Shown: one piece after another, positions 1-64,000 of the stretch
Numbering within the stretch: the first letter of the stretch is position 1
Layout: every line of letters begins with the position of its first letter
Source: an uncultured Bifidobacteriaceae bacterium
GTDB lineage: Bacteria; Verrucomicrobiota; Verrucomicrobiia; Limisphaerales; UBA11358
NCBI GenBank assembly: GCA_964413165.1
Contig: CAYPSF010000001.1
Coordinates: 1,238 to 65,237, forward strand
DNA: 64,000 bases
Direction of reading: 5' to 3'
Translations under genes and position numbers: made by a program
Notes under the pieces: generated by a model
Told to the model about the DNA's origin: nothing
The model's input: only the letters and a program-made list of their open reading frames with translations
The model's database searches: none

Positions 1-228
1 GAGCAAGGATATCAGCATGTAGGCCGGTTTGATCCCGAAGGCCACCAGGACCACCAGCCATTGCTCGAACCGGCTCGTGTCGCGAAATGCGGCGGCCGGT
101 GCATTGTGCAATGCTGCCCACGCATCCACATGACCGAGCAGGAGCCAGTACAGCAGCAACGGCAGCAGCCCGGCCACGAGCACGCCGCCGCCGAACCACA
201 CCAGTGGTTTTTGCCGGTCCGTTTTCAT
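1..228 (-). CDS. Membrane protein, N-terminal part only (gene runs off the left edge)
   Basis: Absent from the ORF track because it is truncated. A reverse-strand ATG at ~226-228 overlaps the stop of the upstream radical SAM gene. It reads MKTDRQKPLVWFGGGVLVAGLLPLLLYWLLLG..., is hydrophobic and stays open to position 1. Confidence 0.4.
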   Translation of the reverse strand, partial: MKTDRQKPLVWFGGGVLVAGLLPLLLYWLLLGHVDAWAALHNAPAAAFRDTSRFEQWLVVLVAFGIKPAYMLISLL

Positions 229-1610
229 GATGAATTTCGTTTGAGGCAGTTGTGAACGCAGACGGGGATCAGCCGGCCGTCGAGCTGAGGATAAACCTGG
301 CAGCACTTCCGGGCCCGCGACAGGTCGAAAGTCTCCGGGTCCATGAACTGGTGGATGAAAATGGACTTCACCGACCGTTCGGCAACGGTCAAAGCCTGAC
401 GGGGCGAGTAGCCGCCGCCGGCCGTTGCGGAAGCCAGCAGCCGTCGAATGGCCCCGAGGGTTTTCTGAGAGTCGGGCGACAAGGCCGCCGGGCCGGACCA
501 AAGTTCATACACGGCCTCCGTGACGGCATTGAAACTTTCCGCGTCCGTGCCGAAAATGGCGCGGTTCTGAATCAGGTCCAGGTATCGCTCTGCGTTGACC
601 ATCTGCTTGATGGACACATGCCGCTGGTCTGCCACCTTCAAATAGAAGGCGAGTGAGAAACAAGCCGGATGGCTGCAAGGCAACGGGGAAAAATCATCGA
701 CAGAAACCGCGCCCGATCCGGCGCCGTTCAACGCTGCGATCACATCGGGAATGGTCACCGCTCCGGCGGGCCGCTGCTGCCTGGCGGCGCTGCCCGCATA
801 AGCCGCGGGTTGGAACATCACGCTCAGGATGTGGTCATGCCGAAACAACAGGTCGGCAATCTCCGCCAACTGGTGGTCATTGACTCCGCTGGCCACGGTG
901 GCGGTCAGCGACATGGATGAATCCAGTTCGCCGCACAAATCAATGAGCCGGCGTTTCTCCTCAAGCAACGGCCGGCCGCGCAGGGTCTGGTAGATGTCAT
1001 CGCTCAAGCCGTCAATTTGCAGCGACACAATCACGCGGCGTTGTGCCAAAAACTCCAGCAGTTCCCGGTTTCGCGCCAGGACCGAACCATTGGTGGAAAC
1101 GCTGACGCGCAGAATTTCCTTCCGCGAAACGCATTCCTCTACGATTTCCAGGAAATGAGGATTCAGCGTCGGTTCGCCCCCGGAAAGATTGAGCACGTCA
1201 ATCTGTCCTTCGGACTGGATGAGTCCATCCAGCACCCGTGCGACCTCCGCGCGGGTCCAGTGGTGGCGGCCGGGATTGGTGACCAGGCAGATGGGACAGT
1301 CCCAGTTGCAATGGTCGGTGATCTCGAGAATCGGCAGACAGACATGTTGTTCATGCTGCGGGCAGATGCCGCAGGAATCCGGACAGCCCGCCGCCTTCGT
1401 TGCGAATGCCAGCGGCATGGACGCCTGGCGGTGGAAATGTCCCAGCTTTAAATACGATTCGGCGTCGCCATGAATCCGCGCCTTTTGCCGGCCGTGCTCG
1501 GGGCATTCCTTTTGCATCCAGACACTGCCATTCTCCACGAAAATCTGCGCCGGAACCAGCCGTCGGCAGATCCGGCAAGTCGATTGAGTCGTGGTCAGGT
1601 ACTCATTCAT
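225..1610 (-). CDS. Radical SAM enzyme with N-terminal zinc-ribbon (COG1964/MJ0619/Tes-like architecture), paralog 1
   Basis: 461 aa. Motifs: C12xxC15...C36PEH39G ribbon, GCPDSCGICPQHEQHVC cysteine cluster, CNWDCPIC (CX3CX2C radical SAM motif), GGEPT SAM-binding motif, and C-terminal Cys motifs CSHPAC and KCC...IPVCVHN. Confidence 0.85.
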   Translation of the reverse strand: MNEYLTTTQSTCRICRRLVPAQIFVENGSVWMQKECPEHGRQKARIHGDAESYLKLGHFHRQASMPLAFATKAAGCPDSCGICPQHEQHVCLPILEITDHCNWDCPICLVTNPGRHHWTRAEVARVLDGLIQSEGQIDVLNLSGGEPTLNPHFLEIVEECVSRKEILRVSVSTNGSVLARNRELLEFLAQRRVIVSLQIDGLSDDIYQTLRGRPLLEEKRRLIDLCGELDSSMSLTATVASGVNDHQLAEIADLLFRHDHILSVMFQPAAYAGSAARQQRPAGAVTIPDVIAALNGAGSGAVSVDDFSPLPCSHPACFSLAFYLKVADQRHVSIKQMVNAERYLDLIQNRAIFGTDAESFNAVTEAVYELWSGPAALSPDSQKTLGAIRRLLASATAGGGYSPRQALTVAERSVKSIFIHQFMDPETFDLSRARKCCQVYPQLDGRLIPVCVHNCLKRNSS

Positions 1611-2193
1611 GAGATTTCATTTCCGGAGTGGCGGAGTTTCTCAGGGGTACAATCCGCGCCGGGTTGCCGATGGCGGCCTTGCCGGCCGGAACGTCACGTC
1701 CGGCCACCGCCCCGGCCACCACCACCGCCCCTTCGCCAATTTCCACGCCATGGCCGATGATGGCAAAACCACCGACGATGACGCCCTTGCGAAGGCGGAC
1801 CCGCCCGGCTTCAAAATGGTCGCGGTCAAATGCGTGGAGAAAAATCCTGACACCCACGCCCAGCATCACTTCGTCCTCAAGGGTCAATAGTTCCGGGAAG
1901 CTTGGGTCGATCCACACGTCGGTGGAAATAAAGACATCGCGGCCCACCTGCGCGCCTGACCAACGCAGCATGGCAATCTTGAGCGTGTTGAACGGGAGCT
2001 TCAGCGCGGTCAGCAGCAGGGTTGATTTAAAATAGAACCATAAGGTCGCCGGCCAGGCCTGGTCGCACGGACAGAAGCCCGTTGGCTGTGAAGGGTGACA
2101 GGTCGGCCAGGAGAAGAGGCGTTCCGTCGTCTGACTGGCAAGGAACTCCCGGAATTTTTCCTGTCCGGCAGACAGTGATGAGGGAGTTTTCAT
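1603..2193 (-). CDS. Left-handed beta-helix (hexapeptide-repeat) acyl/acetyltransferase
   Basis: 196 aa. The C-terminal half has hexapeptide-like periodicity (GVGVRIF...GVIVGGFAIIGHGVEIGEGAVVVAGAVAGRDVPAGKAAIGNPARIV). There is an 8-bp overlap with the downstream radical SAM gene. Confidence 0.75.
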   Translation of the reverse strand: MKTPSSLSAGQEKFREFLASQTTERLFSWPTCHPSQPTGFCPCDQAWPATLWFYFKSTLLLTALKLPFNTLKIAMLRWSGAQVGRDVFISTDVWIDPSFPELLTLEDEVMLGVGVRIFLHAFDRDHFEAGRVRLRKGVIVGGFAIIGHGVEIGEGAVVVAGAVAGRDVPAGKAAIGNPARIVPLRNSATPEMKSHE

Positions 2194-2216
2194 GCGTCAA
2201 CTCTCAAGCGCTGATG

Positions 2217-2332
2217 CCCCAGCACCAAAAAAACTCCAAACCCCAAACCCCAGGAACGCATTCGGGGTTCGTCGCCATTTCGAATTTGGCGCTTGGTGCT
2301 TATTTGGAGTTTGGTCATTGGGTTTTGGGGTT
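2217..2332. repeat. Intergenic imperfect hairpin element built of 7-bp-periodic units (CCAAACC type)
   Basis: Left arm ...caccaaaaaaactccaaaccccaaaccccagg. Right arm gcttggtgcttatttggagtttggtcattgggttttggggtt. The arms are mutually complementary (caccaa/ttggtg, actccaaa/tttggagt, ccaaaccccaaaccc/gggttttgggg). It fills the gap between two operon genes. Confidence 0.7.
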
Positions 2333-2336
2333 ATAT

Positions 2337-3746
2337 TCAAACGCACCAGAAGCGCGGGTCTTTTTGCCGGTAAAAAAGGTTGTACGCGCAGGCCGGAATC
2401 AGGCGGCCTTCCGGATCCGGCACCTGGTCCGGGCAGGCCACCAGCCGCGCCAGATCGAGCGTGTCCTCGTCCATGTGCGAATGGATGTAAACCGCCAGGA
2501 GTGATTCTTCGGCGACCGCCTGTCGTGCCGCCCGGGTCAGTGCCTGCCCCTGGGGATACATCCGTTCCACCAATCCGCGGATGGCCGGCAGGAGTTTTGA
2601 ATCATCGCCGGCTGCCCACAGCCGGTCGATGGCCGCCCGGAAAACTTCCTGGCTGTCATCCTCCGGTTGCAGGAGATAACCCTGTCCCAGCATCTGCCGC
2701 AGTTCCGCCACGGTGAGAAAATCCGTCAGAGACCGGTACGCACCGTTGTCCTTGAGATAATACGCGACGCTGTAACAGAGCGGATGCGCCCCGGCATGCG
2801 GGAAAAAGTGGGCCGCACCCATGGCGCCCCCGGTGGCGGATTCGATCGCCTTCACCGCGCCGTCCAGCGGCATGGTTTCCCGCGGCCGGAAATTTTTCCC
2901 ACCCTGGCCGGTAAAGGTCATCGTCTGAATGGTCACACTGCGCACCACCGGGTGGGCCCGGGCCAGTTCAATGACCCGTCCGATCTCGTCTTCGTTAACT
3001 CCCCGAATCATCACGTTGAGCAAAGTCGTGCCGATGCCGAAGCGTTGCAGGTTTTCCAGCGCCCGGTGTTTCAGACCCACCACATCCTTGCCGTAAATTT
3101 TCAATGCCCGGTCGGCCTGAAACGTGTCGAAGGAAAGAATCACATAAACCCCGAGGTCGGCCAGCGCCCGGCACAAATCTTCGTTGGTCGCCAGTCGCAG
3201 GCCGTTGGAGTTCATGGTCACGCGCCCGATTTCCGGCCGGCGGCATTCCCGCAACAGCTCCACGATCTGCGGATGCATGGTCGGCTCCCCGCCCGTGATG
3301 TTCATCAGGTCAAACGGACCGGCGCGGGCGATGAGTTTGTCGAGCAACGATCGCAGTTCCTCGCGCGTCATGAAATATTTCCGGTCCGGCCGGTTGTAAG
3401 TGAAGCAAATCGGACAATCCAGGTTGCACGCGTTGGTCACCGAAAACACCGGCAGATGGCAGGCATTGGCGTGGAAGCTGCAGGGACCGCAATCGTGCGG
3501 ACAACCCCGATGAACTTCGCCTCCCGGCAGCCGGGCCGGTTTGCAACGCACCGTCGTGGCCACGCGGTCCAGGTACCATTCCACCCCGTCGGCAATCCGC
3601 ACCCGGCTTGTCCCGCATTTCGGGCACAGCCGTTCCTGATAAACCGCGCCACCTTTCTCCAGAATCCGCGCGGGAAGCAGGGCGCGACATTCCCGGCACA
3701 TGCCGCGCACGGTTCCCAGGTAAGTGTAGGATCGGGAAGGCCTCAT
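2337..3746 (-). CDS. Radical SAM enzyme with N-terminal zinc-ribbon (COG1964/MJ0619/Tes-like architecture), paralog 2
   Basis: 469 aa. Motifs: C17xxC20...C41xxC44 ribbon, GCPHDCGPCSFHANAC cluster, CNLDCPIC radical SAM motif, GGEPT, and C-terminal ACPDQ...IPACAYN. It is colinear with the 225..1610 product. Confidence 0.85.
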   Translation of the reverse strand: MRPSRSYTYLGTVRGMCRECRALLPARILEKGGAVYQERLCPKCGTSRVRIADGVEWYLDRVATTVRCKPARLPGGEVHRGCPHDCGPCSFHANACHLPVFSVTNACNLDCPICFTYNRPDRKYFMTREELRSLLDKLIARAGPFDLMNITGGEPTMHPQIVELLRECRRPEIGRVTMNSNGLRLATNEDLCRALADLGVYVILSFDTFQADRALKIYGKDVVGLKHRALENLQRFGIGTTLLNVMIRGVNEDEIGRVIELARAHPVVRSVTIQTMTFTGQGGKNFRPRETMPLDGAVKAIESATGGAMGAAHFFPHAGAHPLCYSVAYYLKDNGAYRSLTDFLTVAELRQMLGQGYLLQPEDDSQEVFRAAIDRLWAAGDDSKLLPAIRGLVERMYPQGQALTRAARQAVAEESLLAVYIHSHMDEDTLDLARLVACPDQVPDPEGRLIPACAYNLFYRQKDPRFWCV

Positions 3747-4204
3747 GCGATGACGGCCTCCTCCGGTTCGTAAATCTCCGAGAAGAGCACGCGCAGGTTG
3801 GCCGGATCCATCAGTTCCGCTGCAGGTACGGGCACAGCCAGGCAGCCCAGTCCGCTGATGATTGTCTGACCATTCACCCGTCCTTCGCCCGACAACTCAT
3901 ATCCGTCATCCCGCTGACGTGCGAGGGTCACCTTCATCTGCAATTGTTGACCCGGCAAAAGAAAACCGTGGAAGCGCACTTCGGAAATTCGCACCACCAT
4001 GCCGGTTTCCTTGAAGTCCGATGACAGCAGGATGAGCCAGTTGCCCAGTTGCAAAAAACTTTCCAGCAGCAAGGTCTCCGGCAACCGGGGCTCGTCGCCA
4101 AAAAATTCCTTCAGGCAGTATTCCTCGAAGGACACCGCCTTGATGCCGCTGATGCTTTGATATGGCGACCAGGCGACGATTTTGTCCACGAGCCGGAATT
4201 TCAT
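3743..4204 (-). CDS. Hotdog-fold (FabA/FabZ-like) beta-hydroxyacyl-ACP dehydratase
   Basis: 153 aa. It starts MKFRLVDKIV, the same N-terminal signature as the other dehydratase in the cluster (MRFFLLDKIT). Size and position are consistent with a hotdog fold. It overlaps both neighbours by 1-4 bp. Confidence 0.65.
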   Translation of the reverse strand: MKFRLVDKIVAWSPYQSISGIKAVSFEEYCLKEFFGDEPRLPETLLLESFLQLGNWLILLSSDFKETGMVVRISEVRFHGFLLPGQQLQMKVTLARQRDDGYELSGEGRVNGQTIISGLGCLAVPVPAAELMDPANLRVLFSEIYEPEEAVIA

Positions 4205-4938
4205 CAGATGCCTCCATCAATCTGGATCACCTGCGCGTTGATATAGCTGGCGCGGTCGCTGGCCAGGAACGCCACCAGTTCGGCGACTTCTTCCGGCTTG
4301 CCCGCCCGGCCCGCCGTGCAATGTTGCACATAGTCCTCGCGCTGTTTGTCCGGAACCAGGCCGCTCACGCCCCCTTCCAGGAGGCCGGGAACGACGGCGT
4401 TTACCCGGATGTGGTAACGCGCAAGTTCGCGGGCGAGCGACAGCGTGAAACCAACCACGGCGCTCTTGGCGGTGGCATAATGCACCGGTACTTCCAGTAC
4501 GCGAGCTCCGGCGAGCGAGCCCAGGTTGACCACCGCGCCGGTCTTCCGCCGGATCATGGTGCGCACGAACGCCTTGGTGACCAGGAACATGCCCTTCACG
4601 TTCACATCCATCATCCGGTCCCAATCCGCCTCTTCGATGAGCGCAAACGGCATGATCTGGGTGACCCCGGCGTTGTTGACCAGGATGTCCACGGGACCGA
4701 GTTCCTGCTCGATTTGTTCCGCCAATCGTGCCGTACCGGCGGCGTCAACGACGTCCAGAGAGTATCCTTTGACCGTGTGCTTTTTGGCGGCCAGTTCTTT
4801 TTCGAGCTGACGCGCCTTGTCCTCCTGGCGGTTGAATGAAAAGGCCACCTGCGCACCATGTTCGGCCAGGCAACGAACAATCGCCGCGCCCACCGCGCCG
4901 GTCCCGCCGGTGACAAATGCTTTTCGACGTTCAAGCAT
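4204..4938 (-). CDS. SDR-family 3-oxoacyl-ACP reductase (FabG-like) 1
   Basis: 244 aa. Motifs: VTGGTGAVG Rossmann motif, NNAG, and YATAKSAV (YxxxK catalytic motif). Confidence 0.9.
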   Translation of the reverse strand: MLERRKAFVTGGTGAVGAAIVRCLAEHGAQVAFSFNRQEDKARQLEKELAAKKHTVKGYSLDVVDAAGTARLAEQIEQELGPVDILVNNAGVTQIMPFALIEEADWDRMMDVNVKGMFLVTKAFVRTMIRRKTGAVVNLGSLAGARVLEVPVHYATAKSAVVGFTLSLARELARYHIRVNAVVPGLLEGGVSGLVPDKQREDYVQHCTAGRAGKPEEVAELVAFLASDRASYINAQVIQIDGGI

Positions 4939-5344
4939 GGACCGCTCCTTCCGTCTTGGCCGCCAGTTTGCGGGCGATAAGTTGGACGAAAAAGGAAACC
5001 GTCAGCAACGACGGCAGATCCATTTTTCGCAGGCCTTTGGGAAATTTGCCGGGATCCAGTTCCGGCAGGGACTTCCGGATTTCCCCAATGGCCGCATCCG
5101 TCAAGTAACCGTCTTTTTCGTACACGCCATCCGGGAGCCGTTTGATGGCCTCCCGTTCCATTTCATTCGCTTCGATGCGAACCGCAAACTTCTCCTCGAT
5201 GCGGAAGCTGAGGTCGAGCAGATCGATGGACTCCGCGCCCAGGTCGGAAACCAGCACGCTTTCGAGCCGGATCTTTTCCGGTGCCACCCCCAGCACTTCC
5301 ACGAGCAAGGGTTTCAATTCCGCAAAAATTTCCGGTTGGGTCAT
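4931..5344 (-). CDS. Acyl carrier protein with ~55-aa C-terminal extension
   Basis: Internal ATG giving MTQPEIFAELKPLLVEVLGV... DLGAESIDLLDL is the phosphopantetheine attachment motif. The ORF-track N-extension (to 5500) is Arg/Pro-rich and overlaps the nitroreductase gene, so I rejected it. Confidence 0.8.
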   Translation of the reverse strand: MTQPEIFAELKPLLVEVLGVAPEKIRLESVLVSDLGAESIDLLDLSFRIEEKFAVRIEANEMEREAIKRLPDGVYEKDGYLTDAAIGEIRKSLPELDPGKFPKGLRKMDLPSLLTVSFFVQLIARKLAAKTEGAVHA

Positions 5345-5345
5345 A

Positions 5346-5987
5346 TCAATCCTTCGTTCGCCGGGGTTGGTTCCTGAACTCGACGATTTGTTCGATGGCC
5401 TTCCGCCGCGGTGGCGGCGGCGACTCGGCCGGATGTCCCAACGCCACCAGACAGGTGAGGTTGTGACCGGCGGGCAAATCCAGCGCCTCAGCCAGAGCAT
5501 CCTGGACCAGCAGCGGTCCGGTCAGCACACAGGTCCCGAGCCCCAGGGCCTGCGCCGCCAGCAACAGATTCTGCACCGCCATCGCCGCGCTCAACGGCTC
5601 GCCGGAAACCAGGTCGGGATTTTTGAGTCCGGCCAGCACCGGCGCGGACACGCTGACCGGCTGCTTGTGCAACACCGCCAGGAGCACCGGGGCGGTTGAA
5701 AAGCAAGTGGCGTAATGGATGAACTCCCCGGCGTGGGCGGCGGCCGTTTCCGGCAAGGCCTTCATCTTTTCCGACAAACCCCGGCTGACGGTTTCCGCCA
5801 GATGACTGATTTGTTGTTTGTCCTCGATCACGAGGAATCTCCACGGCTGGCGGTTGTGGTTCGACGGGGCCCAGCGCGCAGCTTCGAGCAGACGCACCAG
5901 GTCTTCCCGACTGACGGCGCGGTCGGAAAACCGGCGAATCGAACGCCGCAACCGGATCAACTCCAAAAGCCGGTAGTAATCGCTCAT
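5346..5987 (-). CDS. Nitroreductase-family FMN oxidoreductase
   Basis: 213 aa. RRSIRRFSDRAVSREDLVRLLEAARWAPSNHNRQPWRF is the typical nitroreductase N-terminal signature. Confidence 0.85.
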   Translation of the reverse strand: MSDYYRLLELIRLRRSIRRFSDRAVSREDLVRLLEAARWAPSNHNRQPWRFLVIEDKQQISHLAETVSRGLSEKMKALPETAAAHAGEFIHYATCFSTAPVLLAVLHKQPVSVSAPVLAGLKNPDLVSGEPLSAAMAVQNLLLAAQALGLGTCVLTGPLLVQDALAEALDLPAGHNLTCLVALGHPAESPPPPRRKAIEQIVEFRNQPRRTKD

Positions 5988-6721
5988 AGGTTCAATCCGA
6001 AACCGCCGTCCACGTGGAATACCTGTCCGGTGATGTAGGACGCTTCGTCAGAAGCCAGAAAACCTGCCAGGCCTGCTACCTCCTCCGGTTGCCCCGCCCG
6101 GCCCAGGAGGACGTGCGATCGCACGCGTTCGGAATGTTTCTCCAATACAGCGCGCGACATGTCCGTGACGATCACGCCGGGAGCGATGGCGTTGACCAGA
6201 ATGCCCCGCGGCGCCAATTCGATGGCCAGCGCGCGGGTCAGCCCCTCCAGTCCCGCCTTGGCGGCGGCATAATTCGCCTGTCCCCGCCCGCCCCGGCTGG
6301 CGACTACGGAGGAAATGTTGAGGATGCGGCCCCAGCGCTTCGTCACCATGAATTTGGCGCCGGCGCGGGATAAATTGAAGGCCCCGGTCAAACAAACCTT
6401 GAGCACCCGTTCCCACGCGTCGTCACCGGTGGCCAGGGCCGGCGATTCATCCGTGATGCCCGCATTGTTCACCAGAATGTCCAGGCCACCAAAACATTCC
6501 TTGACCGCCGCGACCGCCTGGTTGCACGAGGACGGTTGGGTTACGTCGAGTTGAACCGGGAAAGCTGTGCCTCCGGCACGTTGAATCTCCTCAACCACGG
6601 ACCGGGCCGCATCGGCGCGTTCGCGGAAACCCACGGCGACGCTGTGTCCCCGCCGGGCCAGCTCCAACGCGATCGCCTTGCCGATGCCGCGTGAAGCTCC
6701 GCTGACTAGAACTGATTTCAC
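5984..6721 (-). CDS. SDR-family 3-oxoacyl-ACP reductase (FabG-like) 2
   Basis: 245 aa. Motifs: VSGASRGIGKAIA, NNAGI, YAAAKAGLEG. Confidence 0.9.
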   Translation of the reverse strand: MKSVLVSGASRGIGKAIALELARRGHSVAVGFRERADAARSVVEEIQRAGGTAFPVQLDVTQPSSCNQAVAAVKECFGGLDILVNNAGITDESPALATGDDAWERVLKVCLTGAFNLSRAGAKFMVTKRWGRILNISSVVASRGGRGQANYAAAKAGLEGLTRALAIELAPRGILVNAIAPGVIVTDMSRAVLEKHSERVRSHVLLGRAGQPEEVAGLAGFLASDEASYITGQVFHVDGGFGLNL

Positions 6722-6895
6722 AAATCACTCGGGATGGGTGTGACTGCGGGCCGGGTAGATGCAGGCACAAAACCGCCCCTCATCCGACTCGTATAGAAAC
6801 TTTAGGGGGCGATTTGGGTCCACTCTCCACGAATCTTGCCAAATCCTTCACTTTCCTTGATTGGGCGCCGCAACCCGGCCGGTGAAACGACGTGT

Positions 6896-8158
6896 TCAGG
6901 AGTCGAATCGGCCGAAGACCAATGAGGCGTTCTGCCCGCCGAATCCGAACGAGTTGGACAGCACCGTCCGTCCTTCAAAACTGCGGCAGCCTTCGACCAC
7001 ATAATCGAGGTCACAGCGGGGGTCGGGATGTGCCAGGTTGATCGTGGGCGGCACTTTTCGGGCGTACAAAGTCATGGCCGAGGCAATGGCCTCCAACGCT
7101 CCACTGGTGGCAATCATGTGTCCGGTCATCGATTTGTTGGCGGTGACTGGAACGGCCCGGGCCTGCGCCCCCAGCGTCTGCTTGATGGCCAAAGTTTCAG
7201 CCACATCATTTTTGGGCGTTCCCGTGCCGTGGGCGTTGATGCAATGGATGTCTTCCGGCTGCAACCCGGCGTCCCGGATCGCCCGGGTCATGCTTGCCGC
7301 TGCGCCCCGGCCGTTCGGTTCCGGATCCGTGACCCGATAGGCGTCCAGTGACGAACCGTAGCCGAGGACCTCGGCGTAAATGTGCGCGCCGCGTTGCCGG
7401 GCGTGCTCCAGCGTCTCCAACACGATAAAAGCGGCGCCTTCCGCGAGGACCGTTCCTTGCCGTGTCGCATCAAACGGGCGGCAGGCTTTTTCCGGCCGTT
7501 CGTTTTCGGTGGAAAGGATTTGGAGCAGGCTGAACCCGCCGAGGGCCAGCGGATTCAACGTGCTGTCAGTGGCCCCGGCCAACGCCACGGCGGCGGTCCC
7601 ATCCCGCAACCGGCGGAAGGCCTCACCGACGACCTGTGCGCCCGCGGCACAGGCAGAACAATTTGTGTATCGTCCACGGTTCAAACCGTAATGATCGCCT
7701 AACATCTGGGTCAGCTTGTCCAGCGGCGTCTGGAGCCGGCATAGCGGTTCCTGGTTCAAAATCCGCCGCACGAAATCCCGCGCCGCGTCTGGCGCCTGAG
7801 CGATGGGAGTCACGTCCTCAAGGAAGAACGTCTCCAGGCTGACGCCGACGAAGAGCGGCGTGCTTTGAAGTATCTCTTGCGGCAGTCGGGCATCGGCGAT
7901 GGCCCCGGCGGCAGCGTCCAACCCCAGCCAGATCTTGCGGTCTTTCTCGCTTTCGGCTTCGGGAAATTCCCCCATCAATTCGCGCGGTGAAAAATTCTTC
8001 ACCTCGCCGCCAATGCGGACTGGCAGCGAGCTGGTATCGAACAGGGAAAGGGGGCCGATACCTGAACGTCCCGCCAGCAGGTTCTGCCAGAACTCGTTCA
8101 CCTTGCGTCCCAGCGATGTACAAAGCCCCAGGCCGGTGAGGACGACGCGGTGTTTCAT
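6896..8158 (-). CDS. Beta-ketoacyl-ACP synthase (FabF/KAS II-like, catalytically complete)
   Basis: 420 aa. Active-site Cys context TNCSACAAGAQ, INAHGTGTPKND (His), KSMTGHMIATSG (His), and C-terminal NSFGFGGQNASL. Confidence 0.9.
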   Translation of the reverse strand: MKHRVVLTGLGLCTSLGRKVNEFWQNLLAGRSGIGPLSLFDTSSLPVRIGGEVKNFSPRELMGEFPEAESEKDRKIWLGLDAAAGAIADARLPQEILQSTPLFVGVSLETFFLEDVTPIAQAPDAARDFVRRILNQEPLCRLQTPLDKLTQMLGDHYGLNRGRYTNCSACAAGAQVVGEAFRRLRDGTAAVALAGATDSTLNPLALGGFSLLQILSTENERPEKACRPFDATRQGTVLAEGAAFIVLETLEHARQRGAHIYAEVLGYGSSLDAYRVTDPEPNGRGAAASMTRAIRDAGLQPEDIHCINAHGTGTPKNDVAETLAIKQTLGAQARAVPVTANKSMTGHMIATSGALEAIASAMTLYARKVPPTINLAHPDPRCDLDYVVEGCRSFEGRTVLSNSFGFGGQNASLVFGRFDS

Positions 8159-9288
8159 GGCGGCTCCAAAACAAAGGCGGCCTGTTCGCTGCCATGGCCG
8201 AAACAGTTGGCCAGAACCTGGCCGCCGCTGCGCGCCGCCAGCAATGCCGCCAGGCCAACCTGCAGTCCGGCCGCCGCCGCAAAGAGGTCCCCGGCCTGTT
8301 TCTTGGGGTGAATGACTGCGGTCGCGGTAATTCGCCGGGATACCAGCGCTCGCCGTTCGTTTTCACCGGTCTGCACATCGCCGTTGTCGGCGGTGACCAT
8401 CGCGTCCAGGGGTTCCGGCGAAAGTTTTAACGCTTCGAATACTTCACCGTACGTGTCAGCCCGGCTCGCTCCCGGTCGGTGTGTGCGCAAGCTGAATTCC
8501 GATATCCGGGCGTAAGCCCGCGCGCCGCGGCTGGCGGCGCGGTCGGCGGTTTCCAGCACCAGGAAAACCGCTCCTTCGCCCGGCACCATGCCGACGTGGT
8601 TTTGCTGCCAGGACGCAAATAGCCCGTGTTGTTCCAGGCCGAGAAACGCGAGCTCATGGGTCTTCACGTCGCAACCACCCGCCAATGCGCAGCCGGCATC
8701 GCCACACTCCAGCGCCCGGATGGCGGACTCAATCGCCTGCGCCCCCTGTCCTTCCCAGGGAGTGTAGATGCTGTTCGGACCCCGGATATTTTCGCAGATG
8801 GACACGAAACACAGCGGCATGTTGCTGAGAATCTTGAAGGAAAGAATCGGGCTTACCGACCGCAGACCGGCCTGGCCAAAACGGCCGGGATCAAACCGGC
8901 CGTCGGGTCCCGTCGAGGCTTTAACCAGGGGAATAACTTCCGCCAATGGCAGACCGGCCAGACCCGTTGAGCCAAACAGCGCAATCTCTTCCGGCGGATA
9001 AGCGCCGCCCGGTTTTATCCCGGCATCCGCCAGGGCCAGGTGCGCCGCCACCACGGCCAATTGGGCGTCCCGGTTCATCAGGCGGATCATTTTGCTCTCG
9101 GCCACGTGCGGCTGCGGCTGAAAATTCCTGACCTCCGCGCAAACCGGGCACGAGAACGGAGCCGCGTCGAAACCGGTGGGCGGGCCGGCCGCCGACCGGC
9201 CGGTTTCAACACCGTGCAGAACTTCGAGCGGGTCTTGTCCCAGCGGGGTGACCATTCCGATGCCGGTGATGACAACGTGTGTGCGCAT
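8155..9288 (-). CDS. KS-like partner lacking the active-site Cys/His (chain-length-factor-like KS-beta)
   Basis: 377 aa of thiolase-fold-like sequence. The position aligned to the KS Cys reads YTPWEGQGAQAIESA with no Cys. There is no HGTGT motif. It overlaps the KS gene by 4 bp. Confidence 0.75.
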   Translation of the reverse strand: MRTHVVITGIGMVTPLGQDPLEVLHGVETGRSAAGPPTGFDAAPFSCPVCAEVRNFQPQPHVAESKMIRLMNRDAQLAVVAAHLALADAGIKPGGAYPPEEIALFGSTGLAGLPLAEVIPLVKASTGPDGRFDPGRFGQAGLRSVSPILSFKILSNMPLCFVSICENIRGPNSIYTPWEGQGAQAIESAIRALECGDAGCALAGGCDVKTHELAFLGLEQHGLFASWQQNHVGMVPGEGAVFLVLETADRAASRGARAYARISEFSLRTHRPGASRADTYGEVFEALKLSPEPLDAMVTADNGDVQTGENERRALVSRRITATAVIHPKKQAGDLFAAAAGLQVGLAALLAARSGGQVLANCFGHGSEQAAFVLEPP

Positions 9289-9303
9289 ACCTTCCGTCGA
9301 TGT

Positions 9304-9759
9304 TCATCCCGCGCTCATCCAGATCTTCTTCAACTGCCGCCGCTTTTCATCCAGCAGCGGATCGTCCACATATTTGAAGGCAAACACCATCTCCGTCGAA
9401 GTCACAACCGTTTTTCCGCGGAACGCGGTGGCTTTGACTTTGCCGCCGGCCTCGTTTACCGATTTCACTTCCGTCCGGTAAATCAACGTGTCGCCCGGTT
9501 TAACCAGGGTCCGGAACTTGGTGCGTTCGAGGACAGTCAGGACCGCCTTGGCGTTTTTGGCATAGTGTTGGTGAAGGCTTTCTTCCAGGAGCAATCCGGA
9601 AAGCTGGGCCATTCCTTCCAGGATCAACACGCCCGGCATGACCGGCCGGCGCGGGAAATGGTCGTCAAAAAAGTCCTCGCTTAAGGCGATGTTTTTCAGG
9701 CCTTCCGCCGCGACGCCCGCTTCCCAGCGGGTGATTTTATCCAGCAAAAAGAAGCGCAT
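9304..9759 (-). CDS. FabZ-like 3-hydroxyacyl-ACP dehydratase
   Basis: HFPRRPVMPGVLILEGMAQLSG is the FabZ signature. I chose the start at MRFFLLDKI, which parallels the MKFRLVDKI start of the other dehydratase. The ORF track extends to 9921 but would then overlap the divergent comM start. Confidence 0.75.
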   Translation of the reverse strand: MRFFLLDKITRWEAGVAAEGLKNIALSEDFFDDHFPRRPVMPGVLILEGMAQLSGLLLEESLHQHYAKNAKAVLTVLERTKFRTLVKPGDTLIYRTEVKSVNEAGGKVKATAFRGKTVVTSTEMVFAFKYVDDPLLDEKRRQLKKIWMSAG

Positions 9760-9883
9760 GGCTTGGGCGCCGATGGTGAAGGGAATCCATTGGCCTGGCC
9801 AGCCTATTTCCCAGCCCCGGCCAACTGGTTCGGTTCCGAAGAACCGGATTGCATTGGGGACCGTGGTCGGATAAGTAACATTC

Positions 9884-11410
9884 ATGTTAGCGAGGGTTTG
9901 TTCCGCGGCGCTTAATGGCATCGAAGCCTATCCCGTCGAGGTCGAAGTCAATGCCGGCTGGGGCGACACCCTCGTCGTGATTGTCGGCCTGCCGGATGCC
10001 GCGGTGAAGGAATCGCGCGACCGGGTCTCCACCGCGCTCACCAACTCCGGGTTCAAGTTTCCGATGGGGCGCACCACCATCAACCTGGCGCCCGCCGACG
10101 TGAAAAAAGAGGGGCCGAGCTTTGACCTGCCCATCGCGCTCGGCATGCTGGCCGCCAACGAACAAATCGAGACCGACCAGCTCGACAATTTCATCATCGT
10201 GGGCGAACTCGCGTTGACCGGGGCGGTGCGTCCGTGCAAAGGCGTTCTGCCCGTCGCCCTCCGCGCCCGCGCCGACGGTTTGACCGGCGTGCTGGTCCCG
10301 GCGGAAAATGCCCCCGAAGCCGCTGTCGTCGAAGGGTTGCAAGTCATTCCCGTCCGGAATCTACGCGAGGCGGCCCAGTTCCTGGAGGGGGAAATCAAAA
10401 TCACGCCGGCAAAAGTGGACACCGCCCGGATTTTCGACCAGCCGCAGGACGACGACCTGGATTTTGCCGAGGTCAAAGGGCAGGAAAATGTGAAACGCGC
10501 CCTGGAAATCGCCGCCGCCGGCGGGCACAACGCACTGCTCATCGGGCCGCCGGGCACCGGCAAATCCATGCTCGCCAAACGGCTGCCGACCATTCTCCCG
10601 CCGCTCACGTTGGACGAGGCGCTGGAGACCACGAAGATCCACAGCATTGTCGGGTTGCTGGCTTCGGGCCAGGCGCTGGTGACTCGCCGGCCGTTTCGCA
10701 CGCCGCATCACACGGCCAGCGATGCCGGCCTGCTCGGCGGCAATGTCAATCCCACGCCCGGCGAAATCTCGCTCGCGCACAACGGCGTTTTGTTCCTGGA
10801 CGAACTGCCGGAATTCAAGCGCAGTGTGCTGGAGACCATGCGCCAGCCGCTTGAGGACGGGCGCGTCACCATCTCACGGGCGGCGGGCACCATGACCTTT
10901 CCGTCGCAATTCATGCTGGTGGCGGCGATGAACCCGACCCCGGACGGTAAGATGCCGCATGAATCGAGAAGTTCCCCGCGGGAAATCCAGAATTACCTGG
11001 GCCGGATTTCCGGGCCGTTGCTCGACCGGGTGGATTTGCACGTGGAAGTACCGCCGGTGAAGTTCCGGGAAATCGCCGGCGATCGCACCGGCGAAACCTC
11101 GGCACAAATCCGCGATCGCGTCGTGGCCGCGCGCCGCCGCCAACATGACCGGTTTAAATCCAAACCGAAGATCACCTGCAATGCCCGGATGGGCACGCGC
11201 GAATTGAAACAATTTTGCGAGCTGGACGAGGCGACGAAGGAACTGCTGCAAAATGCGATGGCCGATCTGAATTTGAGCGCCCGGGCCTACGACCGGATTT
11301 TGAAGGTGGCCCGGACGATTGCCGACCTGGCCGGGGCGGAAAAGATTCAGAGCGACCACATTTCCGAGGCCATCCAATACCGTTCGCTGGACCGCCAGTT
11401 GTGGGCGTGA
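9884..11410 (+). CDS. comM: ComM/YifB Mg-chelatase-like AAA+ ATPase
   Basis: 508 aa. [22 protein letters not shown] is the N-terminal Lon-like domain. Also present: GPPGTGKS Walker [11 protein letters not shown] Walker B, and a typical C-terminal ...[15 protein letters not shown]. Confidence 0.9.
11345..11410 (+). repeat. Direct repeat copy 1 (last 22 codons of comM)
   Basis: attcagagcgaccacatttccgaggccatccaataccgttcgctggaccgccagttgtgggcgtga. It matches 18529..18594 at 64 of 66 positions. Confidence 0.9.
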
Positions 11411-11431
11411 CCGGCGCAGATTCATCCAGGC

Positions 11432-13525
11432 TCATTGCAAGCGTATCCGGTAGAAGCTGGACGGGTTGGTGAGCGGACGGGGATCGGTGAACGTGGCCGT
11501 GCCATTGACGAACGGATTGGTGGCCAACGGTTGCCAGTTTGCGGGAACCAGTGAGAGCGTGGTTTCAACCACCGCCGAGCCGGTGTCCGGACCGGTTGCC
11601 TGAAAATTGAGTCCGCTGTTCAAGAACAGGCTGGCGGGGATGATGGCGACGGGATTCAACTGCAGCAGGATGTTTCCCATCGAACCTGCATGGGGGGTTC
11701 CGCCCACCGCCACCCGGTAGGTCGTGTTGGAAACGGCCGTAAAGACAAGATTGGTGGCGAATCCGTTCGTGACGAGCGTGAGACTGTTGACGGCGGTTCC
11801 CCGGTACACGCCCAGCGAGGCGGGGAATTCCGACCCGGAAGCGTTTAACCTGACCCGGCCGTTGAACGGGGCCGTCCATTTCCACCACACGGACCGCCCG
11901 GCGGATTGGCCGGCGTGATTGGGTTCACCCGTTTCCGTTGTGGCGCTGCGAATATAGCTGGCCCCGGTTGCCGACACCCCGCTCAGGGTAAAGGCGTTGG
12001 CGAACATGTCGTTCGGTGGTGGCGGCGGTGGTGGCGGCACCGTCAGGTGGATGGTGGGGCTGTCCACGGAAAAACCACAAAAGGGAGTGGCGCGGAGAAA
12101 ATAGTCGGCCGCGTCGTTGGTGGTCGCTCCCGAGATGCAGATGGAACTACCGGTCTGGTTGGTGAGCGGGTTGTTGTTCTTGTACCACAGGACGGGCGGC
12201 AGTGGCCAGGCATCCACGCCGGACTGGAGGCAGGAGGATTCACCGGTGAAAAGGGTTTGCCCTGCGGGCGAAGAAGCGAAGGTCACCGGACGTGGTGCAG
12301 GCACCCCAAGGCGGCGGCTGATAATGCCTCCTTCGGGGGTGAAGCCGGTTTCGCCGGCCAGAATGTATTTGCCGTCCGGTTGCCGGGCCATGGCGAATAC
12401 CGGAAAGCCGGCGTTGTTGTTGAAGCTCGCGTCCACGGTCCCATCGGGGAGCAGGTGGGCGAAGTTGTTGATGTTGTTGCCGCCAATCTGGCTGAAAAAG
12501 CCGGCCACAACGAGATCGCCGCCATCCAGGGCATCAATGGCTGCAATGGAGGAGCCGTTGTTAACGCCGGGTTGAAAACCATTGATACTGTGAAACCAGG
12601 CGGGGTCGCTGCCACCCAATCGTTCGAGATGGAAAGGGAGGAATTGGTCGCTGTTCGCAAAGTAGCTGGCATTGAAGAAACCGCCGCGGATCATTTCGCC
12701 GTGGGAACTGGAACAATTGTATTGCGCGCCCTGCGAGCGCATGGCCGCACAGGAACTTAGAATGTGATCGGCATAAGCGTTCTGGATGTCGCCATTGCCC
12801 TGGAGCACCAGCGCGCCAAAAGATCCGGCGAGGAGCAGATACGGGAAGCTGATGGTGTTGGGGCCACAGGCACAAGGAGGCAGGTAATGGATTTGGACGA
12901 CTTGATCCGAAGCATAGCTGGAAGGCATGTTGAAGGTCGGATCAAGCATGCCATCGATATGCAGGCAGGCCACATTGCCGACGATCGTATTATTGCTGTT
13001 GGTGTAGTTGACGCTGCCGGCGCCAAAGATGACCTGGGCCGGCTGGTTGAGACCCCGGTCGATCGCAATGCTATCACAGCGGCGGAAAACCTTGCTGGCC
13101 TGGGTGGTGAAGGCGGTATCCACTGCCCATGACTGGTTGTTGGGGGTATAATTCAGCCGGCCCATCCCGTTCTGTCCACCAACGTAAACATTGCCGGTGT
13201 CGTCCACCTCGATCGCGTGGACCACGCCAAGGCTGGCCAGCGATCCCGATGCGAATTGGGTGTTCAGGGTTCCGTCCGGATGAAGCACAGCCAGATAGGC
13301 ATAGGCCTGGCCGTAAATGTGGAGGAAGCGGCCGCCAATCCAGATATTGCCGAAGAGGTCTACGGCCACGGCGGTGATGGGTTCATCAATGGCGCCTTGC
13401 TGCGCAAACGTGTTGTCGGGGTCGCCGGGTGCCCCCGAGGCAGACAATGGGGGAAAGCCGGTCAGTGCGACCAGGAACATCCCGAGAAGCAAGAGTTGAA
13501 GATGTCGTTTCAAAATCTTTGGCAT
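11432..13525 (-). CDS. Secreted repeat (beta-propeller-like, delta-60/DUF5122-like) protein with poly-Pro linker and C-terminal beta-sandwich modules
   Basis: 697 aa. Signal peptide MPKILKRHLQLLLLGMFLVALTG...SASGA. Recurring D(P/A)xF...G repeats. PPPPPPPP linker. NDMFANAF...ETGEPNHAG...VWWKWTAP module. C-terminus ends ...ANWQPL...SSFYRIRLQ. Confidence 0.7.
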   Translation of the reverse strand: MPKILKRHLQLLLLGMFLVALTGFPPLSASGAPGDPDNTFAQQGAIDEPITAVAVDLFGNIWIGGRFLHIYGQAYAYLAVLHPDGTLNTQFASGSLASLGVVHAIEVDDTGNVYVGGQNGMGRLNYTPNNQSWAVDTAFTTQASKVFRRCDSIAIDRGLNQPAQVIFGAGSVNYTNSNNTIVGNVACLHIDGMLDPTFNMPSSYASDQVVQIHYLPPCACGPNTISFPYLLLAGSFGALVLQGNGDIQNAYADHILSSCAAMRSQGAQYNCSSSHGEMIRGGFFNASYFANSDQFLPFHLERLGGSDPAWFHSINGFQPGVNNGSSIAAIDALDGGDLVVAGFFSQIGGNNINNFAHLLPDGTVDASFNNNAGFPVFAMARQPDGKYILAGETGFTPEGGIISRRLGVPAPRPVTFASSPAGQTLFTGESSCLQSGVDAWPLPPVLWYKNNNPLTNQTGSSICISGATTNDAADYFLRATPFCGFSVDSPTIHLTVPPPPPPPPNDMFANAFTLSGVSATGASYIRSATTETGEPNHAGQSAGRSVWWKWTAPFNGRVRLNASGSEFPASLGVYRGTAVNSLTLVTNGFATNLVFTAVSNTTYRVAVGGTPHAGSMGNILLQLNPVAIIPASLFLNSGLNFQATGPDTGSAVVETTLSLVPANWQPLATNPFVNGTATFTDPRPLTNPSSFYRIRLQ

Positions 13526-13560
13526 TCGGTTGGGATTTAGACAGGGTGAAGGCTGTGCGG

Positions 13561-14709
13561 TTAAGGCGATGGGGTGAACGTCCAGCTCACGCTGGCACTG
13601 CCGGCGGTGGTGTCGGTCGCCGTTCCCGAGTAAATCATGACGCTTCCCAATTCAGCCGTGAGATAGGCGTCGCCGGTCCCGGACCAAAGCTGACTGTGCG
13701 TCGGGAACGATTCGGTTCCGGTGCTGGCCAGCGGACCAAAGCTGGCAGGCAGGGCGCGATTCATGACTTCGATCGTGCCGACCCAATGCAATAACGTTTG
13801 ACTGCCATTGCCATTAGCCAGGGTGGCGCTGATCACCGGCGAAACGTAAAAAGTGTAAGTGCCGGAAAGGCAGTCGATTTGCAGGGACACCGGCGAACTG
13901 GCATCCGGGGTGCCCGAGCCAATCAGAGTCGTGAGATTGTCCGGCGGAGCAATCGTCAGGGCATCTTCCAGGTCATTGATCTGCGCATTGCCACCCACCG
14001 TGCCGGTGAAGGTCGCGAAATGCGCGGTGACGGACGACGGGCTCAAATGGATCGTCAGGTTGCCTTGTTGGTGGATGTTGAACAGGTAACTGGACGAGGA
14101 GGCAGTAAAAGGATACACAAAACTCAACGTGCAATCCCACCCCTTCGCACTGACAAAATCACACGCAGCGGAAACGACCGCAACGGTGGTGAAGCAGGAA
14201 GTTACTCCGGCCAGGTTGCTCGCGACGAGCGTGTAAATCGTCGTGACCGACGGCGAGACCACGTAATTGCTGCCCGTGACCATGCCTGGCCCGGGCATCA
14301 GCTCGTAAGTGGTGTTCGTCACCGGTTCCCAACTCAATGTGCTGCTGCCACCCGGCGCAATCATCGATGGCGTCGCTGCGAACGTGCAGTTTCCATTGCC
14401 GCCACCGTTGGTGTTTCCCCCGCCTTCTTGCAGGCGAAAGAAGCGGCTGCGGTTGGTGACGGGTTCAAAAACGGCGAGGACATTGCCCAGGGGAAACGGG
14501 GTGTCTGGCACCGGTTGCCAGTTGGCCGGCGGGATCAGATTCGTGGTGCTGGTCAATCGCCAGCCGGCGAAATTGCTGGGCCAGGACACCTCCACAACGG
14601 TGAGGGTCAGCAGGGAAATCGAAAGCTTCGGCGTTGCCTGGGCTTGCACCCCGTGCGCGCCAGCCAGCAGGCCCATCAACATAAACAAGTTAATTTTAAA
14701 AGATTTCAT
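13561..14709 (-). CDS. Secreted hypothetical protein (N-terminal W..P...FFRL module, Gly/Asn linker)
   Basis: 382 aa. Signal peptide MKSFKINLFMLMGLLAGAHGVQA. Module SWPSNFAGWRL...ANWQPVP...SRFFRLQ, followed by GGGNTNGGGNGN. Confidence 0.65.
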   Translation of the reverse strand: MKSFKINLFMLMGLLAGAHGVQAQATPKLSISLLTLTVVEVSWPSNFAGWRLTSTTNLIPPANWQPVPDTPFPLGNVLAVFEPVTNRSRFFRLQEGGGNTNGGGNGNCTFAATPSMIAPGGSSTLSWEPVTNTTYELMPGPGMVTGSNYVVSPSVTTIYTLVASNLAGVTSCFTTVAVVSAACDFVSAKGWDCTLSFVYPFTASSSSYLFNIHQQGNLTIHLSPSSVTAHFATFTGTVGGNAQINDLEDALTIAPPDNLTTLIGSGTPDASSPVSLQIDCLSGTYTFYVSPVISATLANGNGSQTLLHWVGTIEVMNRALPASFGPLASTGTESFPTHSQLWSGTGDAYLTAELGSVMIYSGTATDTTAGSASVSWTFTPSP

Positions 14710-14810
14710 AACCTTATGGCAGGAAACGCAAAAAAACGGTCTGACCTTTCATTAAAATGGATTTTTTTGAAAGATTTCCGCCAGCAGCGGCGTTATCCTG
14801 TTTGTCGTCC

Positions 14811-15449
14811 ATGAACCGCCTGGAAACAGACCGACCGGAACGGGATTCCGTTGCCACCCGCGCCAGCCTGCTGGGTCGCATTCGCAATTGGGAGGATGCG
14901 GCCAGCTGGGAGGATTTTACCGAAACCTACTGGCGGTTGATTTACAGCGTCGCCCGCCGGTCAGGCTTGGCGGATGCCGAGGCGCGGGACGTGGTGCAGG
15001 AGACGCTTTTGGGGGTGGCAAAGAAAATCCACGAATTTGAATCCGACCCCCAACGAGGATCCTTCCGGGGCTGGTTGCTGAACCTGACCCGCTGGCGCAT
15101 CGCTGACCACTTCCGCAAGCATCCACCCGACCCGCAGGTTCCGCGGGCCGAATCAGGGTCGGACGATCGCACGGCCACAATCGACCGGGTGCCGGATTCA
15201 AACGAGATCGACGTGTGGTGGGAATTGGAATGGAAGAAGAACCTTCTTGAAACGGCGGTGACCCGCCTGAGCCGTCGGGTCAATCCGAAGCATGCCCAGA
15301 TTTACGATCTGTACGCGGTGCGCGACTGGCCGGCGGCCAAGGTTGCCCGCGAATTGGGGGTGAACGTGATCCAGGTTTACCTGGTCAACCACCGGCTGAC
15401 GCGTCTGCTCCAGGCAGAAGTTGCGTACCTGCGAAAGAAGCTGGAATAA
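14811..15449 (+). CDS. ECF-type RNA polymerase sigma-70 factor (kinase-associated type)
   Basis: Region 2 reads WEDFTETYWRLIYSVARRSGLADAEARDVVQETLLGVAKK. Region 4 HTH reads WPAAKVARELGVNVIQVYLVNHRLTRLL. The ORF-track start at 14757 is possible; I preferred the internal MNRLETD start. Confidence 0.85.
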   Translation: MNRLETDRPERDSVATRASLLGRIRNWEDAASWEDFTETYWRLIYSVARRSGLADAEARDVVQETLLGVAKKIHEFESDPQRGSFRGWLLNLTRWRIADHFRKHPPDPQVPRAESGSDDRTATIDRVPDSNEIDVWWELEWKKNLLETAVTRLSRRVNPKHAQIYDLYAVRDWPAAKVARELGVNVIQVYLVNHRLTRLLQAEVAYLRKKLE

Positions 15450-15535
15450 ACCGGCCTTCACCCCGAAAGCTGCGCCGGGCCGGCCAGTTTCATCTTTTCT
15501 TTTGAAGCGTATTCGGGAACATCGTCCGCGAGGTT

Positions 15536-18520
15536 ATGCGGTCTGACCCCCTCAGCATCCCGGATTTCGATCTGGTCCGGCCCGTCGGGCGCGGCAGTTA
15601 TGGCGAGGTGTGGCTGGCGCGCAGTGTGACCGGGATTCATCGGGCCATCAAGGTGGTGTATCGGGATCGTTTCGAAGAGGCCCGTCCGTTTGAACGGGAA
15701 TTTGCCGGCATCAAACGCTTTGAGCCGATTTCACGTTCCCAGGAAAACCTGGTGGACATCCTCCACGTGGGGCGCAAGGACGAGGGGGGCTGTTTTTATT
15801 ATGTGATGGAACTGGCCGACCCGGCGAGTGGCGATCCGGCGCCGGTATCGGAGGCCAGCAGTTCCGCGTGGGAACAGGACTACCGGCCCAGGACCTTGCG
15901 CGAAGCGCTCGCTACCCGGAAGCGGCTGCCCATCGAGGAGTGTCTGGCCATCGCCATCGGATTGGCCCGGGCGGTGAAACATCTGCACGAGCACGGCTTG
16001 ATTCATCGCGACATCAAGCCGTCCAATGTCATTTTCGTGAACGGAACCCCGAAGCTGGCGGACATCGGCCTGGTTTCCGCGGTGGAAGAATCCCGCTCGT
16101 TCGTCGGCACGGAAGGATTTGTTCCGCCGGAAGGGCCGGGAACACCGGCGGCGGACCTGTTCAGCCTGGGAAAGGTGCTGTACGAGATGAGCACCGGCCG
16201 GGACCGGCTCGAATTTCCTAAACTGCCGGAAGACCTTGAGCTCATTCCCAAACGTGAAGCCCTGCTGGAGTTCAACGAGGTGGTCCTGAAGGCGTGTCAT
16301 TCGCAGGTGAAGGAACGTTACCCATCCGCCAGTGACCTGCTCGACGATCTGTTATTGCTGCAGGCGGGACGTTCGGTGAAACGGCTTCGGCTGGCGGAGC
16401 GGCGCCTGGCTCGGCTGATCCCTTTGGTCCTGACGTTCGTGGGCTTGGGCCTGGCGGTTCTGGTCGTCCAACACCTGCGCACCCGCGCAGCCCAGGAACT
16501 GGCGCGAGTGGAAACCCGCTATCGCCACGAGGCGGAAACCCAGGAACTGGCCACGAGGCAATTGCTCTATGCGGCGGACATGAATCTGGCGCACCAGGCC
16601 TATGCCGCCGGCGACCTGGGCCGCACCAAAAGCTTGTTGACCGGCTGCATGCCCAAATCCGGCGCTCCCGATTTCCGCGGCTTCGAGTGGCGTTATTATT
16701 GGGGGCTTTGCCGGGGAGACCAGGACTACGCTTTTCCTGTCCAGTCCAACGCCATCGCCGAACTCGCCTTCTCCCCCGACGGTCGCCGGCTGGCATCGGC
16801 CGGCTACGACCACCGGGTCCAAGTGTGGGATTTTAACGGCCGTCAACTGATGAAAACTTACGCGGCCTCCGGAGGGGTCGAGGATGTTGGATTCTCTCCT
16901 GATGGGCGGAAGATTATGATGTCCGACACTGCGGGCTGCGTCGAAGTCAAGGAGGTTGAGAGCGGTCGGGTCCTCTTTCACCTGCAAGGCCGTTTCCGCC
17001 GCGCGACGATTTCACCCGGCGGAACGCTGCTGGCTCTGGGTGGCGGCGGCAAGCAGGCCTCGATGTTTCAGGGACCGGTTGAGGTCTGGGATTATCAGGG
17101 GCAGCAACGGCTTTTTTCCTTCACCAACGCCGGCACGTACGTCGCCTTTTCGCCCGATGGCAGGCGGCTGGCAGCCGGCAGCGACAACCATGAACTGAAA
17201 ATTTGGGATCTGGCGGACGCCACCTTGTTGCGGCGGATCCAGCCCGTGGAAGACAACTTTGGCATGAGCTTTTCGCCGGATGGCCGGAAATTGTTGTTGG
17301 GTGATGAGCTGGGGTTTCTGCATCTCTGGGATCTGGACTCCGGACGGCACCTGGCAGGTGTCCAGGCCCACAAAGGAAATATTTTCAAGACGGCGATTTC
17401 ACCGGACGGCAAGATCATTGCCAGCGTCGGTGCCGATCAGACGGTCCGGCTTTGGAATGCCGAATCGCTTTCGGAATTGCGAATTTTACGCGGGCACGCC
17501 AGCGAAGTGTGGGCGGTGGCCTTCTCACCCGATGGCAAAGCGCTGGTCACCGGCGGCAAAGACGGAAGGGTTCTGTCGTGGAGCGTGGCGGGCCCAATGA
17601 CGAAAGAGGTCCTGACCCAGGATGTAAATTTCTGGGACTGGCCGGTGTTTTCCGACGATGGAAGCCTGATCGCGGTGGGTGAGAAAAGGGCAGGTGTGAC
17701 CGTCTGGCGCGCGGCCGACGGGATGCGGCTGGATACGCTGGGCGACGCGGAAACGCCGCTGGCGTTCGACACCCATGCCGCATCGTTGCTGGCCCTCGGA
17801 CGAACCGGTGAACTGCAACAGTGGGCTCTGTCGTCGACCAATCATCAGCTCCTCAAACGCGTCCACCTGCCAGACATGGAAATTCGCGCCCACGCCTACC
17901 TCCCGGAACGCAACCTCCTGATCACCGGCGATAGCCAGGGGCTCATCCGGATTTGGGATGTGAATTCCGGTGCTGAATTGGCGCATTGGCAGGCGCATCC
18001 GGACCGCATCACCGGCATCGCTCTCTCGCCCAACCACACTCTGCTGGCCACCGTCGCTGAATCAGACGATGACGCGAAAGTCTGGGATCTGGGCCGGCAC
18101 GAATTGGTCCAAACCTTGCGCGGCCACAAAATGGCGGTGTTTGGTGTCGCTTTCTCACCGGATGGGCGAACCGTCGCCACCGCCAGCGTGGATGACACCT
18201 GCCGCCTCTGGGATGTCCGAACCGGACAATGCCTCGCCGAGTTGGGTGGGCATCAGGGCGGTACTTACAGCGTGGCGTTTTCGCCGGACGGCAAAACTCT
18301 GGCGGTCGGTTGCAACGAGGGCGAATTGAAACTTTGGAACCTTGCCACCCGGCGCGACATGATGACCCTGATGGCCGAGCCGCATACAATATTTGTCACC
18401 AGCTTTTCTCCCGACGGGAGGACCCTGGCCACCGTCAGTTTCAACCATCACGACGAGAAGTGTTCGCTCAAACTTTGGCGCGCGCCGGATGTGCCGGGAG
18501 CCGGCCCAGGGTCGCCGTAG
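15536..18520 (+). CDS. Ser/Thr protein kinase with transmembrane segment and C-terminal WD40 repeats
   Basis: 994 aa. Motifs: GRGSYGEVW glycine loop, AIKVV, HRDIKPSNV catalytic loop, DIGL. TM segment LIPLVLTFVGLGLAVLVV. More than 10 WD40-like units (FSPDG..LA.....V.LWD). Confidence 0.9.
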   Translation: MRSDPLSIPDFDLVRPVGRGSYGEVWLARSVTGIHRAIKVVYRDRFEEARPFEREFAGIKRFEPISRSQENLVDILHVGRKDEGGCFYYVMELADPASGDPAPVSEASSSAWEQDYRPRTLREALATRKRLPIEECLAIAIGLARAVKHLHEHGLIHRDIKPSNVIFVNGTPKLADIGLVSAVEESRSFVGTEGFVPPEGPGTPAADLFSLGKVLYEMSTGRDRLEFPKLPEDLELIPKREALLEFNEVVLKACHSQVKERYPSASDLLDDLLLLQAGRSVKRLRLAERRLARLIPLVLTFVGLGLAVLVVQHLRTRAAQELARVETRYRHEAETQELATRQLLYAADMNLAHQAYAAGDLGRTKSLLTGCMPKSGAPDFRGFEWRYYWGLCRGDQDYAFPVQSNAIAELAFSPDGRRLASAGYDHRVQVWDFNGRQLMKTYAASGGVEDVGFSPDGRKIMMSDTAGCVEVKEVESGRVLFHLQGRFRRATISPGGTLLALGGGGKQASMFQGPVEVWDYQGQQRLFSFTNAGTYVAFSPDGRRLAAGSDNHELKIWDLADATLLRRIQPVEDNFGMSFSPDGRKLLLGDELGFLHLWDLDSGRHLAGVQAHKGNIFKTAISPDGKIIASVGADQTVRLWNAESLSELRILRGHASEVWAVAFSPDGKALVTGGKDGRVLSWSVAGPMTKEVLTQDVNFWDWPVFSDDGSLIAVGEKRAGVTVWRAADGMRLDTLGDAETPLAFDTHAASLLALGRTGELQQWALSSTNHQLLKRVHLPDMEIRAHAYLPERNLLITGDSQGLIRIWDVNSGAELAHWQAHPDRITGIALSPNHTLLATVAESDDDAKVWDLGRHELVQTLRGHKMAVFGVAFSPDGRTVATASVDDTCRLWDVRTGQCLAELGGHQGGTYSVAFSPDGKTLAVGCNEGELKLWNLATRRDMMTLMAEPHTIFVTSFSPDGRTLATVSFNHHDEKCSLKLWRAPDVPGAGPGSP

Positions 18521-18528
18521 ACCCACAA

Positions 18529-18594
18529 ATTCAAAGCGACCACATTTCCGAGGCCATCCAATACCGTTCGCTGGACCGCCAGTTGTGGACGTGA
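18529..18594 (+). repeat. Direct repeat copy 2 (orphan comM 3' fragment)
   Basis: Encodes [21 protein letters not shown] with no upstream comM body. It starts 8 bp after the kinase stop. Confidence 0.9.
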
Positions 18595-18657
18595 GATCCC
18601 CGGGCAATCGCCTTGCCCGCGGATGGAAACCCGCCATACTGGCGCGGAACCGCTCTT

Positions 18658-21066
18658 ATGAACTATCGCGTGCGCCGTCGGGGGGACGATTTAGGAGTCT
18701 TTTCACTGGACGAATTGCGGCAACAACGCGAGTCCGGGGGGTTGACCGGCGATGAATATGTTCAAGGGGAAGGGATGTCCGACTGGCAGCCGCTGGAGCT
18801 GGTGTTGCAGCAGGGGTATCGCGTCGTGCCGCCGCCCCTGCCGTCGTCCGTCTCCAAAGGCGGCTTGAGCCAGGGCGTCATCTGGCTGATGATCGGCGGC
18901 GGAATATTTTTTTTTATCATTTTCGTCTCGGCCTTCACGTATTCGATACTCGGCTTTCAACGCGGTTTTCAGGGTGCCATCAACTCCTCCCGGGCGCGAT
19001 CGGGTGCCGCCGAGCCGAGCCTGGACGGGGTGTCCGCGGCCAGCAAGCCGGTGGTCTGGACAACCAACACGTTAACCGCCGCCGACGTTCAAAAGCAGGG
19101 ACGCGAATTCGGAACCCGCCAATGGCTGGATGGCTATGAAAAGCGCGGCCGCCGCAATCCGTCCTGCGACAGCAAAGTGGACCAGCTTCTTCGCGCCTGG
19201 ATTGCCCACGAGTCCGGCAGCCGGGTGGAAACGAATGCCCTTCCCGTGGCACAGCTGGGCGACCAACTGGCGGCGGATGCCAATTGCACCGACCCGTTGG
19301 TGTTGACTGTGGCCGCCGAAAGCAGCATCGAGATCTTCGAGTCCACCCATCGTTTTGAACGTGCCCTGGCCGGATTTCCCGAATCGAATCACAAGGCCTA
19401 TCCCCGCCTGTGCGCGTCCGTCGGAATAACCCGTTATCTGAGCGACCACCCGGAACGAATTGCCACCCTGGACGCGTCGTCGCTGAAATTGCTGGGAAAC
19501 TGTTTTGCCGATGGCAGTTTTCTGCCCGGCGACCAGCAAACGATCGGAGAAATTCTGGTCCACGATTGGGGAAATGCTTTCTTTGAAAGAAACGAGGCCG
19601 CCATTTGCCGGATCGTGCACCAGGCCGGGCCGGCCTATCAATGGCTGGCGCTGACGCTCGACGGTGAGCGCGAGATCAATGAAGCATGGAAGGTCCGCGG
19701 CGGCGGCTACTCCGGCACCGTAACCTCGGCCGGCTGGCAGGGTTTCAGCGATCACCTGGCCAAGGCCCGGAAAGTCCTCGCGCAAGCCTGGCATTTGCAG
19801 CCCGGGTTCCCCCTGGCGCCGTGCCGGATGATGACGGTGGCGTTGGGCGATTCCGATGCGGACGAAATGCGCATCTGGTTTGACCGGACACTGACAGCGC
19901 AATTGGACTATCCCCAGGCCTGGTCCGGAATGCGCTGGGGCCTGCGCTCGCGCTGGCACGGCAGCGAAGCCGCTTTGCTGGCGCTGGGCCGGACCGCAAT
20001 CCATACGGGACGTTTTGACACCGAAGTTCCCCGGAAGTTCCTTGATTGTGTTTCGGACGTGGAATCGGAAGAGGAGCTGGCGTCTAGCCGGCACATCTAT
20101 GGGCGCCCGGACATCTGGCCGGAACTGCAGACGATGTATGAGGGTTATCTCGCCGACCGCACGCAAGCATCGGGCCGCCGCGAATGGCTCGGCAACTATG
20201 CGATCGCCGCTTATTTTGCGGGAAAATATGACGTGGCGGCCGAACAGTTGAAAGCCTTGGATGGGAAACTGCCATCGCAGAGCCTGACCGGCTGGGGCGC
20301 GGATGTTTCGTTGATGCCCCTGGAAGCGGTCGCCCGCACGGGGCCGCTCAAAAAGGACGTTACCGAGGCTGAATCACACTATCAGAGCGGCGACCTGGCC
20401 ACGGCCCTGTACCAGTTTGGGGCGCTGCAGGCTGCGACCAATGCGGATGACGGAACCCGCAAATTTATTCAAACCCGGCTGGCGGCGATCTCCCTGGAAC
20501 AGCGGTTCCAGAAAAGAGAGTGGGTGGATTTCCTGCCGTCGGACAATGCCGATCCGGGTTGGGCCTGCCTGCGGGGTAAAATGCAGCGACTCCCGGACGG
20601 CGCGTTGGAAGTCCAATCCGGGCCGGAAGGGCATTTTATTTTCTCCCGCGCCCGCGTGGGTTCCAATTTTGAAATCCGCGGTGAATTCGAGGTGGTTCGC
20701 TCCTCAACGAAATATTTCCAGGCCGGACTGGTCATGGGCACGCCCGACGTGGACGCCTATTCCTTCCAGGCGTTTCGCATTCAACGGCACGAACAGGAAG
20801 GCGACATTGCGTGTTTCGCCGAAGGCTGGGGGCTGCGGCAACTCACGCAACAGGCAAAAGTGAACGCGGTCCGCAATACCTTCAATTTCCGCCTGGAAAA
20901 GGGCCGGATCACCGCGTCGGTCAATGGCGCCGAGGTTTTTGCCAGCGCGACGCCGAAAGACGAATTCAGCGGGCCGGACGAAGACATCCGCGCGGGGCTG
21001 GGTGCCTACAACGACACCAACGAAACCGTCATCCGCTACCGCAACGTTCGAATCCGGAAACTGTAA
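18658..21066 (+). CDS. GYF_2 (DUF4339)-domain membrane protein with C-terminal DUF1080/LamG-like domain
   Basis: Starts MNYRVRRRGDDLGVFSLDELRQ...GMSDWQPLELVL (GYF-like). TM segment VIWLMIGGGIFFFIIFVSAFTY. C-terminus ...WVDFLP...GALEVQSGPEGHFIFS...IRYRNVRIRKL (DUF1080-like). The ORF-track start at 18613 lies inside the comM repeat, so I preferred the internal start. Confidence 0.7.
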   Translation: MNYRVRRRGDDLGVFSLDELRQQRESGGLTGDEYVQGEGMSDWQPLELVLQQGYRVVPPPLPSSVSKGGLSQGVIWLMIGGGIFFFIIFVSAFTYSILGFQRGFQGAINSSRARSGAAEPSLDGVSAASKPVVWTTNTLTAADVQKQGREFGTRQWLDGYEKRGRRNPSCDSKVDQLLRAWIAHESGSRVETNALPVAQLGDQLAADANCTDPLVLTVAAESSIEIFESTHRFERALAGFPESNHKAYPRLCASVGITRYLSDHPERIATLDASSLKLLGNCFADGSFLPGDQQTIGEILVHDWGNAFFERNEAAICRIVHQAGPAYQWLALTLDGEREINEAWKVRGGGYSGTVTSAGWQGFSDHLAKARKVLAQAWHLQPGFPLAPCRMMTVALGDSDADEMRIWFDRTLTAQLDYPQAWSGMRWGLRSRWHGSEAALLALGRTAIHTGRFDTEVPRKFLDCVSDVESEEELASSRHIYGRPDIWPELQTMYEGYLADRTQASGRREWLGNYAIAAYFAGKYDVAAEQLKALDGKLPSQSLTGWGADVSLMPLEAVARTGPLKKDVTEAESHYQSGDLATALYQFGALQAATNADDGTRKFIQTRLAAISLEQRFQKREWVDFLPSDNADPGWACLRGKMQRLPDGALEVQSGPEGHFIFSRARVGSNFEIRGEFEVVRSSTKYFQAGLVMGTPDVDAYSFQAFRIQRHEQEGDIACFAEGWGLRQLTQQAKVNAVRNTFNFRLEKGRITASVNGAEVFASATPKDEFSGPDEDIRAGLGAYNDTNETVIRYRNVRIRKL

Positions 21067-21093
21067 ACGCTTGTGGCCGGCCCGCGTGTTTAC
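21063..21093. terminator. Possible bidirectional hairpin between convergent genes
   Basis: gtaaacgc-ttgtggccggccc-gcgtgtttac. The arms include both stop codons and there is an internal GGCCGGCC palindrome. No clear U-tract. Confidence 0.3.
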
Positions 21094-21878
21094 ACCGAAA
21101 CCGCTTTTTCCGTCGCCGGTTTCCCGTGCGCCCGGTAAAGCACATCCACCACGTTGCGCAGATATTGCTCGTCGGCGACCCCGTCCAGCGCCTCGGCGGG
21201 AAAATCGACCTTGGCCCGGAAATGCGCGGCCAGATCCCCGAACAATTCCACCCGCGCCACCGAGTCAAATGCCTCGCGCCTTAACAGCGCCTGCAGGGCG
21301 ACGTCCGCCTCCGTCGGGGAGACCCGCTGGCGCAGGCGGGCAGCCAGGTGCGGGTATTGCCGGAGTGAGTTGTACTTGCCGGCGAGCAATTGGTCGAGGT
21401 CCGGTTCGGCGCGGCGCGGATTCCGGATGACGATGGTATTGGCGGCGATGTCGCCCAGGCGCTGGCATTGGGAGTTGAACCAGCAGGTCGCGCCGCCGAC
21501 AAAATAAAACAGCGGCAGCGAGTCCACAAACCGGAGCAGGTTGCGCACGACGATCTGGTTGAATTGCAGCCGCATCCCTTCCACGTCCACCACGCGCAAC
21601 CGGAACAGTTTTTTGCCAATGGTCTGGCCGCGCCGGCTCCACTCAAAAAAAATGCCGTAGCCGATGCTGATGACAAAATAGCTGATGATGTAAAGGGCGG
21701 TGGCGACGTTCCCGCCAATCAGCGCGAGCAGATTGAAGGCGGTCCCCAGGAGCATCATCGCCGCGGTGATGCAAAGCTGATCGATGAACCACGCAAAAAA
21801 CCGCGTCACCGGCCCCGCCAGCAGTTGCGAGAAGACGATGCCCTCGGGCGTGCGGATGAACAGCATGCTCGTTTTCAT
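21090..21878 (-). CDS. RDD-family membrane protein
   Basis: 262 aa. N-terminal GPVTRFFAWFIDQLCITAAMMLLG is RDD-like, with multiple TM segments. It overlaps the upstream gene by 4 bp. Confidence 0.75.
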   Translation of the reverse strand: MKTSMLFIRTPEGIVFSQLLAGPVTRFFAWFIDQLCITAAMMLLGTAFNLLALIGGNVATALYIISYFVISIGYGIFFEWSRRGQTIGKKLFRLRVVDVEGMRLQFNQIVVRNLLRFVDSLPLFYFVGGATCWFNSQCQRLGDIAANTIVIRNPRRAEPDLDQLLAGKYNSLRQYPHLAARLRQRVSPTEADVALQALLRREAFDSVARVELFGDLAAHFRAKVDFPAEALDGVADEQYLRNVVDVLYRAHGKPATEKAVSV

Positions 21879-22891
21879 GCGTCAGGGTTTTCGGGGCTCG
21901 GGTCCGGGCGGCTTCCTGATTTGGCCAGGAACACCGAAAGCAAAACCAGTTCCACGCTGCCAAAGGCGATTTTGGCAGAGTAGGGAATGACCGGCTCGTG
22001 ATATTGCGAGAGAAACGCCTCCACGAATCCCGCCCAGACCAGCAGCACGCCGACGCCAAAAATCAGCGTGACGACATCGCCCGAGATTTCGCGCAGCCGC
22101 GTCCGCAGCGAGGCGCGGCTGCCCCGGCCGATGAGCGCCCGCGCCAGCATCAGGCCGGCCTGGCCGGCGATGAGGATGGCCGGGATTTCCACCACGCCGT
22201 GTGGCATCAGCCAGCCCAGGAGAAATTTGAGCTGTCCGTCGGCGATGTAATCGACCGAAATCGCGCCGAGGATGACTCCGTTGTAAAACAGCATAAAGAT
22301 GGTGCCGACGCCCCAGGTCATGCCGAGGGCGAGGGTGAAGACGGACACCTTGATGTTGTGCGTCATCAGATAAGCCGAGAACGAAGACCGATGTCCCGCC
22401 AGGCGGTTTTCCGTGCGGCTCTCCTCCTGTTCGACCCGTTCGCGAGGTCGCAGCTGGTCATGGCCGAAGGGCATGGTGACGTGGCGCGAGTCCGGATCGA
22501 AGGTGGTGGCCAGTCCGCCGAACGCACAGCCGGCCAGCGTGATGGCGACGGAGAGGTAAAAGGCCCGGACGTGGCGGCGGAAGGTGCGGGGGAGCGTCTG
22601 AAAAAACCATTGCAGCGGAAAAATCCGGCGTTGTTGAGCCCGCGTTTCGTGAATTTCCCCGTAGGAACGCGCCACCAGGTTTTCCAGGTACCGGCGCGTC
22701 TCCGGTTCCGAGGACAACGTGGTGATTTTGGCCAGATCGGCGGCCGTGCGTTCGTAAAGCTGATGAAAGAGCTGCAACTGCGGGAGGGTCATCCGCAGGT
22801 CCGGCTCCGCTTCCAGCCGGTCCAGCATCCGTTCGAGTTCGGTCCAGAAAGGCCGCCCGGTGGCAATAAAGCGTTGTAAATCAACAATCAC
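21875..22891 (-). CDS. SpoIIM-like (DUF95) integral membrane protein
   Basis: VSVFTLALGMTWGVGTIFMLFYNGVILGA...LMPHGVVEIPAILIAGQAG signature. I chose the GTG start forming a GTGA overlap with the DUF58 stop. The ORF track extends to 23020. Confidence 0.7.
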   Translation of the reverse strand: MIVDLQRFIATGRPFWTELERMLDRLEAEPDLRMTLPQLQLFHQLYERTAADLAKITTLSSEPETRRYLENLVARSYGEIHETRAQQRRIFPLQWFFQTLPRTFRRHVRAFYLSVAITLAGCAFGGLATTFDPDSRHVTMPFGHDQLRPRERVEQEESRTENRLAGHRSSFSAYLMTHNIKVSVFTLALGMTWGVGTIFMLFYNGVILGAISVDYIADGQLKFLLGWLMPHGVVEIPAILIAGQAGLMLARALIGRGSRASLRTRLREISGDVVTLIFGVGVLLVWAGFVEAFLSQYHEPVIPYSAKIAFGSVELVLLSVFLAKSGSRPDPSPENPDA

Positions 22892-24279
22892 AACAACTGC
22901 CTTTGTTTTACGCTCAAATATTGCGAAACCAGTTCGGCGCTCAAACGCTCGTGGCTGAGCAGTGAGAACCGCACCCCGCGCCGCTGCAGGACCTTCTGCA
23001 GCTCGCGCAGCTTGTGCCACTGCAAATGGCCGCCGAGCTGGCCGTACAAATCATCCAGGCCGGCAACCGCGGGATCCGTGAAGAGCGGCTTCACGCCCGG
23101 CATGGGCAGCATGTTCACCAGCACCAGGTGCTGCCGCCGGATCAAATCCAGGTTGCGGACAAAACTTTCCGCCAGCGCCGGGTCGTCCAGCGCCGTCAGG
23201 AAAACCAGCAGGGCGCGCCGCCGCAACCGCAACCGGATGAACGTGCACAATTCATCAAAATCCGGCGTGGCGATTTTGGGTTCGAGGGTATAAAGCGCGT
23301 CGCGGCAGGCGGTGTAATGGGCCTGGCCGTTCTTGGCCCGCACAAATTTTTCCACCCGGTCCGTGAACGTCAGCAATCCGAACAAGTCGCCCTGCTGTTC
23401 CGCCGCCAGCCCGAGCACCAGCGCGGCCGTCACAAACCGCTCTAAAGTGGTTGTCGAGGGTCGAGGGTCGAGGGTCGAGGGCGAAGACTGCTTGTCCGGC
23501 GCCCGCCTTTCGGTTCGCGACTCCCGCCCCGGCATGCGGGCGCTCAAGCGCGAGGCGTCCACGATCACGTAAACCTCCTGCGTCCGTTCGATTTGAAAAA
23601 CCTTCGTGATCGGCTTGCCCCGCCGCGCGGTCGCCTTCCAGTGAATTTCCGTGTAGTCGTCCCCCGGTACGTATTCGCGCAGTTTCTCAAAGTCGCGGCC
23701 CTTGCCCACTTGCCGCTGCGCATGCACGCCAAAGGCGCCCCGGTTCAGGAACAGGGCCGCGAGGTTTTTCCGTTCGTTGAGCAGGTTGGGGTAAACGCGG
23801 ATTTCCGACTGCACCGGGACGGTCTTGCGCACGGCCCAGAAGCCGAGGGGGGACCCGCCTTCAACGTAAGCCGCGTTCAGCCGGTAATTGCCGCGCTGGC
23901 GCGGCGTACAGGGCCAGGTCAGCCGCGACCATTCGCTTTGCGCCGGCAAAAGGGCATCCAGTTCTCCGGACTCGACCTGAATTTCAGGCGGCCAGGCCAG
24001 CGCAACCCTTAAATGGCGCCGGTGCTGCCGTTCATTACGAATCCGCAATTCCAGTTTTGCCGCCCGGTCTTTCGACATGCGCGCGACGGCGGGCAGTTCC
24101 ACGCCGATGCCCGCCAGGCTTTGGCGGGTCCCGAGGGCGTCGGCCAGCACCACCACCAGCAGCCCGCCGATGCACAGCAGGGCAACGCCCGCCGCCGGGG
24201 GAGACACCGCCCCGATCAGCGCGAACGGTAACATCACCGCCGCCACCCAAAACAACAATCTGGTGCGCGGAACGATCAT
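22888..24279 (-). CDS. DUF58-domain protein (MoxR partner)
   Basis: 463 aa. Two N-terminal TM segments. REYVPGDDYTEIHWKATARRGKPITKVF is the DUF58 signature. It contains an internal 4x7-bp tandem repeat. Confidence 0.85.
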   Translation of the reverse strand: MIVPRTRLLFWVAAVMLPFALIGAVSPPAAGVALLCIGGLLVVVLADALGTRQSLAGIGVELPAVARMSKDRAAKLELRIRNERQHRRHLRVALAWPPEIQVESGELDALLPAQSEWSRLTWPCTPRQRGNYRLNAAYVEGGSPLGFWAVRKTVPVQSEIRVYPNLLNERKNLAALFLNRGAFGVHAQRQVGKGRDFEKLREYVPGDDYTEIHWKATARRGKPITKVFQIERTQEVYVIVDASRLSARMPGRESRTERRAPDKQSSPSTLDPRPSTTTLERFVTAALVLGLAAEQQGDLFGLLTFTDRVEKFVRAKNGQAHYTACRDALYTLEPKIATPDFDELCTFIRLRLRRRALLVFLTALDDPALAESFVRNLDLIRRQHLVLVNMLPMPGVKPLFTDPAVAGLDDLYGQLGGHLQWHKLRELQKVLQRRGVRFSLLSHERLSAELVSQYLSVKQRQLL

Positions 24280-25235
24280 CGCGGGACGGCCAGTTGCTGG
24301 AGGATTTGCTGGATGACTTCCGTCACGGTCAGGCCTTCGATTTCAAATTCCGGCCGGAGAATCAACCGGTGCTCCAGCACCGGCGGGGTCATGGTTTTGA
24401 TGTCATCGGGCGTGACAAAATCGCGGCCGGATATGGCGGCATAAGCTCGCGAGGCCATGATGAGCGATTGCGTGGCGCGCGGTCCCGCGCCCACCAGGAC
24501 GCTTTCGTGCTGCCGCGAGGCCCGGACGATGTCCACGAGATACCCGACCAGTTCATCCCGCAGGACGATGGCGGCCAGCCCGTCGCGCAGGGCCGACAGG
24601 TCCGCGGCTTTGATGACCGGCTGGACCACGCCCTGGGCCAGCAGGGTTTCGGGCGCGTCCTTCGTCATCGTGCGCTGGGCGAGTGACAGCTCCTCGGCAC
24701 GGTCCGGCGTTTTCATCGTGATTTTGAGCATGAACCGGTCTTTCTGCGCCTCGGGCAGCGGATAAGTGCCTTCGTATTCAATCGGGTTTTGCGTGGCGAA
24801 CACGGTGAAATTCGGCGACAACGGATGCGTTTCGCGGTCGATGGTCACCGCCCGTTCCTGCATGGCCTGCAGCAGCGCGGATTGCGTCTTGGCTGGGGCG
24901 CGGTTGATTTCATCCGCCAGCAAGAACGAGGTGAAAAGCGGGCCTTTGATGAGCGAGAATTCATTCCGTTGCAGGTTGAAAACGTTGGTGCCGGTAATGT
25001 CGGCGGGCATCAGGTCGGGGGTGAACTGGATGCGGGCGAAATCGGTGCCGAGCACGTGCGCCAGCGTGCGCACGAGCAGGGTTTTGGCGACGCCTGGCAC
25101 GCCTTCAATCAATGCGTGGCTGCCGGTGAAGATGGCGATGAGCGCCTTTTCGATGACGTCGTGCTGGCCGATGATGACCTTGCCGGTTTCTGACCGTGCC
25201 TGCGTGAGCACTTCCTTGAGTCGTTCAGTATTCAT
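24276..25235 (-). CDS. MoxR-like AAA+ ATPase
   Basis: Internal start MNTERLKEVLTQ...IIGQHDVIEKALIAIFTGSHALIEGVPGVAKT (Walker A), LLADEINRAPAKTQSALLQAM (Walker B). The long Arg/Gly/Pro-rich N-extension in the ORF track (to 25694) was rejected. Confidence 0.9.
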   Translation of the reverse strand: MNTERLKEVLTQARSETGKVIIGQHDVIEKALIAIFTGSHALIEGVPGVAKTLLVRTLAHVLGTDFARIQFTPDLMPADITGTNVFNLQRNEFSLIKGPLFTSFLLADEINRAPAKTQSALLQAMQERAVTIDRETHPLSPNFTVFATQNPIEYEGTYPLPEAQKDRFMLKITMKTPDRAEELSLAQRTMTKDAPETLLAQGVVQPVIKAADLSALRDGLAAIVLRDELVGYLVDIVRASRQHESVLVGAGPRATQSLIMASRAYAAISGRDFVTPDDIKTMTPPVLEHRLILRPEFEIEGLTVTEVIQQILQQLAVPR

Positions 25236-26491
25236 GATTTTGGTGGTGAGTTGCGGGTTCCCAGAACGGAGCAGATTTGTTTGTAGGTTTCCACCGGCTG
25301 CCGGTCTTTCGGCGGCCGGGAAGCTTCCGCCGCCCAAATGGCCTCGGCCTGCTGGACCCGGGCGCTGGCCGGCCGGGCGTGGAACCCCGCGGATTTTTTC
25401 CATTGGGCAAAACAGGTGCCGAGCAGATCGCGCGGGGCGATGCTGCGCCGCAGCAGATTGATGAACCCCGAGGCCGCGTCTTTTCCGGCCACATAGATTC
25501 GTTGTTCCCGGTCCCTGTGCGGCGGCGCGAGACTCAGGGAATTTTTCCAGATGAACAATCCGGCCAGCAGAATCAGACCCGCCAACAGTCCGTGCAAGCG
25601 GTATTGGCGCATCAACGCCGCCACTCCGGGGGTTTCCAGGACGCCCAGGTGCCCCTCGTCGAACACGACGTTCGGGTTGGGGCCGACGAGCCACGCCAGC
25701 AAATCCGGGTGCCGGTCCCTGGCCATCGCCTCGTTGCTGACAAAATAGGAATCCGTGGCGAAGATGATCGAGCCCATGCCGAACCGGCGTTCGATAACCA
25801 CCGCGTTGGTGTCGCGCGCATAAATCACGCGCCAGGCGCCGTCCAGGTTGATGAAAACAGTGCCGCTATGCCACTCGAGGGTCCGTGGCAGCGGCAGATC
25901 CGTCCGGTTCACCACCGGCACCGGCACGTAAACATCGCCGGCCTGCGCCAGCTTTTGGAAATCCGTGTGCAGCCCCCAGCGTTCATCCAGCCGGACCTCC
26001 TCGTCGTCCGCCTTTTTTTTCCTTTTCTTCGCCGGTTTTTCCGGCGTCATTTTTTCTTTCTTCGCCCTGGACTGCGCCGATTTCACCGAATTGGTTTCGT
26101 CGTCGTCTTCATCGTGAAACGCATACGATTCGGTTTGCGGGAAAAAGGTGACGACCAGCCGGCCGCCGCGGCCCAGAAACCCCTCAATCTCCCCGTACAG
26201 ATCCTTGGGCATCCGCTGCCATTCGTAGCGGGACGCGGCGAGGTGCAGATAAACCGTATGCGGCTCCTCCGGCAGGCGGTTGGCGACGCTGAAATCGCGG
26301 CGGGCGGATACCCCCGGCACCTTGCCGAGGCTTTCGTAAAACACCATTGTGCCGAGCGGGTCGGAACGCAAAGACGAGTAAGCCGGATAAACATCGCCCA
26401 CCTCGAACCGGAGCTGGAACAGCTCGACTAGGCCCAGAACCAGCGCGGCGGCGCACCCCAGCAGGAGCAGGATGGGAAAATATTTTTTCAT
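25232..26491 (-). CDS. DUF4350-like membrane-anchored protein with acidic/basic insert
   Basis: 419 aa. N-terminal TM segment. ...VVFDEGHLGV... and a C-terminal TM segment are typical of DUF4350 members of MoxR operons. It has a charged insert DEDDDETN...KKRKKKADDEE. Confidence 0.6.
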   Translation of the reverse strand: MKKYFPILLLLGCAAALVLGLVELFQLRFEVGDVYPAYSSLRSDPLGTMVFYESLGKVPGVSARRDFSVANRLPEEPHTVYLHLAASRYEWQRMPKDLYGEIEGFLGRGGRLVVTFFPQTESYAFHDEDDDETNSVKSAQSRAKKEKMTPEKPAKKRKKKADDEEVRLDERWGLHTDFQKLAQAGDVYVPVPVVNRTDLPLPRTLEWHSGTVFINLDGAWRVIYARDTNAVVIERRFGMGSIIFATDSYFVSNEAMARDRHPDLLAWLVGPNPNVVFDEGHLGVLETPGVAALMRQYRLHGLLAGLILLAGLFIWKNSLSLAPPHRDREQRIYVAGKDAASGFINLLRRSIAPRDLLGTCFAQWKKSAGFHARPASARVQQAEAIWAAEASRPPKDRQPVETYKQICSVLGTRNSPPKS

Positions 26492-28194
26492 CCTGCGTCT
26501 TTCAGTCTATCCACGTTGGCCGCGAACCGGTCCACCAGCCCGCGGCTGACCTCGTGGGTGCCGTACCAGACGCACTCAAACGACAGGAGGTTTTCGCCAA
26601 AAACCGGCAGCAAGCCGGGAAACGCATGTCCCCGCCGGCGCAATTCACGTTCGTAATCGCGGTTGGATTTGAAGCGCGCGATGCTGATCAGGTTGCGCGC
26701 GGCCAGATGGGAAAGGCTGGCGAGGTAAAACGCGCGCATCGCCAGGCGGAACTCGCCGCGTTCGAGCAGCTCGCGGCCCAGTTTCGTCCAGCCGTCCTCG
26801 GGCAACTGGTCGGCCCGCACATTTTCATCGGCCAGGTCCGGCAAGGACCGGACCGGCTCGCTGGCAACGGTGGCGCGCGACGGCCGATCGCGCCAGGTGC
26901 GATAAAGCAAGATCGCGAGCGCGGCCAACACTGCCGCCCCCAGCCCGTAAAGCAGGATTTGCAGCGTCAGGATCCAGCCGTATCCGTCGGATCCTGAGGC
27001 GGAATCAATCCGCCGATGGGGAAACAGCTTCCGCCACCATTTGTCCAGCCAGTCGGAAAACGACCGGGCCCATTGGCGCAGCATTTTGCCAGCCTTGGCG
27101 AAGAAGCGCGTGATGGCACTGTCGCCGGCGTCCGATTCCGCGATCTTTTCGCGGGGCATCCGCCAGGCGTACTTGTTTTCGTGGATGGTCTGGTTGATGG
27201 CGCGGTCCAGATCCGTCGCGGAGACCCCCGGGGAAGCCGGGGCCGGAACCGGCGCCCCGGACGGGGGCACGGCAGGTGGCGGCGCATCGGCGGCCCGGGC
27301 GGGCGAAGCGCAAACCAGACCCAGCAGCAACACCAGCAGGATCGCCGGGGCCGGCGGAGAAGCGGCAAAGGAATTCAGTTCGGCTCGCAAATCCTCGCCG
27401 GATTCCAGCGCCTCGCCGTAAAAACAGCGCAGGACAAAAATGGCTTTCAGGATCGGGTCCACGCACAGGTAGGTCAGGCCGGCCATCCCGGCAAAAAACG
27501 TCGTGTTCAACAGGCTGAGCGGATCCCGGGTGAAAACCGATTCGACGCCGGACAACATTTTGATCAATTGCGGCACGAACAGGCCAACGGTGACCCAATT
27601 CAGGAAAACATAAAGGCCAAACCCCGTCATGATGAGGAGCAGGATGATATTTTGCCGCGGCCAGAGCCGCCAGAGCCGCCACGCCTTCCGCAGGATCGCT
27701 TTCGTATCGGCCGACTGGCCGTCGGTCAGCGCGGTTACATTCTGGAAAAAGGCGAGCAGCCAGGCAATCACGGGTGCCAATACCAGCGCCAGCGGGAGGA
27801 AGACATAGGCCCCCAGTGCCAGGACCGCCAGCGGCACCAGTCCCCAGGACTGCAGGAAAGACTGCAGGACGATCACGCGCCCGCAGCGGCGGACATTCCA
27901 GTGCGGCACCGGCTCGGCGGCGAGGTGCGCCCGCAACCGCCGCGCAAAAATGACCTGCCAGAATTTCATCCAGATAAACAATCCGGCCAGGCCCAGAGCG
28001 GAATCGGCCAGATGCTGGTCCGCGAATGGGTTGCGGCTCATGTCCGCCCAGAAATACAGCAGTCCCAGCACAAACGGGACGGCCCCCAGATAATAAACCG
28101 CCAGGGTGGCGGCCGGCGCGGTGCGCAACCCATGGGTAGCTTCTTCGATCAGATCGAAGGCGCCTTTGCCCGGTTGCCGGTGCGCGGGTTTCAT
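26488..28194 (-). CDS. Polytopic membrane protein with C-terminal DUF4129-like domain
   Basis: 568 aa. Multiple TM helices. The C-terminus FRLAMRAFYLASLSHLAARNLISIARFKSNRDYEREL is DUF4129-like. Confidence 0.6.
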   Translation of the reverse strand: MKPAHRQPGKGAFDLIEEATHGLRTAPAATLAVYYLGAVPFVLGLLYFWADMSRNPFADQHLADSALGLAGLFIWMKFWQVIFARRLRAHLAAEPVPHWNVRRCGRVIVLQSFLQSWGLVPLAVLALGAYVFLPLALVLAPVIAWLLAFFQNVTALTDGQSADTKAILRKAWRLWRLWPRQNIILLLIMTGFGLYVFLNWVTVGLFVPQLIKMLSGVESVFTRDPLSLLNTTFFAGMAGLTYLCVDPILKAIFVLRCFYGEALESGEDLRAELNSFAASPPAPAILLVLLLGLVCASPARAADAPPPAVPPSGAPVPAPASPGVSATDLDRAINQTIHENKYAWRMPREKIAESDAGDSAITRFFAKAGKMLRQWARSFSDWLDKWWRKLFPHRRIDSASGSDGYGWILTLQILLYGLGAAVLAALAILLYRTWRDRPSRATVASEPVRSLPDLADENVRADQLPEDGWTKLGRELLERGEFRLAMRAFYLASLSHLAARNLISIARFKSNRDYERELRRRGHAFPGLLPVFGENLLSFECVWYGTHEVSRGLVDRFAANVDRLKDAG

Positions 28195-28205
28195 TTATGA
28201 ATTCG

Positions 28206-28297
28206 GGAAACAACCAACAACCAACAGCGAACATCCAATAAACGCGAAGGTCCGACCATTGGATGTTGAGCGTTGGATGTTCGATGTTCGATGTTCA
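28206..28297. repeat. Intergenic hairpin element with 7-bp-periodic arms (CAACAAC / GTTGGAT type)
   Basis: Left arm aaacaaccaacaaccaacagcgaacatccaat. Right arm attggatgttgagcgttggatgttcgatgttcgatgttca. The right arm ends on the stop codon of the upstream gene. Confidence 0.7.
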
Positions 28298-28621
28298 TTC
28301 TTGATCCACCCAGTTGACCTGCCAGAGGGTCTTTTCGTGGAACGAAGTCGGCAGTTTCGTCAGGCTGTCGCCGATGAGAAAAAAGAAAAACCAGGCGATG
28401 AGGAGGCCGAACACGCACTGAACGAGGCGCAACAGGCGCACGAACGCCGGCCGCCGGGTGACCGGCCGGCGCGCCAATTTTTTCAGGCAGGCGGCGCAGA
28501 CGACCCGGTCGTCGTGCTCCGTGATGCATTCGCGGCAGAAACACTGGCCGCACTCCGGGCACTGCGCCACGGCTTCACGGGCGGCATGGTTGAAACAGCG
28601 CTGCTGGGCCAGATTTTGCAT
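28295..28621 (-). CDS. Small B-box-type zinc-finger protein with C-terminal TM anchor
   Basis: 108 aa. CFNHAAREAVAQCPECGQCFCRECITEHDDRVVCAACL, followed by the hydrophobic stretch LLRLVQCVFGLLIAWFFFFLI. Confidence 0.6.
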   Translation of the reverse strand: MQNLAQQRCFNHAAREAVAQCPECGQCFCRECITEHDDRVVCAACLKKLARRPVTRRPAFVRLLRLVQCVFGLLIAWFFFFLIGDSLTKLPTSFHEKTLWQVNWVDQE

Positions 28622-28639
28622 GGTTCAGCGTCGGGTTGA

Positions 28640-29254
28640 TCAGGAGGGAAGCGGCGGCGCGGCCGGATTGTCCGCGGCCGGGGCGGGCAGTACGGCGCCA
28701 TCCGGGGCCGGGCTGGCGGCGGAGTCGGCCGTCGACTGTCCGCGGGAGGGAATTCCCTCCGGCGGCAGTTCGCCTTGTGCGGCGGTAATAAAGGGCCGGA
28801 CCCGGTCGAGCACCTGGCGCGCGCGCCGGACCCGGTTGAGCGACGGCAGTTCCTCGATTTGCACGGCGGTGCGCACAAAACAGGTGCAGGTCGGCCCCAG
28901 CAGGCTGTTGATCAACAGCGGCAGAACGAAGACCGCGATGGAAACAAGCCAGGCAACCATGACCGCCCCGTCTTTTCGCGGGAGGGAGAACAGGGCGTTC
29001 GCCAGACCGGCCAGGCAAATGACAATTGGCACCAGCAGCACCCCGTTCCAAATCGTTCGGCGATTGGTGAGAACCACGCTGAGGGCCTGGATGTCGCGAA
29101 AATAGAAACGCTTGTAATTTTCTGTGTAACCGCTGGAGTCGATGCAAAGCAGATGGTCCTTGCCCAGCCACAGGCTTGAGCGGGATATGGAAAAGACGCC
29201 AAAAGCCGATCGGGACCGGGCGCGGGTCAAACGTTGATATTCCTTCTCGGGCAT
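28640..29254 (-). CDS. Hypothetical membrane protein (2 TM, Pro/Ala-rich tail)
   Basis: 204 aa. TM segments WNGVLLVPIVICLAGLANALF and VMVAWLVSIAVFVLPLLINSLL. No recognisable family. Confidence 0.5.
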   Translation of the reverse strand: MPEKEYQRLTRARSRSAFGVFSISRSSLWLGKDHLLCIDSSGYTENYKRFYFRDIQALSVVLTNRRTIWNGVLLVPIVICLAGLANALFSLPRKDGAVMVAWLVSIAVFVLPLLINSLLGPTCTCFVRTAVQIEELPSLNRVRRARQVLDRVRPFITAAQGELPPEGIPSRGQSTADSAASPAPDGAVLPAPAADNPAAPPLPS

Positions 29255-29257
29255 GGG

Positions 29258-29842
29258 TCAGGAATCGTGGTGGGTGGCGAATATAACCAGGAGCACGCCC
29301 CAACCGGCAATTTGCATCAAGGCCAGGACAATGGCGGCGACCAGGCGAATTTTTGTCCGGTGGACGATGCTGCGGGGCGCGTTCCAATAACGGATGGCCA
29401 CATACAAGGCGGCCGGCGCAGTGACCAGGGTGAAATAAAAGATCAGCAGCGGATAAATCGCCAGGGACAGGGCAATGCCATCATAAAGCGTGCGCTGGTT
29501 TTCCAGGCTCTTGATTTTACCCTTGGTTTTTCCCGTTTCCAGGCAGGCGGGACAGAAATGCTGTCCATGGAGTTCGCAATCGCACAGGGCGCAAAGAAAG
29601 CGGCCGCACCCCTGGCAGGGCCGCACCGCTTTTTTTTGCGGATGATAAAAGCAGCTCGACTCGCCTTCCACCATGATGGTTTCGCCGCTTTGCCCCGGGT
29701 GGATGGGGCGGAACAGCGCGGGGAAAACTTCCACCCGCAGGGGCACGCCACAAGCCGGGCAGGGCGCCAAATCCGGCTGGTTGAAGACCCCGTCCAACAG
29801 CCAGGCCTGGCATTTGGGGCATTGAACCAGCGGCGTATTCAT
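29258..29842 (-). CDS. Zinc-ribbon + B-box-type zinc-finger membrane protein
   Basis: 194 aa. CPKCQAW...CPACG ribbon. CFYHPQKKAVRPCQGCGRFLCALCDCELHGQHFCPACL B-box-like module, paralogous to the one in 28295..28621. C-terminal TM helices. Confidence 0.6.
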   Translation of the reverse strand: MNTPLVQCPKCQAWLLDGVFNQPDLAPCPACGVPLRVEVFPALFRPIHPGQSGETIMVEGESSCFYHPQKKAVRPCQGCGRFLCALCDCELHGQHFCPACLETGKTKGKIKSLENQRTLYDGIALSLAIYPLLIFYFTLVTAPAALYVAIRYWNAPRSIVHRTKIRLVAAIVLALMQIAGWGVLLVIFATHHDS

Positions 29843-29845
29843 GGG

Positions 29846-30625
29846 CTATTTGAAAACCACGCGCGTGTTGCAGATGTAATCATGCAAAGCGCGTTTCTGT
29901 TCGTCGAAGCCGGCGATGATAAAGCCGATCAGACAAGTCATGTAACTGAGGATTTTGGCAAAATACCGGCCAAACGCGCGCCCATACGAGACGCGCCCGC
30001 CATCCGCCGTCACCACCATGATTTTGCAGGCCATCTTGCCCAGCGTTGCCCCATATTTGCCGATGAGCACTGTTTCATAGGAAATACCGATGGTCAGTTG
30101 AATGACCATCAAGACCAGTTGCAACGCGAGGGCGCCCTTGGGTTCCACGCCGATTGCCTGGCGTGCGCTCATTCCGGCGATCAACGAAATGCACATGTTC
30201 ACCGCTCCAAGAATCAAACCGTCCAGGAAAACCGCGGCAAATCGCGTCCAAAACCCGGCATAGCGCAATCCTCCGGTATTGAGCTGCGCACCTTCGGCCA
30301 GTTTTTGCATGAAGACCGGCTTGCAATTGGCGCAGATGCGGACTTCGCCGTGCCGGATCATATCCTGGATCGGAAAAATTTTGCCGCATTCGGCGCAAAC
30401 CGCTTCCGTGGTTTCCCCGGAAGCCTGGCCGGGGCTGCCGGCGGTTGGCTGTCCGGGCGCCGACGGCGGTCCGCCTCCCGCCTCTCGCTGGGGCACCCAG
30501 GCGGCCATGCCTTCGTGCCAGACCAGCGTGTCGGGCTGGATTTTTCCGCTGCGCACCAGTTCCTCGAACTGCGCGTCATTCACCGGGCCGGTTTGCTGTC
30601 CTTGGTCAACGTAATACCAGTTCAT
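29846..30625 (-). CDS. GYF_2 (DUF4339) - zinc ribbon - RDD family membrane protein
   Basis: 259 aa. MNWYYVDQGQQTGPVNDAQFEELVRSGKIQPDTLVWHEGMAAWVP (GYF-like), CAECGKIF...RICANCK, YAGFWTRFAAVFLDGLILG (RDD). Confidence 0.75.
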   Translation of the reverse strand: MNWYYVDQGQQTGPVNDAQFEELVRSGKIQPDTLVWHEGMAAWVPQREAGGGPPSAPGQPTAGSPGQASGETTEAVCAECGKIFPIQDMIRHGEVRICANCKPVFMQKLAEGAQLNTGGLRYAGFWTRFAAVFLDGLILGAVNMCISLIAGMSARQAIGVEPKGALALQLVLMVIQLTIGISYETVLIGKYGATLGKMACKIMVVTADGGRVSYGRAFGRYFAKILSYMTCLIGFIIAGFDEQKRALHDYICNTRVVFK

Positions 30626-30821
30626 GTTTGGCCTTTGGAGATAAGATCGATTGGTCTGGTTCGGCTCAACTTGATTGCCCCGGAAAATGCAGATTTAAAG
30701 CGGAAATGGCAAAATAAATCTATTCGGGCATCACTGCGGCCGACCGGCCGGACAATGGCGGTCGCAAAATTGTCAAAGGATGGGTCGTTCGAGATTGTCT
30801 TATTTGGTAAAAGAAAGCTGC

Positions 30822-31382
30822 ATGGGCGACACGGACGAAGAAAAAATCTGGGTGTTGCAAAGCCGGAATGGCGACCCGTCGGCTTTTGAATCGCTGGTTC
30901 GCCAGCATCAACGCATGGTTCATTCGCTCACGTTTCGTATGACCGGCTCCCTGGCGGACGCCGAGGATCTCGCGCAGGAGACCTTCGTCCGTGCCTACCG
31001 GCAGCTGGATTCCTACCAGGGCAAGGCAAAATTTTCCACCTGGCTGTACCGCATCGCCGTCAACGCCTGTTTGAACTGGCGCCAGCGTGAAAGCCGGCGT
31101 GAACAAATTCATGCTCATTGGGCCGAATCCAACGACGCCTTGCGGCCGGAACCGGAAACTCCCGCCGGCGAGGACGCCCCGGCCCGGGAGGTACAGGCGG
31201 CCCTGATGAAACTGCCGGCCAAGCAGCGCGCCGCCATTGTCTTGACCGTTTACGACGGGCATAATCATGCCGAAGCGGCAAAAATCCTGGGCTGTTCGGA
31301 AACGACGGTTTCCTGGCGGATTTTTGCCGCGCGCCGGAAACTGAAACGGCTGTTGAGCGGCAAAGGAGGTCGGAATGAATGA
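30822..31382 (+). CDS. ECF-type RNA polymerase sigma-70 factor
   Basis: FESLVRQHQRMVHSLTFRMTGSLADAEDLAQETFVRAY (region 2) and HAEAAKILGCSETTVSWRIFAARRKLK (region 4). The ORF-track start at 30780 is also possible. Confidence 0.85.
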   Translation: MGDTDEEKIWVLQSRNGDPSAFESLVRQHQRMVHSLTFRMTGSLADAEDLAQETFVRAYRQLDSYQGKAKFSTWLYRIAVNACLNWRQRESRREQIHAHWAESNDALRPEPETPAGEDAPAREVQAALMKLPAKQRAAIVLTVYDGHNHAEAAKILGCSETTVSWRIFAARRKLKRLLSGKGGRNE

Positions 31383-31974
31383 CCATGATTTGGAAAAGAA
31401 ACTGAAGGCCGTGCCGGTTCCGGCGCGGGCTGAAGACTATTGGGAATCATTTCCCCGGCTGGTATCAGCCCGGTTGCGCACGTCCCCGGCTGGGCGCCCG
31501 GTGCTGGAACATCGTTGGCTGCCCCGGCTGGCGTGGGGCGGCGGCATCGCTTTCGCCTGCCTGATGATCGGGTTCGCCGTCGGTCATTGGCGCGGACGGA
31601 CGGAGAAGAACGATGCTTACGCGCTGCTGCAAAACGGGAAGATGCTGCAGGAGGTATTGACGTTGTTCCCGAACCGCGTCCGGGCCATCACGCAGGACGA
31701 ACACGGGGTGCAACTGGTGCTGGCCGACCAGGCCGATGTGCCGGTCTCGACCCCGATTTATGTTCACATCTGCAACGGCAAACAATGTTCGTCGCTGGTG
31801 ACCTTCAGCGGCCAGGAACTCGAAATCGCCGGGCAGAAGGTGACGGTGCTTTTGAACGCGGAAGGCGGCGTGATCGTGGCCGGGCCCCGGTTTGCCTGGT
31901 CGAGCGACCAGCCGGCCCGCGTGAGCGGCGGCTTGAAGATTGAGGCCAGAAGATTGAGTTCGATCAACCTCTGA
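31375..31974 (+). CDS. Putative anti-sigma factor (single-pass membrane protein)
   Basis: 199 aa. It overlaps the sigma gene stop by 8 bp. One TM segment (LAWGGGIAFACLMIGFAV). Position-based call; no zinc-binding anti-sigma motif seen. Confidence 0.5.
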   Translation: MNDHDLEKKLKAVPVPARAEDYWESFPRLVSARLRTSPAGRPVLEHRWLPRLAWGGGIAFACLMIGFAVGHWRGRTEKNDAYALLQNGKMLQEVLTLFPNRVRAITQDEHGVQLVLADQADVPVSTPIYVHICNGKQCSSLVTFSGQELEIAGQKVTVLLNAEGGVIVAGPRFAWSSDQPARVSGGLKIEARRLSSINL

Positions 31975-31984
31975 GGAAATATCC

Positions 31985-34900
31985 GTGAAAAAACTTCTCT
32001 GGATCCCGCTCGTTTTGATTCTGGCGACCCGGTTGCTGGCGCAGTCGAATGCGCCGATTCGGCTGGCGTTGTTGGCGGAGACGGACGAGTCGTCCACGGC
32101 CGCGGATGTGTTGACGGCCCGGCTTTCCGGGAACCCCAAAATCCAGCTGCTCGAACGGAATGAGATTGAAAAGGTCTATCGCGAGCAAAAATTATCGGCG
32201 GCCAACAGGGATTATCTGAAGCTGGGCCAGGTTCTCGGCGCGGATGGATTGCTGTTGCTTGATGTGATCCGGACACCGCAGGCGACCAACCTGATGACCC
32301 GGCTGATTGCAGTGAAACCGGGGGTGGTTTTGACGGAAGTCGGTTTTTCCTGGCCGCTGAAAGACCTTTCCTCATGGGCGGATTCAGCGGCGACCTATCT
32401 TGATTCTTTTTTGCCGAAGTTGACGGTTTTGGTCAAAGACGCCATCCCCATTTCAGTGGTGAACCTGCGTTCAGCCGTCCAGTCGGCCGAGGCGAAGGAA
32501 ACGGAACGGCAATTGAAGCTGTTGACCGTCCAGCGGTTGAGCCAGGAGCGGCAGTTCTTTGTACTGGAGCGGCAACGGATGCAGTTACTAGGCGAGGAAA
32601 AGGAACTGAAAGCGGATGAGTCGGCGTTCTGGAACGGCAGTTACCTGCTGGAAGGGGTGGTGGATCAAAATGGTTATGCCAAAGACACCATCACCATCAA
32701 TGCGCGCCTGACGCCGAAGGGTGGCGCGCCGTTGCTGATGGAAGTCAGCGGCCGGCGCACGGATTATGCCGAAGTTATCAACCGGCTGGCGGCAAAGGTG
32801 GCCGAGTTGTTGAAGGTCCATTCCACCGTCGAGGAGTGGAATGCAACCGCTGAGGCACAACAATATTTTGACGAGGCGCAATGGGCGATGAAGTGGGGAG
32901 TTTACGCGGAGGCACAGGCGGCGGCGGACTCGGCGTGGGCTTTGGGAAAGCACGATCAGGATTGTGCCATGGTGCGAATCAAGTCATATGAAAGCACCCT
33001 GCATACGATCCCGATCGACCTGGAAGGAGGCATTGACGCGGCAATCGTTAATGACAAGTCGCAGCAAATTTTTTTGGCCCGGGAAATAAAGGAGACTTTA
33101 GCCGCGCACGTCGCGGTGATTTTTGAAACCAACCGAGGCGGGATCAGTTATCTTTGCCTGGCCCAATTACCCGATCCCCGGGACATCGACCGCGCCTTTC
33201 ATGCCTTGGAACTATATTATGCCTTCAGCCGGACCCTGCCCGAAGCGGCACCCATGGTGAGTCGCGACCCGCGAACCACCCGCTGGCACAATTCGGATTG
33301 GTATAATCTGGGCCTGGAAGACCTGGCCGCGGCATCGAAGGTCCTGCTATCCTTTCAACTGGTTCCCGAATCTCAAAAGCCGGTGGCTGACAAGCTGGCG
33401 GAATTGCGCGCGATGGCCCGCTCGGTTGCCGGATGGATATCCCAATCGCCGTCAGTGCGTGACAGTTATTTTGTCGGTGAAAGACTGGCGACCCATGACG
33501 AGCTGGATGAAACGATCTATTCGAAGCCCAACATTTTCAGCTGCAAACTGAAGTGGGGCAGTCTCTGGCAGGAAACACCCGCGGACTGTATAACGCTTTA
33601 CCGCGAATTGATGGCCAGTCCGGTTTTTGGTTATATTCACAATCCACTTTGGTCGCACCGGCTGCAGTTGCCGGCGGAGGCCATGGACCCCGATCACCGG
33701 TTGGAACCGCCACGACTCATTGCCTGGAACGAAAAGGACCGGCAGTTGATTCCAGTCATTTGGAACAATTTCATCCGGGAACTGGATGGTTCAACCAATG
33801 TCCTTTGGCAGTTGGAAGCAAAAGCCCTCCAATTTGCCGACGCCACCGATGAACGACAGATGGGGTTGACGTTCACCAACTTTTTCGAAGCGCTCTTAGC
33901 GAATCGCGACCTGTTTTTGGCCCATAATGTCGAGCTGCTTTACTTGAATTGGGGTGCGGACAACCTGATGGAGGTGAGGCGTGGTCTTGACCTGTCCTTG
34001 CCAACCCCGGACTCATTGGTGCGACAGTTTTATTCCCAATATCGCCCCAAGCTCGAGGCGCTGGACCAGGAGTACTGGGACAAGACCGTACCCCGGATAC
34101 AAGTGCGAGAGGCCTTTGGAAAGCAGGTCGAATACTTGAAAAATAACACCCCTTACGATTGGGCTAAATTCAATCAGATCTTCGAGTTGCGGGAGTACAC
34201 CAAGGCCCAGGCAACGGAGATCCTCCCGCTCCTGGCCGCCTACCAGTCGAATCTCATCGCCCTGGCGGAAGGGAAATCACTTCCCGATCGGTTCAAAGCA
34301 ACCAATGACAGCCGTTGGGTGGAACTCGTTGCCGACAGACGCGCCAAGGAAATCCTGAATGCACCCGCGCCCGTTTCGAAAACGGAGGCGGTTCAAAACC
34401 TGAATTCCCGGCCGGTCGCGGTTGTGCCTCCGCCGGTCGTTGCCAGGCCGTCCGGGGTGCTGTCCGAAACGGTCACGAATGTGTTGCGGGTCGAAAAATA
34501 TCTGAAGCTGCCCCAGGAACAATTGCCGAAAGAGGAAGAGATTTTGGAAGGGGAGGACCGGTGGGATTTCAAAATCGCCGCCAGCCGCTGGTGTGCCGGC
34601 AAACTCGTGTTGGACCTGCGTTACAGCACCATGCTCTATCGGAACGGCGTCGGTGCGGGAACCACCCGGGCGTTGGCCGCCATTTTCAATCCCAAGGACC
34701 AAAGCTGGGAGCTGGTCCGGTACCCGTCCAGCGATGATTCCCCCGATCATCTTCCCTGGGAGCTGGAGCGAGTGCCGGCCGAAATTTTTCAAGGCCGTTT
34801 CTATTTCCGGGACGAGGACAAAATCAAACAATATGATTTCCCCACCCGCCAGTGGAAAACCCTCGACGTTCGCGTGCAACCGAATACCGGACTGGATGCC

Positions 34901-36481
34901 CTGGATGGACATCTATACGCCGTCAACCGCGAAAGCATTTTTGAAATCACCGATGGCGGCAAAGGGACGCGCATCCTGGCCAGTACCCGCCGGAGACCGG
35001 CGGCATCGGCGTTGGATTCGCTGGACAGCCTCGGGTCGCCCGTGCTTTTTTCCAGACCGAACCACTCGCTGGGGGTCGTCATCGGCAGCAAGGTGTTTGT
35101 GTGGAATGGGAGCGACTGGACCGGATTGTTTTCCCTGGATTTCCCCCGGTCTTCCCCCCAGGCGGAAGCGCTTGACGACGCGGTCATCTTTCGTTTCAAG
35201 TCACCGGATTATTCAGCCATGCTTTGGTTTTGGGATAAAAGCAAGCCGGCGCCGGAACTGTCCCTGTATGAAAAATCAAAGCCGCCACCTTATGTTACCC
35301 TGGGCTCAAAACCCGCACCCCCGCCGGCAAAGGCGGTGTGGACATCGCCAGGAGGCGATTCCCTCGTGAGTGCCCCCGGGACTTTTTGGAAATCGAACCT
35401 CTATTTCTTCGTTGAGCACGCGAAGGTGATCGAGGTGGATCCCCACCTGACGGCGGAAGAAAAAAGCGGTGAGAAACCGCTGGGCAGCATGGAACGTGGC
35501 CGCCGCCAGTGGACCATAACCGACAAAGACGGTTATCATGCCAAACTGGTTTGCCTCAGTCGCGATTGCGCCGAACCGATTGTCGTCCCGTTGAAATTTG
35601 ATTTGGAACACGGCCAGCCTCCGCTCTACAGCCTCGGAGCCAGGATGGCCCCTCCCGGTTCGGACGCGGGTCCCACCTGGATTTTTTTCACATCGGATAC
35701 GCTCTACGTCGGCCAGCCGGAGGCCCTGGGCATCTGGGCGATTCCCGTTTCTGAAGTTGAAGCCGCCGTTGCAGCGCAAAGGCAGGTCATGCTTGGTAAC
35801 AAAGCGCGGGCAACCCGGGACGCGGAACAGCGCCGCAAGGATATGCTCGCAAAATATGATCACAATCATAACGGGTCCATCGATCCCGACGAAAAAGAAG
35901 CGGCCCTGGATGACCCCGCCTATATCGAATCTGAAATGGACGCGATTGACGCCAATCACAATGGCCGGCTGGAGGCAACGGAACTCGCCTGGTTCGACGC
36001 CAACCAGAACCAGATTCTGGACCCGAAGGAACAGGCCGGGATCGACCTGGCCCAACATTGGCTGGCGGCAAGGCGCTTGAAGGAATTTGATGCCAATGAC
36101 GACGGATTCCTCGACCGCTCAGAATTCAATAACTTATGGTTGGCGGAACCGGAACTGGCCGACCCAATTTTCCGGACCGCGCCCGCGCCCTTCCTGGATA
36201 ACAACCACGACGGCCAGCTTGATCTTGGGGAACTGGCGACATTCCTGAACCAGCAGACAAGCAGAACGCTTTTGGTGCCGGGCCTGTCCAGAGCCATCCT
36301 TTATGAGCAGATGGGGATCAGCCCCCGCGAGCAGGTTGACCCCCGGCAGATGTTCAAAGCCACGGTGGAATTTTACTGGCAACATCCGGGCGGCATCACC
36401 AATGGCCCGCCCTTTCACCGGGGCATCCCGCCCGGCCGGCGTGATGGTACCAATGGGATGCCCAGCGGCAAAGTTCCGTGA
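31985..36481 (+). CDS. Giant secreted protein: CsgG/LpoB-like N-module, long helical/unknown body, C-terminal EF-hand cluster
   Basis: 1498 aa. GTG start after GAGGA. Signal peptide MKKLLWIPLVLILATRLLAQS. N-module IRLALL...LLERNEIEKVYREQKLS...LGQVLGADGLLLLDV. Five EF-hand loops near the C-terminus. Confidence 0.8.
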   Translation: MKKLLWIPLVLILATRLLAQSNAPIRLALLAETDESSTAADVLTARLSGNPKIQLLERNEIEKVYREQKLSAANRDYLKLGQVLGADGLLLLDVIRTPQATNLMTRLIAVKPGVVLTEVGFSWPLKDLSSWADSAATYLDSFLPKLTVLVKDAIPISVVNLRSAVQSAEAKETERQLKLLTVQRLSQERQFFVLERQRMQLLGEEKELKADESAFWNGSYLLEGVVDQNGYAKDTITINARLTPKGGAPLLMEVSGRRTDYAEVINRLAAKVAELLKVHSTVEEWNATAEAQQYFDEAQWAMKWGVYAEAQAAADSAWALGKHDQDCAMVRIKSYESTLHTIPIDLEGGIDAAIVNDKSQQIFLAREIKETLAAHVAVIFETNRGGISYLCLAQLPDPRDIDRAFHALELYYAFSRTLPEAAPMVSRDPRTTRWHNSDWYNLGLEDLAAASKVLLSFQLVPESQKPVADKLAELRAMARSVAGWISQSPSVRDSYFVGERLATHDELDETIYSKPNIFSCKLKWGSLWQETPADCITLYRELMASPVFGYIHNPLWSHRLQLPAEAMDPDHRLEPPRLIAWNEKDRQLIPVIWNNFIRELDGSTNVLWQLEAKALQFADATDERQMGLTFTNFFEALLANRDLFLAHNVELLYLNWGADNLMEVRRGLDLSLPTPDSLVRQFYSQYRPKLEALDQEYWDKTVPRIQVREAFGKQVEYLKNNTPYDWAKFNQIFELREYTKAQATEILPLLAAYQSNLIALAEGKSLPDRFKATNDSRWVELVADRRAKEILNAPAPVSKTEAVQNLNSRPVAVVPPPVVARPSGVLSETVTNVLRVEKYLKLPQEQLPKEEEILEGEDRWDFKIAASRWCAGKLVLDLRYSTMLYRNGVGAGTTRALAAIFNPKDQSWELVRYPSSDDSPDHLPWELERVPAEIFQGRFYFRDEDKIKQYDFPTRQWKTLDVRVQPNTGLDALDGHLYAVNRESIFEITDGGKGTRILASTRRRPAASALDSLDSLGSPVLFSRPNHSLGVVIGSKVFVWNGSDWTGLFSLDFPRSSPQAEALDDAVIFRFKSPDYSAMLWFWDKSKPAPELSLYEKSKPPPYVTLGSKPAPPPAKAVWTSPGGDSLVSAPGTFWKSNLYFFVEHAKVIEVDPHLTAEEKSGEKPLGSMERGRRQWTITDKDGYHAKLVCLSRDCAEPIVVPLKFDLEHGQPPLYSLGARMAPPGSDAGPTWIFFTSDTLYVGQPEALGIWAIPVSEVEAAVAAQRQVMLGNKARATRDAEQRRKDMLAKYDHNHNGSIDPDEKEAALDDPAYIESEMDAIDANHNGRLEATELAWFDANQNQILDPKEQAGIDLAQHWLAARRLKEFDANDDGFLDRSEFNNLWLAEPELADPIFRTAPAPFLDNNHDGQLDLGELATFLNQQTSRTLLVPGLSRAILYEQMGISPREQVDPRQMFKATVEFYWQHPGGITNGPPFHRGIPPGRRDGTNGMPSGKVP

Positions 36482-36548
36482 GGGGGGGCCCAGTTTTATC
36501 AAAGGATTTGCCGGTCGCAATGGTCATAATAGGTTGAAAAGATGATGT

Positions 36549-37448
36549 ATGAACCAACCGGGCACATTTGAGACAAAGCTTCCGTGGTGCAGCGTTTTGA
36601 GACGGAGGACATCGCTGTCGCTCGGCCTGATTTTTTTCGCGCTCACCGGCGCAGCGGTCCGCACGGCTTATGGACAGTTGGAATTAACTGCCGACAAGGA
36701 GGCGCAGCGGGTGTTCGCCGGTGATGCGCGAAAAGTTACCATCATCTGGCATAACGCCAGCGACCAAAATGCCAGCGCCGACGTCTGTGCGCGGCTGTAT
36801 CAAGCCAGTTCCGCCACGGCCGCTCCGCTGTCCGAAAAAGCCTGGAAGAAAATCGAGATTTTGCCCGGGCAGACCGTTTCCGAATCCGCGGCGATCGACT
36901 TCCCCGCCGTGAACGCGGAAACGCGGTTCCTGATTCAATGGCTGGACGGCACCAAACGGGTCGTGGGCCGGACCGACGTGCTGGTGTACCCGACGAATTT
37001 GCTGGGGGAACTGAAACCGCTGCTGGGTGAAGCCAGCCTGGGCGTGCTGGATCCGAACCACGAACTCAAACCATTGCTCCAGCAAAACAAAATCGAATTT
37101 TCGGATTTGGGAGAAACGGCGCTGGAGAATTTTCAGGGCAAACTGGCCATCATTGGCCCGTTCCAAACCAGGGCGCAGGTGCGCGAAGGTTTGAGGCAGT
37201 CCATTCAAAAAATTGCCCGGAAGGGCGTGGCGGTGGTCTGGATCCAACCGCCGCCCGGGCCCAAAGACCCAATCAAGCCGTCGTTCCATGTTGTGCCGGA
37301 GGACAAAGGCACGGTCGTGGTGGTCCAGGCGGATTTGCTGGCCCATCCCGCGGACAGTCCGCAGTCTCAGATGAACCTGGTTTATTTTTGCAGGCTGGCG
37401 TTGAATCCCGCGCCGCTTTCCCTACCCGATTTCAATGCTCAACCATGA
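36549..37448 (+). CDS. Secreted hypothetical protein
   Basis: 299 aa. Hydrophobic signal-like segment LSLGLIFFALTGAAVRTAYG. No recognisable family. Confidence 0.55.
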   Translation: MNQPGTFETKLPWCSVLRRRTSLSLGLIFFALTGAAVRTAYGQLELTADKEAQRVFAGDARKVTIIWHNASDQNASADVCARLYQASSATAAPLSEKAWKKIEILPGQTVSESAAIDFPAVNAETRFLIQWLDGTKRVVGRTDVLVYPTNLLGELKPLLGEASLGVLDPNHELKPLLQQNKIEFSDLGETALENFQGKLAIIGPFQTRAQVREGLRQSIQKIARKGVAVVWIQPPPGPKDPIKPSFHVVPEDKGTVVVVQADLLAHPADSPQSQMNLVYFCRLALNPAPLSLPDFNAQP

Positions 37449-37461
37449 ACCAAAACAAATT

Positions 37462-38391
37462 ATGAAAACACAAATTCCCTTGATCACGGCCCTGCTGCTG
37501 GCCGCCGGTACGATCGTCCACGCCGCCGGCGATGATGTTCTCACCGTGGCGGTCTTCGATTTTGAATCCAAGGACGAAGCCGTGACCGGCCTGGGTCCCA
37601 AGGTGGCCACGCTGGTCAACGCCAACCTGTCCGCCGAGCCCCAAATCATCACCGTCGAGCGCGCCGAACTGGAAAAGGTCCTGGGCGAACAGGAACTGGG
37701 CCTGTCCGGCACTGTCAGCTCGGAAAGCGCGGCCAAAGTCGGCCAATTGACCGGCGCCAAGGTGCTCGTCACCGGCAAGGTGTTCAAGGCGGACGATCAA
37801 ACCTTCATCGTGGCCAAGGTCATCGGCACCGAGACCAGCCGGGTTTATGGCGAAATGGTCCAAGGCGGATCGTCGGCCAAACTGGCTGATCTGTCGTCCA
37901 GCCTCGCGAAAAAGATTGCCGCCGACGTGGTGCAAAAAGGCGACACCCTGGTGGCCAAGGTGGAAAGCCGCGAGGAACGGATCGCCAAACTCAAAAAGGC
38001 GCTCGAGGGAAAGAAACTGCCGGCTGTTTCGGTGAAAATCAGCGAGCGGCATTACGGGCCGCACATCATTGACCCGGCGGCGGAGACGGAACTGTCGCTG
38101 ATCCTGCAACAATGCGGCTTCACGCTGGTGGATGACAATTCCACGAACAAGCCGGCCATCGAAATCACCGGGGAAGCCTTCAGCGCCTATGGTTTGCAAA
38201 AGGGCAACCTGATCTCCTGCAAATCACGCCTCGAGATCAAGGTCCGCGACCTGGCGACGGGAAACCTGCTGGTGGTGGACCGTCAGACCAGCGTGGGCGT
38301 GGATATTGCCGAGCAGACCGCCGCCAAGACGGCGTTGCAGAACGCGGCGGATGTGCTGGCGGATCGGGTCATTCCAAAGTTGGCGCGATGA
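37462..38391 (+). CDS. CsgG-family-like periplasmic protein (stand-alone copy of the shared N-module)
   Basis: MKTQIPLITALLLAAGTIVHA signal peptide. LTVAVFDFESKDEAVTGLGPKVATLVNANL...ITVERAELEKVLGEQELGLSG...AAKVGQLTGAKVLVTGKVF matches the CsgG/LpoB-type pattern. The ORF-track start is 37435. Confidence 0.7.
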   Translation: MKTQIPLITALLLAAGTIVHAAGDDVLTVAVFDFESKDEAVTGLGPKVATLVNANLSAEPQIITVERAELEKVLGEQELGLSGTVSSESAAKVGQLTGAKVLVTGKVFKADDQTFIVAKVIGTETSRVYGEMVQGGSSAKLADLSSSLAKKIAADVVQKGDTLVAKVESREERIAKLKKALEGKKLPAVSVKISERHYGPHIIDPAAETELSLILQQCGFTLVDDNSTNKPAIEITGEAFSAYGLQKGNLISCKSRLEIKVRDLATGNLLVVDRQTSVGVDIAEQTAAKTALQNAADVLADRVIPKLAR

Positions 38392-38481
38392 AGTGCCGCT
38401 GGTTTTGGTGAACGCCGTTTTTCTTTTCATTGCGACGATATCCGCGCGATAAATTTTAACGCCCGATGAACAGGAAGCTCT

Positions 38482-39528
38482 ATGAGTGATTTCAAATTTT
38501 CATGCCCCGCCTGCGGCCAAAACATTTTGTGCGACACGACGGATGCGGGAAAGCAGATGACCTGTCCGGGCTGCAATGCTCGGATCGCCGTGCCGGAGGA
38601 AGCGGCCGGACCCGCCGCGGTTCCTCTCCGGACCGACACGCCGCCCTGGCCGGGCTACAACGCAACCGCCGTCACTCCAAAGACTTCCCGTTTGGCCATC
38701 GCGTCACTGGTCTGTTCCCTGTTGTCATTGATCATGTGCCTTGGCTGGCTCCCGGGAATCATTTGCGGGCATCTGGCCAAATCACGAATTCGCCGGGACC
38801 CGTCGCTCAAAGGAATTGGCCTCGCCAAGGCGGGCCTCCTGATTAGCTATCTGATTTTGATATCGGAAGCGGGAACCGCCGCCGTCTATGTCTGGCGGAT
38901 TTCTGCCGCAATGAAACAGGGATACCAGGATGTCCGGCACAACCTGGCTACAAACAACTTCATTGTCGTGCAAACTCAATCCACAACCGTTTCCAACAGC
39001 GATGAACAGATTGAACCCGTCCTGCCCGGGATCGTTGTTACCAACCACCCGCCAGCCGAACCCGTCAAGCCTGAGACCGTTGCCGCCGGCAAACCGAAAG
39101 GCGAGCCCGCCAAATCCGGGTGGACATCCGACCTCAGCAAAGTTTCTTTTCCCGGCCACCCGGTCAGCGGGAGGCTGCGGGGAATTGATTTCGCCGCCCG
39201 GACGGTGTCGTTCAGGAATGGCGACCTTAAAATAAGATCTGAAGACGGAATACAACTGGACGTTCTTCGTCTCGACACCTCCATCGAAGGCGAGGGTTAC
39301 GACATCCAATCCGCAGACAACGGCAACGCCAATCCGCGGGTCAAGCTGACCTGGAATGAAGGCGGCGTGGTTCAGACCATGACCTTCAACCAGGGCTACG
39401 GCATGAAGCTGCAATTCAATCGAGCCATGAACCGGACGGTATCCGGGAAAATCTATTTGTGTTTTCCTGACGACTCAAAAAGCTGGGCCGCCGGCACATT
39501 TGAAGTGAAGCTTCCCAAACCGAAGTGA
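38482..39528 (+). CDS. Zinc-ribbon / DUF4190-like membrane protein with C-terminal beta-rich domain
   Basis: 348 aa. FSCPACGQNILCD...MTCPGCNARIAVP ribbon. LAIASLVCSLLSLIMCLGWLPGIICGHLAKSRIRRDPSLKGIGLAKAGLLISY (DUF4190-like). Confidence 0.6.
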   Translation: MSDFKFSCPACGQNILCDTTDAGKQMTCPGCNARIAVPEEAAGPAAVPLRTDTPPWPGYNATAVTPKTSRLAIASLVCSLLSLIMCLGWLPGIICGHLAKSRIRRDPSLKGIGLAKAGLLISYLILISEAGTAAVYVWRISAAMKQGYQDVRHNLATNNFIVVQTQSTTVSNSDEQIEPVLPGIVVTNHPPAEPVKPETVAAGKPKGEPAKSGWTSDLSKVSFPGHPVSGRLRGIDFAARTVSFRNGDLKIRSEDGIQLDVLRLDTSIEGEGYDIQSADNGNANPRVKLTWNEGGVVQTMTFNQGYGMKLQFNRAMNRTVSGKIYLCFPDDSKSWAAGTFEVKLPKPK

Positions 39529-39546
39529 CGGCAAAGCCATTCGGTT

Positions 39547-42500
39547 GTGAAAAGCATCTTCCTCTCCGTGCTGGCATTGACTTTGACGGTTGCGACGATT
39601 GGGGCGCAAACCAAACCCGTCAGGCTCGCCGTGTTCCCGGGCGAAGGCGACCGGGCGCCGGCGGACGTTGATTTCACCCGGATGGAAACCGCCCTCGCCG
39701 CCGATCCGGAGGTCGCGCTGGTGGAGCGGCAGCAAATCCGCAAAATCCTCGCCGAACAGAAACTCACCGCCAGCGTTCTGGCGAACCCTGCGACGGCCGC
39801 CCGGCTGGGGCAGTTGCTTTCGGCCGACCTTTTCCTGTTCGTTGAAAAATTGCCGGAACCGACGGCGGCCGCCTGGCGAGTTGAAGTCATTGAGACCCGC
39901 ACCGGCATATCGCTGGGCGGATTGATTTCCGCCGAGAAGAGTTTCAAGACCGACCCGAAGCAGATCTCCGACCTGGTGCAGGCGGCGGTTGCCAAGTGGC
40001 GGATCCCGCCGGAGAAACGGCGTTACCTGGGCATCCTGGGAGTGCGCAGCGAGGAATTGAACCGTTCGTTGTTCGGCGTCGCGGAATCGTTCGGCATGTT
40101 CCTGACCATCGATCTGGGGAAATCCCCGGAAGTGGTGATTCTGGACCGGGAACGGCTGGAGCATTTCCAGCACGAGCAGGAATTGACCGGTGCGGAAAAT
40201 GAATTGAAGGCATCCGCGCTCTTGCTGGCCGGAGGCGTGCGGCAGGCGGAAACGAACGGAGAACTGCGCTTCACGTTTTCGCTCTCGGCTCTGAAGGGGG
40301 GCAAGGCCCGGACATTCACTGTCCAGGTGCCGGAAGGTGATTTGAATGCGGCGCGCCGGGCGGTGGCCCGGGCGATTTTGGAGCAGTGCCAGGCCTCGGT
40401 TCCCCGGTCTTCCGCGGCGAACCCCAAACGGGAGGCGGCGCTTTTTTCTCAACGCGCCCAGATCCTGGCGGCACATGGAGAACTGGAACCCGCGGCCCGG
40501 GCGGCAGAAGCAGCGTTGGCCCTGTATCCCAGCCAGAAATACCAGCTGCAAGCCGCGGGGGCCTGGCAAAGCTTGAGCAGCAACCTGCCGGATGCATTGC
40601 GGTTTTGGGACCTGCAAATGGAATTGATCAACGAACACATTTCCCGCTGGAAAGACAATCAACCGGTACCGGTCAAGCTGCCCGTGGTTTGGAACACCTT
40701 TATCGCCATGGAACCGTTGCGAACCGAAACTGGCGCCCAGGATGCCGGGACGCGCGCTTCCCTGGCTGAATTGCGGGAGTTGTGCCGTACTTATTATCGG
40801 GTCGCACGCGAATACAACGCCGCGCGCTGGGAGGACCGGCTCAGCAACGCCATCAACGATCCACAATCGCAATGGACCTGGCTGGCGACCGAGTACGTCG
40901 GGTGGTTCGCCGATTGGAGCCGCGACGTGGAGGAATGGAAGGGATTGATGCGCGATGCGGTCGGGCAAATTGATGCGCCGTACGGCAAACAGGCGGTGCG
41001 GCTGGAAAGCAACACCACGCCGTTGGGTTATAACCAGACTTTCTATTTCGAACGCCTGGTGGATCAGGTCCCGGCCGCCCGGTTCAAATCGCCGGAGGAA
41101 TCCCGCCAGGTCATGGAGTTTTACGATTTATTGAGCCACAACACCAACGTTTGCGTGCGGTTCTGCGCTCTGGCCGCCAAATACAATTTTATTGAAGAAT
41201 CAGAGCATCGACGAGATGCCGTCATCGCTCAGGCGGCATTGGATATTTTCCTGAAAGACCTGCCCTTGGATCACTACTCGCGCCATTGGATGAATGACAA
41301 CATCTTCCCGTCGGGAGCGGTCGATCTCGTTTTTCGGGGATTGTCGGACCCGGCAACGCAAGACCGGTACGCGCATGCCATCCTCGATCCCGTTTTGGAA
41401 AGCGGCGATTCCGTCCGGCTCGACTCCTGGTACCCGCTTATTATTTCACATTTGAACATTCTGGAAACCGGCGGCCGGAAGGATGCGGCTTATGACTGGG
41501 CGGGCCGTCTGCTGCAAGTGTTCTATGCCCACCCGCGGGACCGGGGATTCGTGGAGCGGCTGGAGACGTTGCAACTCCGGCTCAAAGGCAAACTGAGCGT
41601 CACCCCGCCGGTTGTCCCGACGCCATTTCAGGTCGAGCCAGTTGCGATCGAACCGCCGCCGACAGATTATGGTCGCTTGGTGCAATCCTGCCGTCAGGGC
41701 GGGAATCTCATCATGGTCTGGACCCAACCTGGCCAGGCTGCGTCCGACATCCATCTGCGGGTGACCTCGGTACCGCTGACAGGCGGTCCGATGGCGGTCC
41801 GGGGCGAAACGAGTTTTCATTCCCCGCTGCCGGTGAATGAGCCTTGGCTGGAACCGGTGCATGCCGTGGTGGCCGGGAAAGACGCGATCTATGTGGCCAC
41901 CGTCGGCGGGTTGGTCATTTGCCGCGATGGCCAGGCGACCCTTTGGACGGAAAAACAAGGACTGCCGTACAATGACATTGCCTCCGTGGCGCTTTATGAC
42001 GGGAAGGGTTACCTGGGTGTAGGAGCGAGCGCCCCGCTGGTTTTGCAGCAGGTCGCCAGCGACTTTGTCGAGTTCGACCCGGCCACCCGGCATTTTACCA
42101 TTCTGGCGTCCGGCCGCGCCCAGCAGAAACGCAATGCCCTCGACGGTGGCCTGCCCTATACCATCAGCGGCATTTTGCCGGACGAAAAACGGGGCTGCCT
42201 GTGGTTCTCGATTACGGGCAGCGCCCGCACCGGCAAACGGTTCGGACTTTGGAAATTTTCCCCTGCCACCGGCGAGTTCCAGCAAATGACCCACGACGGG
42301 TACTGCCTCGACCGGCTGGCCTGGGCGGACGACAAAATCCTCGGAGCGGAGGTTGACCGTTCGCGGGGCTGCGACGGTCTGTTCGCCTACGATCCGGACA
42401 CGCTGGAACTCATCACCCTGTCGTATTCCGGAAGATATCGCGAACCCAAAAACGGACAGAGCCTGTTTGGCAAGACCCGCACACCGATCTGGCCGTGTGC

Positions 42501-42717
42501 CTGGACGCTGAACGGGTTGCTCGTCAGCGGGGGCGAAGGCAATCGCCGGTTATTTTGGATTGCCGATGCGTCGGCGGCGCCGGTTGCCTTGACCCGTCCG
42601 GACGGTGAACCCCTGAAGGATATTCGTTCCCTGCACTCGTTGGGCCGGCAGATTTTTGCCGTGACGGCCGAGGGCCAACTGTGGTCCCTTCGCCCGGGAA
42701 CCTCGGCCAAACCATAA
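39547..42717 (+). CDS. Large secreted protein: CsgG/LpoB-like N-module + helical region + propeller-like (Reg_prop-like) repeats
   Basis: 1056 aa. GTG start. Signal peptide MKSIFLSVLALTLTVATIGAQT. N-module VRLAVFPGEG...LVERQQIRKILAEQKLT...LGQLLSADLFLFV. C-terminal ...DAIYVATVGGLVICRDGQATLWTEKQGLPYNDIASVALYDGKGYLGVG. Confidence 0.8.
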   Translation: MKSIFLSVLALTLTVATIGAQTKPVRLAVFPGEGDRAPADVDFTRMETALAADPEVALVERQQIRKILAEQKLTASVLANPATAARLGQLLSADLFLFVEKLPEPTAAAWRVEVIETRTGISLGGLISAEKSFKTDPKQISDLVQAAVAKWRIPPEKRRYLGILGVRSEELNRSLFGVAESFGMFLTIDLGKSPEVVILDRERLEHFQHEQELTGAENELKASALLLAGGVRQAETNGELRFTFSLSALKGGKARTFTVQVPEGDLNAARRAVARAILEQCQASVPRSSAANPKREAALFSQRAQILAAHGELEPAARAAEAALALYPSQKYQLQAAGAWQSLSSNLPDALRFWDLQMELINEHISRWKDNQPVPVKLPVVWNTFIAMEPLRTETGAQDAGTRASLAELRELCRTYYRVAREYNAARWEDRLSNAINDPQSQWTWLATEYVGWFADWSRDVEEWKGLMRDAVGQIDAPYGKQAVRLESNTTPLGYNQTFYFERLVDQVPAARFKSPEESRQVMEFYDLLSHNTNVCVRFCALAAKYNFIEESEHRRDAVIAQAALDIFLKDLPLDHYSRHWMNDNIFPSGAVDLVFRGLSDPATQDRYAHAILDPVLESGDSVRLDSWYPLIISHLNILETGGRKDAAYDWAGRLLQVFYAHPRDRGFVERLETLQLRLKGKLSVTPPVVPTPFQVEPVAIEPPPTDYGRLVQSCRQGGNLIMVWTQPGQAASDIHLRVTSVPLTGGPMAVRGETSFHSPLPVNEPWLEPVHAVVAGKDAIYVATVGGLVICRDGQATLWTEKQGLPYNDIASVALYDGKGYLGVGASAPLVLQQVASDFVEFDPATRHFTILASGRAQQKRNALDGGLPYTISGILPDEKRGCLWFSITGSARTGKRFGLWKFSPATGEFQQMTHDGYCLDRLAWADDKILGAEVDRSRGCDGLFAYDPDTLELITLSYSGRYREPKNGQSLFGKTRTPIWPCAWTLNGLLVSGGEGNRRLFWIADASAAPVALTRPDGEPLKDIRSLHSLGRQIFAVTAEGQLWSLRPGTSAKP

Positions 42718-42745
42718 AGATCAACAACGCAGGAATCATCTGAAT

Positions 42746-45700
42746 ATGCGCAAAACCCGGAGAATGACGGCCATTTCGAATTGGTTGTGTTGCTCGGCAA
42801 TCTTGATTGCGACCTTGCAAGTCGAGGCTGCGTCGAGGGTTGCCTTGATGGATTTTTCCACCGATGACAATTCCTATCGCAGCGCGCTGGCGGCGGTAGA
42901 TTTCAGCGCCTTGCTTCAAGTGCGATTGAAGGATGTGGACGGCCTTGAATGGGTCGAGCGTAGCCAACTACGGGTAGCCGAAAAAGAGCTTAACCTTGCC
43001 GGCGGCGGTTTTGCTTCATCGGCCACCGCGTTGCAGGTTGGAAAAATGGTTAAAGCCGACTGGTTGGTGACCGGGCGATTCACGATCACGGCTCAGGGAC
43101 GCGGGTTGCGCCTGGAAGTAATCGACCTGGAGCATGCGGACGTTTTAGCTGAGGCAACACTGTTGATCAAAGGCATGACGAACCAGCCTCTTGAGGTTTC
43201 CGTTGTGGAAGTTGCCGCGGCGGACGAGCAGCTTCGAACGGCATTACGGCAGGCGCAGGAACACAATGCACAAACAAAGTCTCGGACGATCATCGCGCCG
43301 CTGTTTTTTGCCAACACTTCCGGCAGCCGCCGGCTTGACTATCTGGAAACCGAATTGCAATCGGCGTTGGACAAAGCGCCTTTACCGCAGGATGTCCGGA
43401 TTCTCCAATTCCCGCGGGCCGCCGCGGCGGCGGCGGAGGCGGAATTGATTTTCGCCGGATTAGTGGCGCAGGACCCGGCGGCCTGGCAAAAAGTGGCCGA
43501 TGTCTATGTTTGGGGCCAATATGAAGAAATTAAGCCGGGCGAATTCACGTTTGCCCAAACTCCGGTCCGCTTCACACTCAACCTTTGGGACGGAAGCGGC
43601 GACTTACAAACCGTAACCGAAACCGCAACTGTGTCGGAGTTGCCGCAATTGGAAGCGCGACTGGTCAAAAGCATCCTCGCCGCCCGAAAATTACCCAATA
43701 AACAAACCATCCCGGAAGGAACACGACGTAAAGTCGCTCGGCAGCTCATGTTGCGAGCGGCTGACATTCAGGCCCTCTTCAAACAGGAAATGCATGGATA
43801 TTTTTCCCCCAATTTTTTGGATACGGCGCAAGGGCAACAGCTGTTGCGCTACCAGGTTAGATTGCTGACCACCGCTCATTTTTTTACTCCGGAATCCTGT
43901 CTGGTTCATCGTTTTTGGCTGGAAAGTTTTTGGGGACAATCGCCGCCTTCCTTCTGGCAGCGATTGGAGCAGATCCGCAGTTACGATGATTTTGACGACA
44001 AGTTCGGCCTGATTTCCCCTGCCGAAAGAGAGTCCGACTTTCTGCCGCCGGGACCCTGGTTCTTTTTGGGCCAGCCACGCACGGTGGATTACCGGCTTAC
44101 CGGCGCCTGGCAGGCCGCCATGGACGATGTGTGCAACACCATTAACGGCGGAAAAGAGCCGAACGGTTTCCCGGTGGGAAAACTGCCCGGTTTTCCGGCG
44201 GACGCACCGCCGGAGGTGCTGGCCGCGTGGAAAATCCAAATCCGCGACGATTTTGCACGCAGACTTTTCACCATGTACGAGAAAGCCATCCATGCCGACC
44301 CGCCGATTCCGGTCATCAATGCCCACCTGTTCATCGAATACGGCTTTCCTTTCGATCTAAAGGACAAGGTGGCGAAAGCGAAATTTATCGAAGATCTTTG
44401 GCCCCAATATCTGAAGTCGCGAGACATGCCGACGGCGCGCCGTGAATACAGTGCAGAGGAATTTGACATTTTTTTTACGCGCGGGCTGTTTCCGCCGATC
44501 CAACAAGTCTTTGCCGATGTTGGCCGCCCCGAACAGGCCGCGGCAATGATCGCACAATTCAAACAACAATTAAAAGTCACCGCCAATCCAACCGATGCTA
44601 CCCGGACCGCGGCCGTGACGGCCGAGGCGCACCGCCCAAAACTTGTCAGCGTCAGCCTGCTGCCCCCAAAACTGTCGCCAGACGTGCGACCCGTTGTGCT
44701 GCCATCAACAACGGCCGTCAACGGAGTTGTCGCTTTAAAATTCGGCGATGGCGTGCTGTGGGTCAGCACCCGGGGCGGAGCGATGAATTGGTCCGATCCG
44801 GTGTGGGAGTACCTGGTGGCTTCGCATCCCCAGGCCGCGCTGTGGCAGCTCCCGCCCGGGGGAACACCGCAAATGCTTTCGGCCAAAATCGGCAAGCATT
44901 CGCCCATCACCTCGTTCTGCCCGCAAGGCAACCGGCTGTGGATGACCCTGGAACAGGATGGAGTGGTTTGTTTTTCCCCGACGACCGGGACGGTGACGCG
45001 TTACGGGGATAAACAAGGAGTTCTGTCACGACAAATGTTCGCGAGCGCGCTGGCCGCGGATCGGATTTTTTTGGGTGGTGGCGAACCGGCCAACGGAAAA
45101 TTGAACAGCGCGGATTTCTCGGGGAGTTCCTGGAAAAGCATGGATTTTATCGGGGCGAGACATTCCCAGATAAGGCTGCTTCAATTGTCCGGTCATCACC
45201 TTTTGGTTAACGATGAAGTTTATAATCTGGAAAATGAATCGAAATGTAGACTTTCCGACGTGTTGAAAACGGGAACCAACCAGCCAATGCCACCGTCCCG
45301 GCTTGACATCCTGGCAGCAACCACTGATCCGCACGGGTTGTGGCTGGGAACTACGCTGGGGCTCGTTGCCTATAATCCGGATACCGGCATCGAGCGCCAT
45401 TGGTTTTCATGGCTCGGCGGCTATCTCGTGGATTCAAATGGCACGGCCATGACCGTGACCTCGCGCTATCACCGGTCCGAAAACGGTGTTTATGTCGCGG
45501 ATACCAATAACAGCGCGGTGGCGACGATTGGTCCGACTTCGCGTCTTCCCGGCGCTGTCACTGCGTTGGCGAACGATGGCGATTTTCTGTGGGTTGCCGC
45601 CACGACGCGATTTGATCCTTCGCTGAACGGCAATGGAACCGAGGGGCGGTGGGTGAACGGCTATTTTGTGCTGACCTTGTGCCCCGGGGTGGACACCGGC

Positions 45701-46603
45701 GGCGCTGGAAAGAACGGTGAGTGGCGGAACATGTATGCGAAGAACGAACGCAATTACGTGCTATTGTTCCATAAGCCAACCGGGAAATGGGTCGGATATT
45801 TTCCGGTTACCAGCCGGGTTACCGGCCTGGCCGTATCCGATGAAAAACTTTGGGTTGGGTTGGAGGACACGGGTTACGTTCAACTGGCCGAACACTCGTG
45901 GCAGGATCAGGAGGTTTTCGCGCCCAGCCCGTTGCTCGAAATCCAAAAAGCGCCGATGCTTTCGGTTCCACCCGCCCAGTGGGTATCCGATCAATTGTCA
46001 GACACCGAACTTCACGCGCGAATCAATCAGGCCATCCAGATCCTGAAAGTTCCGTCTCCGCCTGAACCGGCGGCCCCGCTGGCAGCCGGGGAAGAGCGTC
46101 TCGCCTTTCTCCAGAAAAATTTCGGGAGCTTCGTTCCGATCAAACTTAACAAGGGAACAAATGGTTACGCGGCTGTCCAGATATTGCCCGTGCGGGGACA
46201 TTTGATCGAACATGACGGACTGTATTATTGCGGGTTTCGGTTTACCATGCCGGCTTGGCTGGACGGCGACCTGGAATGGATGTACGCCTTGGCCAAAGGC
46301 GTGGCCCAAAAAGATTTTACGGCGGGCGAAACCTGGTGGGGAGTGGTCCCGGAAGCGGGGCCTTGGGCCCATTCGGACAAGAACTTCAGACTCGAACTCC
46401 AGGATTACCGCGGACTTCGACAACAATTCCCCTACAGCCACAGCTTGAACGTCCAGACATTTTCAAGAGACCAATTGCAGCCCGGTAAATCCTACGTCGT
46501 GTGGTTCGCTCTCCAGGAAAAGGACCATCCTGATATCGCTTACGCCATGACCATCCGTTCACCGCGCGGTACCAATGAGCTGGGCCCATTGCCGCTTCGA
46601 TAG
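42746..46603 (+). CDS. Large secreted protein: CsgG/LpoB-like N-module + long body with propeller-like repeats
   Basis: 1285 aa. Signal peptide ...WLCCSAILIATLQVEAAS. N-module RVALMDFSTDD...WVERSQLRVAEKELNLAG...LQVGKMVKADWLVTGRF. Later GLWLGTTLGLVAYNPDTG and DFLWVAATT repeats. Confidence 0.8.
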   Translation: MRKTRRMTAISNWLCCSAILIATLQVEAASRVALMDFSTDDNSYRSALAAVDFSALLQVRLKDVDGLEWVERSQLRVAEKELNLAGGGFASSATALQVGKMVKADWLVTGRFTITAQGRGLRLEVIDLEHADVLAEATLLIKGMTNQPLEVSVVEVAAADEQLRTALRQAQEHNAQTKSRTIIAPLFFANTSGSRRLDYLETELQSALDKAPLPQDVRILQFPRAAAAAAEAELIFAGLVAQDPAAWQKVADVYVWGQYEEIKPGEFTFAQTPVRFTLNLWDGSGDLQTVTETATVSELPQLEARLVKSILAARKLPNKQTIPEGTRRKVARQLMLRAADIQALFKQEMHGYFSPNFLDTAQGQQLLRYQVRLLTTAHFFTPESCLVHRFWLESFWGQSPPSFWQRLEQIRSYDDFDDKFGLISPAERESDFLPPGPWFFLGQPRTVDYRLTGAWQAAMDDVCNTINGGKEPNGFPVGKLPGFPADAPPEVLAAWKIQIRDDFARRLFTMYEKAIHADPPIPVINAHLFIEYGFPFDLKDKVAKAKFIEDLWPQYLKSRDMPTARREYSAEEFDIFFTRGLFPPIQQVFADVGRPEQAAAMIAQFKQQLKVTANPTDATRTAAVTAEAHRPKLVSVSLLPPKLSPDVRPVVLPSTTAVNGVVALKFGDGVLWVSTRGGAMNWSDPVWEYLVASHPQAALWQLPPGGTPQMLSAKIGKHSPITSFCPQGNRLWMTLEQDGVVCFSPTTGTVTRYGDKQGVLSRQMFASALAADRIFLGGGEPANGKLNSADFSGSSWKSMDFIGARHSQIRLLQLSGHHLLVNDEVYNLENESKCRLSDVLKTGTNQPMPPSRLDILAATTDPHGLWLGTTLGLVAYNPDTGIERHWFSWLGGYLVDSNGTAMTVTSRYHRSENGVYVADTNNSAVATIGPTSRLPGAVTALANDGDFLWVAATTRFDPSLNGNGTEGRWVNGYFVLTLCPGVDTGGAGKNGEWRNMYAKNERNYVLLFHKPTGKWVGYFPVTSRVTGLAVSDEKLWVGLEDTGYVQLAEHSWQDQEVFAPSPLLEIQKAPMLSVPPAQWVSDQLSDTELHARINQAIQILKVPSPPEPAAPLAAGEERLAFLQKNFGSFVPIKLNKGTNGYAAVQILPVRGHLIEHDGLYYCGFRFTMPAWLDGDLEWMYALAKGVAQKDFTAGETWWGVVPEAGPWAHSDKNFRLELQDYRGLRQQFPYSHSLNVQTFSRDQLQPGKSYVVWFALQEKDHPDIAYAMTIRSPRGTNELGPLPLR

Positions 46604-46608
46604 CCGGG

Positions 46609-47052
46609 TTAAGCACCGCCGCGCCGCTGCACCAAAAGCAGGTGCTCGCAGGCCAGCACGGTCTCGTTGCGCTGGTTGAATACCTCCAACGCCTCCACCA
46701 CCACGCCGTGGTCCGGCTTCTTGTGGTCGCGCTTTTCCTTGACCGTCACCCGCCCGCGGATGGTGTCGCCGATGAACACCGGCTTGATGAAGCGCAGCCG
46801 GTCGTAACCGTAGCTGAACGCCAGCGGGTTGATTTCCCCCGCCGTCAGGCCCACCGCCACGCTGAAAATCAGGGTGCCGTGCGCCATCCGCTGGCCGAAC
46901 GGCTGCGTCTTGCACCACTCGGCGTCCATGTGGTGCGGATAAAAATCACCCGTCTGACCCGCGTGCAAAACAATATCCGCCTCGGTAATGGTGCGCCCGC
47001 CGGTCTCCCGCACGGCATTGAGTTCGTAGTCCTCAAAATGTCTCGGCTGCAT
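46609..47052 (-). CDS. MaoC-like (R-specific enoyl-CoA hydratase-type) hotdog dehydratase
   Basis: 147 aa. [25 protein letters not shown]...[14 protein letters not shown] is MaoC dehydratase-like. Confidence 0.8.
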
Positions 47053-47114
47053 GGTGGCAGTTTATGTATGGAATTAGATTTTACAAACGAAATGACTTTC
47101 TCAAACATCACCGC

Positions 47115-48065
47115 GTGAAATTCCTGGTTACCGGTGGCACCGGATTCATCGGCTGGCGCGTGGTGCGCAACTTGTTGCAGCGGAAAATACCCGTTGTGGC
47201 CGGCGAACTGAACCCCGACTCCGGTATCCTGGCCCGGCTGCCGGGCGCGGAACTGGCCACCCTCGACGTGTCGGACGCGAATTCGGTCAAAGCCGTTTTT
47301 CAAAAGCACCCGGACATCACGCACGCCATCCATCTGGCCTACCTGATGAGCGCGGAGGTGGAGGCCAACCCGCATCTCGGCGCGAGCGTGAACGTCCTGG
47401 GCATGATCAACCTCTTCGACGCCGCCGTCCGCCAGAAACTGGCGCGGCTGGTCTTCACCAGCAGCGAGACGTATTACGGCGCGTCCCAAAAGCCCTACGG
47501 CGACCGCGACGTGACCGAGGATGATTTTACCGGCCCGGCCAACCATTTTTTCACCTACGGCATGATGAAAGTGCTGAACGAGTTCACGGCGCAAAAGTAC
47601 GTCAAGAAACACGGCGTCAGCATCGCCTGCACCCGGCCGCCGGTCGTGTTCGGCCATGGCCGCAAACGCGGCTCGGTCCTGTGGGCGGAGGACTTCGCCA
47701 CCCTGCCGGCGCAGGGCAAGCCGGTCACCCTGCCGTTCCCGGCGCACACGCGCGATTGCTGGATTTACGTGGACGATTGCGCGGAACAGCTTGTGAGCCT
47801 GGCGCTGAAGCCGCAGATCGCCCATTTCGCCTACAACAACGGAGGTGAATCCGTCACCGCGGCGGAATTCGCCGCCCTCGTCCGCCACTGGCTGCCGGAG
47901 GCGCAAATTTCCTTCGATGAATCCAAACCCACCACGCCGCTGATTGACCGGATGGACAGCCGGCGATTGGACCAGGAGATCAATTTCAAACCGCGCCCGC
48001 TCAGCGAGGGCGTGCATGCGCACATCAACGAAGCCCGCCTCGCCGCGGGACTGAAGCCAGTTTAG
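47115..48065 (+). CDS. NAD-dependent epimerase/dehydratase (extended SDR)
   Basis: VKFLVTGGTGFIGWRVV Rossmann motif at the chosen GTG start (ORF track starts at 47064). YGMMK is the YxxxK motif. Confidence 0.85.
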   Translation: MKFLVTGGTGFIGWRVVRNLLQRKIPVVAGELNPDSGILARLPGAELATLDVSDANSVKAVFQKHPDITHAIHLAYLMSAEVEANPHLGASVNVLGMINLFDAAVRQKLARLVFTSSETYYGASQKPYGDRDVTEDDFTGPANHFFTYGMMKVLNEFTAQKYVKKHGVSIACTRPPVVFGHGRKRGSVLWAEDFATLPAQGKPVTLPFPAHTRDCWIYVDDCAEQLVSLALKPQIAHFAYNNGGESVTAAEFAALVRHWLPEAQISFDESKPTTPLIDRMDSRRLDQEINFKPRPLSEGVHAHINEARLAAGLKPV

Positions 48066-48071
48066 AAATGA

Positions 48072-48180
48072 AAAAACATTCAACATTCAACATCGAACAT
48101 CCAATGAAGAAAATTGGGAGACAGGGACGCGATCGGCGTGACGTTGGATTGAAGGTTGGGCGTTGAATGTTGGATGTTTC
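48072..48180. repeat. Intergenic hairpin element with 7-bp-periodic arms (AACATTC type)
   Basis: Left arm aacattc aacattc aacatcg aacatcc aat. Right arm ttggatt gaaggtt gggcgtt gaatgtt ggatgtt. The arms are reverse-complementary with mismatches, separated by a ~38-nt spacer. Confidence 0.8.
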
Positions 48181-48196
48181 CGAAAAACCTATTGTT

Positions 48197-49183
48197 ATGA
48201 CCAGATTCCGCAACACCGTCGTTGGCAGTTATCCCCGGCCCGGCAAGGTCGAGGATACGCTCAAGAAACCCACGCTGAACCAGGCCGAGGTGGATGAACT
48301 CATCCGCTGGGCCGCCAAAGACCAGGCCGACCTCGGGCTCGACGTCATCACCGACGGCGAGGGTTACCGCGAGAACATGTATTATTTCTACCAGAAGAGG
48401 CTCGACGGCGTTTCGATGGAGAACATGGTGAAGAAAACCTTCGGCACGGCCGGGTTCGGCATCGAATGCGCGCGGGTGGTGGGCGAAATCAAAAACCCGC
48501 GCTGCAACCTGGCGCACAACTGGAAAATCGCCCGCGCCGCGGCGCCGAAAAACGTCGCCGTCAAGCAAACCGTAACCGGCCCGCACGTGCTGACCCGGTT
48601 CAGCGTGAACGAGCGTCCCGATTTATATCCCGATGAACAATCATTGTGCCGTGCCTACGCGAAAATCCTCGCCGAGGAACTGCGCGCGGTCATCGCCGCC
48701 GGCTGCGAATTCATCCAATTCGACGAGCCGATGTGGACCGAGGCGCCGGAACAGAGCGAATGGGCAGCGGGCATCCTCAATGAGCTGATCGAATCACTGC
48801 CCAAGGTGCGGGTCGGGCTGCACGTCTGCGGCGGGAATCCGCGGCGCAAGCGGGTTTACTTCACCAAATACACCGACCTGGTTCCAGCGTTCACCAGGGC
48901 GAAGATCGACGAGGTATCGCTCGAGCACTGCACGTTGAGCTACAACCTGATGGATTTGTGGCCGCTCTGGAAGTTCAAGGGCGACCTCGCCCTCGGCGTG
49001 ATTGACCAGCGCAGCGACGGCATCGAAACGACCGAGGTCATCCGGAAACGGGTCGAGCCGGCGCTGAAACATTTTCCGCGCGAACGGCTGGTGCTGACCA
49101 GCGAATGCGGCTTCGGCCATGTGCCGCTCGATATTACCCGTGCCAAATTGAAAGCCCTGGTGGCGGCGTGCCAGTCGTTATGA
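48197..49183 (+). CDS. MetE-C-terminal-domain-like (cobalamin-independent methionine synthase family) protein
   Basis: MTRFRNTVVGSYPRP, DVITDGE, LHVCGGN (His-x-Cys) and LTSECGFGH are Zn-site-like motifs. The ORF-track start at 48167 lies inside the hairpin arm, so I preferred the internal start. Confidence 0.75.
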   Translation: MTRFRNTVVGSYPRPGKVEDTLKKPTLNQAEVDELIRWAAKDQADLGLDVITDGEGYRENMYYFYQKRLDGVSMENMVKKTFGTAGFGIECARVVGEIKNPRCNLAHNWKIARAAAPKNVAVKQTVTGPHVLTRFSVNERPDLYPDEQSLCRAYAKILAEELRAVIAAGCEFIQFDEPMWTEAPEQSEWAAGILNELIESLPKVRVGLHVCGGNPRRKRVYFTKYTDLVPAFTRAKIDEVSLEHCTLSYNLMDLWPLWKFKGDLALGVIDQRSDGIETTEVIRKRVEPALKHFPRERLVLTSECGFGHVPLDITRAKLKALVAACQSL

Positions 49184-49189
49184 TTTTCC

Positions 49190-49290
49190 AAAACATTCAA
49201 CATTCAACATTCAGCGCTCAACGCTCAATCAGCGTTCATTCGGCTCACCCCTGGACATTGAATGTTGAATGTTGGGCGTTAAATGTTTCC
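49190..49290. repeat. Intergenic hairpin element with 7-bp-periodic arms (AACATTC type)
   Basis: Left arm aacattc aacattc aacattc agcgctc aacgctc aat. Right arm ggacattg aatgttg aatgttg ggcgtta aatgttt. Confidence 0.8.
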
Positions 49291-49298
49291 TTTCCATT

Positions 49299-50441
49299 AT
49301 GAAACCACTCGAAGGCCTTCTCGTTCTGGATTTCGCCCAGTTTCTCGCCGGGCCCAGCGCGGCCATGCGCCTGGCCGACCTCGGCGCGCGCGTCATCAAG
49401 ATCGAACGGCCGGGCGCCGGTGAACTGGGCCGGAAGCTCTACATTTCCAACCTGGAACTCGACGGCGACAGCACGCTCTTCCATTCCATCAATCGGAACA
49501 AGCAGAGCTTTGCTGCGGACCTGAAAAATCCGGATGACTTCGCCGACGTCCGCCGGCTTGTCGAACGCGCCGATGTGCTCATCCAGAATTTCCGGCCCGG
49601 GGTCATGGAAAAAATCGGGATGCATTATGACGCGGTGAAAAACTGGAATCCAAAGCTGGTTTACGCCTCCATCACCGGTTACGGCCGGGAAGGCCCGTGG
49701 CGCGACAAGCCTGGACAGGATTTGCTGGCGCAATCCATCTCCGGCCTGGCGTGGTTGAGCGGTGACGCGACCCAGGGACCGGTGCCGATGGGGTTGTCGG
49801 TCGCAGACATGTTCACGGCGGCGCATTGTGTGCAGGGGATCCTCGCCTGCCTGGTCCGGCGGGGCGTCACCGGCCAGGGCGGATTGATCGAAGTCAGCCT
49901 GATGGAATCGGTTATCGACCTGCAGTTCGAGGTGGTGACCACGCACCTGAACGACGGCGGCAAACTGCCCCAACGCAGCGCGGTCAACAACGGCCATGCC
50001 TACCTCGGCGCGCCTTACGGCATCTACCAGACCGGCGACGGTTATCTGGCGGTGGCGATGGGCTCGGTCGTCCGGCTGGGTGAATTGCTGGGCTGCCAGC
50101 CGTTGACAGCTTACCTCGACCCGAAAACCTGGTTTACCAAACGCGATGAAATCAAAGCCGAGCTGGCCCGGCATTTGAAAACGCAGACCACAGCCCACTG
50201 GCTGGCGATTCTGGAGCCGGCGGACATCTGGTGCGCCGACGTGTTGACCTGGCCACGATTGATGGCTCATGGGGGATTCCGCGTGCTCAACCTGATCCAA
50301 AAAGTCAGCCGCGCAAACGGCGCGAGCCTGGAAACAACGCGTTGCCCCATCCGCGTGGACGGGAAAATCCTGACTTCGTCCCTCGGTGCTCCCAAGGTCG
50401 GTGAACACAACGCGGTGGTACGGGAGGAGTTTCTTTTATGA
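49299..50441 (+). CDS. Family III (CaiB/BaiF-type) CoA-transferase
   Basis: [38 protein letters not shown] is the canonical N-terminus. The ORF-track start at 49269 lies in the hairpin arm. Confidence 0.9.
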
Positions 50442-50929
50442 ACGTTGCCCCGCAAGCTGCCGGGCTGAACGTGCGCTCGTATCGGCCATGGGAAGTTGCC
50501 GCTCTGGCCCGCCTTTTCACCGACACCGTCCGCCTCATCAGCGCTAAGGATTATTCGCCTGAACAAATTGACACCTGGGCCCCGGAGCCCCCCGACCTCG
50601 AATATTGGCGCGGTCGGCTGAGTGCGCTCATGGTTTTTGTGGCGGAACAGGGTCCTGAAATCACCGGGTTTGCCGCCCTCGAACCCGACGGGCATCTTGA
50701 CTTGCTTTACGTGCATCACCGTTTCCAAAGACGGGGCATCGCCGCCGCCCTTTGCCGGCGGATTGAATCGGAGGCATTGGTACGCAGCCTGGATCGCATT
50801 TTTACCGGGGCCAGCCTCACGGCCCGTCCGTTTTTTGAAAACGCCGGGTTTCGAGTGATCGCCCCACAAACCGTCACGCATCGGGGTGTTCCCTTCCAGA
50901 ACTTTCGCATGGAAAAAATTCTCCGCTGA
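50438..50929 (+). CDS. GNAT-family N-acetyltransferase
   Basis: 163 aa. [22 protein letters not shown] is the acetyl-CoA-binding R/Q-x-x-G-x-A motif. It overlaps the upstream gene by 4 bp. Confidence 0.8.
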
Positions 50930-50939
50930 CCAGCCGCCC

Positions 50940-51782
50940 ATGAGAATCATCGACACCCATCAGCACCTGATTTATCCGGACCGGCTGGGTTATTCATGGT
51001 GTCGGGGGATCGCGGCGTTCGAGGGCAAACCGTTTCGGCTGGAAGAATACCGGGTGGCGGCGCGGAACACCGGCATCGCCGAAACCCTGTTCATGGAAGT
51101 GGACGTGGATGAACCGCAGATGAAAGCGGAGGCGGAATTTTTTCTCCAACTTGCCACTCAACCGGACTCCGGCATGGTCGGCGTGCTCGCGGCCTGCCGG
51201 CCCGAGTCCAAAGATTTCACGGCCTACGTCGAATCCATCCGGCACCCGAAACTCAGGGGTTTGCGCCGGGTCTTGCACACCCAGCCGGATGCGCTGTCGC
51301 AAACGCCGCTCTTTGCGGAAAATCTCGCGCGGCTGGCGCAACACCGGCTGACGTTTGATTTGTGCCTGTTGCCGCGTCAGTTGCCGTTGGGCGCCAAACT
51401 CGTGAGCCAGGTGCCGGACGTGCAATTTGTCCTCGACCACTGCGGGATCCCGAACCTCAAGGGCGGCGAACTCGACCCGTGGCGCCAGCACATCCGCGAG
51501 CTGGCACAATTCCCTAACCTCGCCTGCAAGATTTCCGGCTTGGTGGCCTATTGCCATCCACAACACGTGAATGCCGGAGCCATCCAGCCCTTCGTCGAGC
51601 ATTGCCTTGAATGTTTCGGCTGGGACCGCGTGCTCTTCGGCGGTGACTGGCCGGTTTGCAATCTTACCTCAACCCTCGGGCATTGGGTGGAGCTGGCGAA
51701 GGAAATGGTCCGGACCGAATCTGTCGACCGCCGGCGAAAATTTTTCGCCGAAAACGCAGAACGAATTTACCGGTTGAAATGA
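50940..51782 (+). CDS. Amidohydrolase_2-family hydrolase (sugar-lactonase-like)
   Basis: MRIIDTHQHLIYPD (HxH metal motif), VLDHCG, and LFGGDWPVC at the C-terminus. Confidence 0.75.
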   Translation: MRIIDTHQHLIYPDRLGYSWCRGIAAFEGKPFRLEEYRVAARNTGIAETLFMEVDVDEPQMKAEAEFFLQLATQPDSGMVGVLAACRPESKDFTAYVESIRHPKLRGLRRVLHTQPDALSQTPLFAENLARLAQHRLTFDLCLLPRQLPLGAKLVSQVPDVQFVLDHCGIPNLKGGELDPWRQHIRELAQFPNLACKISGLVAYCHPQHVNAGAIQPFVEHCLECFGWDRVLFGGDWPVCNLTSTLGHWVELAKEMVRTESVDRRRKFFAENAERIYRLK

Positions 51783-52855
51783 GTGGCTTTGACCCTAAAC
51801 AGCTCCAGCAGACCTGGCCGCGGCCGGCGCAGCCGCGGCCGATTGTCATCCTCGGAGCGGGCGACATCGTGCGCGACGCGCATCTGCCGGCATACGCCAA
51901 GGCTAAATTTCCCGTGGCCGGCGTTTATGATCTTGACCTCAAGGTGGCCGAAAAAAGAGCCGAGGATTTCAACCTGCCGCGGGTGTTTGAAAATATCCGC
52001 GAGGCGGTCACCGAGCCGAACGTGATCTTTGACATCGCCACGCCGCCGAAGGCGCACGCGGAAGTGCTGGAGCAGCTGCCCGACGACGCGGTGGTCATCA
52101 TCCAGAAACCGATGGGCAATACGCTGGCCGCGGCCCGGTCCATCCGCGACATCTGCCGGCGCAAACGGCTGAAGGCCGCTGTCAATTTCCAGCTCCGCTT
52201 CAGCACCTTCATGCTTGCCGTCCACGACTTCATCCGCCGGGGCGAACTCGGCGAAATCGTGGACGTGGAGGTGCATCTGAACCTGCAGACGCCGTGGGAT
52301 GTTTTTCCGTTTCTGCTGACCGAACCGCGCGTGGAGATTTTGTTGCACAGCGTCCACTATCTCGACCTCATCCGGCTTTTTCTGGGCAACCCGCGCCGCG
52401 TTTACGCCCGGACGGTGAAACACCCGAAATTTCCCAAACTGGCCAACACCCGATCGAGCATCATCCTGGATTACGGCGACCTGATCCGCTGCTGCCTTTC
52501 GCTCAACCACTGTCATTCCTTCGGCACGAAGCATATCGACGCTTCGGTCCGGATTGAAGGCACGGAGGGTTGCGCCATCGCCACGCTGGGGTTGCTGATG
52601 GATTATCCGCGTGGCCGGTCGGACCGGCTCGAAGTATTTGGCCGTTCAACGAAGCAATGGGTCGAAGTCCCGCTCGTGGGCGGCTGGTTTCCCGACGGGT
52701 TCGTCGGCACGATGTCGAATTTACAGCGATTTGCCGCCGGCGAAGACGCCACGCTCGTCTCATCGGTGGAAGATGCGTTCGAGACCATGCTGCTGGTGGA
52801 AGCCTGCTACCGCGCTGATGCGGAAGGCGGGATTTTATTGGATAAAGTTCAATGA
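51779..52855 (+). CDS. Gfo/Idh/MocA-family NAD(P)-dependent oxidoreductase
   Basis: Internal start MSGFDPKQL... forms an ATGA overlap with the upstream stop. IVILGAGDIVRDAHLPAY is the N-terminal Rossmann motif. Confidence 0.75.
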   Translation: MSGFDPKQLQQTWPRPAQPRPIVILGAGDIVRDAHLPAYAKAKFPVAGVYDLDLKVAEKRAEDFNLPRVFENIREAVTEPNVIFDIATPPKAHAEVLEQLPDDAVVIIQKPMGNTLAAARSIRDICRRKRLKAAVNFQLRFSTFMLAVHDFIRRGELGEIVDVEVHLNLQTPWDVFPFLLTEPRVEILLHSVHYLDLIRLFLGNPRRVYARTVKHPKFPKLANTRSSIILDYGDLIRCCLSLNHCHSFGTKHIDASVRIEGTEGCAIATLGLLMDYPRGRSDRLEVFGRSTKQWVEVPLVGGWFPDGFVGTMSNLQRFAAGEDATLVSSVEDAFETMLLVEACYRADAEGGILLDKVQ

Positions 52856-52944
52856 ATCCGGGTTCGACTTCGAGGCCGGCCCTGTGTCAAAATCGACAAA
52901 ACCAAACACTCCAGTCCAGTGAATCTGCTTAACCGGAAAACTGC

Positions 52945-54066
52945 ATGCATGCTCTAGCGGCCAGTATTTTCTTTCACGCCATCGGCGCCACCTCGGCCGC
53001 TTTCTGCTATGTCCCGCAAAGGAAAGTCCGACGCTGGTCGTGGCAATCCTACTGGCTGACCCAGGCCTCTTTTTGCTGGCTGCTCCTGCCCATTCTCGGA
53101 GCGTTCCTGACGGTTCCGGATTTCTGGTCGGTGGTGCAAGTTGCCCCACGGGATGCAATGCTGCGCACGTTTTTACTGGGCATGGCTTATGGCATTGGCG
53201 GAACGGCCTTTGGGATGGCGATTCGTTATGTGGGCTTCTCCGTAACCTATGCCACAGCCATCGGAATCTCGACCGTAGTGGGTACCGCCTACGCCATCAT
53301 CAAGGGTGATACCGGCCTGGTGAATGCCGCCGCGAACCTCCAGGCTTTCCTCGCCAAGACCGGCGTGGCCTGGGTCATCCTTGGCATCGGCGTCGGCATT
53401 ATTGGAATTATTTTCTGCGGCGTGGCCGGCCGGTGGAAGGAACGTGATTTGGCTCCGATTGGCGGTCCGGCAGCGGGCAGAAGCAATGCGTTCGTCGGCC
53501 TGATCCTGTGCGTGGTGGCCGGCGTGCTGTCGGGGGTTTACAGCATGGCGCTGACGGAAGGCGCGCCGATTGCCAAACTGGCCGAGACCGCGGCGGCCGG
53601 ACATACAATTCTGGGGGTGGACGCGACCACTTTTTGCAGCAATGCTATTTATCCCTTTTCCAACACGGGCGCGTTCCTGACCACGGCAATTTATTGCCTG
53701 TTCCTTCACTTCCGACACAAAACGCTGGGTGAAGTTGTGGCGCTTCCGGAAGGCGTCGAGAAAGCGAGTCTGCCGGTAAACTGGGCCATGGCCATCCTCA
53801 CCGGCTGCCTCTGGTATGGCCAGTTCTTCTTCTACGGCTTCGGTCACTTTTTTATCATGAAAGTCCAGGGATTCGAGCAGACCTGCTGGGCGATTCACAT
53901 GATCCTCTCAATCCTGCTGGGCACCCTGATCGGTGTTGCGCTCAAGGAATGGAAAGGTTGCCGGCACCGTACCCATGCCACGTTGGCCCTGTCGGTTGGC
54001 CTGTTGATCGTCGGCAAGTTGTTGCTCGATTATGGCAATTACCTCGGCACGCTCGCCGCGAAATGA
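52945..54066 (+). CDS. rhaT: L-rhamnose/H+ symporter RhaT-family transporter
   Basis: 373 aa, about 10 TM segments. The N-terminus FFHAIGATSAAFCYVPQRKVRRWSWQSYWL closely parallels E. coli RhaT (recalled from memory). Confidence 0.8.
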   Translation: MHALAASIFFHAIGATSAAFCYVPQRKVRRWSWQSYWLTQASFCWLLLPILGAFLTVPDFWSVVQVAPRDAMLRTFLLGMAYGIGGTAFGMAIRYVGFSVTYATAIGISTVVGTAYAIIKGDTGLVNAAANLQAFLAKTGVAWVILGIGVGIIGIIFCGVAGRWKERDLAPIGGPAAGRSNAFVGLILCVVAGVLSGVYSMALTEGAPIAKLAETAAAGHTILGVDATTFCSNAIYPFSNTGAFLTTAIYCLFLHFRHKTLGEVVALPEGVEKASLPVNWAMAILTGCLWYGQFFFYGFGHFFIMKVQGFEQTCWAIHMILSILLGTLIGVALKEWKGCRHRTHATLALSVGLLIVGKLLLDYGNYLGTLAAK

Positions 54067-54079
54067 ATCGAACTCAACC

Positions 54080-54418
54080 ATGAAACGCTACGGCTCCGTC
54101 ATCGGCCTCCGGCCGGAAAAGCTCGACGAATACAAAAAGCTCCACGCGGCCGTCTGGCCGGACGTGCTGCAGATGATTCACACGTGCCACATCCAGAATT
54201 ATTCCATCTACCTCCGCCAGCTCGACGACGGGCGGCATTATCTCTTCGCCTATTTTGAATATACCGGCAGCGATTTCGCCGCCGACATGGCGAAAATGGC
54301 CGCCGATCCCGGCACCCAGCGCTGGTGGTCGGTGTGCAAGCCCTGCCAACAACCGCTGGCCGGCCGCGCCCCGGACGAATGGTGGACGACCATGGAGGAA
54401 GTTTTTCACCAGGACTGA
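54080..54418 (+). CDS. rhaM: L-rhamnose mutarotase
   Basis: MKRYGSVIGLRPEKLDEYKKLHAAVWPDVLQMIHTCHIQNYSIYL...YFEYTG is the RhaM signature. About 112 aa. Confidence 0.85.
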   Translation: MKRYGSVIGLRPEKLDEYKKLHAAVWPDVLQMIHTCHIQNYSIYLRQLDDGRHYLFAYFEYTGSDFAADMAKMAADPGTQRWWSVCKPCQQPLAGRAPDEWWTTMEEVFHQD

Positions 54419-54426
54419 ACCTTAAA

Positions 54427-55974
54427 ATGAAGACCCCAATCAACCGTTTCATCTCCAGGTTTATTTTTATTGCCGGTGTGGCGCTGGTTTTTGGTTCCAG
54501 GTTCGCCCGGGCGGCGGATGAAGCAACCACCAATTCTGCCGCGTCGGAAGCCCCGGCGCCCGTGGCCGCAGCCCCGGCGCTGCAATTGCCGTCGGTCTTC
54601 GGCGACAACATGGTGTTGCAGCAAAAGCAACCGGTGCCGGTCTGGGGCTGGAGCCAGCCCGGGACGGCGGTGACCGTGAAGTTTGCCGGGCAGGTCAAAC
54701 GCGCCCGCGCGGGCGGCGACGGCCGCTGGGAAGTGCGCTTGAGTTCACTGCCGGCCTCCAGCCAGCCGGCGGATCTGGTCGTCGAGGCGGGGGAAACCAA
54801 AACCTTCACGAACATTCTGGTCGGCGAAGTCTGGCTTTGTTCCGGCCAGTCCAACATGGAAAAACCCATTGGCAAACAATCGGGCCAGCGCCCCGTTTTC
54901 AACGCCGAGCAGGAACTGGCAGCGGCCGATTTCCCGGAGATCCGGCTGTTCAAGGTTGAAAAGACGCTCGCCTCGGTGCCGGAGAAGGAGGCCAAAACGC
55001 TCCGGGGCTGGTTGCTGTGCAATTCCAATTCGCTGGAGGCCATCAAGTTTTCCGCCGCCGGTTACTTTTTCGGCCGGGAAATCCACCGCCAGTTGCAGGT
55101 CCCCATCGGCCTGGTGGAATCCTCCTGGGGCGGCACACGCATCGAGCCCTGGACGCCGCCGGAGGGCTTCGAGATGGTGCGTTCGCTCCATGGACTGGCC
55201 GCGCCTTTGTCCGCCACCAACAAATTGAGCAATACCAACCCGATGGCGATTTACAACGCGATGATCGCCCCGCTGGTGCATTTTGCGATGCGCGGCGTGT
55301 TATGGTACCAGGGCGAATCCAATTGCATGGGCAAGCAACCTGACGGCGCGATTTACACCGACAAGATGGAGGCGCTCATCCGCAGCTGGCGCCGGCTTTG
55401 GGGCGAGGGCGATTTCCCGTTTTACTACGTGCAGATCGCGCCATTCAATTATTTCACCGGCAAAACCCCGCGCGTTCCCTCTGCCGACGCCCTGCCGGAA
55501 ATTTGGGAGGCACAGACCCATGCCCTGCGCATCAAAAATACCGGGATGATCGTAACCACCGACCTGGTGGACGACCTGAAAGACATCCATCCGCGCAACA
55601 AACAGGAGGTGGGCAAACGACTGGCTTGGCTCGCGTTGAACAAGACTTACGGACACAAGGATATCGTGTGCACCGGCCCCAGGTTCCAAAAAATGAAGAT
55701 CAAGGGCGGTCAGGCGGTGTTGTCCTTTGCCGACACCGACGGCGGATTGGTCAGCAAGGACGGCCGGCCGCTGACATGGTTCACGATCGCCGGCGCAGAC
55801 CAAAAATTTGTTCCGGCCGAAGCCAAGATTACCAACGGAACAGTTGTGGTTTCCTCTCCGGACGTAGCCAGGCCGGTGGCCGTGCGTTTCGCCTGGAGTG
55901 AAGTCGCCCAGCCCAATTTTTTCAATGGAGCCGGTTTGCCGGCCGTGCCCTTCCGCACGGACGAAAACAAATGA
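54427..55974 (+). CDS. SASA-domain carbohydrate (sialate-type) O-acetylesterase, secreted
   Basis: Signal peptide MKTPINRFISRFIFIAGVALVFG. GEVWLCSGQSNME catalytic Ser motif. GVLWYQGESN. Confidence 0.8.
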   Translation: MKTPINRFISRFIFIAGVALVFGSRFARAADEATTNSAASEAPAPVAAAPALQLPSVFGDNMVLQQKQPVPVWGWSQPGTAVTVKFAGQVKRARAGGDGRWEVRLSSLPASSQPADLVVEAGETKTFTNILVGEVWLCSGQSNMEKPIGKQSGQRPVFNAEQELAAADFPEIRLFKVEKTLASVPEKEAKTLRGWLLCNSNSLEAIKFSAAGYFFGREIHRQLQVPIGLVESSWGGTRIEPWTPPEGFEMVRSLHGLAAPLSATNKLSNTNPMAIYNAMIAPLVHFAMRGVLWYQGESNCMGKQPDGAIYTDKMEALIRSWRRLWGEGDFPFYYVQIAPFNYFTGKTPRVPSADALPEIWEAQTHALRIKNTGMIVTTDLVDDLKDIHPRNKQEVGKRLAWLALNKTYGHKDIVCTGPRFQKMKIKGGQAVLSFADTDGGLVSKDGRPLTWFTIAGADQKFVPAEAKITNGTVVVSSPDVARPVAVRFAWSEVAQPNFFNGAGLPAVPFRTDENK

Positions 55975-56348
55975 CCCGGGCGACGACCATCCGGATTGCG
56001 GCTGCGTCCGGCGCGCTCGCGGTGGTACTGGGTGCTTTCGGCGCCCATGGATTGCACGACCTGCTTACCCGGAACGGAACGGCCGCGATCTGGGAGAAGG
56101 CCGTTTTTTATCATTTCATTCATACGGTGATGTTGTTCGTGCTGGCCCAACACCGGCCGCTGAAATCCGGACCCTGGTGGTGTTTCCTGGCCGGGATCAT
56201 AATTTTTTCCGGTTCATTGTATTTGCTGGCCGTGACAAACCTGCGCTGGCTGGGCGCCATCACCCCGGTGGGCGGCGCGAGCTTCATCGCCGGCTGGGTC
56301 TGTTTGTTCCTTTCGGCAGCAAAAACCGGCGGGCCGGACCAAACCTGA
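55971..56348 (+). CDS. DUF423-family small membrane protein
   Basis: 125 aa. AAASGALAVVLGAFGAHGL is the signature, with 4 TM segments. Confidence 0.8.
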   Translation: MTRATTIRIAAASGALAVVLGAFGAHGLHDLLTRNGTAAIWEKAVFYHFIHTVMLFVLAQHRPLKSGPWWCFLAGIIIFSGSLYLLAVTNLRWLGAITPVGGASFIAGWVCLFLSAAKTGGPDQT

Positions 56349-56470
56349 TCCTGCCAGCCTGGACCTTTCCCTGTGCGCCATCGCGGACGGCCGATCTTCT
56401 TCCCGCGAATTGGCTTGGAGTATGGCATTCGGTTGACTACGGTTGGTTCAATCAATCCACGAGGGAACTT

Positions 56471-56925
56471 ATGCAGATTCGTCGCCATGCTTTCACACTC
56501 ATCGAACTGCTGGTCGTTATCGCCGTTATCGCCGTCCTGGCCGCGCTGCTCCTGCCGGCGCTGTCCAAGGCCAAGCAGAAAGCGCTGCGCAGCAGGATGA
56601 ATTCGGCCCGCGTCGTCGCGGAGGCAGCCGCGCAAGTGGACGTCGGGCGCGGCGTCTCAGCGCCCCCTGGCCATGGTCAAGAGCTTCGCAGCTTCGGTCG
56701 TGCTCAAACCGGGGTTGAGTGTTGGCACGGCGCAACCCGAGTCCATCTACACCGCGCAACTCAAGTCCCAGTTCCAGGCCTCCAATCCGGCCGGCAAAGG
56801 CGAGTGCGAGGTGCTCCTGCCGTTGCCGCCGCAAATTCATCTCGCTGGCCGATCTGGAGGTGACCGTCAACTCCCAGCCCAGTGTTCATTGCAGCGATGC
56901 TGCTGATTCCCCGGATGAAACGTGA
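56471..56925 (+). pseudogene. Decayed prepilin-type N-terminal-domain protein fused to a VIT-like start (two apparent frameshifts, truncated)
   Basis: Frame 1: MQIRRHAFTLIELLVVIAVIAVLAALLLPALSKAKQKA, then low-quality sequence. A plausible continuation shifts to the 56673 frame (SFAASVVLKPGLSVGTAQPESIYTAQLKSQFQASNPAGKGECEVLLPLPPQI), then to the 56719 frame (ISLADLEVTVNSQPS...) and stops. Confidence 0.4.
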
Positions 56926-57052
56926 GCCTCAAATTTCAGATGGATCAAATGACAGCCCGCGCTGAAGGTCGCTGACCCGGGACGCCGCGGAGCGGCTTCC
57001 CCTTTGAGGTTTGCCCGGTCCGACGGACAAAGGAAATCCCGTGAGACGGCGC

Positions 57053-57072
57053 AAATGACAGAACTGTCATCT
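57053..57072. promoter_or_regulatory. CusR/CopR-box-like palindrome (candidate operator)
   Basis: aaATGACAGaaCTGTCATct is a perfect 7-2-7 inverted repeat. It lies ~190 bp upstream of the 57261 gene. A heavy-metal-type response regulator is encoded 2 kb downstream. Confidence 0.45.
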
Positions 57073-57260
57073 GCCGTTCAGCGGACGTTCATCTCTCCAA
57101 GGTTTCATGATGGTGTTTGAATCTTATAAACCACGCAAACCAACACAAAACCAAACCACGTGCTGCGGCTGAGACAGCCATGCTCCGCCTTTGGAAGTTG
57201 ACGCCGGGAATGCCTGAGAGCAAATGTTGTCGGGTAAATTCAACCAAAAGGAGTCCGATT

Positions 57261-58271
57261 ATGAAAAAATATCTGTTGCTGGTGCTGTTCAGTTTGACCG
57301 TCGCGGTCTGCCACGCCGAGGGGCCTTATCATTTCATCAAGGAAATCCCCATCGGTGGCGACGGCGGCTGGGATTACTGCTCCGTGGATTCAGCGGCGCA
57401 ACGCCTTTACGTCTCGCACGGGACCAAGGTCGTGGTCATTGACCTCGCCCAGGACAAGGTCATCGGCGAAATCACGAACACCCCCGGGGTCCATGGCCTT
57501 GCGCCGGCGGCCGATTTGAAGCTGGGAATCACCAGCAACGGTCGTGAAAACAAGGCAGGCATCGTGGACTTGAAGACGCTGCAAACGCTTTCCAAGGTGG
57601 ACACCGGTCAAAACCCGGATGGGATGCTTTACGAACCCGGGCAGCGGGAATTTTACACGTTTAATGGACGCGGCCAATCGGCCACGGTCATTGATGCCAA
57701 ATCAGCCAAGGTGGTCGCCACGATTCCGCTCGCAGGCAAGCCGGAATTCGCGCAGGCCGATGCCAACGCCTGGCGTGTCTACGACAATCTCGAAGACAAA
57801 AACGAAGTGGTGGCCATCGATACGAAAACCCATAAAGTAGTGAATCGCTGGCCTATCGCGCCAGGCGAGGAGGCTTCCGGCATGGCCATTGACGTGGCGA
57901 ATCATCGGCTGTTCCTCGGTTGCGGCGGCAGCAAGACGATGGTGATGATGGACAGCACCAGCGGCAAGGTCATCACCTCGGTGCCGATCGGGCAGGGGGT
58001 GGACGCCAACGCATTCGATCCGGGAACCGGGTTCGCCTTTGCCTCGTGCGGCGATGGGACGGTCACCATTGCGCACGAAGACTCGCCGGACAAACTGACC
58101 GTGGTGCAGACGTTGGAAACCCAGCGCGGCTCGCGAACCATGACCCTCGATCCCAAGACGCACAAGATTTACCTGGCCGCCGCCAAATTCGAGGCCCCGG
58201 CCGAAGGCCAGCGGCGCGGGAAGATGGTCCCGGACAGTTTCAAGATCCTGGTGTACGGAATGGAGAAATAA
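57261..58271 (+). CDS. Secreted YncE/YVTN-like beta-propeller protein
   Basis: AAAGGAG RBS, then MKKYLLLVLFSLTVAVCHA signal peptide. GGWDYCSVDSAAQRLYVSHG...VVVIDL, with repeated ...N.V.VID..T.KV units. Confidence 0.7.
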   Translation: MKKYLLLVLFSLTVAVCHAEGPYHFIKEIPIGGDGGWDYCSVDSAAQRLYVSHGTKVVVIDLAQDKVIGEITNTPGVHGLAPAADLKLGITSNGRENKAGIVDLKTLQTLSKVDTGQNPDGMLYEPGQREFYTFNGRGQSATVIDAKSAKVVATIPLAGKPEFAQADANAWRVYDNLEDKNEVVAIDTKTHKVVNRWPIAPGEEASGMAIDVANHRLFLGCGGSKTMVMMDSTSGKVITSVPIGQGVDANAFDPGTGFAFASCGDGTVTIAHEDSPDKLTVVQTLETQRGSRTMTLDPKTHKIYLAAAKFEAPAEGQRRGKMVPDSFKILVYGMEK

Positions 58272-58278
58272 TTATTCC

Positions 58279-58983
58279 ATGAAATTGCAAACGAACGGGC
58301 AAATGCTGTTGTTGGCGTTTGGCGCGCTCGCTCTGGCTGGTTGCGCGAACATTTCTCCAGAGAACCATGCCCAGGATTCAACGCCGCGGTTTTCCCGTCC
58401 GCAGGCCATCACCAATCCTTACCTGCCGCTGGTGTCCTTGAAACAGGATGTGCTCGAAAATCCATCCGGCCGCGTCGAGCGCACCGCCAAACCGGACGTG
58501 CACAAGACTTTCCGGATCGGCGGCCAGACGGTCGAAGCGTTGGTGGTGGAGGACCGGGATTATGAAAACGGCAAACTGACGGAGGTCACGCTGGATTATT
58601 TTGCCCAGGACGACGCGGGCACGGTTTATTATCTCGGCGAAGACGTGGATGAATACAAAGACGGCAAGGTCGTCGGCCACGGCGGCACGTGGTTGTGGGG
58701 CAAGGACACCCAACAGCCGGGCGTCCTGATGCCGGCGCATCCGCGGGGGGGCGACCGGTTTCGTGCCGAGGACGTGCCGCATATCACCTGGGAGAACGAC
58801 GAAGTGGTTTCGGTTTCGGAAACCGTGATGGTGCCAGCGGGGACCTATCAAAATTGCGTGCGAATCAAGGAGACCGCCTCCGACGGTGCGACGGAATATA
58901 AATTGTATGCGCCGGGCGTAGGCTGTGTGAAAGAAATCGAAGGCAAGGCCGAACTGCCGTTGAAATCCCACACGACCCGATGA
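58279..58983 (+). CDS. Lipoprotein, hypothetical
   Basis: 234 aa. The lipobox LLLAFGALALAGC is followed by a soluble domain. Confidence 0.6.
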   Translation: MKLQTNGQMLLLAFGALALAGCANISPENHAQDSTPRFSRPQAITNPYLPLVSLKQDVLENPSGRVERTAKPDVHKTFRIGGQTVEALVVEDRDYENGKLTEVTLDYFAQDDAGTVYYLGEDVDEYKDGKVVGHGGTWLWGKDTQQPGVLMPAHPRGGDRFRAEDVPHITWENDEVVSVSETVMVPAGTYQNCVRIKETASDGATEYKLYAPGVGCVKEIEGKAELPLKSHTTR

Positions 58984-59037
58984 GGGCTGCGACATTTTTG
59001 CGTTTCAACGTTTCAACAATTTAACGATTCTCGATCC

Positions 59038-59712
59038 ATGCGTGTACTGGTCGTCGAAGACGAGAAGAAAACGGCGTCGTTCGTCCGCAAGGCGTTGCAG
59101 GCCGAAGGTTTTGCCGTGGACGTCTGCCACGACGGCGACGAGGCCCTGGCCGCGGCGCGGGCCACGCCCTTCGACGGCATTGTGCTCGACATCATGCTGC
59201 CGGGCCGCGACGGTTTGAGCGTGCTGCGCCAGTTGCGCGAACGCAAAAACGCCACGCCCGTCCTGCTCCTGTCCGCGCGCGGCGAGGTTAACGAGCGGGT
59301 CGAGGGCCTGAACGCCGGCGCGGACGATTACCTGCCCAAGCCCTTTGAGCTGGCCGAACTGGTCGCGCGAGTGCGCGCGTTGACGCGGCGGAGCGGCGAA
59401 AACAAGTCCACCGTCCTGCGCGTGGCCGACCTCACGCTGGACACGGTCACCCACCGGGCCCAGCGCGACGGAGCGGACATTGAACTGACCGCGCGCGAAT
59501 ATCGCCTGCTGGAATTTCTCATGCACTCCCCCGGCCGCCTCTGCGGACGCATGATGATCCTCGAAAAGGTCTGGGACTACGACTTCGATCCCGGCACCAA
59601 CCTGGTGGACGTTTATATCCGGCGGCTGCGCGAAAAAATTGACGCCAATTTTCAACCCAAGCTGCTCCACACGGTGCGCGGTTCGGGTTACCTGCTGAAG
59701 GAAGCACCATGA
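59038..59712 (+). CDS. OmpR-family response regulator, heavy-metal (CusR/CopR/CzcR) type
   Basis: MRVLVVEDEKKT..., LDIMLPGRDG, GADDYLPKPFELAELVARVRAL and TNLVDVYIRRLREKID..FQPKLLHTVRGSGYLL closely parallel E. coli CusR (recalled from memory). Confidence 0.9.
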   Translation: MRVLVVEDEKKTASFVRKALQAEGFAVDVCHDGDEALAAARATPFDGIVLDIMLPGRDGLSVLRQLRERKNATPVLLLSARGEVNERVEGLNAGADDYLPKPFELAELVARVRALTRRSGENKSTVLRVADLTLDTVTHRAQRDGADIELTAREYRLLEFLMHSPGRLCGRMMILEKVWDYDFDPGTNLVDVYIRRLREKIDANFQPKLLHTVRGSGYLLKEAP

Positions 59713-60770
59713 CCATCCGCACGCGGCTCACCTTCTGGTATGCCGGCATTCTGACCGCGTCGCTGCTGGTGATCGGTTTTGGCACCTACCGGGAGATTGA
59801 CGAGCGGTTGCGCCACGAACATCACCGGGAACCGGAGGAGCACGCCCTGGCCGAGGCGGGGGAGATGATTTTTCAGGTGGGCCTGCCCGCCATTGTGCTG
59901 GGGCTGCTCGGCGGCTGGTGGCTGACCCGCCGGGCGCTCGCGCCGATGACTAAGCTGACGGACGCCGTGGAAAAAATCCACGAACGCAATCTGCGCGAAC
60001 CGCTGCCTCGCACGGGCAATAACGATGAACTGGACCGGCTGACCGATGTTTTCAACGGCATGCTGGCGCGGCTCGACGACTCCTTCAACCGCACCCGCGA
60101 GTTCACCCTGCACGCTTCGCACGAGCTCAAGACGCCGCTCACGGTCTTGTGCGGCGAAACCGAGACCGCCCTGCGCGATGACTCGCTGGCGCCCGCCGAA
60201 CGCGAACGCGCGGCCAGCCTGCTCGACGAATTGCGCCGGCTGACCCGCATCGTGGACGGTCTCGCGCTGCTGGCCAAGGCTGACGCGGGCCAGGTCGCGC
60301 TGAAGCTGGAACCGATGCGGTTCGACGAGTTGGTGCGTGACAATTTCGCCGATGCGCAAATCCTGGCCGAACCGCACGGCATCCGGGTGGAACTGACCGC
60401 CTGCGAGGAAATCACCGTGCGCGGTGACCGCCATCGTTTACGCCAGTTGTTGCTGAACCTCGCGGATAACGCCGTCAAATATAACCAGCTGCGGGGCTGG
60501 GTGACGATGAGCTTGCGCCGGGCGGGCGACGCGGCTGAATTGACCATCGCCAACAGCGGGCCGGGGATTCCGCCAGAAATTTTGCCGCGGGTATTTGACC
60601 GGTTCTATCGCGGCGACCCGGCTCACAGCCAGGCGGTGGATGGCTGCGGCCTGGGTCTAAGCATCGTGCAATGGATTGTTTCCGCACACAAAGGAAGCGT
60701 CAAAATCGAATCGATGCCCGGGATAAGCACCACGGTCACAGTCCGCCTGCCGCTGGGCGCAAATAGATGA
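59709..60770 (+). CDS. Sensor histidine kinase (heavy-metal type) with minimal His-rich extracytoplasmic loop
   Basis: 353 aa. Two TM segments flank a ~30-aa loop, followed by a HAMP-like region, H-box HASHELKTPLT, and N/G boxes NAVKYN and GLGLSIV. It overlaps the response regulator gene by 4 bp. Confidence 0.9.
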   Translation: MTIRTRLTFWYAGILTASLLVIGFGTYREIDERLRHEHHREPEEHALAEAGEMIFQVGLPAIVLGLLGGWWLTRRALAPMTKLTDAVEKIHERNLREPLPRTGNNDELDRLTDVFNGMLARLDDSFNRTREFTLHASHELKTPLTVLCGETETALRDDSLAPAERERAASLLDELRRLTRIVDGLALLAKADAGQVALKLEPMRFDELVRDNFADAQILAEPHGIRVELTACEEITVRGDRHRLRQLLLNLADNAVKYNQLRGWVTMSLRRAGDAAELTIANSGPGIPPEILPRVFDRFYRGDPAHSQAVDGCGLGLSIVQWIVSAHKGSVKIESMPGISTTVTVRLPLGANR

Positions 60771-60873
60771 AACATTCAACATCCAACATCCAACAACAAA
60801 CATCCAATTCCGAAAGGACGAAACATTTGGAATTCGTTGGGCGTTGGATGTTGGATGTTCGATGTTGGATGTT
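60771..60873. repeat. Intergenic hairpin element with 7-bp-periodic arms (AACATCC type)
   Basis: Left arm aacattc aacatcc aacatcc aacaaca aacatcc aattcc. Right arm ggaattc gttgggc gttggat gttggat gttcgat gttggat gtt. Confidence 0.8.
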
Positions 60874-62299
60874 CCTTGCCCCAATTCTTGTCATTACCGG
60901 TTGCGCCCGGTTCCAGCCGCAGCCGGTCTTGCCGGAACAAACCGCGGCACAACTGGAGGCCCGGCGACTCGACGATGCCGGCCTCCAGAAATTCCTCGAA
61001 AAAAACCTCGGCCATGATCTGCCCGGCTGGCCGCTGTCCGAATGGGACCTGAATTCACTCACGCTGGCCGCGTTTTATTTCCATCCCGACCTGGACGTGG
61101 CCCGGGCGCAATGGCGGCTGGCTGAGGCGGGTGTCAAAACCGCCGGCGCACGGCCGAATCCGTCGGTGACCGTAACGCCCGCCTATGACAATCAGATTCC
61201 CGGTACCCCGAGCCCATGGATTTTGCCGGTGACCGTCGACTTGCCAATCGAGACCGCTGGCAAACGCGCCAAACGTATCGCCGAGGCGCGGGATGTCTCC
61301 GAATCCGCCTGGTGGGGGCTCATCACGGCTGCCTGGCAGATCCGCAGCGGGGTCCGCGCCGGTCTGTTGGATTTCACCGTCGCCCAACAGCGTGCGGATT
61401 TGCTCGCGAAGCAACTGTCGACGCAGGAGCAAATCGTGAAATCGCTGCTACAACGCTATGATGCCGGCGAAATTTCCCGCCCGGACCTCGCCAGGGCACA
61501 AATCGCCCTGAGCAAGACCCGACTGGACGCAAGTGACGCGCAAACCACGCTCGCCAACGCCCGTTCGGAGCTGGCCGAAGCGCTCGGGGTCGGCGCCGCC
61601 GCCCTGGATGGAATGAATCTGGCGTTTGATTTTTCCGCCCGCGCGCCCGACGACCTCACCTCGCGGGCGGCGCGGCGAGTCGCCTTGCTGGGGCGTTCGG
61701 ATATTCGCAGCGCTTTGGCCGACTACGCGGCGGCCCAGGACGACCTGCGGTTGCAAGTCGCCAAACAATATCCGGACCTGCATCTGGGACCCGGTTACGC
61801 CTGGAATTCCGGCAACAACGCCGACAATGAATGGAGTCTGGGCCTGACCCTGGAGCTGCCGATCCTCGACCAAAACCAGGGGCCGATTGCCGAGGCCAGG
61901 GCGCGGCGGGAATTGGTTGCCGCGCAATTTACCGCCCTGCAGGCAAAAGTTATTGGTGAAATTGACCGGGCCGTGGCGGGTTACCATGTGGCAGCGGAAC
62001 AATTGAAAACCGGCGAGACGTTGCTGGCCGCTGAACGGCAACAGGAACAATCCACTGAGGCCCAGCAAAAGGCCGGCGCCGCCGACCGGCTCGATCTGCT
62101 CAGCGCGCAGGTCGAATTCGAGACGGCGGCGCTGGCGCACCTCGACGGCCAGGTAAAATATCAAACGGCGCTCGGCACGTTGGAAGCCGCCTTGCAACGT
62201 CCCGCGGATGCCCTGTCGGTAACAGCCAATGCCAGCATCCTGACGAACATCGTCCGGCAGCCGTTTCCGACTTCCCCAGCCCAGGAGCACAAACCATGA
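60869..62299 (+). CDS. Outer-membrane efflux lipoprotein (TolC/CzcC family)
   Basis: Chosen start MFLAPILVITGCARF (lipobox). Two OEP-type repeats. The ORF-track start at 60767 would translate the hairpin repeat (HSTSNIQQQTSN...). Confidence 0.85.
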   Translation: MFLAPILVITGCARFQPQPVLPEQTAAQLEARRLDDAGLQKFLEKNLGHDLPGWPLSEWDLNSLTLAAFYFHPDLDVARAQWRLAEAGVKTAGARPNPSVTVTPAYDNQIPGTPSPWILPVTVDLPIETAGKRAKRIAEARDVSESAWWGLITAAWQIRSGVRAGLLDFTVAQQRADLLAKQLSTQEQIVKSLLQRYDAGEISRPDLARAQIALSKTRLDASDAQTTLANARSELAEALGVGAAALDGMNLAFDFSARAPDDLTSRAARRVALLGRSDIRSALADYAAAQDDLRLQVAKQYPDLHLGPGYAWNSGNNADNEWSLGLTLELPILDQNQGPIAEARARRELVAAQFTALQAKVIGEIDRAVAGYHVAAEQLKTGETLLAAERQQEQSTEAQQKAGAADRLDLLSAQVEFETAALAHLDGQVKYQTALGTLEAALQRPADALSVTANASILTNIVRQPFPTSPAQEHKP

Positions 62300-63312
62300 A
62301 CCCGCCCATAAAGAATATTCTGACCGCCCTCGCCGCGTTTGCCGCCGGCGCCGCGCTGGTTTTTTACTTTGTCAAAGTCCAGCCCAAGCCCAGTGGCGCC
62401 GCCGGGGACGAAGGCGCGACGACGAGCCCGGTGCAACTCAAGCGTGACGCGAACGGAGCCACCGTCGTCGTGCTGGACACGGAAACCCGGCAAAGGCTTG
62501 GCTTGAAGACGGAAGCGCCGGTGGCCCGGCGGTGGCAACCGGAGGTAAAAGGCTATGGCAGCGTGATTGATTCGGCCACATTGTCGGCGGCGATTGCCGA
62601 GTTGGAGTCCGCACGGACCGCGGCCGAGGCGTCGGGCCAGGAGTACTCCCGGCAACAGGCGCTGGCGGCACAGGATAACGCCTCGGCACGGGTGCTTGAA
62701 GCCGCCCGGGCTGCCGCGACCCATGACCAGCTGGGTTTTGAATCCGGCCGCGCGAAATTTGCCATCGATTGGGGCCAATCGCTGGCCGGGCAAACGAACC
62801 TGGACATGCTGCTGCAGCAGCTCGCCAACGGGGAAGTCACGCTGGTCCGCGTCGATTTGCCCGCCGGTCAAGTCCTGTCCCCGCCCCCTGCTTCGGCACG
62901 AATTGTCGCGCTGACGGATGAAACAAAGTCCGTCGACGGAGACTTATTCAGTGCCACCCTGGGCGTGAATCCGGTAACGCAAAGCCAGGTTTTTTTGTAT
63001 CTGATCAAAGGCCAGCCCCTGGCCCCGGGCGCGGCGGTCACGGGTTTTTTGAAAAATGCCGGCGAACCGGTAGCGGGCGTGGTCGTATCCTCCGGCGCCG
63101 TGCTGCGGTACGAGGGCAAGGGCTGGATTTACGTCCAGAACGGCTCGAATGATTTTACCCGCACGGAAATTTCCCTCGACCATCCGGCGGAGAACGGCTG
63201 GTTCGTTTCCGGCAATCTGACAGCCACCAACCGTGTGGTCGTTGGCGGGGCGCAGACGGTCCTGTCCGCGGAATTGAGCGGCGGCAATTTCAACTCCGGT
63301 TCACGCGATTAA
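62296..63312 (+). CDS. Efflux periplasmic adaptor (membrane fusion protein, CzcB/CusB-like)
   Basis: 338 aa. N-terminal TM segment ILTALAAFAAGAALVFYF. A coiled-coil-rich middle. C-terminal beta-barrel-like ...GWIYVQNG...FTRTEISL. ATGA overlap with the OMP gene. Confidence 0.75.
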   Translation: MNPPIKNILTALAAFAAGAALVFYFVKVQPKPSGAAGDEGATTSPVQLKRDANGATVVVLDTETRQRLGLKTEAPVARRWQPEVKGYGSVIDSATLSAAIAELESARTAAEASGQEYSRQQALAAQDNASARVLEAARAAATHDQLGFESGRAKFAIDWGQSLAGQTNLDMLLQQLANGEVTLVRVDLPAGQVLSPPPASARIVALTDETKSVDGDLFSATLGVNPVTQSQVFLYLIKGQPLAPGAAVTGFLKNAGEPVAGVVVSSGAVLRYEGKGWIYVQNGSNDFTRTEISLDHPAENGWFVSGNLTATNRVVVGGAQTVLSAELSGGNFNSGSRD

Positions 63313-63382
63313 TGGCCGAGCCACACATGAAATCGGAATTCCATACACTCGACCCAATCGCAGGAGAACGCACCATTGCGTC

Positions 63383-63425
63383 TCCCTCTCCCCTCAACGG
63401 GGAGAGGGTTGGGGCGAGGGGTGAG
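63383..63425. repeat. Terminal inverted repeat, left copy (itself a 10-bp-stem hairpin)
   Basis: tccctctcccctcaacggggagagggttggggcgaggggtgag. Its reverse complement matches 63896..63938 at 41 of 43 positions. Confidence 0.85.
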
Positions 63426-63843
63426 CCGGCGATTGATCATTCGCTTTCTTCAAATGCGTCGGCAGCCTCACTCGTTTCTCCGGTTGCACATTTCCCGAAT
63501 GTGGCGCGCGTGTTTGCAGGTCGTTCCAGATTGTTTCGTGCACCCAGCGAACGTCTTTCAGTTGTGAATTCCAAAAACGCCGTGTTTCAATATTACGCGT
63601 CTTCAAATAATCGTCGCGTGCGGCATCTTTTGCCTGTGGTCCGGGAAATCCGTGCTGACCGCCGTCCAGTTCGAGGTTGTAACGCGCCTCGGCACAAAAC
63701 AAATCAAGGAAATGTTTGCCGACCTGATGCTGGCGGCGGAATTTGTAAGCCGAGAACCTCCGGTCGCGGAGAATTGCCCACAATTTTTTCTCCGCCCAAG
63801 TGGATTTCCTGCGGAGGAGGCGGGGAATTTGCGAGGAATTCAT
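63394..63843 (-). CDS. DUF559 (Vsr/PD-(D/E)xK-like) endonuclease-domain protein
   Basis: 149 aa. EKKLWAILRDRRFSAYKFRRQHQVGKHFLDLFCAEARYNLELDGGQH...D..RD.YL is the DUF559 signature. The C-terminal AHPSPQPSPR is encoded by the left TIR. Confidence 0.8.
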   Translation of the reverse strand: MNSSQIPRLLRRKSTWAEKKLWAILRDRRFSAYKFRRQHQVGKHFLDLFCAEARYNLELDGGQHGFPGPQAKDAARDDYLKTRNIETRRFWNSQLKDVRWVHETIWNDLQTRAPHSGNVQPEKRVRLPTHLKKANDQSPAHPSPQPSPR

Positions 63844-63895
63844 TGCCGATGGGTGTAGTCGGGGAGATTGGGTGGTTCAAGCGGTATTTTGCATT

Positions 63896-63938
63896 CTCAC
63901 CCCTCGCCCTGACCCTCTCCCCGTTGAGGGGAGAGGGA
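63896..63938. repeat. Terminal inverted repeat, right copy
   Basis: ctcacccctcgccctgaccctctccccgttgaggggagaggga. Confidence 0.85.
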
Positions 63939-64000
63939 ATAGCTGACGGAAGTCCGACATTATTCTGTGATGTCTGTCTGGCGACGATCGTGGTGCTCCA

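Follow-up and report, generated by a model that had tools for sequence, protein, structure and literature searches.

The closest described relative of the proteins considered here is the tetraether lipid synthase Tes (GDGT-MAS; MJ0619; PDB 7TOL and 7TOM). An earlier assignment of MJ0619 to methanopterin was not corroborated, and the protein was shown to be a tetraether synthase (PMC9433317). It combines a rubredoxin-like domain with an N-terminal cluster domain, a radical SAM core and a C-terminal cluster/lipid domain, and its labile Met439 and its Tyr459 are fully conserved in 1000 archaeal homologues. Acidobacterial homologues with a reported 40-42% identity to archaeal Tes are also known (PMC8941075), and synthesis of membrane-spanning lipids has been proposed for bacterial Tes homologues and reported for those of Acidobacteria (PMC8941075; PMC13023045).

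Two other systems are instructive for the gene context. The 'ladderane' FAS-like clusters of anammox bacteria (Kuenenia kuste3603-3608 and kuste3335-3352) contain a dedicated ACP, a FabZ-like dehydratase, radical SAM enzymes and a FabF with a triad-less FabF partner, and antiSMASH 'ladderane'-type clusters have been reported in Verrucomicrobia by genome mining. Both the anammox FabF pair and polyene type-II systems have been described as having a triad-less ketosynthase (KS) partner. Here, we compare with these systems a locus at one end of a 64,000-nucleotide stretch of DNA (hereafter the window), which speaks for a lipid-modifying pathway that is as yet uncharacterised and against a simple gene duplicate.

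Results

Two paralogous radical SAM proteins with the Tes fold

The first-pass annotation had proposed a pair of paralogous radical SAM proteins of 461 and 469 aa with colinear Cys/His motifs. Both ORFs were found on the minus strand (rSAM-A and rSAM-B, hereafter A and B; Table 1). BLASTP aligned them over their full length with 146/461 identical residues (32%, E = 2e-77), a similarity far above chance, and every listed motif is colinear between the two. Both are members of the radical SAM superfamily, passing the PF04055 gathering cut-off of 29.5 bits with 78.9 and 92.9 bits, and A carries the Pfam domains Zn_ribbon_HMPTM and Radical_SAM. Neither ORF requires an in-frame TGA to be read, and both score below the 490-bit cut-off of the TrsS radical SAM (seleno)protein model NF045646 (A, 265.8; B, 228.5).

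A and B are homologues of Tes, with matches to the 7TOL sequence at E = 1.6e-53 and 1.1e-44, respectively. The AlphaFold monomers that the first-pass annotation had called for (AF2; pLDDT 84 for A and 91.7 for B) fold like this enzyme: Foldseek aligned them across the four domains and about 490 columns, with a TM score of 0.83 to 7TOL/7TOM for A and of 0.82 to 7TOL for B, while the other PDB entries retrieved with both models matched the radical SAM core only (TM ≤0.40). Identity to Tes is only about 25%, and both proteins stay far under the 450-bit cut-off of the Tes equivalog model NF045702 (A, 229.1; B, 208.9).

Mapping the metal-ligand set of the Tes structure paper (PMC9433317) onto the two sequences predicts four metal sites in each of A and B: a rubredoxin-like Fe site and N-terminal, radical SAM and C-terminal [4Fe-4S] clusters. 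The rubredoxin-like site of Tes, C-X2-C-X20-C-X2-H (3Cys+1His), recurs with the same spacing in A (C12, C15, C36, H39), and B has an all-Cys variant (C17, C20, C41, C44). Because A and B are homologous to Tes, their N-terminal 'ribbon' (CxxC...CPxH/CG) corresponds to this iron site and not necessarily to a zinc site. The His39/Cys44 difference noted at the outset is real: all 108 close A orthologues have His, and all 110 close B orthologues have Cys. Farther out in the B clade Cys is not universal, with His in ~9 species-level loci and Gly in 2. The three Cys and the conserved His of [4Fe-4S]N lie in the motif GCPxxCGxCxxH (A, C76, C80, C83, H86; B, C82, C86, C89, H92) and are invariant in the 108 and 110 orthologues. 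The radical SAM cluster motif CxxxCxxC (A, C101, C105, C108; B, C107, C111, C114) takes the variants CNWDCPIC and CNLDCPIC in the two proteins. Also present in both are the SAM-binding motif GGEPT, the FMD and IPxC motifs of Tes and all three C-terminal cluster Cys (A, C317, C436, C451; B, C324, C438, C453). A count of Fe-S ligands gave complete N-terminal, radical SAM and C-terminal sets in both proteins, and the possibility that one copy lacks catalytic residues was not borne out. Across the 108 A and 110 B orthologues, all Tes metal ligands are kept except the fourth rubredoxin ligand, which is His in A and Cys in B, and Met439, which is replaced in both.

The position of Met439 is not Met in A or B. 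In the HMMER pairwise and localpair alignments this site holds an invariant His (A H420, B H422); in a second MAFFT run it is Ile/Leu, and the invariant His lies next to it. Of the two proteins only A retains Tyr459 (as Y440), B having Val there, and some residues in contact with 5'-dA differ. Together with the NCBIfam Tes scores below cut-off, these replacements are counted against the main reading given in the Discussion.

Ancient divergence and strict co-retention

A and B fall into two different deep clades, both outside the Met-containing Tes clade, and the A-B distance (1.52) equals that between A and archaeal Tes (1.52). The duplication is thus not recent but reaches back as far as the separation from archaeal Tes, which answers the question of its age raised by the first reading. 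Purifying selection acts on both genes (dN/dS 0.08-0.13). Thirty-one alignment columns are ≥97% conserved inside each clade yet different between the clades, and some of them lie beside the cysteines of the radical SAM and C-terminal clusters. A-clade genes have a B-clade neighbour in 55/56 informative species-level loci, so that constant co-occurrence, also asked about initially, holds with one locus as exception. From the selection, the intact cofactor ligands, the clade-specific columns and the co-occurrence, it is well supported that A and B are non-redundant paralogues and not a gene and its spare copy, as had been suspected.

The identities of A and B orthologues to the window proteins are correlated (r = 0.96), and the two genes are frequently separated by 1-3 others. 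Close relatives were recovered in metagenomes of peat, lakes and soil. No named anammox genus occurs among the A-clade relatives; one locus is titled 'Kuenenia', a label made doubtful by its 62% GC. A domain check of 10 long superfamily hits revealed no A-B fusion, and some other superfamily members are fused to lipid enzymes, e.g. Lgt or an acyl-AMP ligase.

Gene context of the pair

A and B lie in a type-II FAS/PKS-like operon of 12 genes (Table 1) with the conserved order DH, KS-like protein without catalytic triad, KS, KR, nitroreductase, ACP, KR, DH, B, acyltransferase, A and membrane protein. This order is seen in >10 phyla, including Verrucomicrobiota, Planctomycetota, Myxococcota and Riflebacteria; small radical SAM genes beside the acyltransferase, between B and A, are present in some loci and absent in others. 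The operon is translationally coupled, with start/stop overlaps of 4 nt (ATGA) at DH2-B and A-membrane protein and of 8 nt between the acyltransferase stop and the start of A.

Table 1. Features of the operon, with positions in the window
Feature	Position	Strand	Size	Basis or remark
Membrane protein, N-terminal part, multi-pass, Cys-rich	1..228	-	76 codons	runs off window edge
rSAM-A, Tes/GDGT-MAS-like radical SAM, 'A' subfamily	225..1610	-	461 aa	ORF, Pfam, PDB 7TOL match, AF2
Hexapeptide-repeat (LbH) acyl/acetyltransferase	1603..2193	-	196 aa	Pfam Hexapep
Intergenic spacer	2194..2336	-	143 nt	between acyltransferase and rSAM-B
rSAM-B, Tes/GDGT-MAS-like radical SAM, 'B' subfamily	2337..3746	-	469 aa	ORF, Pfam, ligand map, AF2
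FabZ/FabA-like dehydratase (DH2)	3743..4204	-	153 aa	Pfam FabA 1.1e-10; NCBIfam FabZ below cut-off
FabG-type ketoreductase (KR2)	4204..4938	-	244 aa	Pfam adh_short_C2
Dedicated acyl carrier protein (ACP)	4931..5344	-	137 aa	Pfam PP-binding; 137-aa gene call on identical contig L001
Nitroreductase-family flavoenzyme	5346..5987	-	213 aa	Pfam Nitroreductase 1.5e-34
FabG-type ketoreductase (KR1)	5984..6721	-	245 aa	Pfam and NCBIfam
FabF-type ketosynthase (KS)	6896..8158	-	420 aa	Pfam ketoacyl-synt N and C domains; PDB FabF E 1e-95
KS-like protein, chain-length-factor (CLF)-like partner	8155..9288	-	377 aa	N-terminal KS domain only
FabA/FabZ (ApeI-like) dehydratase (DH1)	9304..9921	-	205 aa	Pfam FabA 3.3e-24

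DH1 is the first gene of the conserved block, and its orthologue in locus L003 also matches the ApeI-like family PF22818. The KS has an intact Cys-His-His triad (motifs ACAAG, HGTGT and GHM), all three residues of which are replaced in its KS-like partner. KR2 exceeds the cut-off of an NCBIfam FabG subfamily (235.7 versus 222 bits), the ACP bears a C-terminal extension of about 55 aa, the nitroreductase gene is syntenic across phyla and DH2 is syntenic in most loci. The acyltransferase has a hydrophobic N-terminal segment and weak, sub-cut-off NCBIfam matches to WcaF-type and heptaprenylglyceryl-phosphate O-acetyltransferases; a homologue (≥45 bits) occurs in ~40/84 loci examined, mostly between B and A. 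The membrane protein, 332 aa long on contig L001, is conserved downstream of A in many loci and gave no match in Pfam or NCBIfam.

As annotated initially, the acyltransferase gene and a hairpin repeat lie between A and B. The spacer holds an imperfect long-range inverted repeat, with a C/A-rich arm of CCCCAAA type and a G/T-rich arm of GGGGTTT type, followed by a T-run (U-run in the transcript). Its folding energy is barely better than that of shuffled sequences (z = -2.06; 6/200 shuffles fold equally well), it has no Rfam match and a terminator scan made no call. A homologous spacer (146 nt) was found in L008 only and the left arm alone in L006 and L007, while most other relatives have 0-20 nt at this position. 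The hairpin spacer is thus real but confined to a narrow lineage.

Discussion

Beyond the observed homology, fold, ligand conservation, purifying selection, strict co-occurrence and synteny, we infer a substrate, a C-C coupling chemistry and an order of steps. In our main reading, to which we give a probability of roughly 0.55, A and B are functionally distinct Tes-superfamily enzymes that act late in the operon and each perform a radical C-C coupling of their own on an acyl or lipid chain. In Tes, such coupling joins lipid chains tail to tail by C(sp3)-C(sp3) bonds, an activity that A and B may share. The KS/CLF-ACP machinery would build a dedicated acyl chain. A and B would then, via 5'-deoxyadenosyl radicals, take H from unactivated carbons of this chain or of a recipient lipid, and the C-terminal cluster may park the first radical, as in Tes, before the C-C bond is made. 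The two enzymes would form different bonds, e.g. one joining chain to chain and the other closing a ring or adding a second link, and the end product would be a cross-linked or cyclised lipid. Tes alone makes both C-C bonds of the tetraether, so the analogy does not explain the need for two enzymes. The scaffold could also serve for desaturation, methylation, C-S bond formation or the like, which is counted against C-C coupling. Likewise, bulk membrane lipid could be the substrate, which is counted against the operon product in that role.

Alternatively, A and B could be an obligate heteromeric enzyme catalysing one joint transformation, as KS and CLF do. Their near-perfect co-occurrence and correlated divergence are in its favour, and their rubredoxin-like sites are possibly complementary (3Cys+His in A, 4Cys in most B). 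However, the radical SAM cluster, GGEPT and the C-terminal cluster are complete in both, so that neither looks catalytically dead, and the intervening genes and the lack of A-B fusions among the hits checked argue in the same direction; we consider this arrangement rather improbable. Slightly less probable still is that A and B are true bacterial tetraether or tetraester synthases that join ordinary membrane phospholipids by their tails to give membrane-spanning lipids (e.g. iso-diabolic acid or brGDGT precursors), with the FAS-like genes only supplying a special fatty acid. The Tes fold and ligand set, the role proposed or reported for other bacterial homologues (PMC8941075; PMC13023045) and the peat, lake and soil origin of close relatives are consistent with it. 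The scores under the Tes equivalog cut-off, the position outside the Met-containing clade and the unconserved Met439 argue against it. Furthermore, one Tes is reportedly enough in archaea and Acidobacteria, as against two or three paralogues here, and known Tes loci are not tightly coupled to a dedicated ACP and KS/CLF.

Two other explanations are very improbable. A redundant or decaying duplicate would have only the paralogy itself in its favour; it is refuted by ligands intact in >100 orthologues of each protein, by strict co-retention after an ancient divergence and by dN/dS of about 0.1 in both genes. Many homologues are labelled '7,8-dihydro-6-hydroxymethylpterin dimethyltransferase' (JGI names), and the name of Pfam PF23545 points the same way; A and B would accordingly be pterin methylases. 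This label derives from MJ0619, the tetraether synthase described above, and the conserved neighbourhood consists of fatty-acid/polyketide genes without pterin or methanopterin genes.

The acidobacterial homologues (Ca. Koribacter, Ca. Solibacter), proposed for brGDGT/iso-diabolic tetraester synthesis, belong to the same superfamily and are likewise bacterial, lipid-directed, oxygen-sensitive radical SAM enzymes, but A and B, which carry the His signature, each occupy a deep clade of their own. In contrast to Tes, with its archaeal ether-lipid context, A and B form an obligatory pair (a trio in the closest relatives) in a bacterial ACP/KS/CLF operon. This operon shares with the anammox clusters the ACP, the FabF with its triad-less partner, the FabZ-like dehydratase and the radical SAM enzymes. 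Anammox cluster I (kuste3603-3608) adds to amxACP, amxFabZ and the FabF pair a B12-dependent radical SAM (TIGR04072) and a phytoene-desaturase-like gene; a Pfam search of the window's conserved block found neither a B12-radical SAM gene nor a desaturase gene, and a B12-radical SAM gene near the L003 cluster scores 70.9 bits against a TIGR04072 cut-off of 360. Type-II polyene synthases (aryl polyene, ishigamide, flexirubin) resemble the operon in their KS with CLF-like partner, FabG-type KR, stand-alone ACP, two FabZ/ApeI-like dehydratases and lack of an obvious FabI-type enoyl reductase. General Pfam annotation inside the operon revealed none of the aryl-starter adenylating enzyme, LPLAT/exporter set and thioesterase of the aryl-polyene type, and two to five radical SAM enzymes with a nitroreductase are not a type-II polyene feature.

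More tentatively, the operon as a whole may represent a widespread bacterial lipid pathway in which two or three dedicated Tes-type radical SAM enzymes cross-link or cyclise an ACP-built chain, possibly unsaturated since a FabI-type reductase is absent. If so, anaerobes of the PVC superphylum (Planctomycetota-Verrucomicrobiota-Chlamydiota) and other bacteria would have a new class of lipids that are macrocyclic, ring-bearing or membrane-spanning, and many 'Tes homologues' of Planctomycetota and Verrucomicrobiota now counted as brGDGT markers would belong to this other pathway.

A and B belong to the Tes superfamily

The two radical SAM proteins of the operon, A and B, align from end to end with 32% identity (E 2e-77), which bears out the paralogy proposed by the first-pass annotation, and all the cysteine motifs that it named follow in the same order in both proteins. 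The acyltransferase gene and the inverted repeat that it placed between the two genes are also both present. The sole full-length relative of known structure for either protein is GDGT-MAS/Tes, the tetraether lipid synthase of Methanocaldococcus jannaschii (PDB 7TOL/7TOM), matched with E-values of 1.6e-53 (A) and 1.1e-44 (B). Confident AlphaFold2 models were obtained for A (pLDDT 84, pTM 0.87) and B (pLDDT 92, pTM 0.92), and these predicted folds superpose on 7TOL/7TOM with TM-scores of 0.83 and 0.82, respectively, over ~490 columns; the remaining PDB matches cover the radical SAM core only (TM ≤ 0.40).

In Tes, a rubredoxin-like iron is held by C9, C12, C33 and H36, an N-terminal [4Fe-4S] cluster by C73, C77, C80 and a histidine, the radical SAM cluster by a CX3CX2C motif, and a C-terminal [4Fe-4S] cluster by three cysteines and the labile Met439 (PMC9433317). 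Mapping of the Cys/His ligands onto A and B shows each of them to be conserved in all orthologues, the fourth rubredoxin ligand of B being a cysteine. It follows from this mapping that the "ribbon" of the first-pass annotation is the rubredoxin-like site, and its GCPxxCGxC..H motif is the N-terminal auxiliary cluster. The difference that it reported in the fourth ligand, His39 in A versus Cys44 in B, is fixed in 108 A and 110 B orthologues from metagenomes.

Both proteins nevertheless depart from Tes at several of these sites. The fourth rubredoxin ligand is a cysteine in B instead of the histidine of Tes, Tyr459 is retained in A (Y440) but replaced by a valine in B, and the Met439 position, invariant in archaeal Tes, is not a methionine in either protein. 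In HMMER pairwise and MAFFT localpair alignments, this column is an invariant histidine (A H420, B H422); another MAFFT run, shifted by one residue, places Ile/Leu in the column with the histidine adjoining. Scores against the NCBIfam Tes model reach 229 (A) and 209 bits (B) for a cut-off of 450. A and B are members of the Tes superfamily but not Tes equivalogs. The best NCBIfam match, TrsS, was also discarded as an assignment, since its scores of 266 (A) and 228 bits (B) stay well under the cut-off of 490; this family is uncharacterised, and the literature mention that we found is its name in a list. The pterin methylase annotation of many A/B homologues was likewise rejected.

A fatty acid synthase-like operon

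A and B are encoded in a compact series of mostly overlapping genes on the minus strand (window 1-9921).

Features of the operon, in the order of transcription
Feature	Position in window	Strand	Remark
FabA/ApeI-like dehydratase (DH1)	9304-9921	-	
Ketosynthase-like protein (CLF)	8155-9288	-	
FabF-type ketosynthase (KS)	6896-8158	-	
FabG-type reductase (KR1)	5984-6721	-	
Nitroreductase-family protein	5346-5987	-	
Acyl carrier protein (ACP)	4931-5344	-	137 aa
Second FabG-type reductase (KR2)	4204-4938	-	
FabZ-like dehydratase (DH2)	3743-4204	-	
Radical SAM protein B	2337-3746	-	469 aa; Pfam Zn_ribbon_HMPTM + Radical_SAM
Spacer	2194-2336	-	143 nt; inverted repeat
Hexapeptide-repeat acyltransferase	1603-2193	-	
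Radical SAM protein A	225-1610	-	461 aa; Pfam Zn_ribbon_HMPTM + Radical_SAM
Membrane protein gene	1-228	-	start only, runs past window edge

At the DH2/B, acyltransferase/A and A/membrane protein junctions, each start overlaps the preceding stop by 4-8 nt, as is typical for co-translated operon genes. When the ketosynthase-like protein is aligned to the neighbouring KS, the Cys, His and His of the catalytic triad are all replaced, which gives the two proteins the look of a KS/chain-length-factor heterodimer. No FabI-type enoyl reductase, thioesterase or starter-activating enzyme is encoded in the operon. The ACP carries an extension of ~55 residues beyond its PP-binding domain, and its length is kept (137-138 aa) in L001, a 100%-identical metagenome contig, and in the related locus L003. 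On L001 the membrane protein could be read at full length (332 aa; L001:5226-6224): it is Cys-rich, with the motif CAALSLCRACIKYDADVPCG, and has no match in Pfam or NCBIfam. Its counterpart in L003 (L003:11437-12726) bears an N-terminal rhodanese domain, hinting at a sulfur/redox role. Outside the operon, window 14757-21066 encodes an ECF-type sigma factor, a Ser/Thr kinase of 994 aa that contains WD40 repeats, and a protein with GYF_2/3-keto-disaccharide-hydrolase domains, among others, in keeping with the Verrucomicrobiota/Planctomycetota origin to which the names of the homologues point.

Conservation of the pair across phyla

When one genome per GTDB species was scanned, relatives of A turned up in at least 579 species, and the 80 best loci were retrieved. 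Close relatives occur in peat and lake samples. Among these 80, the operon is found in more than 10 phyla, the record titles naming Verrucomicrobiota, Planctomycetota, Riflebacteria, Myxococcota, "Deltaproteobacteria", Elusimicrobiota, Leptospiraceae, Acidobacteriota, Burkholderiales, Victivallales, Firmicutes and others. The recurring order is DH1, CLF, KS, KR1, nitroreductase, ACP, KR2, DH2 and B, followed by the acyltransferase, sometimes small radical SAM genes, and then A and the membrane protein.

In 62 loci the hit belongs to the A clade, and a B-clade gene lies at most 10 kb away in 54 of them, upstream on the same strand in 51 and in another arrangement in three. B and A are directly adjacent in 21 of the 51 upstream cases; the gap measures 0.15-1 kb in 17, where it holds the acyltransferase, 1-2 kb in two, and ~2.5 kb in 11, where the acyltransferase is joined by two small SPASM/twitch-type radical SAM genes. 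Six A-clade loci cut by a contig end were left out of the informative set, and B is present but split in one (L069). The co-occurrence raised by the first-pass annotation therefore holds in 55 of 56 informative loci without being universal, B being absent from one Riflebacteria locus (L026). Across 67 loci, the identities of the A and B orthologues to the window proteins are strongly correlated (r = 0.96).

Two small SPASM/twitch-type radical SAM genes (~341 and ~344 aa; L003:12723-16101) recur inside or beside the cluster in many phyla, lying between B and A in many loci (e.g. L034, L036, L037 and L045), and the same holds, in a few cases, for a B12-binding radical SAM gene. Neither kind is present in the portion of the operon that the window covers. 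The closest relatives, L005 and L006 (91-92% identity), have a third Tes-like gene downstream of the membrane protein (L005:11363-12784, L006:12374-13789). Its product of 471 aa is 31% identical to A, has a methionine in the labile-Met column and shows the signature CCCH...IM.CS.HC. The source genome probably has this third gene too, just left of window position 1.

An ancient and selectively maintained duplication

Searched exhaustively, a set of 1.84 billion representative proteins yielded 368 clusters at E ≤ 1e-30. In neighbour-joining trees of full-length representatives (corrected p-distances), A and B form separate deep clades, with the archaeal Met-containing Tes as a third; as these trees carry no bootstraps, clade membership is approximate at the margins, for instance in L063, L071, L072 and L078, where a B-clade gene adjoins an "other" Tes-like gene. 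The corrected distance between A and B equals that between A and Tes (1.52 in both cases), which together with the deep separate clades indicates an ancient duplication. The cysteine at the fourth rubredoxin position is derived within part of the B clade, the residue found elsewhere in that clade being His, Thr, Ala or Gly.

The first-pass annotation had considered that one copy might be a decaying duplicate and had favoured two non-redundant copies. Decay is ruled out for both copies by dN/dS values of 0.08-0.13 against close relatives, similar to those of the neighbouring KS, KR and DH genes, and by clade-specific conservation: besides 58 alignment columns that are the same in both clades at a conservation of at least 97%, there are 31 that reach this level inside each clade but differ between them. 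Among the latter are the neighbours of the radical SAM cluster (L109/F115 and V110/T116 in A/B) and of the C-terminal cluster cysteine (A316/L323 and F318/Y325). These low dN/dS values and the 31 columns support non-redundancy, and the conservation pattern is one of functional divergence.

The spacer hairpin

The spacer between B and the acyltransferase gene is lineage-restricted and lies outside the conserved system. In most relatives this gap is 0-20 nt; a homologous spacer (146 nt) with both arms occurs in L008 only, and the left arm alone in L006 and L007. The predicted folding energy of the window spacer is only marginally better than that of shuffled controls (z = -2.06). In the consensus fold, a CCCCAAA-type arm pairs with a GGGGTTT-type arm followed by a U-run, with almost no testable covariation because this fold rests on two sequences. 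The hairpin matches nothing in Rfam and has no second copy in the window, so that its identification as a known RNA or as a repeated mobile element was rejected; a simple terminator scan did not call it. A PIN-domain gene with small ORFs sits between B and A in L003 (L003:8522-9909), and three B orthologues (P0190, P0207 and P0225; 767-786 aa) appear in the gene calls fused to an IS200-type Y1 transposase domain (PF01797). The junction thus tolerates insertions and seems to be an insertion hot spot, and the hairpin could be either an insertion remnant or an attenuator/terminator peculiar to this lineage.

Discussion

A and B are best viewed as an ancient pair of specialised, Tes-like radical SAM enzymes that belong to an ACP-dependent pathway to a lipid or polyketide, a pathway that is widespread and uncharacterised. 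The operon brings an ACP of its own, together with a condensing pair, two ketoreductases, two dehydratases and a flavoenzyme. From their homology to Tes, A and B would be expected to remove hydrogen atoms from unactivated carbons along a hydrophobic chain and, by analogy with the radical-holding mechanism summarised in PMC13459092, the C-terminal cluster would keep the first radical in place until another is generated, leading to a C–C bond. The presence of two or three diverged, co-retained paralogues argues for two or three different bonds; alternatively, A and B could form a heteromer. That an acyltransferase and a membrane protein are encoded points to the membrane as the likely site of late steps. 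Among distant superfamily members, Tes-like domains are fused (P0322, P0368, P0369, P0372, P0364 and P0334) to Lgt, an AMP-binding (acyl-AMP) ligase, a SAM methyltransferase, or a MobA-like nucleotidyltransferase and an HD domain. These partners are possible clues to the substrates of other subfamilies, and the fusions to Lgt, the acyl-AMP ligase and the methyltransferase are consistent with lipids as the substrates of the superfamily as a whole.

The enzyme set resembles those of type-II polyene systems and of the FAS-like clusters of anammox bacteria, where FabF pairs with a triad-less FabF in a KS/CLF-like heterodimer. FAS-like clusters of unknown function that include radical SAM genes have been described in anammox bacteria and some deltaproteobacteria (PMC2649909, PMC4790861), and "ladderane-type" clusters were flagged in Verrucomicrobia by genome mining (PMC8692599). 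A link to anammox kuste3342/3343 and Desulfotalea DP1853/DP1855 was dropped as unproven, and no named anammox genus came up in a search that started from an orthologue of a Brocadiia MAG. The sole "Kuenenia"-titled locus, L053 (Candidatus Kuenenia stuttgartiensis isolate FI88_62_9), has 62% G+C, at odds with the ~41% of Kuenenia, and its MAG label therefore looks unreliable.

To our knowledge, Tes alone among enzyme families has a mechanism, characterised structurally, by which two unactivated sp3 carbons in lipid tails are joined, and its bacterial homologues now serve as genomic markers for producers of the brGDGT palaeoclimate biomarkers. Such homologues are widely reported and hypothesised to make brGDGTs (PMC8941075), those of Planctomycetota are counted as potential brGDGT producers in metagenome surveys (PMC11868695), and acidobacterial Tes has been linked to iso-diabolic tetraesters in work cited by a 2026 paper (PMC13023045). 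We found no description of two Tes-like subfamilies in a KS/CLF-ACP operon in the open-access papers searched, although one may be published elsewhere. The A and B genes can be mistaken for brGDGT-type Tes, and low-stringency surveys of "Tes homologues" may mis-assign brGDGT potential, above all in Planctomycetota and Verrucomicrobiota. In their sequences, A and B can be told from true Tes by the histidine in place of Met439, by CCxxY (A) or CP/GxxV (B), and by the fourth rubredoxin ligand. An ACP-dependent, type-II FAS/PKS-like operon that ties together at least two deep bacterial subfamilies offers a concrete and testable candidate pathway for an unknown lipid class.

Follow-up and report, generated by a model that had tools for sequence, protein, structure and literature searches.

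A Near-Identical Copy of the comM 3′ End Brackets a Signaling Module Inserted between comM and Its Ancestral Neighbor

We analyzed a 64,000-nucleotide stretch of DNA (the window) in which an intact comM gene and a second copy of its 3′ end bracket four genes (Table 1). The encoded ComM shares 85–93% amino acid identity with the comM products of related Limisphaerales-type MAGs. The two 66-nt copies form a direct repeat, agree at 64 of 66 positions, and lie 7184 nt apart from start to start; the end of the repeat coincides exactly with the comM stop codon. One mismatch is synonymous (position 6, CAG/CAA), and the other exchanges Ala for Thr (position 61, GCG/ACG). Each sits 6 nt from one edge of the repeat, a placement that fits homogenization of the interior. 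The right copy begins 8 nt past the stop codon of the kinase gene, and 63 nt separate its end from the ATG of the next gene (18658). Its translation bears out the orphan comM end that an earlier note on this DNA had described, and the duplication itself, which that note put at 66 bp with 64 identities, holds as well.

The same arrangement, with both repeat copies, is present in two independent assemblies (JGI 3300031240, 99.98%; ENA ERZ27245399, 99.8%), so the locus is not an assembly artifact. No further copy of the 66-mer occurs in the whole 64-kb window at up to 3 mismatches (0 expected in 100 shuffles), and relaxed blastn and tblastn searches of the window found no other comM 3′ fragment. 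A dispersed repeat, which would have overturned the earlier description, is thereby ruled out. No tRNA or known RNA was found at the repeat site.

Table 1. Genes and other features at the comM locus, in window coordinates
Feature	Coordinates	Strand	Evidence
comM, 508 aa, intact, target gene	9884..11410	+	Pfam ChlI, Mg_chelatase, Mg_chelatase_C (PF13541, PF01078, PF13335)
Left repeat copy: last 22 codons of functional comM, through the stop	11345..11410	+	
Inserted segment, 7118 bp, absent from empty-site relatives	11411..18528		Alignment to L083, L100, L105
DUF5122 (delta-60 repeat) beta-propeller protein, secreted; gene call of 682 aa starting at 13480	11432..13525	-	Pfam PF17164
Hypothetical protein, 382 aa, N-terminal (Sec) signal peptide MKSFKINLFMLMGLLAGAHGVQAQA	13561..14709	-	N-terminal sequence
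ECF-type sigma factor; gene call of 212 aa starting at 14811	14757..15449	+	Pfam Sigma70_r2
Ser/Thr protein kinase of 994 aa, WD40 propellers at the C terminus	15536..18520	+	Pfam Pkinase and WD40 families
Right repeat copy: orphan comM 3′ end, noncoding relic or att-like site	18529..18594	+	
Ancestral comM–GYF intergenic region	18595..18657	+	Alignable with empty-site relatives
GYF_2/3-keto-disaccharide-hydrolase domain protein, 802 aa, ancestral downstream neighbor of comM	18658..21066	+	Pfam

Pfam matches and a signal peptide confirm the cargo as first described: two secreted proteins, an ECF sigma factor, and a WD40 Ser/Thr kinase. At its 3′ end the DUF5122 gene comes within 21 nt of the comM stop, and orthologs of its product show 54–78% amino acid identity. 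The 382-aa protein matches no Pfam family and is kept within the module in L095, L097, L104, and L108. The ECF sigma gene is divergent from both secreted-protein genes. Kinase orthologs reach 88% amino acid identity in L108, 83% in L095/L096, and 78% in L104, and a sigma gene beside the Pkinase gene is common to L095, L097, L104, L108, and L111. The same module also occupies other loci in relatives (L095/L096, L097, and L111), there without flanking repeats; none surrounds it in L095 or L097. Among 5.8 billion proteins, the nearest match outside this species reaches 88% amino acid identity, so the module has no close copy there and recent mobility is not indicated. What the segment carries is a conserved chromosomal module made up of ordinary signaling and secreted-protein genes.

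Comparative gene order identifies the segment as an insertion. comM abuts the GYF gene in L083, L092, L100–L103, and L105, and probably in L085; three of these (L083, L100, and L105) align to the window until ~11406–11412 and again from ~18528–18537. Because at least five related lineages carry comM directly before the GYF gene, 11411–18528 is an insertion into an ancestral comM–GYF junction, and the empty sites that the earlier note proposed to look for do exist. There is no synteny around comM in the nearest species representatives (L001–L006), which are hence uninformative. The ancestral intergenic region retains a conserved CCTTGC (−35-like) box and a second box downstream, which may together form a promoter. 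Retention of the orphan as a promoter for the GYF gene was considered and rejected: the −35-like box is outside the orphan, in the intergenic region that follows it; a promoter consensus scan of the orphan gave no match; and the orphan of L106 has decayed uniformly, which counts against such retention.

The segment does not look foreign, and it encodes no means of movement. Its composition is ordinary, like that of the rest of the window: GC is 0.603 versus 0.602, its tetranucleotide distance ranks 27 of 114, and its GC3 is that of the neighboring genes, so the suggested k-mer and GC comparison of 11411–18528 with the flanks uncovered no deviation. Pfam annotation of all four genes identified no integrase, transposase, or other mobility gene, and a scan for the tyrosine-recombinase box-II motif found no ORF bearing it anywhere in the window, in agreement with the earlier observation that the segment lacks an integrase. 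With intergenic gaps no longer than ~100 nt, the segment has no space for a pseudogene, and it lacks terminal inverted repeats. Pfam annotation of ORFs at 1–8 kb and 30.8–57 kb of the window, with three ORFs of >1000 aa set aside, yielded no recombinase. Given the ordinary composition, the lack of mobility genes, and the conserved chromosomal cargo, the idea of a mobile island finds no present sign of a mobile element.

The search was extended to other genomes with the same outcome. No mobility gene was found in the comM-orphan segments of L019, L029, L009, L104, and L106, and no integrase-bearing element was found at the comM 3′ end in any of the 130 loci examined; this screen reached 6–10 kb downstream of comM in 63–80 genomes, a span that islands >10 kb escape. 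The 126 ORFs immediately following comM in 80 genomes yielded no mobility gene either, in a view complete for families with at least two members, and Pfam family counts together with the box-II motif gave, across 80 genomes, a single XerC/D-like ORF, located upstream of comM in L065. Four viral contigs in IMG/VR with the conserved comM C-terminal motif are large-serine-recombinase prophages inside mid-comM. In one further viral contig, phage-like genes come after a comM 3′ end that opens the contig, and the available half, 11 kb, contains no integrase.

Diverged relatives bear on the age of the insertion. The module also stands beside comM in L108 and L104. With L108 the window shares the entire left junction—comM stop, 21 nt, DUF5122 3′ end—at 86% overall identity, so the adjacency of comM and module predates the split between the two. 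Because this adjacency is shared with both L108 and L104, the insertion looks old, not recent. L104 has lost its DUF5122 gene except for an ~80-nt 3′ remnant, and its orphan has decayed outside the final 22 nt (20/22, z ~8.7); the preceding 53 nt are weakly similar to the window, in register (p 0.014–0.03). This one relative suggests that the right junction, with its orphan, may be equally old. No orphan is detectable in L108 and L109, which carry comM and the module. A decayed L108 orphan, read by eye from an alignment, was withdrawn when local and semiglobal alignments proved no better than shuffles, and a 12-nt remnant in L087 (INRQLWT) is not significant by itself.

Sequence divergence and repeat identity must be read together. 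Divergence at four-fold sites is 0.28–0.31 to L108 and 0.37–0.50 to L104, from which >10 changes would be expected in 66 nt under neutral decay; 2 are seen. A near-perfect repeat at an old insertion calls for a second explanation: either the copies were refreshed by recombination later on, or the same site received an insertion independently. As diverged lineages share the insertion, the closeness of the two copies does not serve to date it. At the nucleotide level, the window module is 87% identical to that of L108, 82% to that of L095, and 76% to that of L104 at the same site; the window comM is closest to the comM of L104. These discordant distances of comM, module, and downstream flank mark the region as a recombination mosaic. 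No mosaic breakpoint is visible in comM near the repeat; an unusual closeness to L104 is confined to the 5′ 450 nt.

Duplicated comM ends recur elsewhere. In L106 a different chromosomal module, homologous to window genes at 34–46 kb, lies beside comM with an independent orphan (47/59), longer than that of L104. Three unrelated genomes (L019, L029, and L009) carry comM 3′ orphans in direct orientation, bracketing integrase-less segments. Such orphans accompany 3 of 63 comM genes versus none of 388 neighboring control genes (Fisher p=0.0026). Between orphan and resident end, these three genomes differ at 24 synonymous versus 9 nonsynonymous codons, including Ser TCN/AGY switches and alternative stop codons, a synonymous bias indicating that every one of these insertions brought in a functional comM end of its own. 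The two ends in L029 differ at 13 of 20 codons, with a longest identical run of ~15 nt. Junction positions vary across the independent events: ~38–60, 66, at least 78, ~126, and at least 375 nt. For L029, L009, and L019, a comparison of the extent of the foreign comM part with that of the repeat has no power, as the relatives are only 65–72% identical in nucleotide sequence.

Our leading reading, to which we assign a probability of roughly 45%, is that the scar is the relic of a Campbell-type, CIME-like integration at the comM 3′ end. DNA bearing its own comM end would have recombined with the chromosomal comM end, placing the 7.1-kb module between comM and the GYF gene, keeping comM intact, and leaving the displaced original end beside GYF as the orphan. 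The catalyst would most likely have been a site-specific recombinase not encoded by the segment—supplied in trans or since lost—and the segment would then be an integrase-less, CIME-like island. In the window, the two copies would later have been kept alike by recombination with each other or with island-free alleles, and the same repeats would allow precise loss of the segment.

This Campbell-type reading draws on a repeat that is unique in the window and ends at the comM stop, on the empty sites in at least five related lineages, on the occupation of the same site by the same module plus orphan in L104 and by other cargo in L106, and on the enrichment of comM orphans. The synonymous bias of the L019, L029, and L009 ends is also expected when an integrative element brings a functional gene end. 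The reading is weakened by the lack of a mobility gene, by the ordinary composition and chromosomal cargo, and by L108 and L109, which carry comM and module without a detectable orphan. The module has been beside comM for a long time, and no recombinase is present. Of the att-like geometry proposed earlier, the insertion scar stands (repeat, empty sites, and intact comM), but a recombinase-free route explains that geometry about as well.

Several integrative elements bring a replacement gene end to their target: phage 21 and e14 in icd, ICESt1 and ICESt3 in fda, and SGI1 in trmE. The position of SGI1 in trmE is also given in PMC6531882. The segment resembles these elements in that its repeats are the last codons of the target, the target is intact, the orphan lies beside the old neighbor, and relatives retain empty sites; the mainly synonymous end differences of L019, L029, and L009 are a further likeness. 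It differs from them in carrying no integrase, excisionase, phage, or conjugation genes, in its host-like composition, in having a conserved signaling module as cargo, and in being an apparently ancient and fixed insertion. Of the traits of a classical island, direct repeats that include the 3′ end of the intact target and an empty site are present, and an integrase of its own and foreign composition or mobility cargo are absent.

CIMEs are cis-mobilizable elements, att-flanked and integrase-less relics of the Streptococcus thermophilus ICESt1/3 family. Here too, att-like direct repeats at a gene 3′ end bound a segment devoid of recombination and transfer modules, which by analogy might in principle be mobilizable in trans. 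Unlike the case of CIMEs, no cognate integrase-bearing element was found at the comM 3′ end among the 130 loci.

Known elements also target comM, though differently. Tn6022/AbaR (Tn7-like, with TnsF) and Tsy (tyrosine recombinase plus TnsF) insert in this gene (PMC10293859), and IGEs insert in yifB (PMC7192596). These elements and the serine-recombinase prophages share their target gene, comM/yifB, with the segment. The known comM elements lie mid-gene (in the Walker B region or at residues ~215–360), split and inactivate comM, encode their own transposase or recombinase, and produce no long duplication. Here, in contrast, comM is intact, the site is its last 66 nt rather than the Walker B region (~residue 300), and neither tnsABC/TnsF nor a tyrosine recombinase with TnsF is present. 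The earlier assertion that comM is an island target is therefore right in that mobile elements are known there, but those elements split the gene midway and are not of the same kind.

Homology-facilitated illegitimate recombination is known from natural transformation in Acinetobacter and Streptococcus pneumoniae. Such an event between two gene orders, with no recombinase involved, is the main alternative, somewhat unlikely but substantial. It would combine one homologous crossover, in the highly conserved comM or the far flank, with one illegitimate joint 66 nt inside the recipient comM: Either a comM 3′ end plus module was imported into a comM–GYF chromosome, or the import was a block (orphan–GYF onward) that began 66 nt within comM and landed behind the module of a comM–module chromosome such as that of L108. 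Both parental orders exist, comM–GYF in L083, L100–L103, and L105 and orphan-less comM–module in L108 and L109, and the products of this process resemble the locus in placing foreign DNA beside a conserved anchor gene with variable joints and no element recombinase. The failure to find a recombinase in any scan fits this route, as do cargoes, that of L106 included, made up of ordinary chromosomal modules from the same clade, and discordant distances in a mosaic region. Orphan lengths differ between events, and the variable junction positions also fit random illegitimate joints. Identity stopping at the stop codon would be automatic because the two downstream contexts differ, and synonymous-biased differences are also expected with an incoming functional donor comM end. 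This route does not obviously predict the enrichment at comM over 388 other genes, however, and the L029 ends are too diverged for an efficient comM anchor. Classical events, moreover, usually delete recipient DNA, with 3–10-nt microhomology, rather than duplicate it; they do not typically duplicate the end of the anchor or favor a single gene, and at least three events at one gene end in one genus-level clade are hard to credit to chance.

Two independent insertions at the comM end, recent in the window lineage and long ago in that of L104, would require a still-active site-specific system recognizing the comM 3′ end. The 64/66 repeat would then date the window event, with no need for gene conversion. 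The near-perfect window orphan beside an L104 orphan decayed outside its last 22 nt suits this account, as does a window module nearer to those of L108 and L095 than to that of L104 while comM is nearest to L104; the sharply bounded 22-nt block in L104 also resembles an att core. We nevertheless regard it as improbable: the shared left junction puts the adjacency before the window–L108 split, there is no near-identical module copy elsewhere, the recombinase was not found, and the in-register similarity of the L104 spacer to the window spacer and orphan suggests one shared event.

Equally speculative, and doubtful on present evidence, is a broader proposal in which the extreme 3′ end of comM would act as a conserved docking site. 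Verrucomicrobiota, Bacteroidota, and other phyla would have used it many times over for the insertion and exchange of ordinary chromosomal modules without an element-encoded integrase. The agent would be an undescribed trans-acting recombinase, from host or helper, reading the conserved coding sequence, or else an intrinsic hotspot, and the 66-nt repeat would be a live site kept by use, not a dead scar.

An artifact or in situ accident can be set aside as highly improbable: although these are metagenome assemblies, in which a repeat of 66 nt might in theory lead a de Bruijn assembler astray, the assemblies of two independent projects agree and the diverged L104 and L108 share junctions, which rules out a chimera; a tandem-duplication remnant of comM predicts island sequence after the orphan, where the ancestral neighbor is found, and empty sites exist; and a transposase target-site duplication has against it the lack of a transposase and of terminal inverted repeats and a length of 66 nt, far beyond known ones.

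The locus shows in good resolution how a conserved gene end serves as a seam for swapping whole regulatory modules in Verrucomicrobia, the ECF sigma/kinase module in this genome and a CsgG-type surface module in a relative. It goes beyond a routine island in that comM 3′ orphans, significantly enriched over neighboring genes, turn up in unrelated phyla and in every case lack an integrase, and in that the orphan stayed almost identical to comM though the module adjacency appears ancient. Were a dedicated recombinase or hotspot at work, this would be a third class of comM insertion, one that preserves the gene, beside the inactivating mid-gene transposons and prophages; otherwise the locus would be a neat fossil of illegitimate recombination.

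The cargo is probably a self-contained envelope-signaling unit. Judging from domain content and general knowledge, the kinase would control the ECF sigma factor, and the sigma factor would drive the divergent secreted-protein genes. ECF sigma factors paired with Ser/Thr kinases include the ECF43 type and EcfP–PknT of Vibrio parahaemolyticus. The module appears similar in layout, with a sigma gene followed by a kinase gene, no anti-sigma gene, divergence from the secreted-protein genes, and conservation as a unit. A point of difference is the C-terminal WD40 sensor of the kinase, a feature typical of paralogs in Verrucomicrobia and Planctomycetes.

The 7.1-kb, four-gene segment (the island) between comM and a GYF_2/3-keto-disaccharide-hydrolase gene (the GYF gene) is a real, old, integrase-less insertion scar at the comM 3′ end. 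Its closely packed genes lie between two copies of a 66-nt direct repeat, whose position and 64/66 identity are as the earlier note had them; the two mismatches each lie 6 nt from a repeat edge. The right copy, an extra comM 3′ end that we call the orphan, stops 63 nt before the ATG of the GYF gene. These are the only copies in the 64-kb window, where none is expected by chance, which sets aside a dispersed repeat within that span. Relaxed searches found no more comM fragments in the window, and the locus has no tRNA and no match to an Rfam family. We rejected an assembly artefact because two independent assemblies reproduce the structure with both repeat copies (JGI 3300031240, 99.98%; ENA ERZ27245399, 99.8%).

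Positions of comM-end repeats, island genes, and recombinase genes adjoining comM
Feature	Source	Coordinates	Strand	Details
Left repeat copy	window	11345-11410		end of intact ComM, 508 aa
DUF5122 beta-propeller protein	island		minus	
382-aa protein	island		minus	clear signal peptide
ECF sigma factor	island		plus	
Pkinase+WD40 protein	island		plus	994 aa
Right repeat copy (orphan)	window	18529-18594		begins 8 nt past kinase stop; peptide ...[21 protein letters not shown]
comM end and orphan, L019	Akkermansiaceae MAG	1994-2114, 10367-10487		8.4 kb apart; cargo: ABC transporter, oxidoreductases
comM end and orphan, L029	Flavobacterium MAG	11477-11536, 13736-13795		2.2 kb apart; cargo: phosphoesterase, glycosyltransferase
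comM end and orphan, L009	unclassified MAG	11471-11542, 13622-13693		2 kb apart; cargo: two hypothetical proteins
Large serine recombinase (Resolvase+Recombinase+Zn_ribbon)	L112, IMG/VR viral contig	9392-11533		
Same	L115, IMG/VR viral contig	438-2579		
Same	L114, IMG/VR viral contig	2187-4647		
Same	L116, IMG/VR viral contig	197-2846		

The source organism is a Limisphaerales-type verrucomicrobium, and the ComM proteins of its closest species representatives are 85–88% identical. With the GYF protein as query, metagenomes and a protein collection yielded relatives carrying comM and GYF. In L083, L092, L105, and the four assemblies L100–L103, comM is followed after ~62 nt by GYF and then by RDD-SpoIIM-DUF58-MoxR, as in the window; L085 probably also has comM directly before GYF. 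Alignments of L083, L100, and L105 to the window stop at the comM stop codon and restart at the orphan. The absence of empty sites, which the earlier note named as a refutation, is thus contradicted: such sites exist, and the ancestral junction was comM–GYF. The window segment is an insertion into that junction.

Nothing suggests recent mobility. The island's GC and tetranucleotide composition, which the earlier note had suggested comparing with the flanks, does not deviate from that of the remaining window. Outside this species, the nearest kinase copy among 5.8 billion proteins is 88% identical. The island lacks an integrase, as originally claimed, and neither it nor the scanned window ORFs (1–8 kb and 30.8–57 kb, three ORFs >1000 aa excepted) contain an integrase, a transposase, or another mobility gene. 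The earlier note's observation is thus confirmed and its interpretation partly supported: the att-like scar stands as an old insertion at the comM 3′ end, but the segment is not demonstrably a mobile island.

The four-gene module is conserved, with its gene order, in relatives. It follows comM directly in L108, which is collinear with window 9877-18500 at 86.4% nucleotide identity, and lies between comM and GYF in L104, as in the window. Deletion has reduced the L104 DUF5122 gene to a ~80-nt remnant, and only the last 22 nt of the L104 orphan are well preserved (20/22, z ~8.7). L109 (GCA_049280815.1, 9048-11965) is a deletion derivative of the L108 arrangement: comM codons 1–231 are joined to the C-terminal 654 codons of the kinase (the WD40 part), so that the 3′ half of comM, the genes for the two secreted proteins and the sigma factor, and the kinase domain are gone. 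The module–comM neighborhood is evidently deletion-prone. Elsewhere on the chromosome, the module occurs with neither comM beside it nor flanking repeats (L095/L096, 82% nucleotide identity; L097; L111). By gene content, the cargo resembles ECF-sigma/Ser-Thr-kinase signaling pairs. A more distant relative (L088:3780-8538) has another kinase/ECF module, comprising a 998-aa Ser/Thr kinase, a hypothetical protein, and an ECF sigma factor, directly upstream of GYF and between UbiA/UbiX and MqnC-like menaquinone genes, an unexpected housekeeping context.

Genetic distances differ along the locus. The window comM is nearest that of L104 (third-position difference 0.24, vs. 0.31 to L108), whereas the window module is much nearer L108 (87% nucleotide identity) than L104 (76%), and the tree of the downstream flank is almost a star. 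Judged by these mosaic distances, the region has recombined between lineages.

The comM 3′ end has been used repeatedly. L106, from the L104/L105 clade, carries a distinct orphan before GYF that reaches at least 10–25 nt further into comM (47/59 identical). The cargo preceding it differs from the island, consisting of CsgG-domain and large surface proteins; this cargo (L106:1-6667) is homologous to window 34463-46597, 16–28 kb downstream of GYF, with amino acid identities of 86% for the CsgG-domain protein, 70% for a 277/299-aa protein, and 30–47% for the large proteins. Modules of ECF-linked surface proteins appear to be shuffled at the comM/GYF junction. A screen of 80 species-representative comM loci, which detects only islands <10 kb, found a direct-orientation orphan a few kilobases downstream in three further genomes (L019, L029, and L009), with no integrase in the bracketed 2–8 kb. 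Applied to 388 other genes of those loci, the same screen matched only tandem paralogues and gave no true orphan (3/63 for comM vs. 0/388; P = 0.0026).

Orphan and resident ends differ mostly synonymously in all three genomes (codon ratios 7:3, 7:3, and 10:3), and the differences include serine TCN/AGY switches and alternative stop codons. Both copies were therefore once real comM ends, and the incoming DNA carried its own functional end. The L019 copies match over 109 nt at 96%, and the 12 nt that follow, the last of the gene, are heavily recoded; in L029, 13/20 codons differ and unbroken identity spans only ~15 nt, which by analogy resembles an att core within a diverged gene-end mimic. What deserves systematic follow-up is the recurrence across phyla of comM-specific orphans without an integrase.

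That comM is a known insertion target, as the earlier note held, is correct, but the known elements split the gene midway and carry their own enzymes, unlike this locus. Tn6022/AbaR and Tsy insert at the Walker B motif (PMC10293859), and IGEs likewise interrupt yifB (= comM) mid-gene (PMC7192596). In IMG/VR contigs, large serine recombinases adjoin, or run in frame into, the comM C-terminal part from about residue 215, 280, or 360; L112, L114, L115, and L116 are prophages splitting comM mid-gene, with joints at about residues 215–360. The present locus has none of the defining features of these elements. Integrative elements that replace gene ends include phage 21 and e14 in icd, ICESt3 in fda, and SGI1 in trmE; the locus operates in the same manner, but without an integrase. 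CIMEs are the nearest described category, although a search for a cognate element found none. A 21.5-kb viral contig (L113/L118, IMGVR_UViG_3300007140_000042) starts exactly at the last ~41 codons of a comM (...[13 protein letters not shown]...[14 protein letters not shown]), where the L019 orphan also starts, and continues into a DNA methylase, an HTH repressor-like gene, and small phage-like ORFs. It has no integrase in the 11 kb examined and may be a prophage at a comM 3′ end.

Geometrically, the locus matches a single-crossover (Campbell-type) insertion of DNA bearing a comM end. We favor, at a probability of about 0.45, site-specific integration by a recombinase encoded outside the segment, which would make the segment a CIME-like relic. 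It is supported by the bias toward comM, by a design that preserves the gene, by the diverged mimic plus core of L029, and by the sharply bounded 22-nt block of L104. Against it, no instance contains an integrase, none was found within 6–10 kb downstream of comM in 63–80 genomes, the cargo is mundane and host-like, and junction positions vary. A recombinase-free origin is a serious rival, if on balance unlikely: homology-facilitated illegitimate recombination between the gene orders comM–GYF and comM–module (as in L108), with one joint 66 nt inside comM. Both orders exist in the clade, and this route accounts for variable orphan lengths, chromosomal cargo, and mosaic distances; it does not predict enrichment at comM and is implausible with ends as diverged as those of L029.

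The left junction (comM stop, 21 nt, DUF5122 3′ end) is common to the window, L108, and L104. On the right, L104 has 53 nt between its kinase stop and its 22-nt orphan; these show weak, collinear similarity to the 8-nt spacer of the window together with the first 44 nt of the window orphan (P 0.014–0.03). A decayed orphan first read by eye in L108 failed shuffle tests and was withdrawn. Four-fold-site divergence from the window is 0.28–0.31 for L108 and 0.37–0.50 for the L104 module; comparators are metagenome assemblies throughout, several of them long-read with frameshifts. If a single shared event made the right junction, neutral evolution along the window lineage should have left well over ten changes in the 66-nt relic; two are observed. 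Recombination may have kept the orphan like comM, either by gene conversion of one copy by the other or by exchange with alleles that lack the island, in which the orphan would serve as the homologous arm; alternatively, the window's right junction may have re-formed more recently at the same place. The age argument holds only if the L104 and window junctions are orthologous; independent insertions in the two lineages by a still-active system are improbable, and an artefact or in-situ accidents far more so.

Upstream of comM, neighbors vary. L081, a strain 99.8% identical across comM, island, and GYF, retains ~80% identity over 9839-9883 before the comM start codon and then loses homology (window 9760-9883; L081:1-1057); in place of the window's FabA/ketosynthase genes lies an unrelated ORF of 326 aa that extends to the end of the contig. 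Relatives have ETF genes (L104, L108, and L109) or glycosyltransferase/sulfotransferase genes (L083 and L100), so the DNA on either side of comM varies. Window 225-9288 encodes two radical-SAM (HMPTM-type zinc-ribbon) enzymes, a hexapeptide transferase, two FabA-like dehydratases, two SDR reductases, a nitroreductase, and two ketosynthases; the set resembles a biosynthetic cluster for a lipid or polyene-type product, and no relative examined has it upstream of comM. Downstream, ~26 kb of the window is missing from L104, whose alignment skips from about 30631 to 57055, and in L108 the module joins the same point, 57055, after 1.8 kb. This stretch (about 30630-57055) begins with another ECF sigma factor (30780-31382), followed by the CsgG-domain surface-protein module (about 34–46 kb) and then by metabolic genes (MetE-like, CoA-transferase, RhaT, and SASA esterase). 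L105 retains at least its first kilobase, so L104 may have a deletion.

Follow-up and report, generated by a model that had tools for sequence, protein, structure and literature searches.

A B-box-like, GYF and zinc-ribbon front end to a MoxR-DUF58 membrane module in a conserved ten-gene string

The 64,000-nucleotide stretch of DNA analysed here (the window) carries four genes, g1-g4, that encode B-box-like, GYF and zinc-ribbon membrane proteins and stand at the head of a conserved ten-gene string, the remaining genes of which (g5-g10) form a MoxR-DUF58 module. The products of g1-g4 may be adaptors or regulators that face the cytoplasm and belong to a membrane remodelling complex of MoxR and DUF58, encoded by a single ten-gene operon, a reading of the sequence and gene order to which we give an even chance. 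A membrane assembly or quality-control function for g1-g4 and the MoxR module, as suggested in the original prediction, is plausible. The features of the locus are as follows (window positions).

29846-30625, minus strand: g1 (259 aa), GYF_2 domain, CxxC..CxxC zinc ribbon and RDD membrane domain (Pfam)
29258-29842, minus strand: g2 (194 aa), N-terminal zinc ribbon, B-box-like binuclear finger and C-terminal membrane helices
28640-29254, minus strand: g3 (204 aa), probable cytoplasmic beta domain split by a TM hairpin, variable Pro/Ala spacer and PPxx(S/T) end
28295-28621, minus strand: g4 (108 aa), B-box-like finger, one TM helix and a short conserved, probably outer tail (P.SFHEGT.W)
28196-28294, no strand: REP-like palindrome of (G/C)AACATC heptamers between g4 and the DUF4129 gene (from fold energy)
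26488-28194, minus strand: g5 (568 aa), polytopic membrane protein with C-terminal DUF4129 (Pfam E-value: 1.7e-6)
25232-26491, minus strand: g6 (419 aa), DUF4350 membrane-anchored protein (Pfam E-value: 7.2e-10)
24276-25235, minus strand: g7 (319 aa), MoxR-type AAA+ ATPase, ATG at 25235 (AAA_3 E-value: 9.6e-62, AAA_lid_2 E-value: 5e-22)
22888-24279, minus strand: g8 (463 aa), DUF58 protein (Pfam E-value: 9.7e-21)
About 21875-22891, minus strand: g9, SpoIIM-family polytopic membrane protein, probable GTG start at 22891 (Pfam E-value: 5.9e-37)
21090-21878, minus strand: g10 (262 aa), second RDD membrane protein with a conserved C-terminal soluble domain (Pfam E-value: 1e-21)

The four open reading frames expected at 28295-30625 are all found there on the minus strand, co-directional with the MoxR module; the g1/g2, g2/g3 and g3/g4 gaps measure 3, 3 and 18 bp, in agreement with the predicted spacing of 3-18 bp. 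The RDD proteins g1 and g10 enclose 9,536 bp, matching the claim that such proteins bracket a string of about 9.5 kb. The two B-box genes had been called adjacent; they actually flank the 2-TM gene g3. All ten products are membrane proteins or membrane-anchored, the ATPase excepted. Packing within the core is operon-like, with 4-nt overlaps at g5/g6, at the g7 stop and g8, and at g9/g10. The g6 stop also overlaps the g7 start (ATGA), and on the basis of this overlap and of the 319-aa orthologue in a related locus (L001) the g7 start is placed at 25235. The longest g9 reading frame reaches 23020; the GTG start listed above gives a GTGA overlap with the g8 stop, and the L001 orthologue is 333 aa long. 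The AAA_3-type protein g7 is followed directly by the DUF58 protein g8, and DUF58 proteins are the usual partners of MoxR ATPases. The N-terminal TM domain of g5 is highly conserved. DUF4129 is elsewhere attached to transglutaminase-like proteins; in Pfam, g5 has no match to a transglutaminase core.

Conservation of this gene order was assessed in the 80 best genome loci (g2 50-88% identical) and in 80 more divergent metagenome loci. The synteny survey proposed with the original prediction shows that g1-g4 travel with the MoxR module: g1-g10 are complete, in the same order and on the same strand, in 52 of the 58 genome loci of sufficient length, and in the metagenome loci every gene is present wherever the contig is long enough (from g4, 44/44, through g10, 14/14). 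Taxon labels of the loci include Verrucomicrobiota, Acidobacteriota, Desulfobacterota and others, though many labels of MAG contigs are unreliable. Median intergenic distances in the genome loci range from -4 to +7.5 nt, and start and stop codons typically overlap. Gene g5 is present in 71/72 genome loci and 26/26 metagenome loci, and in both samples conservation of the string ends with g10. Because flanking genes differ between loci, the g1-g10 unit is delimited. Exceptions are Desulfonema magnum (L066), which has g1-g4 without an adjoining core module, and two loci that have lost distal core genes (L038 and L065). Relatives of g2 occur at 500 places in a one-genome-per-species collection and on more than 550 metagenome contigs, which makes the system a common one among bacteria of soil, peat and sediment. 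Copies of the core that lack g1-g4 are found in Paracoccus, Rhizobium and Prevotella, and g1-g4 can thus be regarded as a lineage-specific front end; a DUF805 gene fills the front slot in the Paracoccus and Rhizobium copies.

The junction between g4 and g5 is the one place where the window departs from this packing. Here 100 bp separate g4 from the MoxR block, and a long palindrome lies inside them (-37.3 kcal/mol, z -3.6). Members of the same palindrome family are found near 48088-48179 and 60777-60874 of the window. In L001, which lacks the palindrome, g4 and the DUF4129 gene overlap by 4 bp. In 75 genome loci the gene that follows g4 directly is the DUF4129 gene (median gap -4 nt, 81% of gaps at most 20 nt), and the two genes abut even where inserted genes split g3 from g4 (L081, L065 and L042). 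The palindrome was considered as a terminator or conserved operon boundary and rejected as such; it is a repeated REP-like element that is missing in relatives.

Three further assignments were tried and set aside. A divergent ECF sigma gene adjoins the string at 30780-31382; control by an ECF sigma/anti-sigma pair was rejected, a match to the sigma gene being found by tblastn in only 4/81 loci at varying distance and on varying strands. A plasmid or phage origin was likewise discarded, with g6 unmatched in the plasmid collection and g2 having a single remote match of 47 residues there. As for a defence system, PADLOC returned only marginal partial matches (the RDD region to PD-T4-6, E-value: 2.6e-4; MoxR to mad8, E-value: 1.7e-5 over 40 residues). 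Separately, the plasmid SpoIIM matches in haloarchaea and Bacillus lie outside MoxR modules (as in Halostagnicola) or are weak and partial.

The first gene was predicted to join GYF_2, a zinc ribbon and RDD, and the searches bear this out. In Pfam, g1 has GYF_2 at residues 3-47 (E-value: 2e-17) and RDD at residues 122-253 (E-value: 3.5e-27), with a CxxC-x17-CxxC zinc ribbon between them in which C77, C80, C98 and C101 are conserved. The RDD scores (PF06271) of g1 (95.8 bits) and g10 (78.1 bits) are above the gathering cut-off of 24.1 bits, and the ribbon motif C.ECG...CA.CKP.F.QK..EG is kept at 90% or more over 71 g1 orthologues. With an N-terminal GYF_2, an adjacent four-Cys ribbon and a membrane module, g1 has the layout of the GYF+ZnR modules of Attia et al. 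(2024), and its order, GYF then ZnR, is the one usually seen in the PVC clade (PMC11135422). It is not a GltJ equivalog: the NCBIfam model NF033761 scores 23.9 bits against a cut-off of 450, over residues 2-48 (the GYF region) only. The N-terminal head of g1 is exchangeable, being GYF_2 in most lineages and an extra zinc ribbon with a Pro-rich linker in others. Gene g1 is directly upstream of g2 in 78/78 genome loci, and the two are fused in several members of a representative library (GYF_2+RDD+g2 in P0186 and P0231, RDD+g2 in P0129 and GYF_2+g2 in P0149); gene fusions were not found within the 161 fetched loci.

The fingers of g2 and g4 are most similar to B-boxes. The zf-B_box family (PF00643) is the best Pfam match of both g2 (E-value: 0.015) and g4 (E-value: 0.009), each below the gathering score: the full-length proteins of the window reach 15.9 and 16.6 bits (cut-off 24.1 bits), and the isolated g2 domain remains under that cut-off at 21.8 bits (E-value: 2.2e-4). 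PF00643 is the top family in 37/37 isolated finger domains of the g2 and g4 families (best E-value: 5.5e-7), and the profile searches thus uphold the B-box call of the original prediction, though the window's own copies fall short of the Pfam threshold. The best-matching Pfam families for the fingers are zf-B_box and ANCHR-like B-box; neither Pfam-A nor NCBIfam contains a model for g2, g3 or g4. That g2 and g4 share one module, as had been noticed, is confirmed by BLASTP (E-value: 5e-7, 28% identity across finger and TM) and by an identical ligand spacing, CxxH-x8-CxxC-x4-CxxC-x9-CxxC. Twelve positions of g2 are invariant in 32 sequences down to 37% identity (C8, C11, C28, C31, C64, H67, C76, C79, C84, C87, C97 and C100), and the last eight of these, the finger ligands from C64 to C100, fall in the same eight invariant columns of a joint g2 and g4 alignment (37 sequences). 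The spacing of the eight ligands suits a cross-braced two-zinc site. The g2 family comprises 1,377 clusters at 50% identity (E-value at most 1e-3), and a family of this size with 12 invariant Cys/His is far beyond chance. About 24 Cys/His are conserved per set of g1, g2 and g4.

The AF2 model of g2 (pLDDT 88) has helices at residues 120-151 and 165-191. Searched whole against the PDB with Foldseek, it gave nothing at an E-value of 0.001 or below; the B2 box of MuRF1 ranks twelfth (probability 0.23, rmsd 2.7 A, 30 columns) amid LIM and other small fingers. The finger profile also matches RING, TFIIH-p44 and TRIM fingers in the PDB, and sequence matches to TRIM B-boxes there are weak (E-values: 0.05-0.15). 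A distant Clostridium relative carries the annotation 'B-box zinc finger protein'.

The third gene was described as a 2-TM protein with a Pro/Ala tail. The tail is present as variable low-complexity sequence, and the protein ends beyond this description in a conserved PPxx(S/T)-type motif. Unmatched in Pfam and NCBIfam, g3 has the conserved motifs LWLG.DHLL..Y.E.YKRFYF.DIQA and GPTC.C.LRTAVQ.E.LPSL. Its AF2 model, built with database homologues (pLDDT 73), consists of four strands, a TM hairpin, two strands and a helix; PH-like domains, whose fold is a beta sandwich of seven strands with a helix capping it at the C-terminal end, top the Foldseek list, none of them significant. The PP motif is within the last 7 residues in 34/48 short-form g3 orthologues. 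In complete short-form loci, a C-terminal PP accompanies 39/50 g1 proteins with GYF_2 and 1/9 without (Fisher p 2.5e-4, kinship ignored); this co-occurrence vanishes in long-form g3 lineages. The GYF domain of g1 may bind the conserved C-terminal PP motif of g3, as judged from these sequence patterns.

The arrangement that we favour can be set out as follows. Genes g1-g4 would be the first four cistrons of the conserved operon g1-g10 and no separate system. The products would form an inner-membrane complex driven by the AAA+ ATPase g7 (MoxR) together with its partner g8 (DUF58), with a body made up of the DUF4129, DUF4350, SpoIIM and RDD proteins (g5, g6, g9 and g10). The front genes would contribute adaptor or regulatory modules, probably on the cytoplasmic side; this orientation is uncertain, since an RDD domain, if it has three TM helices, would put the fingers of a g1-g2 fusion outside the cell. 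The B-box fingers of g2 and g4 are candidate protein- or peptide-binding or oligomerisation modules that could link the sub-block g1-g2-g3 with the core at its g4-g5 end. For the GYF_2+ZnR head of g1 the ligand would be a proline motif, the PPxx(S/T) at the C-terminus of g3 being the most plausible one, and the split, possibly PH-like domain of g3 may lie against the membrane. MoxR would then use ATP hydrolysis to remodel, assemble or release a client among the membrane proteins. A chaperone-like action has been described for MoxR-vWA pairs (PMC8926400), and mutants in related MoxR-DUF58 operons have envelope and morphology defects (PMC5700661).

Alternatively, g1-g4 could be a receptor-like TM module that senses an envelope or cytoplasmic cue and toggles the MoxR machine with no handling of substrates. 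ZnR+GYF pairs are regarded as switch modules that are fused to membrane modules and are often found in operons with receptor-like TM proteins (Attia et al., PMC11135422), the exchangeable head of g1 is typical of sensor or adaptor ends, and L081 has histidine-kinase and response-regulator-like genes between g3 and g4. However, no kinase, cyclase or DNA-binding output domain is recognisable in the ten proteins, the adjacent ECF sigma gene is not a conserved neighbour, and the very short periplasmic parts of g2-g4 leave scant room for ligand sensing; a pure switch is unlikely, if worth keeping in mind. Improbable as well is a role in which g2 and g4 hand over membrane or secreted proteins to a protease that is embedded in the membrane and in most cases encoded at another locus, the operon then serving proteolytic processing or quality control. 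Such a role has been proposed for prokaryotic B-box, AN1 and LIM fingers (Burroughs et al., as available through PMC4506424), and in L042 and L065 a membrane protein of 406-415 aa with an HEFGH motif, a zinc ribbon and a weak match to Peptidase_M50B (E-value: 8e-5, below the cut-off) is encoded exactly between g3 and g4. This peptidase gene is, however, confined to 2/81 genome-derived loci and missing from the window, and no other product of the operon matches a peptidase family, nor does g5 match a transglutaminase core.

Two further readings are very doubtful. For one RDD protein, Na+(Li+,K+)/H+ antiport has been reported, and the operon might serve ion or metal transport and homeostasis, with RDD proteins as cation transporters and the Cys-rich fingers sensing or buffering zinc through their many conserved Cys/His; but the ligands are spaced as in structural treble-clef and zinc-ribbon fingers and unlike those of metal sensors, the MoxR-DUF58 pair is foreign to known transporters and no conserved metal-regulator gene is nearby. 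That g1-g4 are an independent small system lying beside the MoxR module by descent, as Desulfonema magnum and the 100-bp palindrome region of the window might suggest, is hardly credible given an order and strand kept across several phyla while the flanks differ, start/stop overlap through the g4/g5 junction in most loci, and the repeated, mobile-looking nature of a palindrome that relatives lack.

MoxR ATPases are very widespread, but clients are known for few of them. Versions of the RDD/SpoIIM/DUF58/MoxR/DUF4350/DUF4129 module occur in groups ranging from mycobacteria to Bacteroidota, and we know of no function for any of these versions. To this module the window's version adds four strictly co-inherited subunits with recognisable interaction domains (B-box, GYF, zinc ribbons and possibly PH-like). 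The C-terminal peptide motif of g3 provides a handle on the GYF domain of g1, the fingers of g2 and g4 provide one for separating recognition from motor function, and core versions that are fronted by DUF805 or have no front end allow a natural comparison. Through the operon, bacterial B-box domains would also gain a setting in which they can be studied experimentally. A bolder and rather improbable reading makes the operon a membrane-embedded bacterial counterpart of eukaryotic finger-plus-AAA+ quality control, in which B-box and GYF domains would read proline or C-terminal motifs and pass clients to MoxR-DUF58 for extraction, assembly or release. If true, this would amount to an unrecognised, widespread ATP-driven handling of membrane proteins and to the first concrete role for a prokaryotic B-box.

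Parts of this system are already known separately, namely bacterial membrane-linked B-boxes (from what is available through PMC4506424) and GYF+ZnR modules of the PVC clade (PMC11135422). The four-gene extension had been noted as not known from described MoxR systems, and a description was not found in the searchable literature either; Burroughs et al. (2011), known through PMC4506424, may show the neighbourhood. The fingers resemble eukaryotic TRIM/MID B-boxes in their pattern C-x2-H/C ... C-x2-C ... C-x2-C ... C/H-x2-C/H with two zinc sites. In contrast to these, g2 and g4 use Cys for all eight ligands but one, the finger is joined to TM helices rather than to a RING and a coiled coil, and no ubiquitin machinery is encoded nearby. 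The prokaryotic membrane-linked B-boxes of Burroughs, Iyer and Aravind (2011) are small binuclear treble-clef fingers on TM helices and are predicted to act on membrane proteins; as far as they are covered in PMC4506424, those are linked to membrane peptidases, whereas here the constant partner is the MoxR module, with a peptidase in two sampled loci. GltJ, of the Myxococcus gliding machinery, is like g1 in having GYF beside a zinc ribbon and then a membrane module, and its GYF domain binds a proline-rich sequence of AglZ (PMC11135422). The membrane part of g1 is instead RDD, and g1 is not accompanied by MglA, AglZ or Glt genes.

The Bat and cmdA-D operons (Bacteroides, Rhizobium leguminosarum RL3499-RL3502, Borrelia and Leptospira) likewise combine MoxR (AAA_3), DUF58 and membrane proteins. 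Unlike them, g1-g10 have no BatA/BatB-type vWA-TM protein, BatD, TPR or SH3 in Pfam searches of the ten products, and the Bat and cmd operons have no SpoIIM, RDD, DUF4350, DUF4129, B-box or GYF genes. Another close counterpart is the core module itself, for which literature searches turned up gene lists only. Genes g5-g10 are the same module as mycobacterial Rv3689-Rv3695, whose genes are co-regulated (PMC8191103), and the plasmid copies of Rhizobium and Paracoccus, where the order is also that of g5-g10: two membrane proteins, MoxR, DUF58, SpoIIM and RDD. Those Rhizobium and Paracoccus copies are without g1-g4, and the B-box motif is absent within 10 kb of them, whereas g5 of the window has more than double the length of its counterpart in the core module and carries a conserved polytopic N-terminal domain.

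Ten tightly packed open reading frames lie on the minus strand of the window, from 30625 down to 21090. They form an operon-like unit that encodes one ATPase and nine proteins that lie in the membrane or are anchored to it. Four front genes (g1-g4) precede a MoxR module (g5-g10).

Genes of the ten-gene string in the window
g1: 30625..29846, minus, 259 aa; Pfam GYF_2 (E-value: 2e-17), CxxC-x17-CxxC zinc ribbon, RDD membrane domain (E-value: 3.5e-27)
g2: 29842..29258, minus, 194 aa; N-terminal zinc ribbon, second cysteine-rich finger, C-terminal hydrophobic helices
g3: 29254..28640, minus, 204 aa; two TM helices and Pro/Ala tail, without family match
g4: 28621..28295, minus, 108 aa; finger as in g2 and one TM helix
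g5: 28194..26488, minus; polytopic DUF4129 protein
g6: 26491..25232, minus; DUF4350
g7: 25235..24276, minus; MoxR AAA_3 ATPase (AAA_3 E-value: 9.6e-62)
g8: 24279..22888, minus; DUF58
g9: about 22891..21875, minus; SpoIIM (E-value: 5.9e-37)
g10: 21878..21090, minus; second RDD protein (E-value: 1e-21)

The original prediction of this gene content and tight packing upstream of the MoxR module is borne out by the ORF coordinates and Pfam matches, except that the two finger genes, described as adjacent, instead flank g3. The predicted tight spacing applies within g1-g4 (gaps of 3, 3 and 18 bp) but not between g4 and g5, which are 100 bp apart in the window. From g5 to g10, each start overlaps the stop before it (ATGA or GTGA). 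Conservation is strong in the polytopic N-terminal half of g5 (residues 1-290; 28194-27325, minus), for which there is no family model and which has numerous polar motifs within the membrane or close to it (PFvLg.L.FWaDMSr, WMK, QN, lwP.QN, lNtTf, YLc.DP..K....LRCFyGe).

The 100-bp gap folds as a long imperfect palindrome of (G/C)AACATC heptamers (-37.3 kcal/mol, z -3.6). Elements of this kind recur at two further places in the window, near 48.1 kb and near 60.8 kb (8 matches, where 0.01 were expected). All three copies of this REP-like family (28196-28294, about 48088-48179 and about 60777-60874) are intergenic, with arms of 3-4 tandem heptamers plus inverted copies and a variable centre of 30-40 nt. 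In the relative L001 the palindrome is absent and g4 and g5 have orthologues that overlap by 4 bp; the median g4-g5 gap in the genome sample described below is -4 nt. The 100-bp gap is therefore a REP-like insertion in the window genome rather than a conserved operon boundary.

The g2 family comprises 1,995 proteins at 90% clustering (1,377 clusters at 50% identity), with relatives at 500 confirmed places in a collection of one genome per species and at least 551 on metagenome contigs. In a sample of the 80 best genome loci (g2 50-88% identity), the window proteins were located by tblastn and by blastp on called ORFs, and presence was counted only where the contig was long enough for the gene. 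By this count g1 was present in 78/78 loci, g3 in 79/79, g4 in 77/77, g5 in 71/72, g6 in 64/68, g7 in 58/63, g8 in 57/63, g9 in 57/62 and g10 in 54/59, with median intergenic distances of -4 to +7.5 nt. A second sample of 80 metagenome loci was re-anchored on a distant g2 member, to which they are 37-45% identical, and its genes were found with HMMs built from the genome sample. Where the contig reached, every gene was present (g3 55/55, g4 44/44, g5 26/26, g6 20/20, g7 19/19, g8 17/17, g9 16/16 and g10 14/14), and gene order and strand were always as in the genome sample. The synteny of g1-g10 is strict across phyla, and the question of whether the B-box genes travel with the MoxR module can be answered positively: the string is complete and collinear at 52 of the 58 fully covered genome loci, and the metagenome loci hold without exception.

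By their record titles, these loci belong to Verrucomicrobiota, Acidobacteriota, Desulfobacterota/Thermodesulfobacteriota, the UASB14/Moduliflexus group and Nitrospirae, a list to be taken loosely because some MAG labels are clearly wrong (e.g. 'Bifidobacteriaceae'). The Desulfobacterota loci include two closed MAG chromosomes and Desulfonema magnum, the one genome of a cultured isolate in the sample of 80. Genes flanking the string vary from locus to locus. Divergent from g1 in the window is the gene of an ECF sigma factor, which overlaps a putative anti-sigma gene of 199 aa (30780-31974, plus). The pair is followed by a secreted protein of 1,498 aa with C-terminal EF-hand-like Asp-rich repeats (31985-36481, plus). 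Neither the sigma gene nor this neighbourhood is conserved at other loci. Just beyond the operon end and convergent to g10 is a second GYF_2 protein of 817 aa (18613-21066, plus; GYF_2 E-value: 1.2e-7), which continues with a TM segment and, at the C-terminus, a 3-keto-disaccharide hydrolase-like domain. Also encoded outside the operon are a 994-aa protein (15536-18520, plus) in which a Ser/Thr kinase-like region at the N-terminus is accompanied by a TM segment and numerous WD40-like repeats, as judged by eye from the translation, and a small-finger membrane protein (38482-39528, plus) with two N-terminal CxxC pairs, DUF4190 (E-value: 1.3e-14) and a long extracytoplasmic tail.

Departures from the full string take several forms. 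Distal core genes are lost in L038, L065 and L042. At L066 (Desulfonema magnum NZ_CP061800.1, 2187746-2208306), g1-g4 are kept, with a long-form g3, and unrelated genes occupy the core position. Between g3 and g4, L081 carries 7 kb of signalling genes, and the related loci L065 and L042 (UASB14 / Moduliflexus labels) carry an extra gene (11232-12479 and 8205-9425, respectively). Since g4 remains attached to g5 in the exception loci despite the insertions before it (at L066, unrelated genes follow g4), the string seems to fall into two sub-blocks, g1-g2-g3 and g4-g5...g10. Within the first of these, g1 and g2 are linked by fusion proteins, which join g2 to GYF_2 and RDD (P0186 and P0231), to RDD (P0129) or to GYF_2 (P0149).

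The similarity between g2 and g4 spans the finger and the TM region (E-value: 5e-7, 28% identity). Twelve Cys/His residues are invariant among 32 g2 relatives, down to 37% identity; the ligands are C8, C11, C28 and C31 in the zinc ribbon and C64, H67, C76, C79, C84, C87, C97 and C100 in the second finger. The same eight finger ligands are kept when 37 isolated domains from g2 and g4 proteins are aligned together (CxxH-x8-CxxC-x4-CxxC-x9-CxxC). In single-domain Pfam scans, zf-B_box was matched by all 37 (best E-value: 5.5e-7), an ANCHR-like B-box by 34/37 and any RING family by at most 11. Full-length g2 and g4 score 15.9 and 16.6 bits against zf-B_box and the isolated g2 domain 21.8 bits, below the gathering score of 24.1. 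The predicted B-box motifs thus find profile support: taken over the whole family, membership appears well supported, and the window's two copies are formally sub-threshold. Searched against PDB sequences, the domain profile matched the RNF4 RING (1.6e-5), the TFIIH p44 finger (2e-4) and TRIM/MID B-boxes (0.05-0.15). For g2, the AF2 model has high confidence (pLDDT 88), and Foldseek found no significant fold match for it in the PDB. The finger is probably a binuclear treble-clef finger, for which B-box is the best family assignment.

The g3 protein has two strongly conserved, putatively cytoplasmic motifs (LWLG.DHLL..Y.E.YKRFYF.DIQA and GPTC.C.LRTAVQ.E.LPSL) with a TM hairpin between them. Its AF2 model (pLDDT 73) consists of four strands, the hairpin, then two strands and a helix, and its best-ranked Foldseek matches are mostly PH-like domains, all non-significant (best E-value: 0.16); a split PH-like domain is no more than a reasonable guess. 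The protein occurs in a short form of about 200 aa, as in the window, and a long form of about 350 aa with extra TM helices. The sequence of the Pro/Ala tail is not conserved, and a PPxx(S/T)-type motif ends it in 34/48 short forms (PPLPS in the window). The ribbon and RDD parts of g1 are invariant, unlike its N-terminal head: most lineages have GYF_2 there, others an additional zinc ribbon with a Pro-rich linker. In proteins of the latter type (e.g. L096, L107, L109, L122, L150, L163 and L166), an N-terminal CxxC..CxxC ribbon and long linker (MLYGxKCxKCG...APSEAPPRASP...) replace GYF_2, and the second ribbon and RDD are kept. Among complete short-form loci, g3 has the PP ending in 39/50 with a GYF_2 g1 versus 1/9 without (Fisher p 2.5e-4, ignoring shared ancestry); no such association was found in long-form loci. 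The GYF domain of g1 may read the g3 tail.

Both B-boxes and GYF domains bind proteins or peptides. The proposed model is that g1-g4 act as adaptor or regulatory subunits on the cytoplasmic side of a membrane complex driven by MoxR, in which the B-boxes would connect the sub-blocks to each other or bind peptides of the client. Topology is uncertain because a g1-g2 fusion, if its RDD has three TM helices, would place the fingers outside the cell. MoxR ATPases and their vWA or DUF58 partners are described as chaperone-like, acting to release inhibition or to insert cofactors (Snider & Houry 2006 and Tsai 2020, cited in PMC8926400), and related MoxR-DUF58 operons affect envelope integrity (PMC5700661). 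That g1-g4 are instead a pure signalling switch is possible but rather unlikely. Somewhat less probable again is that the operon is a partner system for a membrane peptidase, a reading favoured by a 2011 proposal for prokaryotic B-boxes and by the extra product of L065 and L042, a membrane protein of 406-415 aa carrying a zinc ribbon and the metalloprotease motif HEFGH, whose match to Peptidase_M50B is weak (8e-5) and below cut-off. Ion or metal handling, like the idea that g1-g4 are mere neighbours of the MoxR module, is very improbable.

Pfam-A and NCBIfam have no models for the g2, g3 and g4 families, and full-text literature searches, which did not cover Burroughs et al. 2011 (a paper that may show part of the neighbourhood), returned no description of the ten-gene unit or of these families. 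None of the domains is new; the core module has been annotated without being studied, and earlier work has noted both membrane B-boxes in bacteria and GYF+ZnR heads of the PVC type. The unit, whose function is putative, is widespread, strictly conserved and rich in interaction modules open to testing.

The core module also occurs elsewhere. Paracoccus and Rhizobium replicons carry DUF805, two unnamed membrane proteins, MoxR, DUF58, SpoIIM and RDD in order, and Prevotella has RDD (divergent), then SpoIIM, two ORFs, DUF4350, MoxR and DUF58; no g1-g4 homologues or B-box-like motif were found within 10 kb of these modules. As the core occurs without them, g1-g4 are a lineage-specific addition to a module that is older and just as uncharacterised, in keeping with the suspected extension to MoxR systems. 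One or two DUF805 membrane proteins lie ahead of the first core gene in Paracoccus and Rhizobium (L085:5236-5676, L086:4491-5590), filling the g1-g4 slot, which suggests that the front ends are exchangeable. The alphaproteobacterial g5 equivalent is much shorter than that of the window. In mycobacteria, the same families are encoded by Rv3689-Rv3695, and the genes are co-regulated in M. chelonae (PMC8191103). The sole studied bacterial GYF+ZnR protein is the Myxococcus gliding protein GltJ, whose GYF domain binds a proline-rich sequence of AglZ (PMC11135422). Although g1 is not an orthologue of GltJ (23.9 bits versus a cut-off of 450), its order of GYF, ZnR and membrane module is that typical of the PVC clade (PMC11135422).
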